From Prorocentrum cordatum (lineage: Eukaryota), in assembly GCA_963575745.1 (NCBI GenBank), contig CAUYUJ010000069.1, positions 62,001-118,755 on the forward strand: 56,755 bases of DNA, given 5' to 3'. This document shows, in pieces, positions 1-56,755 of the stretch. Position numbers and translations under genes: made by a program. The notes beneath the pieces were generated by a model, which ran no database searches, was not told the DNA's origin, and worked only from the letters and a program-made list of their open reading frames with translations. Position 1 is the first letter of the stretch. Each line of letters starts with the position of its first letter.

Positions 1-1751
1 TTATCGGCAGAGTGAGATCCATTGAGGGAGATCGAACGTGAGATCGATCGTGAGATTGGCAGTGAGGTCGATTCAGTAAGGGCGATTGGGAGATCGACAG
101 TGAACTCGATAGCGACATCGATAGTGAGATCGATAGCGAGATCGATTGATCGAGATTGATCGTGAGATCTATTGTTAGATTGATCGTGTGTTCGATGAAG
201 AGGTCGATGGTGCGATCGATTGATTGACATGGTTAAAAAGATCGATCGTGAGAGCATAGGGGAAATCCGTATTGATGTCGACAGTGAAATCGATTGAGTG
301 ACATGGATAGTGGGATCGATAGTGATATCGACCGTGAGATCGATTATGATTTCGGTGGTGACACCGATAGTGATATCGATCGTGAGACCGGTGGTGCGAT
401 CGACAGTACGATCGCGACAGATAGAGAGATCGATAGTGACATCGATAATGACATCGATTGTGAGATCGACTGTGCGATCGATTGGGAGATCCATTGTGAT
501 ATCGATAGTGAGATCGATCGTGAGATCGATAGTGAGATCGGTAGTAAAATCGATTGTGAGATCGATCAGGAGATCACTCGTGATATCGAAATGGAGATCG
601 ATTGAGTGGCACAGATAGTAAGATCGACAGTGAACTTGATAGTGATCGATCGAGTGTGATGGAGGATGAGATCGATTAGTGAGATCGATAATGAGATCGA
701 CCGAGAATTCAGGTCCCCGTCAACCAGAAACTCGAACCGTGAGAATCCCGCCGCCCACCTAAATCGGTCCAGAACCAGCATTTGGAAACCAGGGAACCCG
801 GAACCCGGTACCACGGGACCCCGCCCAAAACCGGAAACCCACCCACCCGGAAACCAGATATTTGCTACATTGCCGTAACATGCCATGTTCATTAGCTTGA
901 TTGCCCCATAGTCGCATGCACATATGATATGTATTTGGAAGTATGCACGCACAGATGTGCCTATGGATCTTCTACGTGTAAATATATGAATGTAGTTATG
1001 CATCCCGCAATCGGTCCGTGGTGTCCCGTGGTTGGATCGTGAGATCGATAGTTGGAGCAATAGTGAGATTTGAAAGTGGTATCAGTAGTAAAAGAATGTA
1101 ATAGTGTGATTGATAGCGATAGTGAGATCGATAGTGAGTTGGATCGCGGGAAGGATCATGCGATTGATTGTGAGATCGATCGTGTCATCGATAATGAGGG
1201 CGATAGTAAGGTCGATAGTCAGACCGATCGTGAAGTCGATTGAGTAAAATCGATAGTGAGATTGATCGTGCGATCTATAGGGATATCGGTTATGAGATCG
1301 ACAGTAAGACCGATAGTGCGATCAAACGTGGGATCGATCGATGGAGAGGTCGATACTGAAGCCAGTAGTGAGATCGACATCGAGTCCGATAGCGAGGCCG
1401 ATTGAGTGAGATCCGTAGTGCGATCAATGATGACAAAGATAGTGAGAACGATTGGAATATTGATCATGTAATCGATGGTGATATTGATTGAGCGAGATGG
1501 TTTGTGAGATCGATCATGAGATCGATCATCAGTTCGATCGTTGCATCAATGGAGCGATCGATTGGGAGATCGACCAGAACTCGGAAACCTGGGAACCCCG
1601 CTGCCCACCGAAATCGGTCAGAACCAGCAACAGGGAACCGTGGAAACCCAGAACGGGGAACCCGGGAACCCGGCCGCCCACCGAAATCGGCCTCTCATTT
1701 TCGCAAAATCTTTCAAACTCCGCTATAGGACCCCTTCAGCTGGTTGGGGAA
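1..1751 (-). mobile_element. Related element carrying a 12-bp GATC-rich satellite (atcgatagtgag)n at 1-710 and 1035-1570
   Basis: Terminus caccgaaatcggcc.ctca...ccgcta(ta)ggacccct.cag...ttggggaa matches the reverse complement of 36842-36920. Confidence 0.6.
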
Positions 1752-2948
1752 TTTCCCAGCTGCCCTGGGACAGGCGCCCCCGATGACGGAACAGTTCATT
1801 TCATACCGTTCTTCGCTCGCGAAGAGGTGGATTATCGGGGGCGGCAAGGAGGGGGTGATGACTAGGGCGGTGTGGATATCATTGCGAGGGCCACGGTATC
1901 TCTGCAGATTTCATGGCGCCTCTTCTTATTTCGATACGTCCCCAGTCCCCCCCGCCAGCCGGCCATGATTTGCGCCCCCCTTCTTGGGCGCCTCCCTCTT
2001 GCACGCCCCCGAGATGCGGGGCCCCCGCCTCGAAGCCGCGCGGCGCCCACCCCTCTCGGCCACCGCCCTCATGTGGGGGCGGCGCGGGGGGCCGGCGCCC
2101 CCTCCGGGGCCCTCGCAGGTTCGTCCAGGCGGAGGAGGAGCGGGACCCGTTCGCCGTCGCGCTGGGCTTCAAGAAGAACGGGGCCCCCCCCCCCAGCGAC
2201 CCGCCCGCGGGCGGCCCGCCCGCGGGCGGCGCCCCCGCGGGCGGCGCCCCGCGGGCGGCGCCCCCGCGGGCGCGTCGGGGGGGACGGCCCGCCAGCGCCC
2301 CCTGCCGCGGGGGGGCCACCCGGGGGCGCCCCGCCAGCGCCCCCTGCCGCGGGGGGCCGCCCGGGGGCGCGCCGCCGCCGCCCCCGGCCGCGGGGGGCGG
2401 GCCGCCCGCGGGCGGGCCGCCCGGTGCAGCACCGGGCGTCGCCTCCGAGGCCGCCACGGGTCAGAGATAAACCAAAAACACATCAACATAAACCTTTGGC
2501 GCTCTGCGCGGAGTTCTGGGATCCGCGCCGGGGTCCCCCCAGCGGCGCCTGCGGCGCCGCCCCTGGCGCACTCCGCGCACCAGGGAGGGGGCTCCAGCGC
2601 AGATCCAAGAAGTTCGCGCGGAGCGCCGAAAGCTTATTTGATGCCGTTTGTTCCTCGCTCAATGGAAGAATCGGGGAAACGTAAGACCCGAGTAAAGTCG
2701 GCATGTTCGCGTCGTGTCGACAGACGGCGATCCCGCCGCCGGCGTTCTACGTTTAGCGCCGCCAGCGACCCAGGGTCGGTCGATTTCGTTCAAGGTTGAA
2801 CGATCCCCACGGTGTCAGGCAACGCCGGGGTCGACACGACACGAACTTGCCGTAAGATTCGAGTACGCCAGAACTCGGGTTTGCCGACGTTTTTTGACGA
2901 GTGCGTCCCAGATTTTGACGGTGCAGCCTTCGTGATGAGTCGGAACGA

Positions 2949-3149
2949 TCGAGATGGGTACGGGAAGAATGGGTACGATGTTCAAGAGCAGTTCTTGTTA
3001 TTTTTGAGCAGGGCTCGCTGTCCGCGCCGCTGCGGACGTTGTTCGCTGAATACAGAAAACCGCCTGCCCAACAGCGGCCGCTGTCGGTTTTGGACACGAT
3101 TTGTTGTTGGCCGTTGTACCGATTTTCCCGTACCCACTACGGGCGTCCA
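2949..3149. mobile_element. MITE
   Basis: Inverted gggtacgggaa.aat.ggtac / gtaccgattttcccgtaccc; flanks aacga/aacgg. Confidence 0.6.
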
Positions 3150-3337
3150 AACGGGATTGACTCATCGAGGTCTTCCCAATCGTTGAGCACGATGCGACAG
3201 CGGCTGCTTGCGCGCCCAGATTTGGCCACATTGCGCCCCTTGCCCCCTTGTCTGGGTGGGGGGAGGGGGGCCGGCGACTGCAATCGGCGGCGATCTTCTC
3301 AGAAGGGGGAGAAGTCAGACGGGGCGGGCCGTCTCAG

Positions 3338-3499
3338 TCAGGAGGGAAAGAAACACACAGACACAATTAATCGTCGATCCCCAGGGAAATATGCGAAAAT
3401 ATGGGAAGTGGTGGGGAAGACAAAAAACCAGAAAATATTGAAAATATAGGGGATATTTTTATTTGTGTGTATTTATTTGTGTGTTTGTGGGCCCCTTCA
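3338..3499. mobile_element. MITE family F (162 bp), 5-bp TSD
   Basis: tcaggaggg...acacacagacacaat...gccccttca; TSD ctcag/ctcag; nested in family H (3284-3657). Confidence 0.85.
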
Positions 3500-3861
3500 C
3501 TCAGAAGACTCAGAAGGCCTCGGGCCGTCCGAGAGGTTCTCTAAGCCATCCCCCGACGGCACGGAAAACTTCTCAGAAGGCCGGATGGCTTCCCAGAAGT
3601 CCCGCCGCTTTCTCAGAAGGCCTGTCCTTCCTCATTCCCCCCCGAGCGCGCCGCCGATAGAAAGGGTGCGAATACGCGGGAGCGTCAGTGCGGTTTGCGA
3701 TCTGCGTCGTTGGGGCTTGGGGGGCACCACGATGCCCTCGTCGGGCATCCTCGCGGCGTGGCGGATAGTTTTGCTGAGGTCCTCGCCCGCCTCCCAGGCT
3801 GCGCGCTGCAAATCACACACTTTGTAAATCACTTGGCATCGTTTGGACGTGTGCAATTTTT

Positions 3862-4896
3862 CCCAACCATCCTGTGGTGTTGGGTCTTCGCTTGTAAGAG
3901 ACAGCGCCCCATGTTCATCCTTCCCCCTTCCTTCCTTCCTCCTTCCTTCCTCCTCCAATCCCTTGCACCCCTCACACGTTTCGTGGCCCAATAGGGAGCC
4001 CCACCGAAGGCCCAAGTGCTACCGCCCGCATGCGTCCCCCCCACCCAGTACAGCGTTTCGTGGCCCCACAGGGAGCTCCACTGACGACCCCAGTGCTACC
4101 GCCCGCATGCGTCCCCCCAACCAGTACGGCGTTTCGTGGCCCCATCGGAAGCTCCACCGTCGGCCTTAGTGCTACCGCCAGCATGCGCCCCCCTCCACCC
4201 AGTACAGCGTTTTGTTGCCCCATAGGGAGGTCCACCGAAGGTCCCGATGCTATCCGCCCGCATGTCTTTCCCCCACCCAGTACTGCGTCTCTTGGCCCCG
4301 CAGGGAGATCCACCAAATTCCTCAGCGGGACTGTCCGCATGCGTCCCCTCCACCATGCACCGCGTGTCGTGGCCCCGTAGGACGCTGCACCGAGGCCCCA
4401 CTCGAACCGTCCGCGTGCGTCCTCCCCACCGATTGCGGCGCGCCGTGGCCCCATAGGGACCTCCACCGAAGGCGGCAATGGCATTTTCCACGTGCGCCTC
4501 CCCCACCCAGTACAGCGTTTCGTGGCCGCATATGGAATTTCCACCGAAGGCCCCAGAGGCAAAGTCCACAAGCGTTTCCCCTCACCCAGTACAACGTTTC
4601 GTGGCCCACAGGGATCTCCACCGAAGGGCCCAGCGGAACCGTCGGCATGCGTCTCTCAGCGCTTCGTTGCCCCAAAGGTGGCTCCACCACAGGCCCCAGT
4701 GGCTAAGTTCGCCACCACCCAGTGCAGCGTTTCGTGGCCCACAGGGAGCTCCACCGAAGGCCCCAGTGGCAAAGCTCGCATGCGTTCCCCCCCCACCCAG
4801 GACAACGTTTCGTGGTCCAGAGGGAGCTCCACCGAAGACAATACCCACAACTGTGCGACTTACAACTGCATGATGCTGGGTGTTTCCCCAGGCAAG
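3862..4896 (+). mobile_element. Same Helitron2-like family, about 77-bp diverged units
   Basis: Same cccaaccatcctgtggtgttgggtc terminus; inserted in a T-run of MITE U. Confidence 0.7.
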
Positions 4897-4983
4897 TTCG
4901 GCGAGGACCATCGAGGAGCATCCTGGCCCATCAAACAAAACATGATCGACTCACGAGACCGGAAAGGAATAAGAACATGTGAG

Positions 4984-5361
4984 TCAGGGAGCCAGAGACG
5001 GGGTTAACAGCAGACGGGGTATCAGGAAAGGGCCGGTTCGAGGCATCAAATGGCCTTTTTGTTGCAGTGCAGCTTTTTTTGCTTTCGCGTTCGATGCAGC
5101 ACCTTCCACATGCTGGCTGCGTTGCACATTTTCGACTGCTGCACTGCAACTTGTTGTTTTGGGCCCTCTGTTACCCGGTCTGTGGGGCTTTTTTGTTTTT
5201 GTTGTTTGTCCGAAATTAGTTGCCAACAAATTGCAGTGCTTTTTTTTGCGTTGCAGAAAAATGCTGTGCACTTTTCCGTTCTGGTCGTTGCAGTTTTTCC
5301 ACCTGGATCCCATGGTGGGTCTGTTACCCCGTTTAGGCGTTACCCGTTTAGTGCTCCCTGA
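4984..5361. mobile_element. MITE family W, 5-bp TSD
   Basis: TIR tcagggagc / gctccctga; TSD gtgag/gtgag. Confidence 0.85.
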
Positions 5362-5743
5362 GTGAGGCATGGCAACGTTGTCAAGACGCTTGATTGGGCG
5401 ACGGGCAATTGCAACGCTGAGTGTATCGATCTTGCTGTAACGTGCCAAGGGTTTGCCGTACTGCGCCGCGCTGAATTGCAATGTGCCATGCTGCGATTGT
5501 GCTCTATTTGGATCGAGTCCTCTTTTGCCTCCGAGTGGATCTTAAGCTCGAGCTGCCTGGGCATGTAGTAGCTGCCCCAGAGGTAGTTGAAGTGGAAACG
5601 TGCAGGACGTTCAATCAACTCGACCTCAAAATCTTCCTCAGCTCGGAACAAGAGAGGGCACGGGGCACAGGCTTGAGGATGCGCCACAGGATGCACCATG
5701 GGGCGCAATAAGGGATGCGCCAGGGGGCGTGTCAGGGGACGTA

Positions 5744-5908
5744 CACCTCAGGCGATGCTTAAGAAAACCTAAGCTTTCGTCCAGAGTCTCGATTATTCTT
5801 GACGTTTCCATGTAAACCCTAAGATCTGAATAGAAATCCTGGGTTTTTATTCAAGTTCTGAGACTATGAATTTCTTAACCCATGATTTCTTAAGCATTTC
5901 GCAGGGTG
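5744..5908. mobile_element. TA-TSD MITE (Tc1/mariner-like), 165 bp
   Basis: TA|cacc...atgcttaagaaa ... tttcttaagcat...ggtg|TA. Confidence 0.85.
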
Positions 5909-6583
5909 TATGCGTGCAGTCGGCAGCTGGTCGCCCCGGGGCACGCTCCCCCTCGATGCTCGCGCGGGATGCGCGCCGCAAGAGGCCCGGTGGTTGTATG
6001 TCGAGCGTGTCTACACCGGGCCGCTGTTGGGAGGTGGTTGGGTTCGGGAGGCGGGGGTGGCTGCGTGTGCTGGGTTGGAGCAGGCGGCGGCGACACGAGG
6101 GTTCTGGAGGGAGCACGAAGGAGTCGTGGCGCTTGGCCGAGCAGCCCTATCTTTTTTATAGAGTAGTTATAGCCTGTTGTGCTCTTCGTTGGTAGTCGCG
6201 AGCAGTGCTTGCTTTCCCAAATCGCAAGTTGTGCGGGTCCTGTGGCGCATGGGCTCGTCTACGTTTGGACTGCAGCGCGCCGGGAGCTGCTTGTTGCGGT
6301 GGCGTGGACTCCGTTGTGCTCTGTGGCGGGTGCCTCGCGGCCTCGCGCGTACTCTGGTGGTGGCTGGTGGTTGGGATGGCGGTGGCGACTGGCTCCTCTA
6401 CGCGCCGCTCCTTTGAGCAGCTCCTTGTGTGGTGCATCCTCGGCCCGCGCTCCGGGGATCAGTCGCCGGCCCTGTGGTGGTGGCGGCGGGTGGCGGGGCC
6501 GGCGCCGGCGCCTCACCGCGCCCCGCTTCTGTGAGCAGCTCCCTGCGCGAGGGCATCCGTCGTTGTTTGCACGGCCCCTTGGC

Positions 6584-7010
6584 TCATGATGTTCCAACCT
6601 ATCAGAGCCCCGAATCATCAGGGGTAACTCGGGTCAGGGATAACTCGGGTTCGTTTTTTCGGGATTCCGAACCCGAGTTACCCCGGACCCGAGTTACCCC
6701 GGATAATTCGGGCGTCCAGAGCCCCAAATCATCAGGGCTAACTCGGGTCAGGGCTAACTCGGGTTCCTTTTTCGGGAAGCCAAACCCGAGTAACCCCGGA
6801 CCCGAGTTACCCCGGATAAGTCGGGCGCCCAAACCCATTGTAGCCTTGATCACCAGAAAGAATTTCGAGCGCCAGAAAAGTACCCAAAAACTCTGGGGGG
6901 TTCACGTGTCGGGCCCTGGGAGACACTCGTCCGACACTGTTTCCACACTTTCCCGGATGCTCGAAATTATTTCTGGGATGTGGTCCTTAAGTACGATGGG
7001 GGCAACATGA
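6584..7010. mobile_element. Element family K, 8-bp TSD
   Basis: tcatgatgttcc...gcaacatga; TSD cccttggc/cccttggc. Confidence 0.85.
6602..6832. mobile_element. MITE family C, head-to-tail dimer of a palindromic unit of about 115 bp
   Basis: ggggtaactcgggtc...gacccgagttacccc; TSD accta/accca; inserted in family K. Confidence 0.85.
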
Positions 7011-7289
7011 CCCTTGGCCGCGCGCTGCTGAGACGCAGGTATTGGGACTGTGCGGTGCCCTGAGGCGCAAGCAAAAAAGCAACAACAAAACCGAAAAAGG
7101 GGCGTTGCAGGGGGCCGCGCCATGGAACGGGCGGGGGCAACGCCTGGTGACGAGCCGAGTGGCGTGCTAGGGGACGCGCCAGGGCACGTCACGCCAGAGC
7201 GTCGCAGGGGACGCGCCAGGGGACGCGCCAGCGCGCCAGGGAACGCCCCACGGACGGGCGGGGTTGGGCTGCGATGCACTCTGTTGCGA

Positions 7290-8240
7290 CAAGCGCGTCG
7301 CTCGAGACATCCTCAACAAGTCCTCATGTTAGACATCCGCCTGGGCGACCTGGACACTTGAAAGCAAGCGATTTGCTCGAGACGTTCGTGCTAGACATTT
7401 GCTTGGTCAACCTTGACGCGTGAAATCAAGTGTCTCGCTCGAGATATCCTGCACGAATCCTCATGCTAGACATCCGCCTGGGCGACCTGGACACGAGAAA
7501 ACAAGCGTTCCACTCACCTGGGCGACATGGGCACGTGAAAACAAGCGTTTCGCTCGAACAAGCGTTCCACTCACCTGGGCGACATGGGCACGTGAAAACA
7601 AGCGTTTCGCTCGAGACGTTCTCAGCACCTCCTTCTGTTAGACATCCGCCTGGGCGACCTGGACACGTGAAAGCAAGCGTCTCGCTCGAGATATCCTCAA
7701 CATTTCCTCATGCTGGACATCCGCTTGGGCGACCTGGACAAGTGAAAACAAGCGTTTCGCTGGAGACGTTCTCGACACTTCCTCATGCTAGACATCCGCC
7801 TGGGCGACCTGGACAAGTGAAAATCACGTGTCTCGCTCGCGACATCCTCAACAGATCCTCATGCTAGACATCTGCCTGGGCGACCTGGCCGCGTGAAAGC
7901 AAGAGTCTCGCTCGGGACGTCCTGCCCAAATCCTCATGTTAAACATCCGCCCGGGCAACCTGGACGCATGAAACCAAGCGTTTCGCTCGAGATATCCTCA
8001 AGACCTGGGCACGTGAAAACAACAATTTCACTTGAGAAATCCTCTGAATTCTAGTCTCCAGGAGACGAACAATACATACATATATATATATATATATACA
8101 CAAAACAAACGTTTCGCTCGAGAAATCCTCAACACATTCTGCAGAACAAGCGTTTCGCTCGAGACATCCACAACAGACGAACATGTTGACTTGACCGTGT
8201 GTTTTATCGATCGGAATTTCAGAAACCAGCGTTTCGGTCG
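7290..8240. repeat. Diverged tandem array, about 75-bp unit
   Basis: Recurring gctcgagac...tagacatccgcctgggcgacctggacacgtgaaaacaagcgtttc. Confidence 0.85.
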
Positions 8241-8327
8241 GGATATCCTTGACTGTTTAAGTTGCCGGCCCTACGCGACCTTGTCATTGCGAAGGCCTTA
8301 CGGCCGGTGCCGCCGACCCTGAAGGGG

Positions 8328-8366
<39 letters not shown>

Positions 8367-8769
8367 AACGACAACGACGTGGACGTGGGTCAGGGTCCTC
8401 AGGGATTCTGTTTTGTGTCTCTTCGGAGCGCGCCGGCCTCTGGGGGGTAGTTTTGGGGGCCCCTTGGGAGCATCTTGGAGGCCTCTTGAGAGCCTCTTGG
8501 AAGCCTCCTGGGGCTTCCCGGGGGCCTCTTGGGGGCCTCTTGGAGCCTCTTGGGGACCTCTTGGGTGCCTCTTGGGGCCTCCTGGGAGCCTCTCGGCGCG
8601 GAGAGCTCGAAATGTCCGTTTGGTTCCCCCTGTGTGGGCACCCTCTTGGGGTTCTGGAGGCCTCTTGGGCCGTCTTGCAGGCGCCTTGGGCCGTCCCTCC
8701 GCGACCTCGTCATTGGTCGCAGAAGACCTTCGCTGGCCCGGCCCAAGTGGAGGCCCAGCACATGGCTTA

Positions 8770-8931
8770 CAGTCAAAAACCCTAACAAGGACGCGCGACT
8801 TTGCTCAGGGTACCCTTGCGTCCTTTTGCTCTTCCTTGCTCTTGCGCCCTTGGGGTTCTCGTCGTCCGCCGCCCCAGAAGTCCCAGCTTCGGCTTCCAAG
8901 GGTCTTGCGTCCTTGTTAGGGTTTTTGACTG
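8770..8931. mobile_element. TA-TSD MITE (pogo/Tc1-like CAGTC ends)
   Basis: Perfect 25-bp TIR cagtcaaaaaccctaacaaggacgc with TA flanks. Confidence 0.9.
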
Positions 8932-9420
8932 TACCACGCTCAAAGACAGCCCTGCTTTGTTGTTGTTTCTGGCCACTGGGTGGCCGAGGCCCGGCGCCTC
9001 TGAACTGGTTCGGCCGCGCGCGCCCCCCCCCCCCCCCAAAAGAAAACTCAGGAGGGGGAAAAAAAACACACACAGACACAATGAATCGTCGACTCCCCAG
9101 GAAAACATAGGAAAATATTGGAAGTGGGGGGGAAAACAGAAACCCAGAAGATATGGGAAATCATGGGGAATCTTTTTTTTTGTGCGTCTTGACTTGTATG
9201 CCCTGGGGCCCCTCCATTTCTGGCCGAGGCCCGGCGCCTCTGGCCTGGTTCGGCCGCGCGCGCCCCCCCCCCCCAAAAAAAACCCTTTCCCCGGGAACGC
9301 AAAAACACGCGCGCGCCCCCTCCCCAAAAAAAACCTTTCCCCGGGAACGAAAGAACACGCGCGAGGGCGAAACTCGAGGGCGGAAAAGAGGGGGGGGATG
9401 ACAAGGGGGGGGGGGATATC

Positions 9421-9615
9421 TCGGGCCGGGCGAAAGGGGGGGATTGGGAAAGGGGGGGGGTACGAAATTTGCTGCATGCAGCTGTTTCGGCCTCACCGAG
9501 GGGCCCATTCCTCGATACATAGCCGCCTCCGGCGCCGGGAGGCGCCGGGAAAATCAGCTACGTGAGCTGATTCTCAAACCCCCCCTTTGCTATCCCCCCC
9601 TTTCGCCCGACCCGA
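9421..9615. mobile_element. MITE family E (195 bp), 5-bp TSD
   Basis: TIR tcgggccgggcgaaaggggggat / atcccccctttcgcccgacccga; TSD atatc/atatc. Confidence 0.9.
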
Positions 9616-9764
9616 ATATCATGGCGGGGGCCATGATATCCCCTCAGGTTTCATGGCGGCGCCTCTGCTTGTTTCATTACGTCCCTGGCCCCCCCCCCCC
9701 GCTGGGCCGCGCACATGCCGCCGGTCATGATTTGCATCCCCCCCCTCTTGGGCACCCCCCTCTT

Positions 9765-9926
9765 TCAGGAGGGGAAAAAACACACAAACACAAATAATCG
9801 TCGATACCTCGAAAATATGGGAAAATATGGGAAGTGGGGGGGGAAGACAAAGACCCAGAAAATATGGGAAAATATGGGAATCTTATTATTTGTGTGTATT
9901 TATTTGTGTGTCCTGGGGCCCCTTCA
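9765..9926. mobile_element. MITE family F, 5-bp TSD
   Basis: TSD ctctt/ctctt. Further copies at about 9048-9216, 24636-24798, 32418-32564 (gatta/aatta), 35796-35970 (inverted) and 46470-46770. Confidence 0.85.
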
Positions 9927-11731
9927 CTCTTGGCCGCTCCCGCTCCCGAACAAAAACCTTTTCCCGGGGACGAAAAAACACGCACGAGGCCGAGGCGTGC
10001 ACGGGGAGCGGACGCCCGAGCGATGGCGAGAACCACACCCTTCGCAGTCGCCGCAGGGGTCCTGAGGCTCGAGGTGCCGGGTTTTCGGGCGCCCTCGTCG
10101 GCTCGTTGCCAACAGATTGCAGTGCAGCGCTTTATTAATCGCTTCGCTCATGCCGCCGGCCCTGGAGCCCTCTTTAGGGCCTCTTGGGGGCCTCTTGGGG
10201 ACCTCTTGGGAGTCTCTTGGGGCTCCTTGGCGGCGTTTTGGAGGCCCCCAGGGCCTCTTGGGGGGCTCTTGGGGGTAGTCGATTGCGGCTCCCCCCTCGG
10301 AGGCCACGATCCTCGTGAGGGGTGTCGAAAAATACCCTCCCCTGGAGTGGTCTGGTGGCTTCTCCCGGGCTTCTCTCGGGACCTTGCCGGGGTACGTTTC
10401 GTCCGGGGGCCCCCAGGGGCCGCTCCGCGCGCGCGAATTAGAAATATTGTCAACAAGTTACCGGAGATCTTAGCACGCCTCTGGCCCGTTGGGCCGGCGA
10501 ATTTTTGGATTCCCAGATTCCAATCTACTTTGAGCGCCTTCCTACCTCAAGAGTCGAGTGGGTTTCCCTCTTCCCTCCTCTTCAGGAGGCGGGCGGAAAC
10601 CCAACCTATTTCCAACGCCTTCCTACTTCATGTTTCTACCTACTTCTTCCGACCGATGGCTAAGATGCTCCAACCTGCTTAAGCCTCGATCACCAGAAAG
10701 AATTCTGTGGTCACCTGAAACAAGTACCGAAACTCTGGGGTTTGTCACGTGTCGAGCCCTGGCAGACACTCGTCCGACACTGTTGCGACACTGTTGCGAC
10801 ACTTTTATGGGTGCTCGGAAGTCTTTCTGGGATGTGGTCCTTAAGCATGATGGGAGCAACATAATGGAGGATGACGGTTGATAAATGAGCGTGGGTCGTG
10901 TTCACGCGGCGGCGCCCGGGATAATGATTAGAAAAAGCCGGCCGCGGGCTGGAAAACTATGTTTTGAAAATCGTTCTCTTCCAGTCAGAAAACTGTGCAG
11001 AAATAGCAGAAAACTATGTTGGTAATCGTTCTCTCCCATTTTTTTCACTGATCGTCATCCCCCTTTGAGCTCAGGGTCCTCCTCCTTATTTTTGGCAATC
11101 GTTCTCTCCCATTTGTTTCACTGATCGTCATCCCGCATTGAGCTCAGGGTCCTCCTCCTCCTCCTCCCTTCTCCCTCCTCCCTCCTCCCTCCTCCCTCCC
11201 TCCTCCTCCTCCTTCTCCTCCTCCTCCTCCTTCTCCTCCTCCTCCTCCTCCTCCTCCTCCTCCTCCTCCCTCCTCCCTCCTCCCTCCTCCCTCCTCCTCC
11301 TCCTCCTCCTCCTCCTCCCCCTTCTCCCCTCCCGCCCTCCCCCCTCCTGCCGTTCTCCCTCAGAAGGGGGTCGGAGTGTCGCTTTGGGGTGCTCTGGGGT
11401 CTGCTCCGTCGGGGGTGGTCAGGGCCCCCACCCTGGCACGTCCATTGATGAATCGTCCGTGTTCGGTTCTCGAGGGGGCGCCACGGCCGTCATTTTCCAG
11501 GCTGGCGCCCGCCAGGTTTGGGCCCGAGGTCGCTTTCATTCAACCACGTTTTGCGAAGGGGGTTCTGTCCATCCCTGAGTCTGGGTTTCCTGGGGCGCCC
11601 TCGCGGTCGCGGCCAGATTCGCCTCGAGGTCTTCGGCAGGACCCCGCCCCAGGGCAGAGGGCCCGGGGGTCGAATCCGAGGCCGTCGTCGTGGAGCAGAG
11701 GGGTTCGAGGGGCGTCTTGAGAGCGCAAGGC

Positions 11732-11851
11732 TCAGAGCCCCGAATCATCAGGGGTAACTCGGGTCAGGACGAACTCGGGTTCGTTTTTCGGGATTCCGGG
11801 CCCGAGTCATCCCGGACCCGAGGTACCCCGGATACTTCCGGGCGCCCCAAA
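11732..11851. mobile_element. MITE family C monomer
   Basis: Same unit; flanked by aaggc on both sides. Confidence 0.8.
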
Positions 11852-13983
11852 AAGGCAGAGGTCTTTTTTGATGTTCAGCGTCTGGAGGCCCGCTGCGGGA
11901 CCCAGGGACGTCAGCAGTCGGCCTGGATGAAGCAGCGGGCCTCTGGAGCAAGCAGCGGCGAGGGGCCTTGGCTTGCCTAGAGGCCCACCAAGAACTGCCT
12001 AAGAACCCTTTGTGCTCTGCATGAACAATGCTCTTAGGATATTTCTGGCTGAGAACGTCTTGTCTTAGCACATCGGGTTCGTGCTCAAAGAATATGGTTG
12101 TTGTTCTTCGAACCTTTTTTAGGGAAGCGAACTCTATATACACCGACGCCTTTGTCTGGCCTCGCACTGGATCTCGCACAGGAAAGCAGATCGGTGTATA
12201 CGTGATATTGGTGTACACAGTCTTCGTTGTTTCCCCAGGAAAACCGGAAAACAAGTATACACCACACCATCCCGACGTCGTCCCCGACCCTCAAAGAAGT
12301 CCCGGGATTGAAGAACCGCCCGCCACTGGTAATGTATATGCTCCAGTTCCCGACTTTTGGGGGTCTGGCGACATTTCGTGGCCTCTAGGGATGCCAGGAC
12401 GGTCGGTCCCTGCTCAACTGGAGGGGAGCCGAGAGCTCTGAGGCCCACAGGCTGAAAGGTTTGGATGGTGGAGCTCTGAGCAGGGGTCGTCAGGCGTTCG
12501 CCGTTTTCATGCTCACCGGGCCCTTCCGAGTGGAGGGTTGCTCCGAAGGGCTTAGGCGACCCGTCCTCTCCCTCCTCCTTCTTCTCCACCTCCTCCTCCC
12601 CCTCCCCCTCCCCCTCCTCCACCACCTCCTCCTCCTCGGGTCGCCTACTACGGCCCCGGGGGAAACCGTGCATCCTCAGGCGTTCGCCGTTTTCAGGCTC
12701 ACGGGGCCTTTCCGGGAACTTCTCGGGTTTCGAGGCCATCAAGAAACGTCTTGGGGTAAGGGGCCAGTCCCAGAGAAAGCCTCGGAGTATCCAGCATCAG
12801 ACATTCCAGGGTTTGCTAGGTATTCGTTTTCCCCTACACGACCGAAAGCTTCCCGACACCATCCGAAGACCTTTCCCGAAGGGTTTGGGAGGCTTTTCGG
12901 AGAGTTCCGGGATAGTTTCAAAAGGGTGTTGGTCTTTCTTGGGGGAAACCAGTCGCTAGCGAACTCTGGGTTTTCTAAGTCTAGCATCCGTTTCTCTTAG
13001 GATCAAATTTCGTCATGCAACCCGAGATTCCTGGAGCCTTCCGCGGGGAGGGTTGTCGGAGGGTTTTAGAAGCGTTTTGTTATGCTTCGAAGCGAAGCGA
13101 GTCCCGTCGGCGTCACCCCAATCTACTAATACTATGTGTACGTCGCCCCCCCCGGGGCGACGCGCGCACCGAGAAATCTCGTATTAGATGCGTCGTGGCG
13201 GGCTCTTTCTGGCCACGCCGCGCGGGAACCGATCTACTACAACATAGGATTATATTGGATGTGCGGGTCGGACGCGCGCTTCCCAGGAGAACACATCGCA
13301 CCAGTAGTATTTACTTGAGCGCCCCATGCCAAGCGAATCCTGGCCCCTCTAGTTGCAGCATCCGTTGCTCTCCGCCCGCCGCGTTGACCTCCGAGGAGGA
13401 GGAGGAGGAGGAGGAGGAGGAAGAGGAGGGGGAGGCGGAGGAGGAAGAGGAGGGGGAGGTGGAGGAGGAGGAGGAGGAGGAGGAGGACCCCGAATCGGTG
13501 TCTTTCCGTCACGCCGCCCGAGGGCCCCACGGCGGACGCACCCCCGGGCGCGGACCACAGCGAGAACCAGCGCTGCTTCCCGCCGTCGGGTGGGGCGCTG
13601 CCCTCGACGCTGTGGTGCTGGCGGGGGGGAAACGGGGGACAGTGACCAAGAAAGAGCGCGGCAACGTCGTGTCCTCCTCCTCCTCCTCCCCCTCCTCCTC
13701 TCCTCCCCCTCCTCCTCTTTCTCCTCCTCCTCCTCCTCCTCCTCCTCCTCGTCCTCCTCCTCCTCCTCCTCGTCCTCCTCCTCCTCTTCGTCCTCCTCCT
13801 CCTCCTCCTCCTCCACCTCCTTCCCCCCTCCAAATCGATCTTGGTCAGCGTCGATCTCGGTCGGCGTCTATCCGTGCATCGTCCTTGCGAACCGGCGACG
13901 GCCGACAAGGGGCCATGACCAGGGTCGGCACAGGCAAGAGCCCGGGACGTGTTGGTCATGGTACCCGTTGTGTTGCCCTCCAG

Positions 13984-14053
13984 GTGCTACTCCCTCATGA
14001 TCCCCACCGACTACTACGAGTTGTCGCTGATAAAGTGGCAGCACGAGCGACAG
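13984..14053 (+). CDS. Internal exon of host gene (CYSLMIPTDYYELSLIKWQHERQ)
   Basis: Pyrimidine-rich acceptor ttgccctccag|g and donor cag|gtcagc. Joins exon 26036 in frame to give ...WQHERQ|VSIFACDGYAVYS. Upstream exons were not identified. Confidence 0.75.
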
Positions 14054-14159
14054 GTCAGCACTTCTGGAGTTGCCCACTCTGCCTCCTCGTCGCCCTGTCC
14101 TCCTCCTTGTCGTCGTCCACCTTCTGTTCTTGTAGTTATTATCATTGTGCTCGTTGCTG

Positions 14160-15720
14160 TTATCGAAGACGCCTACGACGAATCACCGCCGCCCCCTGCC
14201 TTTTTGGAAGCGCCTATGTGGCCGAACGTTGAGGCCAGACCTGCCAAGCTATCGGACCATGTGTTCCCCAAATCGGTTTGGAAAGCCTTCGGGGAACACG
14301 TGGGCATCTTGAAGGTCATCTTGGCCGCCTGGAGGCCATTTTTGACCCTTTCGGGCCTTCTTGGAGGACGTCTTGGAGGGCTCTTGGGCTGTCTTGGAGG
14401 CCATCTTGAGCGTCGTGGAGGCCTCTGTGGCCGTCTTGGGGGCCTCCTGGGGCCGTCTTGGGCCTCCTGGGCAATCTTTGGGGGCACTTGGGCCGCCTCG
14501 GGCCGTCGGAAGGCCGAACAAAACAAATGCCACAATCCTTCAAACACTCATAGGAAATCAGTGAGTTTGGCCTTTTCGGCCCTTCCTGGAGGCCCTCTGG
14601 GAGGCCGCTTGGGCCGTCTTGGGCCATCTTAGTGCCATCTTCGGCCGTCTTGGTGGGCTCCTGGCCCGTCCGACGCCATCGGAAGCCGTTTGGGGGGCCT
14701 CTTTGAGCCGACTTGGGGTCGTCTTGGAATGCTCCAGGGCCGTGGCCATCTTGGGCGTCTTAAAAGCATCCTGGGTCGTCTTTGGGGCCTCTTAGGGGCC
14801 GTCTTGGGGGCCTCTTGGGCCGTTCTGGGGCCATCTTGGAGGCCTCTTGGGCGATCTTTGGGGGCCCTTGGGCCGTATCGGGCCGTCGGAAGGCCGAACC
14901 GAAGCAACTGCCAACATCCTTCAACAACCTAAGGAAAACAATGAGTTTGGCCTTTTCGGCCCTTCCTGGAGGCCCTCTTGGAGGCCTCTTGGGCCGTCTT
15001 GGGCCAGCTTCGAGCCAACTTCGGCCATCGTGGTGGGCTCCTGGCCCGCCTGACGCCGTCGGAAGCTGTTTGGGGGGCCTTTCTGGGCCAACTTGGGGCC
15101 CTCTTGGGGTGCTCCAGGGCTGTCTTGGAGGCCATCTTGGGCGTCTTGGAGGCCTCTTGGGTCGTCTCTTTGTGCCCTCTTGGGGCCGTCTTGGGGGCCA
15201 CTTGAGCCGTCAAGGAGCCCTCTTGGAGGCCTCTCGGGCGATCTTGGGGCGATCTTGGGGGCCTCTTGGGCCGTCTTGATCCGTCGGAATGCCGAGAAGA
15301 TGCACACTTCAAGATCCTTCAACAGCCTAAGGAACATCAATGATTTTGGCCTCTACGGGCCCTCCTGGAGAACCTCTTGGAGGCCTCTTGGGCCGTCTTG
15401 GAGGCTTCTTGGGCGAACTTGTGGTTATACTGGGCTCTCTGAGGCCGTCTTGGAGGCCGTCTTGGACCATCTTCGGCGGACTTGGAGGCCATCTGGGACC
15501 ATCTTGGAGGCCATCTTGGGCCAACGTGGCCATCTTGGAGGCCATCTTGAGCCGTCTTGGAGGATTTGGGGGGGAGTTGAGCTCCTGGAAGATCCTCCCA
15601 GGACCCCGGCGGGACGGGCCGAAGCCCCAGAGGGAGTCCTTTTGGAAAAACCCAAACCAAAACCGAAAGGGTCTAGCACGCCAGGCACCCCTGCGATGAA
15701 TCGACAGGGGGCGGCGGTTC
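14160..15720. repeat. Element with about 11-bp (ggcctcttggg)-type repeats, bounded by a 13-bp inverted repeat
   Basis: ccgccgccccctg at about 14186 and cagggggcggcgg at about 15705 with an overlapping hairpin. The same low-complexity motif occurs at 8450-8700, 10160-10280 and 16000-16240. Confidence 0.65.
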
Positions 15721-16260
15721 CAATGGCCTTCGGCCCATCTCGCCACCGTGCATGGGTTCCGAAGCCCCCCTCGGGCCCGAAGAAGTCACGCGAGAGGATG
15801 CGCCAAGCCCACGCAGATTTGGGAGCGAGGGGTCCGGGCTCCTTCAAAGACCCCTCGGGAGTGAGGATTGAGGCTTAGGGGATGTTGGCTCAGGACCCGA
15901 GCGCACGCCCATTCCGTGCCCTGCGGGCGCGGTGACGGGTTACCATTCGTGCTCTGTTCGAGTTTGCGTGGTGGCTCACAGAGCCCCTCCGGGGTACGTC
16001 TCCTGGGAGCTTCCTGGGAGCCTCTTGGAGGCATCTTGGGAGCATCCTCGGGCTTCTTGGGGGCCTTGGGGAGCTTATCGGGGGCCTCTTTGGCCGTCTT
16101 GGTGGGCTCCTGGCCCGTGTGGCGCCGTCTCGCGGGCCTCTTTGGGCCGACTTGGGGCCCTTTTGGGCTGCTCCAGGGCCGTTTTGGAGATCATCTTGGG
16201 CGTCTTGGAGGCCTCTTGTGCCGTTGTGGGCCGAGTTTAGGATTGTGCGTGTCTATGTAT

Positions 16261-16600
16261 TGTGCGTCGCGTTGTGTTCGAGTGTAGATCCTTAATCGCC
16301 ACGGTCGTGCCGAAAAGACAGCGATGTTCAGCAGGTCCTCTTCACACAACGAGCGCCCGATGATTGAGAACTCCAATCCGCAGTAAGCTTGCGCACAGCT
16401 CGCATTTGCACAGGAGAGGGGGATTCAGGATAGGATATACTCGTTATCTGGTGCTATTATGGGATCCCACGAAACACACGGGTAAGCCAGCCAGGGCAGA
16501 ATATGGCTGCGGCGGGCACACGGGGGAGCGGCAGGGGAGCGCGACGGGGAACAGAAGGGGAGCCGAAGGGACGCGCACACGCACGCACTGCACAGCAGAT
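16261..16600 (-). repeat. Putative 3' LTR
   Basis: Aligns by eye with 25670-26014 (shared cgatgattgaga.ctccaatccgc, acacgggtaag, gggaacagaaggggagc, gcgcacacgcacgcact), roughly three-quarters identical. Confidence 0.65.
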
Positions 16601-16849
16601 CTAAAAGCTCTGGAAAATCGCTGCTCCTCTCAGCCTCACGGTCGCTGGCGCAGAGATCGGCGCTCTTGGCCTCTGCCCGGCTGCGCCTGCGCACCCTGTG
16701 CGCGCTGCCATGGTCGTCTCCTCGCTCACGACTCACACTGTTTCGAGCCGCAGCAGCTCCCACCCCTGAGGTCCATCTTCGCTCTCCGCTTCGTCCTTCC
16801 ATCCACCAGCATGTCCAGAAAGTTTGCAGCGAATCTCGCGGCCCGCTGT

Positions 16850-17430
16850 GTGCATGGCTGGGCGAATGCTTTGGGTCTGCGTCGAGAATCTGCTGTCGGG
16901 CCCTTCAGTAGTCTCCCTCTTTAGGTAGCGGTGCAGCGACTTCGCGTCCACAACACACGGTTTCTTGCGTAGCATCTTCGCGTTCTTCTCATCAGGGTTC
17001 CGTCCAGCAAGTGATACTAGTCTCCGGTGCTCGCAACACCTTTCCCACTCGTCGAGCCTGAAACCAGAGAACGCAAACTCATGACACAACGTGCCCATCC
17101 ATCCGAGCTCTGCAACTCCAGTATTCAGAGCAAGTGTCTCCTCATGCAAAGTCAATCAGCTAGCTGGCTGTCGTTCTCCTTCGGGAGCTCCACGCGTGGT
17201 AGCCAACACTGCATATGCACCTTGGGGTCCACCTTCACTGCTGTTGTGCAAACTTGCATCAGACACCGAGATCCACATCAGCTCCTCGAATGGGATGGGC
17301 CACGCGGTAATTCCCAAGTCCGTTGTCTCCTCCATGTGTTCCACCAGCTGGGTAATTTTCGTGACGTCGTCGTAGGTCAGCGTGCTTAGGGACTGTTGAG
17401 GTAAGCTGCACCTCCCGGCACCGCCCGCTC
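16850..17430 (-). pseudogene. Copia-type RNase H, fragmented
   Basis: VSDASLHN...QGAY; TLHEETLAL..GVAELGW; VVDAKSL. Confidence 0.85.
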
Positions 17431-17439
17431 TCAGCTCCC

Positions 17440-17684
17440 TCGGGAGCCTTGAGACGGGGGTCAATGCAAACGGGGGTCAGCCACGGCACTGGATCCTGCA
17501 GGATCTTGCGAAGACCCTCTCTGGCTGACCCGGGTTAGCGAGCCGCTCGTGGCCGCGAGGCGGCCGCACATATTGGCTGAACCGGGTTTGCGAAGACCTG
17601 CGTTGCAGTTTTTTTTTCCTGCATTGCAGTTTTTGGTTTCCTGCTGACCCGGGTCTGGATTGACCCGGGTCAGAAGATCCCCGA
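17440..17684. mobile_element. MITE family I, 5-bp TSD
   Basis: TSD ctccc/ctccc; interrupts pol between RT and RNase H. Confidence 0.9.
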
Positions 17685-17799
17685 CTCCCGCGTCAGCCAG
17701 GTCAGCGAATCGAGAATTGCACGAATTTGGCTGCACTCTCCCGCCGTGCATGCGTCACCTCCAGTTTTCCTCCGAGCTACCTTGACGGGTGAGAGCCTC

Positions 17800-18740
17800 T
17801 CCTCAATGATTTTTTAAATGGACACGTGGGAGTCAAATTTGGCGTCCTGGGTGCAGTGGCGGCCGTTGAACATGGTTCCCTCGGAGTCCTTCCATATAGA
17901 CTTTAACTTCCCGAACTCCCTTCGCTGCCGCAATCGGGTCATCTGTTCTCGATGACGATGACCGCCCACATCGAAGGTGTCATCCACCACCACCACGATG
18001 CCCTCCACGTCCGTTCGTGCCTGAACTCGAGGTCCTGCAATTCCACGCTGTCCTCCACGATCTGCTAGCCGCTAGCCTCACCGGGGGGCTGAGCAGACGC
18101 CCTGGCCGGGAACAACATGAACGCGGTCGGGTGCAGCTTGTTCTGGCCGTCGCCCAGCTATACGACATCCTTTTGAGGCCTGCCCTGAGGTGCAGGGGAG
18201 CGTCTCCAAGACCGTACACGCCCGACACGAGCTCGATAAGTTGGCTAGGCTCCATGTTTTGAAGCCCACTTTTGGGTTGCTCTGCGCACAGCTTGCCGTT
18301 CTCCCTTACCGACTTGCCGGACTGCACGAATGCCTTCCACAGGTCTCCGCACTTGTTAGGGGCAGGGATCTACAAGACCATCATGAGCGAACTCATTGTA
18401 ACAGTATGTGCTCAGCGTACCAGGGACAGAACGTCCAGATCTGGACCTCTACGAACAGACCAGCCGCGTTTGAAGCTGGCTGGCACTCCCAGCTGCTCCG
18501 AGGGATTTTGTTTCTGACGTACCACCGTTGACGGAATGATGCGGTCCTCCGTTCTTTGCCGTGCAAGGGCTTCGCGAACCTTCTGATTTTCGCTCAGGGT
18601 CAACACTCGTACTCCCCCAGTAGTCTTAAGAAACTGCACCCATTCGGTCGTATCCGCGTTGATCCATTCGGGCCATTCCTCCTTCGGCATGTGCATTTCT
18701 TGCACGTCATCTCCCTCTTGCACCTTGGCGACATACACGT
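17800..18740 (-). pseudogene. Copia-type reverse transcriptase, fragmented
   Basis: RIIPSTVVRQK...FKRGWSVRRGPDLD; LIELVSGVYGLGDAP; GIVVVVDD (catalytic xVDD); FGK...FNGR. Confidence 0.85.
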
Positions 18741-18810
18741 CGTTCTCATCTGAGACCTGAGATGCTGCCCTGATGAATCAGTCATTGCTAGCGCTCCCCT
18801 CGCTAGTTTA

Positions 18811-19005
18811 TCGGGCCGGACGAAAGGGGGGGATTGGGAAAAGGGGGGGTACGAAATTTGCTGCATGCAGCTGGTTTCGGCCCCGCCGAGGGGCCCATTC
18901 CTCGATACATGGGCGCCTCTGGCGCCGGGAGGCGCCAGGAAAATCAGCTGCGTGAGCTGATTCTCAAGCCCCCCCTTTGCTATCCCCCCCTTTCGCCCGA
19001 CCCGA
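18811..19005. mobile_element. MITE family E, 5-bp TSD
   Basis: Near-identical to 9421-9615; TSD gttta/gttta. Confidence 0.9.
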
Positions 19006-19166
19006 GTTTAAGCCCCCCTGCTCATCCCTGTCAACCAAGGGGTGGCACAGGGATCGAGGCAGATGCGGGAGTGCCCGCAGCTGTTTGCCTGCACGTCGTT
19101 CTCATCTGAGACCTGGGATGCTGCCCTGATGAGAAGAAGTCATTGCTAGCGCTCCCCTCGCCAGTT

Positions 19167-19372
19167 TCGGGGGAGCGTAAGACCCGGGTTTGCCAGGACT
19201 CGGGTTCGCCATCGTTTTTTGACGACCGCGCCTCGGATTTTGACGAGGAGGAGTTTCGTGGGATGTCTGCAGCGGGAGGCCTCGTCAAAATGCAGGCTCG
19301 GCCTCGTCATTTTTTTGACGACCTCGTCGGGGATTTCCGAGTCCCCTGTACCCAGGTCTTACGTCCCCCTGA
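19167..19372. mobile_element. MITE family B (206 bp), 5-bp TSD
   Basis: TIR tcggggg(a)gcgtaagacc / ggtcttacgtccccctga; TSD cagtt/cagtt; empty site visible in the next repeat unit (about 19510-19530). Confidence 0.9.
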
Positions 19373-19547
19373 CAGTTGAAGCCCCCCTGCGCATCCCCTT
19401 CAACAGAGGGGTTGGCACAGGCATCGAAGCAGGTGCGGGAGCGCCCGCGGCGGCGTGCTTGCGGAAGAACGCGCAAGCGGCCTTGATGAAAAGAAGTCCT
19501 TGCTGACGCTCCCCTCGCCAGTTGAAGCCCCCCTGCGCATCCCCTTC

Positions 19548-19717
19548 TCGGGGGAGAAACAGATACGGATACGTGTTGTCCCCCCTCGTTTTCGGCCTCT
19601 CCTGGTCCTCCTGGGGAATCCTCGCTGTCACCGCTGGATTCGCCTCGAGATTCTGGCCAGAACGCACCCCGAGAAAGGTCCGGGGACAGCACGTATCCGT
19701 ATCTCTCCGCCCCCCAA
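19548..19717. mobile_element. MITE, 5-bp TSD
   Basis: Inverted agatacggatacgtg / cacgtatccgtatct; TSD ccttc/ccttc; removal restores the host repeat unit. Confidence 0.85.
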
Positions 19718-19756
19718 CCTTCAACAATGGGGTGGCACAGGGATCGAGGCGGATGC

Positions 19757-19986
19757 TCAGAGCCCCGAATCATCAGGGGTAACTCGGGTCAGGGATAACT
19801 CGGGTTCGTTTTTCGGGAATCCAAACCCGAGTTACCCCGGACCCGAGTTACCCCGGATAACTCGGGCGTCCAGAGCCCCGAATCATCAGGGGTAATTCGG
19901 GTCAGGGCTAACTCGGGTTCATTTTTCGGGAACCCAAACCCGAGTTACCTCGGACCCGAGTTACCCCGGATAACTCGGGCGTCCAA
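19757..19986. mobile_element. MITE family C dimer, 5-bp TSD
   Basis: TSD gatgc/gatgc; empty site at about 19050-19075. Confidence 0.9.
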
Positions 19987-20089
19987 GATGCGGGAGTGCC
20001 CGCAGCGGTCTGCCTGCGAAAGAAGGCGCGCGCGGCCTCCCTCCCTCTCGGCCAGGCGGGCGCGCACACGCGTACGCACATCCTTAGGC

Positions 20090-20306
20090 TCCAGCCGGGC
20101 CTTTTTTTTTTGTGTGTTTTTTATTAGTATTAATTTATATATATATATATATATATGAAAAAAAAACAAAAAAAAACAAAAAGGTCAAACAATACCCAAA
20201 CAATAGTCCCCAGACTATTTTTGGATTATTTTTTTTTTTATTATTTTGGATGTATTTTTCATTTTTTGTCGAAAATCCCCTTGTGGGGGGGGCGCGCCCG
20301 ACATAA
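20090..20306. mobile_element. MITE family J, 8-bp TSD
   Basis: TSD ccttaggc/ccttaggc; left TIR decayed; internal (TA)n. Confidence 0.8.
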
Positions 20307-22057
20307 CCTTAGGCAAGCCTGCTCACGGGACTGTGCAGCCATGGCTTTCTCTGTTCGGCGGGGCCCAGATGCATTATTTCAACAAGACGAGCACGAAGGT
20401 CATGTTCAGGAACATCATAAAACGATTCGCCCGAAGAAGCACTCGCCCAATCCGACTAGAAGTCGGCAAAACACTGAAGAAGATGCACTCAGCCTCCTGC
20501 TCCTCGTCCTCGGTCCCAGGACTTGGCTCGACCTGCGTTGCCTTTCCTCCCAGGTCCAGCGTCTGGTTCTGCGCCGCCGCACGCTCGATGGCCGCCTCGA
20601 TCCTGCGCCTGGTGGGGCTGGGACCGCCCTCCACCGAGCCCAGCCTACGTGCAAGCCCACGGTTCAGTCCAGATACCTCCAGCTCCATCCCCTGCGTGTC
20701 TGGCACATCCTCGATACTATTGACCGTCGCCTCTGCTGCACGTTCGAGGCACTCCTCCTCCTCGGGTGGAGTACCGATCTTGGCTCGGACATTCCACTCG
20801 AAGGGCTCGGACAGAGCCTCACGCAAGTCCTTCTCGACTGTTTGGTGCATCTCCTCATCCACTGGACTCTCCTTGTGGCTCCCGCCTTCTCCTTCATGTT
20901 CTGCTCGCTGCCCTTCAGGTGGCTGCCGAGGTGGTTCTTGAACAGGTGGCGGCCCGGCATCTTCAGGTCCCGGAAGCAAATCTCGAACAGGCTCCGGTGG
21001 ATCAGGTCGTACTTCCCGAACTTCGCGAGTTGGTGCAGTTTCCGTGGCAGGGTCAGGTGGGGCATGAAATTCTTGATCTCCGTCCTAGGCCCAGTCTGGA
21101 GTATGGCGATCAACGGCGATGTCGGAGAATCCATGACGCTTCCCACGCCTGCTGAGCTGCCCTCTGAGATCGTCATAATGGGTGGTCAGGATTTCAGCTC
21201 CTCTGCACTCGTCGCTGGTCGCCAAGCGTACTTGCTCCAGGTTGCACTGCCACGTCTCATCCTTGCGGTTCACCCAGACCGAACCATTTTTGATTACAGG
21301 CGCCCCACATGGTTCCACCCATCGCCCCTCCTTGTAGTCTGGGCACCACTTGTCCCCACTGTCATTCGCGAGCCTCCTCCACGTCCACACTCCGACCCAA
21401 CTACCAGGACCAGGCGGAACTTGCATTCGAGCTCGAGTTCCACTGGCCAGCAAACGCTTGATCGACCCGTGGGTGTCCGTCTCCACCATGGCTCGATGTG
21501 CTGCCAGTCGAAATCGATGAGCACGCTGCGCTACCGTATCTATTGGTATCGCTCGGACGTGTGCATTTTTCCTTCGGCGAGGACCATCGAGGAGCATCCT
21601 TGACCATGTGGCGAAAAAGGCACGCACGCAACCGAAAAAACACAGGGAATGGACGTCCGAGCGATGCCCAGATCTGGGTCTTGCGCAAGTAGACGGGCGC
21701 CCACAGAGCCATCGCAGAGCAGGCTTCTGGTAGCCGCGGCAGTTGCCCAAGCACCCTCTGCACTGGAGCAACCCCTGAGCGGTTGACGAACCTGCTTTTC
21801 GCCGCCTCGAACGCTAAGATCAACGCCTCCCTGCTTTTCTTCGAGCCTCCGGGGGCTCCAACTCGCACGTGTCCCTGAGCGGTTGACGAACCTGTTTTTT
21901 CGCCGCTCCGAACGCTACGATCAACGACTCCGTGTTTTTCTTCGAGTCTCTGAGGGCTACAACTAGCACGTTTTCGCAAACGTAGCACTGAAGTGACCAC
22001 CAGCTCGCTGCGTTTTCGCGTTTTTCCAAGGTGTCCGCGCATCGATCGTGGACGCTA

Positions 22058-22221
22058 CAGTGCCGCGTTTAATACATGTTCCGCGTGCGGATCATGTATT
22101 TAAACATGCATGGATTTAGTACTAAAAACAACGATGAGTCCATGCATACATTTATTCATACATTAAGCATGCATGACAATTCATATGTTCTTGAAAATCT
22201 CATGTATTAAACACTGCCCTG
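22058..22221. mobile_element. TA-TSD MITE family V (AT-rich)
   Basis: TA|cag...gtttaatacatg / catgtattaaac...ctg|TA. An inverted second copy at 28811-30208 is split by a Helitron-like element. Confidence 0.85.
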
Positions 22222-22324
22222 TAGGCAGCCTGCCTCAGCAGCCCGATCCGCAGAGGTGCTTGCTCGTGATCTTGTTGCCCTTGTCCACGGCCAGAGTCTC
22301 CAGAGGCCCAAACACCCGTAGCCA

Positions 22325-22567
22325 TTGGGGCCTAAGAGAGGGGGTCAGTGCAAACGGGGGTCAGCCAGGGCACTGGATCCTGCAGGATCCTGCGAACACC
22401 TTCTCTGGCTGACCCGGGTTAGCGAGCCGCTCGTGGCCGCGAGGCGGCCGCGCATATCGGCTGACCCGGGTTTGCGAAGACCTACGTTGCAGTTTTTTTG
22501 TGTTGCATTGCAGTTTTGGTTTCCTGCTGACCCGTGTCTGGATTGACCCGGGTCAGAAGATCCCCGA
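22325..22567. mobile_element. MITE family I, 5-bp TSD
   Basis: TSD agcca/agcca; removal restores the integrase frame WL|RVFGP. Confidence 0.9.
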
Positions 22568-23039
22568 AGCCATCACCGACAGAAGGCCAGCCAGACATCC
22601 TAAGGAGCCTCTTTGCCCTTCGGGACCCTTTGGAACATCGAGCAGTGGGTGCCCCACTTAGTGGCGTAGAGGTGCGGCAACCGCTCCTGGTTGCCCTCCT
22701 TGATGCAGATCAGGATGATGCCGGCCGCGTGGCTCATGCGGTAGAACTTGGGAATCGCACCTACTCTCCCCGGTTTTGGCCGCACATGAGCCTTGCACAC
22801 ATCGCACTCGAACGGCGTCTTCGCCCACAATATCAGGTTGGTTCGAAGTCTTCTTCAGTCGGAGAGCACAACAGAAGTCCACCTCGTGCATTTCCCCGAT
22901 CATCATGTTCCCCGTCTCGTTGGGTTCCGAGCCGACGTTCACTTCCTCTCCGTCCGGTGGTGATTCCTCAGATGCCTCCGCATCCTCGTCTCCGCCATCT
23001 CCTTCGCCCTCTTCATCTTCTTCGGCATACAACCCCCGG

Positions 23040-23745
23040 TGATGAGGCTCTCGTACTCGTGGTCGCCCTTGCACTTCTTTTCGAGCTCCGCCGCGATGAT
23101 GTGAGAGTTGGTGATGAAGGTCGTCGGCTTCTTCCAGCTCTTGCCCTCAGCGCCTCGAAGACCGAATCGTCATTGATCCGCATGAACGACGAAGACGCCA
23201 TCCAGATCCATGAGCGCCTGCATCTCGGGCGCCCAGAGGCTCTTGACGGTGCGGGTGATCGAAGGGAACCGACTTCCCCATCGCGTGAGCGACGCAAAGC
23301 AAACGGGGTCGTCTGCGCCGACGTGGGCGCATGAGTTCCCCGCGTACGGCACGCGCGTAAGCGCCCTCGTCTCCATGTTGGCGTGCCGCGCGGGTGGCCC
23401 GCGAGAGCAGCGGCGTCAGGTCGCTGGGCCACCTCACATAACATCCGCTTTTGATCGTCGCCCAGGTGCCCTTTGGCCAAAACCTTGATGGTGAAGCATA
23501 GGCGTAGCTGTCCAGCACTCAGGTGCGCCATAGCCTTCTTGGGGTCCATCCGAGGATAGTTCCTCTCCGTCAGTACGCACACGGGGCCACACAACGGAGT
23601 ACCCACCGCCAGATCTGGATCCCGAGCACGAGCATTTGCAAGGCAATCTGCCCACCTTTACATCGTACGCCACTCCACCTCCCTCGCCCGACTTCTCAAG
23701 CTCCTCAGTGACCCTCGGCATGGAGTACATATCCTCGACCTTGAT
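23040..23745 (-). pseudogene. C5 DNA methyltransferase-like domain of the retroelement polyprotein
   Basis: Reconstructed across frameshifts and one insert: VEDMYSMPRV...AYDVKVG...DPDLAVGTPLCGP...GKSVPFDHP...SLW...GVFVVHADQ*RFGL...KKPTTFITNS...CKGDHEY. Order and spacing resemble DNMT motifs I, II, IV (PC), VI (ExP) and VIII. Confidence 0.6.
23299..23477. mobile_element. Small insertion in the DNMT-like domain
   Basis: Degenerate inverted ends, caaa on both flanks; removal rejoins CFTIKVL to the GKSVPFDHP segment. Confidence 0.55.
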
Positions 23746-25364
23746 GTTCCGCATCTTGCGGATCTCCATCAGCCGCTGGTGCGCCACGTCTTTCTTCTCC
23801 TTGTCTACGAAGGTGAAGTTGTCCTCGACCTCCCAGTTCAGCAGGACCACCTGGTCCTCGAGATCGCTCTGCACCTCCTCGAACTACTGCTCGAACTGCC
23901 CGTCCGCCAGCCTCCACCACCTGCTGCCCGCCACGAAGACTCGGTCATGCTGCACTCCTCGCCGTCTTGAGTAGCTGGTCGCTGTTGATCAGGATGACGC
24001 CGTCCCCGTTCTGGTCCTTCTCGTCGCCAATGCTCAGCTGGTCCCACCTGGTCAGCTTCCCGGGGCTGATCTCCTCCAGGTCCTTCAGTTGTCCTCCCCG
24101 AGCCACCATCCGCAGCCGTCGTACTCTATATCTGTTCCTCGCCACGCTGCGGACCCCTTTCCGTTCTGGTTTTGGTACGTCTTTTGGCAGTGGCTTCTTC
24201 CACTCCTCAGATTCAGGGGAACAAAAAGTGGCATAAACATAACAACTCGGAGGTCCGCTCGGGTTTCTCGGATCGGCGCTGGGGCCCCCCGGCGGCGCCT
24301 CCGGCGCCGCCCCTGGCGCGCTCCGCGCGCCAGGGAGGGGGGTCCAGCGCCGATCCGAGAACTCCGCGCGGACCTCCGAGTTTTTATGTTTATGCTCCCC
24401 TATCGATTATTTGTATGCCATTATTTGTTTTATGTTTTTTTTAGTTTTTATGTTTTATGCCATTCTTTGTTCCCCTAGCTCGATTCCCTGACTCGAGCTT
24501 GTCTGTGCTGCTGGGCGTGTGGGTGCTGGCTTCGGCCAGGCTTCCCTGCGTGCGGGCCTCGGGGTGCAGCTCGCCGCACGCCTCCTCCGGCCGGCTCCTC
24601 CCGCAGTCGTGTGCGGGGTTCTTGCCCTGTATTTGTCAGGAGGGAAAAAAACACACAGACACAATTAATCGTCGATTTCCCAGAAAATATGGGAAAATAT
24701 GGGAAGTGGTGGGGAAGACAAAAACCCAGAAAATATGGGAAACCATGGGGGATATTTTTTTTTGTGTGTATTTATTTGTGTGTTCCAGTTCCCCTTCATG
24801 AATGTCATGGCAGCCGTCCGCCCATGCCCTGGAGCTTCTCGATTGCATGCGCACACTGGCTCACCGTCGTCTCGAACTGGCCCGCCGTCTCCTGCAGCGG
24901 GCAGCTCAGCAGCCACTTCAGCGAAGCCGGTCCTGTGGGAACGTTTTTCCCGATCATGAAACTTGCACGTCCCGCCCATGCACGTGTGGAAATAGTCCCC
25001 TGATCTCTCGCCCTTTGGGTCCAACATCATGTACCTTCGTACCTTCTTGTACTTGATTGCGCCCTTTTTGCTGCCCACCGTCGTCTCCATCGTCTCCACG
25101 CACTGGCAGCATCCACCTTCCGCTCTGGATAGTACACCGCCCCTGGATAAACTCCTCTTGGCTCGGTAGTCGCCGGTCCTGTGGGAATGTCCGCCGTGCC
25201 CTGCCACGGCGTGAGCTCCTCCCTCCAGCCCCTGCACACGCCACCTCGGGGGTGCTGCCGCCGCAGCCCGGCGGAGGCTCTCGACCCTGCCGCCTTGGCC
25301 GCGGCCCCTTTCGGCTTGACCTCCTTCGTCCTCCTCTCCAGCCGTTACTGCTGCCTATGGGAAC

Positions 25365-25493
25365 TTGGCATCGCTCGGACGTGTGCATTTTTTCTCGGCG
25401 AGAACCATCAAGGACCATCCTGGACCATCGAGCTAACAAAAACACGCACGAAATCGAAACATGCACGGGAAATGGACGTCCGAGCGACGGCAA
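25365..25493. mobile_element. MITE family U, 6-bp TSD
   Basis: TIR ttggcatcgctcggacgt / acgtccgagcgacggcaa; TSD gggaac/gggaac. Copies at 21543-21670 and, split, at 3833-4935. Confidence 0.8.
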
Positions 25494-25669
25494 GGGAACC
25501 GGTGGAACGTCACCGGCTCCGCTACGGTAGAGGGAACAATTACTGAACGCTCCCCTTCCCCCCAAACTCAATGTTGGCACGCGCGTGGGACGCTGCGGTC
25601 GAAGTGCATCTCGTCAGACCCACCGCCAACTTTGAACATTGGGGGGAGGAGGAGGCGTTGACGGACGAA

Positions 25670-26014
25670 TGTGACATGAGTGTTCGCTAATGTGTTCCGA
25701 GGCCTGTACCACTGAAAATGCCACGATGTTGAGCAGGTCTTTTTCGCACGACGGGCGCACGATGATTGAGATCTCCAATCCGCCCTCCGTGTCGCCAGAA
25801 ACTCGCGCACAGCCCGCACTTGCACAGTTGAGGGAGAGTCGGGATAGGATTTGCTTGGTATCTGGTGTTGTTCTGGAATCTCAGGAGAAACACGGGTAAG
25901 GCAGCCCGAGCAGGATACGGTTGCGTTGGCCCCGTTGGCACATGGATACGTCACAGGGAACAGAAGGGGAGCTGAAGGGAAGCGCACACGCACGCACTAC
26001 ACCGCAAATCGACA
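25670..26014 (-). repeat. Putative 5' LTR
   Basis: Direct repeat of 16261-16600. Bounded by tgt...aca (tgtgaca at about 25669, gaca at 26014). Ends 21 bp before the splice acceptor. Confidence 0.65.
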
Positions 26015-26035
26015 TGTGCATTGGACAAAACGAAG

Positions 26036-26662
26036 GTCAGCATTTTCGCGTGCGACGGCTACGCAGTGTACAGCAGCGATGAGACCGAAATCTCGGACGA
26101 CCTCGTGACGGCCAAGGTCGACAGCGACTTGAAGTGCGAGAAGGGTGGGGAGTTCGGCACGGCTCTGAACGTCGACATCTTCTTCCAGGTGTGGAAGAAG
26201 GTGGTGAACGATGGGGATTACGCAGATTATGACTGGACTGTGAAAGCAGATCCTGATGCAGTGTTCTTCCCCGCGCGCCTCAAATCGGTTCTCTTGGCGC
26301 ACCCGATCGTGCAGGGTGGTGTCTACTTGGTCAATTGCCCCCGTGGATTGCACGGTCCCGTTGAGGTATTTTCAAGGGAAGCGGTTGAGAGATTGTTCTA
26401 CGGTTGGGAGCAGTGCACACAGCATTTTACTCAACAGTGTTCGGGCGACTGCATGTGGGGAGAAGACATGTTCGCCGACCAATGCTTGAGCAAGGTCCTC
26501 GGCGTGAGGTGCGAGCACGACACTAAGATCCTCATCGAGGATGCCTGTGACCCGCCGCCAGGATGGCTTGACTGCCCACCCAGCATGGGGGATGTCGTGT
26601 CCTTGCATCCGTTCAAGACGCCTGAGCGGTACGAGGCCTGCATGACCTCCTCGCAGAGGTGA
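26036..26662 (+). CDS. Downstream exon of a Cys-rich protein with WTVKADPD (DxD) motif, putative Fringe/GT31-like glycosyltransferase
   Basis: Only long, undisrupted, non-repetitive coding-like frame in the window (ORF 26021-26662). No ATG start; acceptor cgaag|gtc. DYDWTVKADPDAVFF, GPVEVFS and WGEDMF motifs resemble GT-A/GT31 enzymes. The function call is less certain than the coding call. ag|gtgatg at the end could be a further donor. Confidence 0.85.
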   Translation, partial: VSIFACDGYAVYSSDETEISDDLVTAKVDSDLKCEKGGEFGTALNVDIFFQVWKKVVNDGDYADYDWTVKADPDAVFFPARLKSVLLAHPIVQGGVYLVNCPRGLHGPVEVFSREAVERLFYGWEQCTQHFTQQCSGDCMWGEDMFADQCLSKVLGVRCEHDTKILIEDACDPPPGWLDCPPSMGDVVSLHPFKTPERYEACMTSSQR

Positions 26663-28069
26663 TGTTGCTATCCGGCGGCCTGCTCTAACGCCCGCCACCG
26701 TGCCAGCGCAGTCGACGTGCATGAAGGATGGCTCTGCCGAGCCGTTCCCAAGCAGGCTGACAGAGCCATCTTCGGGGCTTTGCCCATCAGGCAGCGCCAC
26801 GATACCAACACGCGTCGCGGCTGTACCCATCGGTCGTTGATAGTAGGTCTGTTCAGAGATTCCCCGATTCCAGTCAATTTTAGTCGGAAAGTGGATATAC
26901 GTTACTAGTGTACAGGATTTGTTGGGTCGAGGACGACGTCGGGGTGGTGTGGCGTATACGTTTGAATGTGGATAGAGTTCGGTTCCTTATGTAGACGTCT
27001 TCTTACTACCTTAGTTAGGCGTCTTCCTACCCAACGTGTCGAGCAAGTTTCCCTCTTCCCTTCTCTTCAGGGGGAACCTGTTCTACTTTCACAGCCTTCC
27101 CACTTCATGTTTTTATCCAGTACTTCCGACCGATGGATAGCGAAGCAACGCTGTTGCGCTGTCTCTCGGGGGCTGGTTCGACATTTATCGCAGGCTTCTT
27201 GGAGCTCTCAAGCGCCCCCAGGCGCTCCTAGGTGCTCCCAGGCGCTTACAGGCGCTCCCAGGCGCTCCCAAGCGCTCCCAGGTGCTCCCAGGCGCCCCCA
27301 GACGCTCCCAGACGCTGTCAATCGTGCCCGATACTCACCAGGCGCTTCCCAAGCGCCCCCAAGTGCCCCAGGCACCCCCAGGCGCTCCAGACGCTCCACA
27401 TCTTGGGGAGTCCTCTCGGGGCAGTCTTTGGCTCGATGGTTCCACCAAGCTCTCCCGAAGAGGCTCGGTTGAGCCATCTCACGACCGTCTGCGCGTTCTT
27501 GCGATTGTCTTTGAGCCTTCTTGGGTCGGTATTGGATTGTCTCGGGTTCGCATTTGACCGCTTTCGCGTCATCTTGGGCTGTCTTGTGGGCGTCTTGGGA
27601 TTGCCCGAAGTTTCACCACGGCGATCTCAAGCCAACATGATCGACCCACGAACCCGGAAAGAAACCCAGAACTGCGCTGCTTGGGGACGCTTCCAGGCAC
27701 CTCAACTGAGCAAGGGACGCGCCACGGCAGGGAGGAGGGAGGAGGGAGGAGGGAGGAGGGAGGAGGGAGGAGGGAGGAGGGAGGACGTCAGTTGACGTGC
27801 CAGGGCGCCGCGCCGCGCGACCAGAGGGGGACGCGCCGCGGAAGATGCCAAGGGGGACGCGCCACGGAACGTGCCAGCGGACGTGCCAGGGGGCACGTTG
27901 CGCGACGTGCCCATGATGGCCCTGGTTTCCACCACCACCATAAGTTGGAGGGGGAGGGGGTCGTCCTCCTCCACCACCTCCTTCTCCTCCTCGTCCTCCT
28001 CCTCGTCCTCTGCCTCCTTCCCCCCTCCAGCTTATGGTGGTGGTGGTGGAAAACGTCACGATGCTTTGT

Positions 28070-28808
28070 GAATGACGCTGCGTCCGTGCTCCCAGGGCCG
28101 CGATCCGTGCAGCTTGCGCCGGATGCACGCTCCCAGGGCCACGACCCCTTGTGAATTCCGCTGCGTCCGCGCTCCCAGGGCCGCGAGCCCGCGCGAATCG
28201 GGCTGCGTCCGCTCTGCCCTGGCCACGATCCCTCGTGAAGCACGTGGCGTCCGTGCTCCCAGGGCCACAGCGCACTCCGCGGAGGTTGCCCAGAAGAGCC
28301 CCCCCCTCTCCAGAGCAGAACACAATATTTTATGTTTTCGGGATGGTTTCGGGGAGCGCTCGTCGCCCTCCTCCCTCCCCTTCCCACCATTTCCTGAAAC
28401 TTATGCGCTGGACCCGAAGCCGCGAATCCTCAGAAATGGGGCTGCGTCTGCATTCCCAAGGCCACGACTCCTCGTTGATCACGCTGGGTTCGCGCTCCCA
28501 GGGCCACGATCCCTTGAAGATTACTTTGGATTCGCGCTCCCAGGGCCGCGTTGATCCTTTTGTAGATTACGCTGGAGTGACGCTCCGAGGGCAACGACCC
28601 TCCCGTAAATTGCGCTACGTCCGCGCTCCCAGGGCAATGGCCCTTGTAAATTGCAAGGCGCACGCGCTCCCAGGGCGCACGCGCTCCCAGGGCGTACGTC
28701 CGCAATCCCAGGACCATGATCGTTGACGAACTGCATGGGATCCACGCTCTCGGGGCAAAGATCCCTCGTCCATGACGGCGTGTCCGCGCCCCCCGGGGGC
28801 AGGATCCC
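28070..28808. repeat. Diverged array of about 42-bp units (gcgtccgcgctcccagggccacgatcc)
   Basis: Also at about 32135-32410, 43950-44180 and 44740-46085. Typically follows 12-bp gggacgcgccag repeats (27800-27915, 43560-43920) downstream of an atcgac(t/c)cacga..ccgga head (4940, 27636, 33049, 43388). Confidence 0.7.
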
Positions 28809-28907
28809 TACAGGGCAGTTTCTATACATAGGATTTTGAAGAAACTCTGAATTATTATACATGATTAATTTATGAATAAATGTATGCATACACTCATCGT
28901 TGTTTTT

Positions 28908-30143
28908 CCCAACCATCCTGTGGTGTTGGGTCCTCGTTTTGGAGAGACGTCGCCCCGCGCTCCTCCTTCCTCCTCCTTCCTCCTCCTCCCCTTCCTCCCC
29001 CCTCCTCCCCCTCCCACACCCATTCTGGCACACCCCTCACACGTTTCGTGGCCCCATAGGGAGCTCCACCGAAGGCCCCAGTGGCTGCGCCCGCATGCGG
29101 TTCCACCCCCCATTCTGGCACACCCCTCACACGTTTCGTGGCCCCATAGGGAGCTCCACCGAAGGCCCCAGTGGCTGCGCCCGCATGCGGTTCCACCCCC
29201 CATTCTGGCACACCCCTCACACGTTTCGTGGCCCCATAGGGAGCTCCACCGAAGGCCCCAGTGGCTGCGCCCGCATGCGGTTCCACCCCCCATTCTGGCA
29301 CACCCCTCACACGTTTCGTGGCCCCATAGGGAGCTCCACCGAAGGCCCCAGTGGCTGCGCCCGCATGCGGTTCCACCCCCCATTCTGGCACACCCCTCAC
29401 ACGTTTCGTGGCCCCATAGGGAGCTGGCCCCATAGGGAGCTCCACCGAAGGCCCCAGTGGCTGCGCCCGCATGCGTTTCGTTCCACCCCCCATTCTGGCA
29501 CACCCCTCACACGTTTCGTGGCCCCATAGGGAGCTCCACCGAAGGCCCCAGTGGCTGCGCCCGCATGCGGTTCCACCCCCCATTCTGGCACACCCCTCAC
29601 ACGTTTCGTGGCCCCATAGGGAGCTCCACCGAAGGCCCCAGTGGCTGCGCCCGCATGCGGTTCCACCCCCATTCTGGCACACCCCTCACACGTTTCGTGG
29701 CCCCATAGGGAGCTCCACCGAAGGCCCCAGTGGCTGCGCCCGCATGCGGTTCCACCCCCCATTCTGGCACACCCCTCACACGTTTCGTGGCCCCATAGGG
29801 AGCTCCACCGAAGGCCCCAGTGGCTGCGCCCGCATGCGGTTCCACCCCCCATTCTGGCACACCCTTCACACGTTTCGTGGCTCCATAGGGAGCTCCACCG
29901 AGCGCCCCAGTGGCTGCGCTCGCATGCGGTTCCACCCCCCATTCTGGCACACCCCTCACACGCTTCGTGGCCCCATAGGGAGCTCCACCGAACGCCCCAG
30001 TGGCTGCGCTCGCATGGGTTCCACCCCCCCATTTCGGCACACCCCTCACTCGTTTCGTGGCCCGGGGGCGCCACCGAGGATATATTATATCCACAATTGC
30101 GGTATTCACAACTACGTATGGTTGGGTCTTTCGTCATGCTAAT
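28908..30143 (+). mobile_element. Helitron2/Helentron-like non-autonomous element carrying about 11 near-identical 90-bp units
   Basis: Terminal tt|cccaaccat forms a hairpin with gttggg; inverted copy atggttggg lies about 17 bp inside the other end; inserted in a T-run of MITE V with no TSD. Confidence 0.75.
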
Positions 30144-30556
30144 TAATACTAAACCCTGCGTTTTTAATACATGATCCTCACGCGGAGCATGTATTAAAAA
30201 CTGCACTGCGATTGGTCACACCGTGCCAGGCCCCCCGGGCCAGGACCCCTCGCAGATCACGCTGCGCCCGCCCCCCTACACCCCAAACCCTAAACCATCA
30301 AGACGAAAAGCATTGCGTATTAAGCAAGCCCGAGCGACAGCAAGCATGACGCCATCGCGACGCTCCCAAGCTCTCCGACGCTTCTCCAGGCGCTGCAAAG
30401 CGCTCCCAGGCGCTGCCGGGCAAGCCCAGGCGCTTCGAGGCGCGCCCAAGCGCTCCGTGCGAGCCGGAGCACTTCGTGCGAGCTGGCACGAGCGGGCCGT
30501 CCGAAATTGGGCCGGGACGTACCGGGGCCCAAAACCATATCAAATCATGACAAAAA

Positions 30557-30931
30557 ATAGCCTGGCGAAGGACCCAACCATATGCAGTTGTGAGTAATGC
30601 TGGTGTGTGTGAGTACCGTCTTCGGTGGATCTCCCTATGGAGCCACGAAACGTTTGAGGGGTGTGCCGAAATGGGTGCGGGGGCGGCATGCGAACGTTGC
30701 CACTGGAGCCTTCGGTGGAGCTCCTTATGGGGCCACGAAACGTGTGAGGGGTGCACCGAAGTTGGTGTGGGGGCGGCATGCGAACGCACCCCCTGGGGCC
30801 TTCGGTGGAGCTCCCTGTGGGGCCACGAAACGTGTGAGGGGTGTGCCGAAATGGGTGGTGGGGAGGCATGCGAACGCAGCCACTGGGGCCTTCGGTGGAG
30901 CTCCTTATGGGGCCACGAAACCACGAAACGT
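30557..30931 (-). mobile_element. Same Helitron2-like family, truncated by the gap
   Basis: atagcctggcgaaggacccaaccatatgcag followed by 90-bp units. Confidence 0.7.
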
Positions 30932-31031
30932 NNNNNNNNNNNNNNNNNNNNNNNNNNNNNNNNNNNNNNNNNNNNNNNNNNNNNNNNNNNNNNNNNNNNN
31001 NNNNNNNNNNNNNNNNNNNNNNNNNNNNNNN
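30932..31031. other. Assembly gap (100 N)
   Basis: N run; true distance unknown. Confidence 1.
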
Positions 31032-31032
31032 A

Positions 31033-31392
31033 GGGGGGGGGGGCTGAGGGGGGGCAGGGGGGACAAGACACGCCACGACACGACACGACACGAAAATAAA
31101 GGTGTCCGAGGCCCAGGGGGGGGGCTGCCCTGGGAAGCCTGGAGGAGGGGGGGGGGGGCTGAGGGGGGGGCAGGGGGACGAACGACACGACCACGACACG
31201 ACACGACACGAAAATAAAGGCGTCCGAGGCCCAGGGGGGGGCTGCCCTGGGAAGCCTGGAGGAGGGGGGGCAGGGGGACGAACGACACGACACGACACGA
31301 CACGACACGAAAATAAAGATGTCCGAGCTCTAGAGCACAGCTGTGCAAGAGAATAAAGATGTCCGAGCTCTAGAGCACAGCTGTGCAAGATA
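31033..31392. repeat. Tandem units with (gacac)n-gaaaataaag
   Basis: Three G-rich units plus a short duplication next to the gap. Confidence 0.75.
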
Positions 31393-31674
31393 ATTAATAC
31401 GTAGTTCAAATTCCCAAGCACCTCGTTGTGCTTCTGCCCACCCACCGCGCATCACCGTCGCCGTCTACGAGAGACAGGGCATCTCTGAGAAGCGTCAGCT
31501 GGTTGCCAGACTGGGTCGCCCATGCAGCCGTAGGCTGCCCCCCTTTGGGGAGTCGCGGTTCAAAGATAAACTGTCCCTTGATCTTCGAAAAATATGACAC
31601 CCTAGACCCAGAGACTTTCGCGCTTCGTACCTCCCCTAGTTCCCCTCCGACACGTAAAAGCACTTGTGGAACGC

Positions 31675-31925
31675 TCTAAGCGCCTCTGGGCGCACTTGGG
31701 AGCGCCTGGGAGCGCCTGGGAGCGTCTGGGAGCGCTTGGGAGCGCCTGGGAACGCCTCGGAGCGCCTGGGAGCGTGCGGGAAGCGCTTGGGAACGCCCGG
31801 GAGCGCCTGGGAGCGCTTGGGAGTGCCTGGGATCGCCGGGCAACGCCTGGGAGCGCCTAGCAGCGCCTGGCAGCGCCTGGCAGCGCCTGGCAGCGCCTGG
31901 CAGCGCCTGGGAGCGCTTGGAGCGC
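31675..31925. repeat. 10-bp satellite (gagcgcctgg)n
   Basis: Reverse-orientation arrays at about 27200-27400 and 30360-30460. Confidence 0.85.
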
Positions 31926-33759
31926 ATTGGGAATTTAGAGGCCGGCGGCCCCAAACCCTAAAAGGCTTTCGTTTGGGATGTCGCCGGCCATGCGGCCGGG
32001 GGTGGGAAGTGGTTTCGCCAAGCTTGATCGGGTCGGCTAAACGCCCCCCCAATCAAGCTTGCCGAAAGGGGGGCAGCCTTGCCTTGACTGTCGGCCGCTG
32101 CGCGCCCGAGAAGCCCTAAACCCTAAACCCTGGGCCAGGATCCCTGAGTAGGACCACGCTGCGTCCGCGGCCTCCGTGCCACGGTCGCCTCACAGACTAA
32201 TTACGCTGCGCCTGCGCTCCCACCGGCCACGATGCCGCCCGCGGGGGCCACGGTCGTTCGCAAAAGCTGCGCCGCGGCCGCGCTCTCCCGGGGCCGCTAT
32301 CCCTCATGAGTTGCGCCCTGTCCGCGCCCCGTTCCTCCTCCTCCTCCTCCTCGTCCTCCTCCTCCTCCTCCTCCTCCTCCTCCTCCTGCCCCTGGGGCCA
32401 CGATGCATGGCTGATTATCAGGAGGGGAAGAAACACACAGACACAATGAATCGTCGATTCCCCCGGAAAATGAGGAAAATGTGGGAGGCGTGGGGGGGAA
32501 GGGAAAATATGGGGCATTTTATTTGTTTTTTGTGTATTTACTTGTGTGTCCCAGGGCCCCTTCAAATTAGGCAAGCTGCGTGCGCGCTCCCGGGAATCTC
32601 CTGCGCATCCCCGGGGCGCCCAGGTCGTGCCAGTGCTGCAGGACAAGCGCTCCGCGCGAGCCGTTTCCCAGGGATTGGGCCGACAGGGCGCACCACCTTC
32701 GAGCGGACACGCGCGAAGTTTGCCTGTGCTCGTAGCCTGTGAGGTCTCAGAGCCTCCAGACGTCGTCGTTTGTCGAGGAATGTGTTCAAAACGCACCGCG
32801 CCTTTTTTTTTGCCGAAGGAGACGGAAGTCTGCGGACTCCGGCGAGGATCCGAGGTGGGGGGGGCGCACGTTCTTCGAGCGGGCACGCGCGAAGCGTATT
32901 CTTTCAACTCGCAATCACACTTTACTTGGGTTTGTACCGAGCGGAAGTTGGCCGGCCCACCCCCAGCATGGCACCGGGGACAGCTTGAACACTACAAGAG
33001 AACCTTGGGCCGACGTCTTTCCCAGGAAGGAGTGTGGTAAGCTGAATCACGATCGACCCACGAACCCGGAACGGATTTAAGAAACGCAAGGCATAGCTAC
33101 GTTTTCAAGACACTGTATTGGGCGGCACGTAATTGCACTGCTGATTGAATCGATCGTGATGTACCGTACCAAGGATTGTGCTGTGCTCTGCGGTGCGGAA
33201 ATCAGGTGTGATGTGCCCCGATGAAGTGCGTTGTGCTCTACAGCGCTGTGGATCAAGTCGCCCTTGGCATCCTAATCCTGACCGACGTGATCGGGATCTC
33301 AAGCTCGAGCTGCCTGAGCGCATATCTGGCCCAGAGCTGGTTGCAGTCGAAACTTGTGTGACGCTTCATCAGCTCGAGCTCCAGATCCGACTCGGTTCCG
33401 AAACGGAACGAGGTGACACGGGGTGCAGGGCGTGTGGACGCGCCAACGAATGCGCAAAGGGCGCACAGGGGAGGAGGAGGAGGAAGAGGAGGAGGAGGAG
33501 GAGGAGGAGGAGGAGGAAAACGAGGAGAAAGAGGAAGTGGAGGAGGAGGAGGAGGAGGAGGAGTAGGAAGAGGAGGAGGAGGAACAAGAGGAGGTGGAGG
33601 TGGATGATGAGGAGGGGACGTCAGGGAACGTGGCAAGGGACGCGCCACGGAATAGGCAGGGAAAGCGCTAGGGGACAAGGCCAGGAACGCGACAGAGGAC
33701 AAGCCAGGGGGCGGCCGACGGGGGAAGGGGCATGCGTAGCTCCACACGCCTTCGCGCTG

Positions 33760-34930
33760 TGGCGCTGTGTCACGCTTGTCCCACTCTGGGGCGTTAGAAA
33801 TCCACGCAGTTTCACGCTTGTTCCACTGGGGCGTTAGGGGCCCACGTGGTTTCACGCTTGTGCCGCCCTCGGGCGTTGCGAGCCCACGCGTTGTCACGCC
33901 TGTCCCGTTTCTTGGGGTTTTGCGAACCCACGTGTTCTCACGATTGTCCGGCTTTGGAGCGTTAGGAACCCACGTGTTGTCACGCTTGCCCCGCTCTGGG
34001 GCGTTAAGAACCCTTTTGTTTTCACGTTTGTCCCGCCCTATGGCGTCAGGAACCCAGTGTGTTCACGTTTATCCCGCTCCAGGGCGTGAGAAGCACATGT
34101 GATTTCAGAGTTGTACCGCTCTGGGGCGTTAGGCACCCACGTGATGTCACGCTTGCACCGCCCTGGGGCGTTGGGGACCCACGCGTTGTCCCGCGTGTCC
34201 CGCTCCGGGGCGTCAGGGGCCCACGCGCTTTCACGCTCGTGCCGCCCTCGGGCGTCAGGAACCCACGCGCTGTCCCGCGTGTCCCGCTCTGGGGCGTTGG
34301 GACCCAAGCGTTTTCAGGCTTGTCCCACTCGGGGGCGTTCGGGACCATCTTTTTTTTCACGCCTGTCCCGCTCTGCGGCGTTGGGACCCCGTGTGATTTC
34401 ACAGTTGTCCCGCTATTCTGCGTTGGGGGCCCGCGTGCTCGTTTTTTCGCGCGTGCGCCGCCCTCGGGCGCATAAGCCGGGCGCTGGGAACCCACGCATC
34501 GTCACGATGGTCCCGCTCTGGGGCGTTACGAACTTACACCTTAGGCGATGCTTAAGAAAACTTAAGTTTTCGGCCAGATTCTCGATTATTCTTAACGTTT
34601 CAATGTAAATCCTATGATTTTGATAGAATTGTTGGGTTTTTATTCAAATTCTGAGACTATGAATTTCTTAACCCATGATTTCTTAAGCATTTCGCAGGGT
34701 GTACGTGTTCTCACGCCTGTCCCGTTTGGGGGCGTTCGGAACCCATGTGTTGTCACGCTTGTCCCGCTCTGGGGTGTTACGAATCAACGTGGTCTCACGC
34801 CTGTGCGCCTCTTTCGGCCGTCAGGGACCCACCCCGTTGTCGCGCTTGTCCCGCTCTGGGGCGTTAGGGACCCAAGCGTTCTCAAGCGTGTCCCATTTCG
34901 GGGCGTTCGGAACCCAAGTGCTGTCACAAT
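33760..34930. repeat. Diverged tandem array, about 42-bp unit
   Basis: Recurring ctggggcgttaggaacccacgcgttgtcacgcttgtcccg. Confidence 0.85.
34537..34701. mobile_element. TA-TSD MITE, second copy of 5744-5908
   Basis: Same length and TIRs, TA on both sides; interrupts the 42-bp array. Confidence 0.85.
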
Positions 34931-36842
34931 CCCATGACCGCGATCCCGTGTTAATGACGGTTCCAGCGCAGGACCAGATCCATTTGGGCGTCTTAGGGCG
35001 CCCCAGGTTTTCAAGCGTTGGAAATCAAGCGGCTCGCTTGGGACATCTTCAAATATTCGACACCCAGGGCTTGCCATCCTCGAGCGGGCCCAAGACAGCA
35101 GCGCTATTTCGAAACGGGTCGCTTCTGCAAAGCGAGCGCGGGGCTCGAGACAGCCTCGGGGAGCCTGCGCGCAGGGCGCGCCGTCCTCGAGCGGGCACGA
35201 CGCAAGTCAACATTCGATACATTGTTGAAAATCACAGGGTCTCCGAACCCTGTCATTCATCGAAGATGCTGCGCAAGACGCTTCGCACCCTTTCTCCCGA
35301 GCATTTTTTTCTTTGGGTGGAGGGCAAAGGGTGAAATCTGAAATGCCGTTTCGATGGATGGTCCAGGCTTGAATTTGCAGAAGGTGAATCACAAGACGGC
35401 TTGATTCTCGAGGTGCAGCCCCTATGGATTTCACCCTGAGCCCTCCACCCTAAGAAAATGCTCAGTTCTCGCAAAGGAAAGCGGGGGTCTTCGGACCCCG
35501 TGTTTTATCGAAGACACGAGATGGGGGGGGGTCTCGAGCGGGCACGCGCAACATTGGTTGTTTCAAACAGCATCGAGCTGTAGCTAGGTATTCATCGCAG
35601 ATGCTTCCGCTGGCCCACCCCCAGCATGGCACCGGGGGCAGTGGAGCACAACCAAACGAGAACCTGGGGCCCCCGCCCCCTCCGGGAAGACTATCAGAAC
35701 TCCCTGATCTCGCTAGTCGTTACGTTCTGCTGCTGCGTCGTGCCTCGCATGGCGTCGCTGGGGGCCTTGCTGGCTCGTGGGGCATCTCGAGAGGTTGAAG
35801 GGGCCCTGGGACACACGAATGCATACACACAAATACAAGATTCCCCATATTTTCCCGTATTTTCTGGGTTTCTGTATTCCCCCCCCCCCCCGCACTTCCC
35901 ATGTTTTCTCCCATATTTTCTGGGGAATCGAGGATGAATTGCTTATGTTTTTTTTTCTCCCCCTCCCTGATGGTCCGCTACCGAAAATTTCCGGTAGCGC
36001 TCCGCAGAGATCGGTCGCTACCGAAATACCGAAATGCAGCGCCCAATACCGGTATCAGAACGTTCCGAACTCCGCTTTTTCAACGTCCTCAAACGAAGAT
36101 CCGGTCGCTACCGAAATTCGGGGTGCGTCGAAATCGCCACCGAAAATTTCCGGTCCCAGACCATCTGGGCTCGCGGCATCCCGGGGGGGGGCGCACAGAC
36201 GGGGGGCGCGTCGGAGCCCTCGGGCGGCCGTGGGGCGTGGAGGGCTGGTTTTGGGGGGGGGCAGGCTGCAGCGGTCTTGGGCTAGGTCCTCCTCCTCCTC
36301 CTCCTCCTCCTCCTCCTCCTCCTCCTCCTCCTCCTCTCTCCTCCTCTCCTCCTCCTCCTCCTCCTCCTCCTCCTCCTCCTCCTCCTCCTCCTCCTCCTCC
36401 TCCTCCTCCTCCTCCCCTCCTCCTCCTCCTCGGCCTGTCCCCCTACAGTTACCAGTTTGAAGCATATCCCTATCCCTATGTTTGATATCATCTTACGTAC
36501 CTCGATGCCGATCTTGAGAATTCCTCAGTTTCTGAGGGCCTGTCCCTACGATTGTCTTCGTGTGTTGCTCGCCCATCTCAGGGATAGGGATACGTTCGAG
36601 GCTGGTTATAGAGGGGGAGCTTTGGCCGACAAATAACACATATTCAAAAGAAACTCCACACATGCTTTAGAATTGTCAAAACATAGTCCCCAGACTATGC
36701 TTTAATCATTTGTTGGCTATTATGGAGCATGTTTTGGGGCGTCGAGGGCTGGTTTGCGGGCAGGTTGCAGCGGTCTTAAGCATGCTCCCAACATGTTTTA
36801 GAATAGACAAAAAAAATAGTCCCCAGACTATGTTTTGATTAT

Positions 36843-37293
36843 TCCCCAATCAGAGCTTACTTCTGTAGGGGTCCTAGCGGATATAAAGCTGAGGTGAAGT
36901 GAGCGGCCGATTTCGGTGGCCGGGGCCGGGGGCCCGAGGGCCCGGGGGCCCGGGGGTGTCCGGGTGGCCGATTTCGGTGGCCGGGCCAGGGTGCCCGGGT
37001 GCCCGGGTGCCCGGGGGTGCCCAGTAGCCCAATAGCCCAGTAGCCCTATAGCCCAATAGCCGTATAGCCCTGTAGCCCTGTAGTCCTATAGCTTTATATC
37101 CCTATAGCCCTAATAGCCTTATATCCCTAAAGCCCTATAGCCCCATAGCCCATATAGCTCTATAGCCCCATAGCCCTATAGCCCTATGGCCCTATAGGTC
37201 ACAGTCCTATAGCCCGATAGCCGTATAGCCCAATAGCCCTATAGCCCTATAGCCCTAACAAAAATCTGATTGGGGTTTTTCTCCGGTATCATT
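36843..37293 (+). mobile_element. Second Helitron2-like family carrying an 8-bp (TAGCCCTA)n satellite
   Basis: tt|ccccaatcaga at one end and tctgattgggg about 18 bp inside the other; splits a family J copy with no TSD. Confidence 0.65.
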
Positions 37294-37421
37294 ATTTGAC
37301 TATTATGGAGCATGGTTTGGGTATGTGTTGTTTTCCATCGAGAATCCCTTTGTAGGGGGACAGGCCCGACTTAAGTCTTGGGGCGGTCGTCGGCCCTCTT
37401 GGGCGAGAGGGAGAGTTCAAG

Positions 37422-37654
37422 TCTAGGCCTCCCAGATGGGGTCGGAGTAGATGTGGTCGGTGGATCCCGCCGCATCGCCGATGCATCGACGATGCGGCTC
37501 GGTGCGGAGACAGTGTTTCCACCCGCCGACGTCGCCGATGCATGGCCGACGTCGCCGATGCATCGCCGATGCATGGCCGATGCATCGGGATGCATTGGCG
37601 ATGCGGCGCGATCCTTCGACCCCATCTACTCGGACCCCACCCAGGAGGCGTCTA
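37422..37654. mobile_element. MITE with ccgatgcatcg core, 5-bp TSD
   Basis: Inverted ggggtcggagtagatg / catctactcggacccc; TSD tcaag/tcaag. Confidence 0.85.
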
Positions 37655-38001
37655 TCAAGAGAAATCAAAGTTCCGGGCCTATCGGATTCTACGTGTCAAG
37701 CTACATGCTTCGTGGTGTGGTCCTCTACTCGTGGTGTAGTCGTCGGTGTTCTGCTCTCGTGATTCGCTTGCGGGGTGGACAGAACCCCCAGCAGTGGCAC
37801 GTCGATTAGTGAATTGTCCGTTTTCGGTTCTCGAGAGGGCACCGTGGCCGTTATTTTCAAGGCTTGCGCCCGCCAGGTTTGGGCCCGAGGTCGTTTTCAC
37901 TAAACCACGTTTTACTAAAGGGAGGTCTGTCCATCCCCGATTCCTAGGTGGCCACCGGGAGACCCTGCCAGACAGCCGACAGGTCTTTCAAGACGCCCCA
38001 G

Positions 38002-38206
38002 TCGGGGAAACGTAAGACTCGAGAGGGCCAGAGCTCGAGTGTGCCGACGCTGTTTGACGAGCGCGTCCCGGAGGTTGACGGTCCTGATTTCGTGGGATGT
38101 TTGAAGCGAGAGTTCGCGTGAAATGTCAGATTGGGTCTCGTCATTTTTATGATGGCCCGGTCAGGCCAACCCGAGTCCCCCGTACCCGAGTCTTACGTCT
38201 CCCCGA
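38002..38206. mobile_element. MITE family B-related
   Basis: TIR tcggggaaacgtaagactcg / cgagtcttacgtctccccga; TSD cccag/cccaa. A truncated relative starts at 2671. Confidence 0.8.
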
Positions 38207-38720
38207 CCCAACATGCGCACGGCATGGGCACGGTGGCGGAAACTGCTGAGGCACATTCGGAGATGCCGTGCCCATTTATACGTTTAAGAAAACGAAGTGG
38301 CACGAGCAGTGCATGACATCTGCGGACAGCAGAGGCCTTCGCTATGAACCGGTTTCAACTTGGTCATTGCCCATGACGCCGTGGGCGTTGATGATAACTT
38401 TACGCCAGTATCGTAACTGGCAAGTTTTCCTTGAACTTGATCTTAGATCTTAGACTGTGGTGGGCTCTGCATCTTGGCTCCAGGGGGGCAGTCTCTGAGC
38501 CAAGAGACTTGCCGCACGTCACGATTCACAGATCCACAGCCACCGCATACCCCAGGTTGTGTGTGCGCTTTCTTTAACGAGGGGATGGAGGGGGGGGAGC
38601 TCCTGGAAGGCCCAGGACCAGTACTCAGAAGCCGGGCGAAGGCTGGCGACCCCGTGGCTGCTAAAACGGAGCTCCCGGAAATTGTTTTTTTCCTTCCGGG
38701 AAGCAGCCCGTTCATCATTT

Positions 38721-38892
38721 TCAACGGCACCGTAACGGGTACTTACTAACGGGTACTTTGAGTTTTTGCCGAAAGTTGCCACTTTAGGGCCTTTTTCTTG
38801 CATTGCAGCTTTGCCCACATCGGGAAGTGTTGGGCTCGCTGGGTCAGTGGCCAAAGTACCCGTTAGTGGAGTCCCCGTTTGAGGGGCGCTGA
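38721..38892. mobile_element. MITE, 5-bp TSD, nested in another TIR element (about 38644-38970)
   Basis: Inverted actaacgggtacttt / aaagtacccgttagt; TSD cattt/cattt. Confidence 0.85.
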
Positions 38893-39258
38893 CATTTACT
38901 GCGCTGAGCTTGATTCCGGGAATTTGTGTTTTGTTCCGGGAAGACCGTTTTAGCAGCCACGCATCTGCCAGCCCCCGCGCAGCTTCCAAAAGCACAGAGC
39001 CCTCCACTGCGCCGCGCGGCGCCCTGGAGCGTCCCAGGGGCACGCTCGGGACCCGCCCGGAGACTTCCAGATTGTCCCGCCCCGACGGCATCTTCACCTG
39101 GCCCGTGCGCTTGCACTCCAACGTTTTTTGTCTGTCTGCCCTCGGCGCACCGATGCAAATCGGGAGAACATACATGCATATGAGGGTTCGAGCACCGCAG
39201 AGGCCTCCGTGGAAAAGCAAGTGCTGATCCACGGTAGGGAGCTGCAAAAGCAAAAGAC

Positions 39259-42089
39259 AATTATTTTAGCGAAGGAAACAACCATATGCAGCTGCGCGTG
39301 CCGCAACAGTGAGTATCTTTTTTCGGTAGCGATCTTCAGGGGGCCACGAAACGCATGAGTGCTGTGCCGGGGCCTTCGGTGGAGCTCCCTGTGGGGCCAC
39401 GAAACGTGCAATGGGTGTGCCGACATTGGTGTTGTGGGCGCATTGGAACGCAGCCACAGGGGCCTTCGGTGGAGCTCCCTGTGGGGCCACGAAAATTGTG
39501 AGGGCTGTGCCGCATTGGGTGCGGTGGGCGCATGCGAACGCAGCCACTGGGGCCTTCGGTGGGGCTCCTGGTGGGGCCACGCAACGTGTGAGGGGTGTGC
39601 CGACATAGATGCGGTGGGCGCAAGCGAACGCAACCACAAGGGCCTTCGGTGGGGCTCCCTGTGGGGCCACCAAACGTGTGAGGGGTGTGGCGAAATGGGT
39701 GCGGTGGGCGCATGTGAGCGCAGCCGCTGGGGCCGTCGGTGGGTTCCCTGTGGAGACACTAAACGTGTGAGTGGTGTGCCGACATGGGTGCGGTGGGCGC
39801 GTGCGAACGCAGCCATTGGGGCCTTCGGTGGAGCTCCCTGTGGGGCCACGAAAAAATTGTGCGGGCTGTGCCGCACTGGGTGCGGTGGGCGCATGCGAAC
39901 GCAGCCATTGGGGCCTTCGGTGGAGCTCCTTGTGGGGCCACGCAACGTGTGAGGGGTGTGCCGGCATGGGTGCGGTCGGCACATGCGAAAGCAGCAATTG
40001 AAACCTTCGGTGGAGTTCCCTGTGGGGCCACGAAGCGTGTGAGGGGTGTGCCGAGCTGCAGCGTGCGGTGGGCGCGTGCGAACGCAGCCATTGGGACCTT
40101 CGGTGGGGTTCCTGGTGGGGGCACGAAACGCGCGAGGGGTGTGCCGGCATGGGTGCGGTGGGCGCATGCGAAAACAGCCACGTGGGTACTTCGGTGGAAC
40201 TCCATGTGGGGCCACGAACCGTGTGAGGGGTGTGCCGAACTGGGTGCGGTGGGCGCATGCGAACGCAGCCACTTGGGCCTTCGGTGGAATTCCCTGTGGG
40301 GCCACGAAACGTGTGAGGGGTGTGCCGAACTGGGTGCGGTGGGCGCATGCGAACGCAGCCGCTGGGGCCCGCGGTGGAGCTCCCTGTGCGGCCACGAAAC
40401 GTGTAGGGGGTATGCCGAACTGGGTGCGGTGGGCGAGCGCAGCCATTGGGGCCTTCGGTGGAGCTCCCTGTGGGGCCACGAAAATTGTGAGGGCTGTGCC
40501 GAAATTGGTGCGGTGGGCGCATGCGAACACAGCCACTTGGGCCTTCGGTGGAGCTCCCTGTGGGGCCACGAAACATGTGAGGATTGTACCGAAATGGGCG
40601 CGATGGGTGCATGCGAACGCAGCCATTGTGGCCTCCGGTGGAGCTCCCTGTGAGGCCACTAAACGTGTGAGGGGTGTGCCGAACTGGGTGCGGTGGGCGC
40701 ATGCGAACGCAGCCACTGGGGCCTTCGGTGGATTTCCTTGTGGGGCCACGAAACGTGCGATGGGTGTGCCGGACTGGGTGCGGTGGGCGCATTCGAAAGC
40801 AGCCCTTGGGGCCTTCACTGGAGCTCTATGTGGGGCCGCGAAACTTGTGAGGGGTGTGCCGAACTGGGTGCGGTGGGCGCATGCGAACGCAGCCACTGGG
40901 GCCTTCGGTGGGGTTCCTTGTGGGCCACGAAACGTGTGAGGGGTGAGACGACATGGGCGCGGTCGGCGCATGCGAACGCAACCGTTGGGGCCTTCGGTTC
41001 AGTTCCTTATGGGGCCATGAAACAATTGTAAGGAGTGTACCGAAATGGGTGCGGTGGGCGCATGCGAACGCAGCCACTGGGGCCTTCGGTGGAGCTCCCT
41101 GAGGGGCCACGAGCCGTGTGAGGGCTGTGCCGAAATGGGCGCGGTGGGCGCATGCGAACGCAGCCACTGGAGCCTTCGGCGGAGCTTCCTGTGCGGCCAC
41201 GAAACGTGTGAGGGATGTGCCGGAGTGGGCGCGGTGGGTACATGCGAACGCAGCCATTGTGGCCTCCGGTGGGATTCCTTGTGAGGCCACTAAACGTGTG
41301 AGGGGTGTGCCGAAATGGGTGCGGTGGGCGCATGCGAACGCACCCATTGGGTCCTTCGGTGGGACTCCCTGTTGGGCCACGAAACGTGTGAGGGGTGTGC
41401 CGAAATGTGTGCGGTGGGCGGATGCGAACGCAGCCAGTGTGGTTTTCGGTGGAGCTCCTTGTGAGGCCACTAAACGTGTGATGGGTGTGCCGAACTGTGT
41501 GCGGCGGGCGCATGTGATCGCAGCCGCTGGGGCCTTCGGTGGGGCTCCCTTTGGGGCCACGAAACGTGTGAGGGGTGTGCCGGACTGGGTGCGGTGGGCG
41601 CATGCGAACGCAGCCACTGGGGCCCTCAGTGGGGCTCCCTGTGGGGCCACGAAACGTGCGAGGGGTGTGCCGAAACGGGTGCGGTGGGCACATGCGAACG
41701 CAGCCACTGGGGGGGTCGGCGGAACTCCCTATGGGGCCACGAAGCGTATGAGGACTGTACCGAAATTGGTGCGGTGGGCGCATGCGAACGCAGCCACTGG
41801 GGCCTTCGGTGGAGCTCCCTGTGGGGCCACGAGACGTGCGAGGGGTGTGCCGAACTGGGTGCGGTGGGCGCATGCGAACGCAGCCACTGGGGCCTTCGGT
41901 GGAGCTCCCTGTGGGGCCACGAAACGTGTAAGGGGTTTGCCGAAATGCAGAGGGAAGGAAAGGAAAGGACAGGAGAGAGGGCGGCGCTCTTGTGGGAGCA
42001 GGGAGGAGGCGCGGGAGGAGGAGAGGAGAGGAGGAGTGACGCGGGGCCGTCCTTCGAAACGAGGACCCAGCACCACAGGATGGTTGGGA
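39259..42089 (-). mobile_element. Same Helitron2-like family, about 29 diverged 90-bp units (39340-41946)
   Basis: Ends gcgaaggaaacaaccatatgcag and gacccagcaccacaggatggttggg. Confidence 0.75.
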
Positions 42090-45000
42090 GCAGAAAGCAG
42101 CAACAAATCTCTTGCGCTCCAGCGTGCGCGCGGGTGCCCCGTCGCTCTCGCCCGCCGTGCCCCCCAGACGCTAGAAGCCGACGATCCGGGAAGCCGCCGG
42201 GCCCCGCATCGGGCGAGCCCGCGGATGAGGAGGTGGAGGAGGAGGAGGAGCAGGAGAGGGGACGAGGTCGAGGGTGAGGATGACGGAAGACACCCCTCAG
42301 GCCAGAGGAGGAGGAGGAGGAGGAGGAGGAGGAGGAGGAGGAGGAGGAGGAGGAGGAGGAGGAGGAGGAGGAGGAGCAAGAGGAGGGGGGCGATTGCGAC
42401 AGAGAAAGGCTGGCGGACGTCTCCCCCTCGCCTGCACCCTGCCTCCCCCTCCCCTATCCCACCAGATGAGGACACAGGTGAGTCCGCTTCTTGCACCGGG
42501 CCCGCATCCCCGCGATCCGGACAAAGTTGCAGGGTCGGGGGGGTCTGCGGCCCCCGCTCGGTCCATCCAGCCGCGGCGATTTCTCTTCAGCCTGCCTTGC
42601 CGCGCTGTCGCGTCGTTACCGCTAGACCGCTCTACTTGACTGCTGTGAAAAATGGGGAGGAGGGGGAGGACGATCGACGGGAGGGAGGGGGACGGGGTTG
42701 CGAGGGGGATGCGGGGGGGGGGGGGGGGGGCGGGGGCGGGGCGGGGAGGGAGAGTATGAGATGGGAGGAGGAGGACGAGCAAGGGGAGGCGAGTGGGGAC
42801 GATGGGGTGAGGGGGGAGAAGTGGAGACGAAGGGTGGCTTGGGGGAGAGTGAGGGAACGGGGGGAGGCGAGGAGGGGTTCGGAGATGGGAACGGAGGCGG
42901 GGGAGGACGGGGAAGAAGAGGACAAGGAGAGATGGCGAGAAGGAGATGTGAAGGCAAGGAAGCCGACTGGGGAGGACGACGAGGGCGGGCGGACGGGCGA
43001 GGAGGAACATGAGCGAGGAGTGTGGCTTGGTGAACACAATGGAGGGGAGGAGGGTTAAGGGTAGGAAAGCATAGGAAAACTAATCCAAGCGGCACGCGAC
43101 ACGGTGTCGCCAGTGTCCAGCATGGCAACTTGCCGAGATTCACGCCAGCAGGAATCATATAATCGATGCATGTCGCTTATGTTTTTATTCGTCGTGCTTC
43201 CTTTTTTCCTCCTCTACATCCTCCTCTCATGCTCTTCCTCCTCCTGCTGCTCGTCCTCCTCATCGCCCTGCTGCTCCTCCTCACGGCCATCCTCCTCAGC
43301 CGAGCTGTTCTGGCTCGATTGGAGCCGCCTCGAACTTTCGGGGAAACGATTCGGTACCGGGCTCGAGCCCCATAGCCCTTAGCAAGACATGATCGACTCA
43401 CGAACCCAGAAATGGATTTTGAATTGCGAGGCATGGAAACGTTCCAAAGGACCCCAAATGAGCGATGGGCATTGGCAAGGTCCAAGATATAGATGGTGAT
43501 GGTATTGTGACAGGGCTAGATTATGCGGCGCTGCACTGCGCTGTGCTGTGCTGCACAGTGATGTGCCATGGAACGCGCCAACGGACATGCCACGGGACGC
43601 GCCGCGGGACATCCCAGGGGGACGCGCCGCGGAACCTCCCAAGGGACGCGCCAAGGGACGTGCCAGGGGACGTGCCAGGGGGACGCACCGCAGGACGTGC
43701 CAAGAGGACGCGCCACAGAACGTGCCAGTGGACGTGCCAGGGGGACGCGCTGCGCGACGTGCCAGGGGGACGCGCCGCGGGACGAGCCACGGAACGTGCC
43801 AGGCGACGCGCCAGGCGACGTGCCAGGGGGCGCGTCAGAGAACGTGCCATTGGGCGCTGCACGGGACTCGCCAGAGACGCGCCGGGGGACGCGCCGCGGA
43901 CCACCTGGAACCTCCCCGGACCTCCGCGCCCCGCGGTTGGTCGAGATGTCAGGCGCCACGAAGCCTCGTGAATTGCGCTGCGTCTACGCTCCTTGGCGTG
44001 CGATCCATCGCACGTACCGTTGGGCCCGCACTCCCAGCGCCACGATCACTCGGAAATGAGGCTACGTTCGCTCCCCGAAGGCCAAGATCCATTGTAATGT
44101 ACGCAGCGTCCGTGCTCCCAGTGCCACGACCCCTCGCCAATCACGCTGGGGTTGCGCTCCCGGTGCTAGAATGCACTGTGATGTACGCTCGGCCCCGGGT
44201 AAATTACGCAGGTATGCCAAAGGTGCTCTGCAGGTACGTCGGACACAATCGGTGAAGGTGCTCCGAACGTACTCTGAAGGTTCGCGGTTTCTGTATTTGT
44301 TGTTGCTAAGAAGCAGTATTGAAGGCACGCCGAAGGCCCGATGGAGGCACGCGCGTCCAATCCAGCGCAGGCACCATGAGGGCACGCCGCAGGTGGACAG
44401 GAGTGGCGGGGGAGAGGGCAGACCCCCCACTGCCCCCTTCGGTCCCCCCAGGCCCAGCGGACGCAGAACAGCACCTCCTCCTCGCTGCTCCTTTTCCTCT
44501 TCTTCCTCCTCTCGCTCCTGCGGCTTCTCCTTCTCCTCCTCCTCCTCCTCCTCCTCCTCCTCCTCCTCCTCCTTCTCCTTCTCCTCCTCGCCGTCCTACT
44601 CCTCCTCGTCGTCCTCCTCCTCATGCTCCTCCCTCTCCTCCACCTCTTCGTCCACCTCGTTCTCCTCGTCCTCCTCTTCCCCCTTTCTCCGGGCTACTAC
44701 TCGCGACGGACCCGGCAACGAGCGCCCTCCGACGGCGCCGCGCTCCCTGGGCCGCGAGCACGCGCACAAATCGCACTCCGCCCGCGCTCCGAGGGCCGCG
44801 ATCCCTCGTAAAACCAGACGGCGTCCGCGCTGCCAGGGCTATGATGCAGTCGGGCGTGTCCCCCTACAGGGGGGTTTTCGACGAACAACTAAAAATACCC
44901 GCAAAATAGTCCAACAACCGTCCGGAAAGAAAATAAATCAATGATTGCTTGGGAGCATTAAAACAAAAAAGGTCAACACAGATAGCCCCAAAAGGTCAAA

Positions 45001-46841
45001 CAGATACGCAAAAAACAGTCCCCATATCATGTTTTGAATAGTATTTCATATTTTGGGGTTTTGTATGTTTCGTCAAAAATCCCCCTGGAGGGGGACAGGC
45101 CCGACATGAGGCTATCATCGCTCGTAGGTCACACTGCGCCCGCTTCCCCAGGGCAGCGGCCCTTCGCAAGCTGCGCCGCGCCCGGGCTCCGAAGGCCGCG
45201 GCTTTCCCGGCGAGGTGCGCTGAAGGCGCGCTCCCGGTGCCGAAATCCACTGTGATGTGCGCTGCGTCCACGCCCCCAGTGTTAAGGAGGACGAGGAGGA
45301 CGAGGAGGACGAGGAGGACGAGGAGGAGGAGGAGGAGGAGGAGGAGGAGGAGGAGGAGGAGGGGGGGGAGGAGGGCCTGGGGGCGATTGTTTGACTATTT
45401 TGGAGTATTTGCAATGTATGTTTTAATTTTTAAAATGTTTCACCCAGAATCCCCCTGTAGGGGGACACGCCCGACCCTCACCCCAGTGTCACGATCAATT
45501 GAACAGTACGCTAGGTTCGCGCTCCCAGCGCAACGTTCCCTTGTGAACCACGTTGGAGTCGCGCTCCCAAGGCCAGGATCCCTGGCAAATGGCACTGGGG
45601 GCGCGGCCCGGCCCTGGGGCCACGGCCCCTTCGTACACGACGTTGCGTCCGCGCTACCAGGGCCGCGATCGTGCAGGAGTTGCGCGGCGTCCGCGCTCCC
45701 AGGGCCATGACCCCTTGTAGAGTACGCTGGGCTCGCGCCCCCAGGGCCACGATCCTTCGCAGAGTACGCTGCAGTGGAGGCCCATGCCAAGAAACACCCC
45801 GCTTGCCTCCAGGGTGCCCTGGCTTTCTCGGGTTTCGAGGGTGTTGCTACGGAAAGCGCGGCGCTCCCGCACCGAAACTCAATGGACGTCCTGGGGTGGA
45901 GTCTCAGGGTTGGGTTTCTTGTGAAAGGTTTCTTGTGGTCGGGCCCATACTGCATCCACGGCCACGACCCCTTGAAAATTGCGCTGCGCCCGCACGATCC
46001 CCCAGGAATGGCGCTGCTTCCGCTCGTACCCCCGCTGGCCGCGACGCCTTGCAACCTGCGCTGCGTCCGATGCTCCCAGGGTTACAAAGCACGGCGCGGA
46101 GGTTGTCCAAGAAGCACCGTCCGAGCGATGCCAAAGATCAAGGGGGACGTCACCACCCACCAAACCGCCCCAACCCAACCCGAAGGCTCGGACTTACCCT
46201 CGATTTCCAGTGGGGGGGGGGGTCGGGGACCATCGAAAAAACACGCGTGGAACCCTTACCCCCCCCAACCCGAAATTCGGGCCTTCGGGCTGGGTTGGGG
46301 TGGTCTGGTAGGTCGTCAGGACGACATCGACCGACGACTCGGCGAGGCGCCGCCGATGCATCGGCGACGGGCCCCCGCGGGCGAGCCCGCACGCCCCCTC
46401 GCCGGGCTGGGGCCGCCGGGCCCCCGCCGGCGCTCGGCGGGCGACGGAGGGCGGCTGCTCGCCTGCCGGAGGGGCCCTGGGACACACAAATAAATACACA
46501 GATAAAATCAAGAGGGGAGAAAACACACACAGACACAATGAATCGTCGATTCCCAGAAAATCTGGGGAAGTATGGGAAGTGGGGGGGAAGACAAACACCC
46601 AGAAAATGTAGGAAACGATGGGGAATATGTTTATTTGCGTGTATTTATTTGTGTGTCCTGGGGCCCCTTCATAAAAGGATCCCCCATTTTTTCCCTCCAA
46701 ATTTTCTGGGTCTATGTCTTCCCTCCCACTGCCCATATTCTCCCACATTTTCAGGGGAATCGACGATGAATTGTTTCTCCTCCGGAACCTGCCAGAGCAG
46801 AGCCGGATGGAAGCGCGAAATCGAATCGGATCGGAACAAAA

Positions 46842-47043
46842 TTAGGGGAACAAAAAGTGGCACAAACATAACACCTCGGAGGTCCGCGCGGATTTCTCGG
46901 ATCGGCGCTGGACCCCCGTCCCTGGCGCGCGGAGCGCGCCAGGGGCGGCGCCCGAGGCGCCGCCAGGGGGCCCCAGCGCGGATCCGAGAAATCCGCGCGG
47001 ACCTCCGCCTTTTTCATGTTTATGTCACTTTTCGTTCCCCTAG
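46842..47043. mobile_element. MITE family G (aggggaac...gttcccct, GC-rich palindromic core)
   Basis: Long imperfect inverted repeat. Copies at about 24213-24478, 49561-50170, 53150-53300 and 2461-2640. TSD unclear. Confidence 0.75.
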
Positions 47044-48011
47044 TATCGCCGAGTCCAGGTCGATGTCGTCCCCCTTGAGCTTGTCAACCCCTGATCGTTG
47101 CCCCCCAGCCCAGTTTGGGCTCGCGGTCCGTACGCACCGTGTGGCGCTCACGAATGCGATTGCGGCTTCGATGGCGATGCTTCCTTGTTGCCTACTTGCT
47201 GCCTTGTGAGTTCATCGCAGGTGATCGTCACCGCACCCATGTCGTCACTCTGAGGCCTCCAAGCAGACCTTGGCAGTAGGACGGGCATACTGGGCTCGAA
47301 CCCCATGTTGATCCACTCCTGCTGGCCAGCACCCTTGCATTCAGGAAGCAGTCGGGAGGCCAAAGTTATAATGCTAGGGTCCATTTCGATCCGATTCGAA
47401 ATCCATTTCGGCACGCCCGATCCGATTCGATTCCGGTTTTCCGACAATTTCATGCGGGTTGACGTTTGCGTGGCGCCATTGTGCATCTTGGCGCCGCCGA
47501 TTCGATTCGATTCCGATTCCGTGTCGGTGTGGCCCGATCCGTCGCACGCTCTGATCCGCTCCGATTCGATTCGGTGTTGACCGATTTTGCAATGTGTGGT
47601 CGGGAGGTCGCGGCCGAGAGTCTCGCCGCACGGCACCCCGCCGGTTGTTAGGCGGGCCATTCCCAGAGACTCGTTGTCGTGATGTTCCACATGCGCAGTC
47701 CCCGGAAGGCTTGCCCCATTTCCCAGGACCGCTTTTTCATCCTGGGTCGCTTTTTGACGGCCCCGAGGCCCCGCGAGGGCCCCTGTAGGGGCCGAAATTG
47801 GTGGAAAACCTCCGTCTTGATTTTCTCAGTGCGCTGGATGTTCGGGTCCGCCGCCGCGCAGCCTCGCTCTGCGGGCTCAGGTTCTAGCTTCCGGCGTCCA
47901 GGTCCACCCCCCAGGGAGCCCTCGGGCTCCCTGCGGTGCCCCCTTTCGGGCGTCCATGGCGCGCGGCGCGGGCGGCGGTGCCCGGCACGCCGCGGCGACG
48001 AAGATCCAGGC

Positions 48012-48438
48012 TTATGTCGGGCCTGTCCCCCTACAGGAGGATTTTCGACAAAAAAAATATTCCGCGGCCGCGGCCGTGGAGGAGGAGAGGAGGACGTGGT
48101 CGCGGCCGCGCCGCGGCCGCGCCCTACAGGGGGATTTTCGACGAAAAATATTCCGCGGCCTACAGGAGGAGAGGAAGGCCGCGGCCGTGGAGGAGGAGGA
48201 GGAGGAGGAGGAGGACGTGGTCTTCGACTTTTTCGGCTGAGCGCATCGCGGCGGCGGCGAGCGCGCGGGCCTTCGCTCTTTTCGGGCCTGAAAAAATATT
48301 CCAAAAATAGCCAAACAAATATTACAAAAATAGTCTGGGGGGTATTTTTTGAGTATGTTTGTTGCCTCTTTGGAGCATTTTTGGTGTATCTTCATGTTTT
48401 CGTCGAAATCCCCCTGTAGGGGGACACGCCCGACATAA
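48012..48438. mobile_element. MITE family J, 8-bp TSD
   Basis: TIR ttatgtcgggcctgtccccctacagg / cctgtagggggacacgcccgacataa; TSD atccaggc/atccaggc. Confidence 0.9.
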
Positions 48439-49147
48439 ATCCAGGCGGTGCAGCGAGGCCGCGCTGCGCGGAGCTCCCCGCAGCGGAGCGGCGGGGTGCC
48501 GCAGAAGACCCAGGGCCAGCCCAGGCAGGGCCCGTGTCGAGCCCGTCGGTCCGATTCCCAGGCACGATCGTGTCGTGGAAAAAATACAGGACGGGAGGTG
48601 TTTCGTCAATTTCGGCCTCGGGGGGCCCTCGCCGGGCCTCGGGGCCGTCAAAAAACGACGCAGGATGAAAGACCTGTCCTGGGGGAAGGGTCGGGGCCTC
48701 CAGGGACCCCTCATGGAAAAAAGCTGGACGTATGTTTGGGTTCGTCGATGAAGGCAGGAGTTCTTGGATGCCCCAATCCCTGCTCTGGGCGCCTTCCTGC
48801 CTCAAGAGGCATGGCGCCAACATCGCAGAGCGGATGTCGTTCGGAAAACGATAGGGTGGGCCCAGCGTGTCCTGGAGAATTTCGTTCCGGATTTCGAGGT
48901 GAATTTCGTGCGGATGTTTTTTTGGCCAGGATTGAAGACCAAGAAAACATCCACGCGAAATTCACTTAGTTTTTCGCTCACCGTTTCGGAAAATAATCCC
49001 CTCAGAAATCCACGCACAAATCCGCTGCAGCACATCTGGAAGGCCGGTGCAATGACAAGAGTCGAGTGGTGTTCCCTCTCCCCGCCTCGTCAGGGGGCGG
49101 TGGAAGCCCAATCTATTTCAACGCCTTCCTACTTTACGTTTCTACCC

Positions 49148-49338
49148 TTGTGACGTTCCAACCTACTTCGCCTTGATCGCCAGACAGAGTTTCGAGTACC
49201 AAGAAATACAGACATGTCAGGGTTTTCACGTGTCGGGCCCTGGGAGGCGATACTCGTTCGACACTGAATCGATACTTTTCTGGGTGCTCGAAAGTCTTTA
49301 TGGGGATGTGGTCCTTAAGTACGATGTGAGTAATATAA
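49148..49338. mobile_element. Element family K, 8-bp TSD
   Basis: TSD ttctaccc/ttctaccc. Further copies at 10661-10864 and a rearranged one at about 53321-54830. Confidence 0.85.
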
Positions 49339-49740
49339 TTCTACCCACTTCGGCTCTGGCCGGCCCGATTCGATTCGGTTGCGATGTTCCAGCGATCCGA
49401 TGCGGCCCAACGCTTGCGTGGGTGCCGCTGTACATCCTGGCGGCGCCGATGCATTTTGATTCCGACTCCGAGCCGATGCGGTCCGCTCTGTGCACGTTCC
49501 GATGTGATCCGACTTCTCGATCCGAAGCTGCCTGATCCTGCCCAGGGGCAAGGGCAACCAGTAGGGGAACGAAGAATGACATAAACATAAAGACTCGGAG
49601 GTCTGCGCGGAGTTCTCGGAGCGGCGTTGGACACCCCTCCCTGGCGCGCGGAGCGCGCCGGGGGCGGCGCCGGAGGCGCCACCAGGGGTCTCCAGCGCGG
49701 ATCCGAGAAATCCGCGCGGGCCTTCGAGTTTGTATGTTTA

Positions 49741-50144
49741 TTCGAGGCGAGAGAGGGGGGGGTAATGAGAAGGAGAAGGCCTTCTCAGAAGGCGGCGGGA
49801 CTTCTCAGAAGGCCTCCAGGCCTTCTGAGAAGTTTTTGTCTGTCCTCGGGTGAAGGCTTGGAAAACTCCTCAGAGGTCACGGGGACTTCGGAGCCTTCTG
49901 AAAAGGCCTTCTCCTTCTCGGGCCGGGCGAAAGGGGGGGATTTGGAAAGGGGGGGTTACGAAATCTGCTGCATGCAGCTGGTTTCGGCCCCACAGAGGGG
50001 CCCATTCCTCGATACATGGGCGCCTCCCGGCGCGGGGAGGCGCCGGGAAAATCAGCTACGTGAGCTGACTCTCAAACCCCCCTTTGCTATCCCCCCCTTT
50101 CGCCCGACCCGACCTTCTCACTTCCCCCCTGGGCGCGCCGCCTA
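49741..50144. mobile_element. MITE family H (ttctcagaagg motifs)
   Basis: TSD gttta/gtttg; second copy at 3284-3657 with TIR tcggcggcg / cgccgccga. Confidence 0.7.
49918..50112. mobile_element. MITE family E, 5-bp TSD
   Basis: TSD ccttc/ccttc; nested in family H, which is nested in family G. Confidence 0.9.
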
Positions 50145-51141
50145 GTTTGTGTCGTGGTTCGTTCCCCTATGACCAGACGAGCCAGGGGCCGCCCGCCGCC
50201 AGCGTTATGTCGGGCGTGTTCCCCTACAGTGGGATTTTCAGCGAAAAATAAAAAATACCCAAAAAATACCCCAGAAAGGCCAAAACATATTCGAAGAATA
50301 GTCCCCAGACTATTTTGGGATTATTTCCTGATTATTTTGGGGGCACGTATTGTTTTTCGTCGAAAACCCCCCTGTAGGGGACAGGCCCGACTTAATGCCC
50401 GTGGGAAGCCCTCCTGAAGCGCGTCCAAAGCGCTGCCAGAAACGCTTCCACGCGTGCCCGCACGCATGCAGGCGCGCGTGGACGCGTGCGGGAACCGCCC
50501 CCGGACGGGCTGCCAGTACAAACTGGCGCCGGCGTGAGCCGTCAACCTGGTCAGCTAAGCTGTTCCCAGAACAGAGTTTAGACACTAATACCTCGCAGAG
50601 CTCTTCGTTATCGATGAGCTAGAGGATTTTTAGCGAAGAATGAAAAATACCCCAACCATACCCCAGAAAGGCCAAAACATGTTCAAAGAATAGTCCCCTG
50701 ACTATTTTTCTGGATTATCTTCTGATAATTTGGGGGGCATGTCCTATTTTTCGTCGAAAGCCCTCCTGTAGGGGACAGGCCCGACTTAATTTATGCCCGC
50801 GGCGCCCCCCACAGGGGACCGGCACCGGCGCCCCCGCCCCGCCCCGCCGCGCCGCCCCCGCCGGCGGGCGCGCCGCCCGGGGCCGCGGCCGGCGCCCCCC
50901 GGGCGGCCGGGGCCGCAGCAGGAGCCTCGCAGGGAGAGGCGAAGATTTGTAAGTCGGGCGTGTCCCCCTACAGGGGGCTCTTCGACGAAACATTAAAAAA
51001 AGACCCCCAAAAGGCACCCAAAAGGTCAAACAGATACACGTCGGACCTAACAAGCACTAAAAAGGCCCCAAAAGGCACTAAAAAGGCCCCAAAAGGCACC
51101 AAGGAGAGGCGAAGATTTACGTCGGGCGTGTCCCCCTACAG

Positions 51142-51937
51142 TCGGGCCGGGCGAAAGGGGGGGATTGGGAAAGGGGGGGTTACGAAATCTGCTGCATGCA
51201 GCTGGTTTCGGCCCCACCGAGGGGCCCGTTCCTCGATACATGGCCGCCTCCGGCGGCGCCGGGAGGCGCCGGGAAAATCAGCCCGGAGGCGCCGGGAAAA
51301 TCAGGGGTGTTGGGACTCAATATATCAGGAATAGGGCCCAATTCAATGCAATCCGGATAAATACGTGGCAATATCCATTGTTGTGGTGATAGCAGTGCAC
51401 AATTATATTCCTTGCCGGATGCCTTGAACTGTGGTAACGATCATTTTTTTCGGGCGTGTCCCCCTACAGGGGTCGGGCCGGGCGAAAGGGGGGGATTGGG
51501 AAAGGGGGGGTTACGAAATTTGCTGCATGCAGCTGGTTTCGGCCTCACCGAGGGGCCGTTCCTCGGGCGTGTCCCCCTACAGGGGTGTTTGGACTCAATC
51601 TATCAGGAATAGGGCCCAATTCAATGCAATCCGGATAAATACGTGGCAATATCCATTGTTGTGGTGATAGCAATGCATAATTATATTCCTTGCCGGATGC
51701 CTTGAACTGTGGCAACGATCGTTTCTGTTTCCTTCGTTTTTTCGGGGGCTCTTCGAAAGGGGGGGATTGGGAAAGGGGGGGTTAAAAACTTGCTGCATTC
51801 AGCTGGTTTCGGCCCCACCGAAGGGCCCGCTCCTCGATACATAGCCGCCTCCGGCGCCGGGAGGCGCCGGGAAAATCAGCTACGTGAGCTGATTCTCAAA
51901 CCCCCCCTTTGCTATCCCCCCCTTTCGCCCGACCCGA
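51142..51937. mobile_element. Rearranged, composite family E copy
   Basis: Outer TIRs with TSD tacag/tacag. Interior has repeated E halves and a duplicated segment of about 135 bp (51305-51440, 51585-51720). Confidence 0.75.
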
Positions 51938-52455
51938 TACAGGGGGCTTTTCGACGAAACATAAAAAATACCCCCAAAAGGCACCAAAAAGGTCAAACAG
52001 ATACGCCAAAGATGGTCCCCAGACTATTGTTGTATTGTTTTTTGATTGTTTTGGGGGTATGTGTTATTTTTCCTTGAAGGTCCCCCTGTAGGGGGACAGG
52101 CCCGACTTCACCCAGGGCGGCCGAGGCCGCAGCAGGAGCTCGCAGGAGAGGAGAAGACGCCGCCACTCGAAGACGACGAGGCGGCAGAGACCCTGAGGTC
52201 CGACGCCCCAAAGAAAACTCGGAGCGGGCAGGAGCTCGCAGGAGAGGAGGAGATGCCGCCACTCCCAGACCCCCTCGAGTCATGAAAAAATCATGACGGC
52301 AGGTTTTTCGCTATTTTCGGCATCTGGGGGCCTTTACCGGCCCTCGGGGCCGTCAAAAAACGACTCAGGAGGAAAAACCGGTCCCGGGGAATGGGTCCAG
52401 ACCGCTGGGGATCGACGTCATGAAAAAATCATGACGTCGGGGGTCTGGGCTCGAA

Positions 52456-52661
52456 TCGGGGGAGCGTAAGACCCGGGTTTGCCAGGACTCGGGTTCGCCA
52501 TCGTTTTTTGACGACCGCGCCTCGGATTCTGACGAGGAGGAGTTTCGTGGGATGTCTGCAGCGGGAGGCCTCGTCAAAGTGCAGGCTCGGCCTCGTCATT
52601 TTTTTGACGACCTCGTCGGGGGTTTCCGAGCCCCCTGTACCCAGGTCTTACGTCCCCCTGA
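52456..52661. mobile_element. MITE family B, 5-bp TSD
   Basis: Near-identical to 19167-19372; TSD tcgaa/tcgaa. Confidence 0.9.
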
Positions 52662-52692
52662 TCGAAGACGAGGAAGCGGCAGAAGCCTCGAG

Positions 52693-52892
52693 TTATGTCG
52701 GGCCTGTCCCCCTACAGGGGGATTCTCGACGAACAATTTTATAGAATACCCCAGACATTGTCAAAAAATGCTCCAAAAATACTCTGGGGGGTATTCTTTG
52801 AGTATCTGCTCGCCTTTCATGGCGCATTCCTGGTGTATCTACATCTGTTCACAGAAAATCCTCCTGTAGGGGGACACGCCCGACACACATAA
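52693..52892. mobile_element. MITE family J, 8-bp TSD
   Basis: TSD gcctcgag/gccttgag. Other copies: 44845-45109 (ggctatga/ggctatca), 45282-45480 (ccccagtg twice), 50205-50395, about 50620-50790, 50950-52110, 36430-37375 and 55490-55612. Confidence 0.85.
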
Positions 52893-53414
52893 GCCTTGAG
52901 GTCCGACGCTCCCCCAAAAAACATTGGAGCGGGCGGTGTTCGACGGTTTTCGGCGTCCCGGAGCCCGCGCCGGGCCTCGGGGGCGTCAGGAAACTGGCCC
53001 CGGGGGAAGTGGTCCAGACCTCCGGGGGTCCACGCACGGTGCTGACACTCGAAGAAGAAAGAACTGCAGAAACCCAGAGATCCAGCGTGCAGGAACAAAA
53101 ACACAACGGCGGTTTTTTCGCAAGTTTCGGCCCTCAGGGGCCCTGGGAACGGCATAAGCATGAACTGTGGGCGCTCCGCGCGGATTTCGTGGATCCGCGC
53201 TGGAGACCCCGGCGGCGCCTCCAGCGCTGGCGCACCAGGGAGGGGGGTCCATCGCAGATCCAAGAGATCCGCGCGGAGCGCCAGAAGTTTATGTTTATGG
53301 CGTTTCCTTTTCTTCTGGACTTTTGATGTTCCACCCTGCTTTAGCCTCGATCACCAGGAAGAAATAATTGGAGAGGCCCGACGGCCGGCGCCGCCGACCC
53401 TGATCGAAAGGGCT

Positions 53415-54163
53415 AGGAGTGGGAGGAGTGGGAGGAGTGGGAGGAGGAGGAGGTAGGAGGACGGAGAGGAGGAGGAGGAGGAGGAAGGAGGAGGAGGAGG
53501 AGGTGAGAGGAAGGAGGAGGGTGGAGGACGAGGGGAGGGGGAGGAGGGGGGAGGAGGAGGAGGAATGGGGAGGAGAGGAGGAGGAGGAGGAGGAGGAGGA
53601 GGAGGAGGAGGAGGAGGAGGAGGAGGAAGGGAAGAGGAGAGGAGATGAGGATGAGGAAGAGGAGGAGGAAGGAGAGGAGGAGGGTGGGGGGGGATGGAGG
53701 AGGAGGAGGAGGAGGAGGAGGAAAGGGAGGAGGAGGAGGAGGAGGAGGAGGAGAGGAGAGGGAGGAGGAGGAGGAGGAGGAGGAGGAGAGGAGGGAGGAG
53801 GAGGAGGAGGAGGAGGAGGAGGAGGAGGAGGAGGAGGAGGGGGAGGATGGGAGGAGGAGGAGGAGGAGGGAGGAGGAGAGGAGGAGGAGGAGGAGGGGGA
53901 GAGGAGGGAAGGGAGGGAGGAGAGGAGGAGGGGGGGAGGATAGGAGAGGAGGAGGGGAGGAGAGGGGAGGAGGAGGATGGGGGGGTGAGGAGGAATGGGG
54001 AGGAGGGGGAGGAGGGGGAGGAGGAGGAGGAGAGGAGGATGGAGGAGGAGGAGGAGGAGGAGGAGGCTGGGAAGGAGGAGGAGGAAGAGGAGGAGGACAG
54101 GAGGATGAGGAGGAGGAGGTAGGGGATGAGATGAGGACGAGGGGAGGAGGGGAGGAGGAGGAG
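53415..54163. repeat. Long degenerate (GAG)n purine tract
   Basis: Seen directly. Similar tracts at 11150-11345, 13394-13486, 13672-13830, 33470-33615, 36287-36430, 42225-42385, 42655-43055 and 44475-44685. An (AAT)n tract lies at 54345-54475. Confidence 0.9.
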
Positions 54164-54670
54164 AGCTAGACTTTTGCTGTTCCAACCTGCTGTGGCCTCG
54201 ACCACCAGGAAGACATCACTTCGAGCACCCCGGAAGGGGCCGAGGCCGGAGGGGTTATTCACGTGCCGGGCCCCGGGAGACAATTGTTCGGCGCTGCCTC
54301 GACGCTGCTTCGGCACTCTTCCGGGTGCTTGCAAAACAAATATATAAATAATAATAATAATAACAATAATACTACTACTACTAATAATAATACTAATACT
54401 AATAATAAGAATAAGAATAAGAAGAATAACAATAATAATAATAGTAATAACAATAATAATAATACTAATAATACTAGCTATATAAAAACTGGGATGTGGT
54501 CTCTAAGTTCGGGAGCGGAAACACCCGTTCGGCGCTGTCTCGACGCTGCTTCGACGTTGCTTCGACACTCTTCCGGGTGCTTGCAATGTTTTCTGGGATG
54601 TGGTCTCTAAGCTAGGGAGCGGAAACACCTGTTCGGCGCTGTCTCGACGCTGCCTCGGCGCTGCTTCGAC

Positions 54671-54762
54671 TCGGGGCTGGACAGAACCCCCAACAGTGAC
54701 ACGTCGATTAGTGAATTGTCCGTTTTCGGTGCTCGAGTAAAGGGGGGTCTGTCCATCCCCGA
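54671..54762. mobile_element. MITE family M (internally deleted copy), 5-bp TSD
   Basis: TSD tcgac/tcgac. Longer copies at about 11409-11578, 37769-37940, 54888-55052 and 55260-55431 (aggaa/aggag). Confidence 0.8.
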
Positions 54763-55712
54763 TCGACACTTTCCTGGGTGCTTGCAATGATTTCTGGGAT
54801 GTGGTCTCTAAGTACGACGGGAGCAACAGGAGTGTATGGCCTTCTCTCTTCTTCTGCACACGGCTGCCGTTCCCTCGCCGCCATGGCTCGGGGGGGGACT
54901 CCTACCCTGGCACGTCGATTTCGGAATCGGCCGCTCTCGGTTCGCGAGAGGGCGCCGCGGCCGTCATTTCTCGGGTCCAGGTCCGTCGGTTTCGGTCCCA
55001 GGCCGTTTTCACTGAGGGGAGGTCTACTAAAGGAAGGCTTGTCCTCCGCCGATTAAGTACGACAGGAGCAACAGAAGTTTATGGCCTTCTCTCTTCTTCT
55101 GGACACCGCTGCCGTTCCCTCGCCGTCATGGCCGGATTCGCCACGGCAGCGGCATCGGCACCGCTCGGCTTCCCCAGGAGCGGGCCCACCAGCCGCCGCG
55201 GCCCCACCTGTCGTGGCGGCCCCCGTGGGCGGGGCCGCAGCAGGAGCTGGGGAGAGGAATCGGAGGTGGATAGACCTCCTACCCTGACACGTCGATTGAG
55301 GAATTGGCCGTTTTTTGTTCGCGAGAGGGCGTCGCGGCCGTTATTTTTGCGGGCCCAGGTCCGTCGGTTTCGGTCCTAGGCCGGTTTCACTAAAAGGGAG
55401 GTTTGCAAAAGGGAGGTTTGTCCACCGCCGAAGGAGGCAACAGACCGACACCGTTGCTACTCTTCAGTCGTGCGTGTCTCTCTGCAGGAGGAACATTCAA
55501 AAGTGGTAAAGAAATCGTCCTGGGACGGTTTCCCGAGCACTTCTTGCCAATTTCTGGGTATTTCTAATTTTTCGTCGAGAATTGTCCTGCAGGGGGACAT
55601 GCCCGACTTAATGCTACTCCCTCGCCGCCAGGGCCCGACTCGTCTCGAAGCCCTCGCCAGAGCGGGCCGAGGTCCGGTGAGCGGCATCGGTGCCTTCACA
55701 GACAGTCGTTTA

Positions 55713-55886
55713 CACGTAAGAGTGACCTTTCGCCGGAGTGACCTTTGGTGCGGGCCCAGTGGGGTCCCCCGATCGCCGAACGCGCGGCGATAGTAGCGTC
55801 TTGCGCGCCTGTGCTTGGTCCCCCCGTGGCCCCCGCAAGAGCCGCGCACCAAAGGTCACTCTTGCCCAGGATCACTCTTTTGCGTG
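55713..55886. mobile_element. TA-TSD MITE
   Basis: TA|cacgtaagagtga / tcactcttttgcgtg|TA. Confidence 0.7.
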
Positions 55887-55980
55887 TAGCCGAGACACGC
55901 GATGGCTTGTGTTCGTCCGTGCGGGGCCCCGGCAGTCCCGGCTCCTTCCCCAGGGCCGGTCGGTCGTTCATCCCGAGCCG

Positions 55981-56375
55981 TCGGGGTTCGAGAGACGGGG
56001 GTCAGTGCAAACAGGGGTCAGCCGGGAGGCGGGAGGCGGGAGGCGGGAGGAGGGAGGAGGGAGGAGGGAGGAGGGAGGGAGGAGGATGGAGGAGGGAGGA
56101 GGGAGGAGGAGGGAGGAGGAGGGAGGGGGGAGGGGGAGGGGGGAGGAGGGAGCAGGGAGCAGGGAGCACAGGGCAACCGGATCCTGCAGGATCCTGCGAA
56201 GACCCCCTCTGGTTGACCCGGGTTTGCGAGCCGCTCGTGGCCGCGAGGCGGCCGCGAGTATGTGCTCACCCTGGTTTGCGAAGACCTGCTTACTTGCAGT
56301 TTTTGTTTCCTGCATTGCAGTTTTGAGTTTCCTTCTGACCCGGGTCTGGATTGACCCGGGTCAGAAGACCGCCGA
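55981..56375. mobile_element. MITE family I with internal heptamer (GGGAGGA) tract
   Basis: Homologous to 17440 and 22325; no matching TSD. Confidence 0.8.
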
Positions 56376-56623
56376 TGCCTTCACGGGCATGCGATGTCTT
56401 GTTTTCGTCCGTGCGGGGCCCCGGCAGTCCCAACTCCTTCCCCAGGGCCGGTCGGTCGTTCATCCCGAGTCGGCTTGTTGAGGGTCCTGGGGCCCAGCGA
56501 GGGCCCCCGTGGGCTGAAAGCGGCCAGACCTTGACATCCGACGTGGCGAAACCCAGTGCAGCGTCGTCAAAATTCGTAGGCTGGATCCCTGGACCCGATC
56601 TTCCTGCTGCATGATCTTTCCAG

Positions 56624-56755
56624 CCGGATCGATCCGCGCATGTCTGCGGTGCGTGGCTGGACAAGGTGATGCAGAAGGAACACGACGGGATGCGGGAAAA
56701 GGGGTATTGGGATGCAGATGTTTGCATTCCGTATCACCAGTATCACCGTGTCCAG
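56624..56755 (+). pseudogene. Possible start of another Copia-type RT or an exon, running off the window
   Basis: Open frame AWLDKVMQKEHDGMREKGYWDAD resembles the M.KE...K..WD segment that precedes Copia RT. Very short. Confidence 0.3.

Follow-up and report, generated by a model that had tools for sequence, protein, structure and literature searches.

Retrotransposons with a DNA methyltransferase of their own are already known among LINE, DIRS and Gypsy-like elements and are cited as mobile elements manipulating host epigenetics. SymbioLINE-Dnmt, SymbioDIRS-Dnmt3 and KnitGypsy-Dnmt3 (PMC5890265) and the EpiLTRs (bioRxiv 10.64898/2026.05.21.726589), some of them from Symbiodiniaceae, carry a cytosine-methyltransferase-type domain inside the element; in the parts of both reports consulted here, they were found with the Pfam model PF00145 and kept all key residues according to their authors. 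PMC5890265 credits the SymbioLINE enzyme with de novo CG methylation, assayed there by bisulfite/EM-seq on E. coli in which it was expressed. Among the retrotransposons of Symbiodinium genomes, the Copia superfamily is described as the most abundant. According to the consulted text of de Mendoza 2018 (PMC5890265), Copia of Symbiodinium "lacks any DNMT domain," and the list of transposable element DNMTs in the consulted part of the 2026 preprint (bioRxiv 10.64898/2026.05.21.726589) contains no Copia case. SmTCL, a Ty1/copia element of Symbiodiniaceae, has the integrase before the reverse transcriptase, and the portion of its description that we used covers reverse transcriptase, integrase, RNase H and LTRs and mentions no extra domain (PMC5776459). 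In the papers searched, we found no report of a methyltransferase-like domain in Copia elements. As far as their consulted parts go, the published surveys relied on PF00145, a standard model to which the Copia-borne domain described here is invisible.

The other close counterparts are compact C5-methylase-like proteins of phages and viruses: MAV1 MarMP ("putative C5 methylase"), Lactococcus phage P087 gp15 and relatives in 120 phage records (phrog_2882), and a putative cytosine DNA methyltransferase of Tetraselmis virus 1. Like the Copia domain, they are devoid of a large target-recognition domain, are of similar size and share the motifs PDL..SPPC..(F/W)S, E(N/H)P....W and KPT.F..N and a C-terminal (Y/I)P..L helix; they are also its best structural matches in BFVD. 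Unlike the Copia domain, the phage proteins retain Gly-x-Gly in motif I (FDSGNGS), contain PF00145 in 8/8 members, lack the Cys/Cys/His/His set and are encoded by free-standing genes rather than as parts of a polyprotein. The present analysis shows that a large Copia lineage carries a methyltransferase-derived domain.

We analyzed a 56,755-nucleotide stretch of Prorocentrum cordatum DNA (the 56.7-kb window). When its six frames were searched with a family HMM built from 57 intact relatives, the only significant matches were three larger, out-of-frame pieces of a single domain of ~210 aa on the minus strand at about 23763-22942. An earlier reading made from the sequence only had put a cytosine methyltransferase-like domain at 23040..23745; the domain does lie there, although it extends slightly further, and all the peptides then quoted are present on the minus strand, across three frames. 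The same reading had invoked methyltransferase-bearing retrotransposons of Symbiodinium, which exist but, in the consulted part of PMC5890265, are LINE and DIRS elements and not Copia. In the direction of translation, the features of the domain are as follows.

23758..23883, minus strand: stretch FEEVQSDLEDQVVLLNWEVEDNFTFVDKE..., conserved directly upstream of the domain and common to the closest relatives, P0003 and P0005
23650..23757, minus strand: domain piece 1, first frame (HMM 5-40, i-E 7.8e-5)
23472..23648, minus strand: domain piece 2, second frame (HMM 51-109, i-E 4.8e-7)
23284..23471, minus strand: extra non-homologous sequence of ~180 nt interrupting the domain (boundaries approximate)
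23248..23280, minus strand: motif VI remnant GKSVPFDHPH, third frame (ORF translation compared with the family consensus Gr.flfEHP)
22942..23244, minus strand: domain piece 3, first frame again (HMM 126-221, i-E 5.8e-23)
23167..23169, minus strand: in-frame TGA where the family encodes its invariant Cys145 (DQC; Cys in 107/108 domains)

The upstream stretch aligned by phmmer to P0003 over query residues 7-78 (53% identity, E 7.7e-16) and to P0005 over query residues 13-78. Piece 1 spans VEDMYSMPRV, a motif I-like strand, and AYD, which resembles motif II; it has Asp where Glu is invariant in the family. About 10 family positions (HMM 41-50) are absent before piece 2, whose peptide, DPDLAVGTPLCGP (second frame, 23648-23472), includes motif IV, DPDLAVGTPLCGPVCVL, and the next helix; the family version of this motif is PdLvvSPPCgpFS.L, and its core reads TPLC in the window copy. 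Between pieces 2 and 3, 227 nt were observed versus the 48 nt (16 HMM positions) expected, and this surplus of ~179 nt agrees with the insert proposed earlier at 23299-23477. The insert had no second copy elsewhere in the window (blastn), its fold was not unusual (z -0.54) and clear splice ends were not seen by eye. The motif VI remnant, too short to be scored with the HMM, has Asp in place of Glu. Piece 3 contains SLW, DQ(TGA)RFGL, KKPTTFITNS and CKGDHEY and was 35 to 45% identical to the polyproteins (tblastn); its Cys/His cluster has Tyr for the second His, and no C-terminal YP..L helix can be recognized. The copy carries ~180 bases too many, three or more frameshifts and a TGA where an invariant Cys should be encoded, and it cannot make the protein; its pieces in different frames, the TGA and the insert bear out the earlier view that it is dead. 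The observation as such is far beyond chance.

Downstream of the domain and around it, the rest of the element could be followed, again mostly on the minus strand.

25714..26010, unstranded: possible 5' LTR remnant (tentative; paired with 16312-16601)
22564..22851, minus strand: integrase zinc-finger CxxC and start of the catalytic core (tblastn)
22327..22567, unstranded: dispersed repeat of ~240 bp in the integrase (blastn; repeat family D9)
21088..21865, minus strand: rest of the integrase core and C-terminal region (pieces 21865-21713 and 21531-21088)
17685..18711, minus strand: Copia-type reverse transcriptase (pieces 18711-18124 and 17966-17685)
16829..17440, minus strand: RNase H and C-terminal end of the polyprotein (tblastn)
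16312..16601, unstranded: possible 3' LTR remnant (tentative; paired with 25714-26010)

By tblastn, the first integrase segment matched residues 1378-1472 of P0156 and 1175-1269 of P0180 (E 1e-9 to 4e-6), with the CxxC (CDVCKAH) at about 22803-22780, downstream of the domain, and the remainder matched P0156 residues 1545-1582 (E 5e-5) and 1601-1733 (E 6e-14). The reverse transcriptase corresponded to two segments of P0156, residues 1980-2156 (44% identity, E 1e-33) and 2204-2286, and the part of the relatives that it matched is Pfam RVT_2. RNase H corresponded to residues 2304-2497 of P0156 (E 1e-20) and 2079-2291 of P0180. The window is therefore colinear with full-length relatives over domain, integrase, reverse transcriptase and RNase H, and these relatives carry zf-CCHC, rve and RVT_2 in sequence, which confirms the Copia order recognized before. 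The candidate LTR pair, the lone weak direct pair found (75.6% identity over 303 nt, E 5e-31, blastn), flanks the coding region. Other copies of the dispersed repeat lie at 17442-17684 and 56165-56375 (92.6% and 86 to 88% identity, blastn). Pfam searches of 8 and then 79 ORF pieces from the window gave no relevant family (E<=0.01), those of 13 long ORFs elsewhere in it gave nothing, and the dinoflagellate spliced leader is absent from the window.

Intact relatives were numerous. A word-indexed protein search with the C-terminal piece returned no match, while exhaustive phmmer succeeded, giving 159 database proteins at E<=1e-3, with the domain in 146 of the 150 listed. Those with detectable neighboring domains, Symbiodiniaceae entries among them, are Copia-order polyproteins of ~2,500 aa. 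Pfam detected rve and/or RVT_2 in 14 of the 32 relatives scanned, in 7/7 full-length ones and in 34 of the 43 long ones, and wherever either was detected, the order was always domain, rve, RVT_2. Positions in the relatives are ~310 for zf-CCHC, ~1420-1510 for rve and ~2050-2210 for RVT_2, and where neighbors are detectable the domain sits between gag/protease and integrase. The sequence-only reading had staked its case on the segment being in frame with the integrase in intact relatives, and this is what they show. No tandem second module of the methyltransferase type was seen: each of 59/59 further relatives had one family-HMM match, with a single peak in the conservation profile, although a more divergent one may exist. 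A protease reading of the domain was also considered and is out, as the relatives have a separate conserved region, GVVDTAAQ..LLL..IDL, upstream.

Constraint was measured as protein conservation, the genomic loci available for one protein being two (94% and 37% identity). Among 15 full-length polyproteins, mean pairwise identity was 0.35 to 0.43 for the domain, 0.35 to 0.44 for the integrase and 0.04 to 0.16 for the spacers, the linkers on either side of the domain being poorly conserved. Judged by these identities, the domain is conserved as strongly as the integrase in intact relatives. The window segment is what remains, after decay, of a conserved domain of ~210 aa that belongs to a large lineage of very long Copia-order LTR retrotransposons from dinoflagellates, including Symbiodiniaceae, and from other marine samples.

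The domain escaped the standard methyltransferase model. PF00145 scored above threshold in none of 32 relatives at E<=1e-3 and was absent from the precomputed Pfam annotation of all 43 long polyproteins; weak matches were seen in 6/50 members at E<=10 (best E 0.029), and the best score, that of P0009, was 13.6 bits versus a cut-off of 22. PF00145 was nonetheless the commonest weak Pfam match and also the nearest named ESM cluster (P0009). A profile search of PDB sequences gave chance matches only (E 0.26 or worse). Comparison with a Dcm-type alignment by hhalign reached 7 to 10% probability, at motif IV alone; a search for Dcm homologues gave close orthologues only and helped little, and similarity to cellular DNMTs is too low for alignment outside motif IV. 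The link came from the phage C5-methylase-like family, which itself contains PF00145 in 8/8 members: hhalign gave 96.0% probability (E 4.4e-9), and with a trimmed alignment 95.4% (E 1.7e-8, 169 columns), with PPC, E(H/N)P..W, KPT and (Y/I)P..L in register. PHROG matches were to four families, all named DNA methyltransferase, plus just one other family; phrog_757 ("DNA methyltransferase") was matched by 8/50 domain members (best E 3.9e-6) and phrog_2882 directly by only 2/50 (best E 3.5e-4). A tblastn search of phages with P0009 gave three weak matches, the best (E 0.4) to a C5-methylase gene. In one pairwise BLASTP alignment, PPCGPFS lies over FPCQPFS and FEHP over FENV, placing the PPC and EHP of the earlier reading where it had put them, at the catalytic PC and at ENV. 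These data show the domain to be homologous to C5 cytosine methyltransferases, though divergent, and its nearest sequence relatives to be compact (~210 to 260 aa) proteins of phages that carry a C5 methylase annotation, MAV1 MarMP and Lactococcus phage P087 gp15.

Structure comparison, made with the AlphaFold model of a relative rather than of the window copy (pLDDT 92.3, pTM 0.85), pointed the same way. Foldseek against the PDB gave 37 matches at E<=1e-3, with C5 methyltransferases in all rows among the matches listed. VIA-align of model residues 1-216 gave Z 11.8 for DNMT3B/3A and Z 11.7 for both DNMT1 and M.HhaI, with 182 to 208 residues aligned at an rmsd of 3.2 to 3.8; across the canonical PF00145 enzymes (M.HhaI, Dcm, DNMT1, DNMT3A/B, Dnmt2), the predicted fold matched over the whole catalytic domain at Z 11.8 to 8.7. 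In an unbiased scan of 48,161 chains, ranks 1 to 10 were all C5 methyltransferases (Z 11.4 to 9.6), generic Rossmann folds coming only ~2 Z units below, and in BFVD the best matches were putative cytosine methylases of viruses, ~210 aa long (E 1.8e-8 to 6.4e-6). A motif III strand was not predicted in the model, and the target-recognition domain is cut to about 35 residues in model and structure alignment. The domain is accordingly predicted by this model to have a class I methyltransferase fold in the C5 methyltransferase arrangement, and the likeness first suggested from motifs alone is upheld by C5 methyltransferases coming first in three structure searches and by the phage profile link. 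We are highly confident of the following: the domain is real, it is a C5 methyltransferase homologue, it belongs to a Copia element and the window copy is dead.

We then counted residues over 108 family domains. Like the canonical enzymes, the family has the motif IV Pro-Cys and the motif VI Glu in register: Pro64 occurs in 98/108 and Cys65, aligned with FPCQPFS in Dcm and in the phage enzyme Kopi, in 107/108, while at motif VI the Glu (E115) is found in 106/108, with Asn changed to His in 98/108 and Val to Pro in 107/108, FEHP aligning with FENV by BLASTP and with the ENP of the phage family by hhalign. In divergent subfamilies, C65 is present in 8/8 members and E115 in 7/8. Unlike the canonical enzymes, the domain has EHP for ENV, no motif I glycine loop, no Q-x-R-x-R and almost no target-recognition domain. 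Motif I takes the form E-V-(Y/F)-S-(P/E)-P-R-(V/F/I), where the Ser is followed by P/E, then P (81/108; G in 10/108, the sole Gly position), then R (94/108); most members are without glycine in motif I, and therefore the canonical SAM loop is absent. These counts agree with the earlier description of motif I as atypical. The Gly-x-Gly loop, now S-P-P-R, and most of the target-recognition domain have been lost.

Other conserved positions are D31 (106/108), D37 (96/108), Y/F10 (106/108), K160 (105/108) and Y199 (108/108). We take Y/F10, D31 and D37 to be the motif I-III contacts to the adenosine of SAM, on the basis of secondary-structure order and the residue roles of M.HhaI, and presumably, on the same basis, motif VIII corresponds to the segment in which Q-x-R-x-R is replaced by D-Q-C-x-(F/Y)-G-L, followed ~10 residues on by K-K-P-T. 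Lys-Pro-Thr is kept before the last strand, and Lys160 would stand in for the motif VIII Arg. The family has also gained a Cys/His cluster (C145, C179, H183 and H185) that the phage relatives do not have; with C65 and H116, this makes six invariant or near-invariant Cys/His residues. P0339 lacks C179, H183 and H185 together and keeps C65 and C145.

We tentatively favor the reading that the domain of live elements keeps a cytosine-directed catalytic activity, which we hold possible to a degree just short of even. The domain would flip out a cytosine and attack it with Cys65 and Glu115, and most probably it would depend on SAM and act as a C5 methyltransferase whose cofactor loop is unusual. Because the domain is made next to the integrase, its likely substrate would be the element's own cDNA or the DNA of the integration site; RNA may be an alternative, as for Dnmt2. 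The earlier reading had suggested that the domain might mark the element's cDNA or guide integration. The Cys/His set may bind zinc and take over from the lost target-recognition domain. Against this reading, Cys65 could be conserved as a metal ligand and not as a nucleophile. An active domain would alter how many de novo methyltransferase genes are counted in the genomes of dinoflagellates and would point to compact viral-type methylases as the source. The wider proposition, that much of dinoflagellate Copia encodes a cryptic but active enzyme for cytosine modification, descended from a compact C5 methylase of viral type and fitted with a new zinc module, seems to us rather unlikely; were it true, these elements would methylate their own cDNA or insertion sites, and almost fully CG-methylated genomes would have in Copia a major contributor to de novo methylation that has been overlooked.

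The domain might instead be a non-catalytic module, either a structural part of the polyprotein or a methyltransferase-fold pseudo-enzyme that binds nucleic acid or chromatin, for instance tethering the integrase complex to particular DNA in the way of the chromodomains of chromoviruses. The loss of the motif I glycine loop and the motif VIII R-x-R, the very small target-recognition domain, the constant place immediately N-terminal to the integrase and the subthreshold Pfam scores would all suit such a module, and an inactive domain would clearly exemplify the capture of an enzyme fold and its retention beside the integrase for another purpose. Pseudo-enzymes such as DNMT3L, however, usually lose the catalytic Cys and Glu, whereas here both persist even in the most divergent subfamilies, and the residues at the adenosine-contact positions are retained as well; we regard a non-catalytic role as a real but doubtful possibility. 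Catalysis of another kind, by a SAM-independent enzyme built on the methyltransferase scaffold with a Cys/His metal center acting on nucleic acid or protein, could draw on the noncanonical SAM loop and on the Cys/His residues, four of them missing from the phage relatives. Yet no hydrolase or deaminase matched the structure above C5 methyltransferases in Foldseek, the 48,161-chain scan or BFVD, the combination of residues dropped and kept by P0339 fits a separate structural zinc site better, and there is no positive evidence for any particular chemistry, leaving this alternative improbable.

That the domain is a generic Rossmann-like fold with coincidental methyltransferase motifs could be argued from short-chain dehydrogenases at Z 9.4 to 8.1 in the wide structure search and from Foldseek TM-scores to PDB methyltransferases of merely 0.32 to 0.50, but the uniform top ten of that search, the four motifs in register with the phage family, the almost exclusively methyltransferase PHROG matches and the convergence of weak Pfam and ESM assignments on PF00145 make it very improbable. 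A chance pattern in GC-rich junk DNA, with no real domain behind it, would account for the failure of every window ORF piece to match Pfam and is hardly conceivable otherwise: it is refuted by the phmmer relatives, by HMM pieces (i-E 6e-23, 5e-7 and 8e-5) that lie in the right order on one strand with nothing else scoring and by their tblastn colinearity with integrase, reverse transcriptase and RNase H.

The peptide strings from which the sequence-only reading had reconstructed a cytosine methyltransferase-like domain in a Copia polyprotein were all found on the minus strand, at 23757-22942 and across three reading frames. As a chance test, a one-frame translation of window positions 22939-23883 (P0002; minus strand, stops written as X) was compared with 1.84 billion representative proteins in an exhaustive phmmer search. 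This returned 159 proteins at E ≤ 1e-3, 4 of which reached E ≤ 1e-10, and a small HMM that started from four short matches located the same domain of about 210 amino acids in 146 of the 150 proteins listed. A family HMM built from 57 full-length domains identified exactly three pieces in the window, ordered and all on the minus strand, the sole further six-frame match having an E value of 4.5; these are given together with the FDHP piece, which is too short for an HMM score.

Pieces of the domain in the window
23757-23650, minus strand: piece 1, HMM 5-40, i-E 7.8e-5
23648-23472, minus strand, another frame: piece 2, HMM 51-109, i-E 4.8e-7
about 23280-23248, minus strand, third frame: FDHP piece
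23244-22942, minus strand: piece 3, HMM 126-221, i-E 5.8e-23

Pieces 2 and 3 are separated by 227 nt versus the 48 nt expected, in line with the 179-nt insert proposed earlier, and 23883-23758 resembles the N-terminal parts of P0003 and P0005, the closest phmmer matches. The domain feature in the window is real, and it had been read correctly. This copy is dead, as had also been stated: it harbors at least three frameshifts, an insertion of about 180 nt and a TGA where the family has Cys145, it lacks about 10 family positions ahead of motif IV as well as the C-terminal YP helix, and it is changed at conserved sites (E8 to D, P64 to L, F68 to V, S69 to C, E115 to D, and H185 to Y).

Using full-length relatives as tblastn queries, we found the domain in a single colinear minus-strand series with integrase, reverse transcriptase and RNase H.

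Copia element in the window
23763-22978, minus strand: domain
22851-22564, 21865-21713 and 21531-21088, minus strand: integrase
18711-18124 and 17966-17685, minus strand: reverse transcriptase
17440-16829, minus strand: RNase H

The gag/protease parts of these relatives gave no tblastn match upstream of the domain in the window (GC about 59%), and Pfam gave none on the window's own ORF pieces. A weak direct pair at 16312-16601 and 25714-26010 (75.6% identity) may represent old LTRs. Adjoining this possible LTR is a 228-aa open frame (25976-26659, plus strand) of protein-like composition (..DGDYADYDWTVKADPDAVFFPARL..), which had no Pfam match at E ≤ 0.01.

The relatives bore out the Copia context. 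A Pfam scan found rve and/or RVT_2 in 14 of 32 relatives and PF00145 in none, and a profile search for long proteins yielded 43 polyproteins, 34 with rve and/or RVT_2 and again none with PF00145. Seven full-length members (2,184-2,587 aa) share the order zf-CCHC (near 310), domain (about 1,075-1,300), rve (about 1,420-1,510) and RVT_2 (about 2,050-2,210), with which the window is colinear from the domain onward, and each of 59 further relatives had one domain match, no second tandem module being seen. The integrase HHCC and DDE residues are retained in an alignment of 25 polyproteins, as is a protease-like GVVDTAAQ block; since the polyproteins thus keep a protease-like block of their own, we ruled out that the extra domain is the protease. 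Mean pairwise identity along a set of 15 full-length polyproteins came to 0.35-0.43 in the extra domain, 0.35-0.44 in integrase and 0.37-0.49 in RT and RNase H, and it was 0.04-0.16 in the long spacer ahead of the domain and 0.14 in the domain-integrase linker. Most relatives come from marine contigs, and one is a transcript filed under Pyramimonas sp. CCMP1952. The named source organisms are Fugacium kawagutii, Durusdinium trenchii, Cladocopium sp. Y103 and Symbiodinium sp. CCMP2456, whose proteins bear generic NCBI names ("Pol polyprotein from transposon RE1," "TY4B-J"). A 2,524-aa Durusdinium polyprotein of the same lineage (P0316) has a precomputed match to PF06839 (GRF zinc finger) as well, pointing to additional accessory modules in part of the lineage.

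AlphaFold2, run on a 50-sequence alignment headed by the database relative P0009, predicted strands alternating with helices (pLDDT 92.3, pTM 0.85). Foldseek matched this model to 37 PDB entries at E ≤ 1e-3, and every row listed was a C5 cytosine methyltransferase (Dnmt2, EhMeth, DNMT3, DNMT1, MET1), with TM-scores of only 0.32-0.50. VIA-align superposed model residues 1-216 on DNMT3B, DNMT3A, DNMT1 and M.HhaI with Z of 11.8-11.7 (182-208 residues, rmsd 3.2-3.8 Å). In a Foldseek-independent scan of 48,161 representative chains, C5 methyltransferases took ranks 1-10 (Z 11.4-9.6), followed by generic Rossmann proteins (Z 9.5 and below), so that the proposed C5-methyltransferase likeness holds for the predicted model. 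Among viral models, the best matches were equally small, namely A0A0A0RJX0 (E 1.8e-8) and the putative cytosine methyltransferase of Tetraselmis virus 1 (E 2.1e-6) and DNA methylase of Lactococcus phage P087 (E 6.4e-6).

The link to canonical C5 enzymes is weak at the sequence level: a profile search of PDB sequences gave no match, only 6 of 50 members matched PF00145 at E ≤ 10, and hhalign against a Dcm-type alignment reached 7-10% probability, over motif IV alone. The link is strong to a compact phage family (P087 gp15, MAV1 MarMP and relatives; 120 phage records), with an hhalign probability of 96.0% (E 4.4e-9), or 95.4% (E 1.7e-8, 169 columns) with a trimmed 108-domain alignment. PPC, E(H/N)P..W, KPT.F and (Y/I)P..L are in register, the ENP..W and KPT motifs being common to both. 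The phage family matched PF00145 in 8/8 members (best E 1.9e-7). These phage proteins, of about 210-260 aa, are annotated as C5 methylases (e.g., P087 gp15, at 11474-12112 of phage record L013) and lie at or below the PF00145 threshold. Of 50 Copia domains, some matched phrog_757 (8), phrog_2882 (2), phrog_363 (1) and phrog_116 (1), all named DNA methyltransferase. One pairwise BLASTP alignment of P0009 with the C5-methyltransferase of phage Kopi (PF00145, 260 bits) paired PPCGPFS with FPCQPFS and FEHP with FENV; in the ESM Atlas, PF00145 was the nearest named cluster (0.86), a lead only.

Conservation was counted over 108 near-complete domains in P0009 numbering. The N-terminal part retains E8 (108), Y/F10 (106), R14 (94), D31 (106), G35 (100) and D37 (96), followed by P63 (103), P64 (98), C65 (107), F/Y68 (100) and S69 (92) and by E115 (106), H116 (98), P117 (107) and W123 (106). 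Further on are D143 (104), C145 (107), G148 (103), K160 (105), T162 (107), N167 (100), C179 (106), H183 (106), H185 (107) and Y199 (108). In more divergent subfamilies, C65 and C145 were present in 8/8 members and E115 in 7/8. Unlike canonical C5 methyltransferases, the family has no glycine loop in motif I, which agrees with the earlier remark that this motif is atypical, and no R-x-R in motif VIII. Judging from strand order and the published roles of M.HhaI residues, we tentatively equate Y10, D31 and D37 with the adenosine contacts of M.HhaI and K160 with its motif VIII arginine. C145, C179, H183 and H185, which have no counterpart in the compact phage family, probably form a zinc site.

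Pseudo-enzymes usually lose their catalytic residues, whereas this family keeps its nucleophile Cys, its Glu and the residues on the adenosine side near-invariant across sequences down to about 25% identity. Because of this difference, we tentatively favor, at a little short of an even chance, a catalytic domain that would still bind and attack a flipped cytosine. Most simply, it would be a C5 methyltransferase that depends on SAM but has an unusual loop for this cofactor, and it would act next to integrase, with cDNA or target DNA as its substrate. A non-catalytic tether or reader, to which the same near-invariance runs counter, is possible but rather doubtful, and a different, metal-dependent activity is unlikely.

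Retrotransposon-borne DNMTs are described in PMC5890265 from Symbiodinium LINE and DIRS elements and a Klebsormidium Gypsy element; of the Copia superfamily, which is abundant in Symbiodinium, the same paper says that it "lacks any DNMT domain." Known transposon DNMTs listed in a 2026 preprint (bioRxiv 10.64898/2026.05.21.726589) include none from Copia, and a full-text literature search, limited to the main text of papers, found no report of the Copia domain. This domain is a further variant among the retrotransposon-borne methyltransferase domains, with putative activity.

The dead Copia element is full of small dispersed repeats of 150-240 bp, with 7 copies inside it. Such repeats fall into several families (86-94% identity) and look like small non-autonomous mobile elements.

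Dispersed repeats
17442-17684, 18808-19005, 19167-19372, 19757-19986, 22327-22567, 24211-24394, 24636-24799: copies within the element
17442-17684, 22327-22567, 56165-56375: one family
18808-19005, 9419-9615, 49915-50112, 51754-51937: another family
24636-24799, 3337-3485, 9765-9911, 46508-46672: another family

A tandem repeat of about 90 bp (copies about 80% identical) forms large arrays at 28900-30150, 30620-30921 and 39369-41947, the last inverted relative to the first, and these give rise to long ORFs on either strand that are spurious. Other arrays repeat every 10 bp, with units like CTGGGAGCGC, and lie in both orientations at 27163-27400, 30341-30486 and 31636-31955. The 100 N at 30932-31031, within the 90-bp repeat region, mark an assembly gap.
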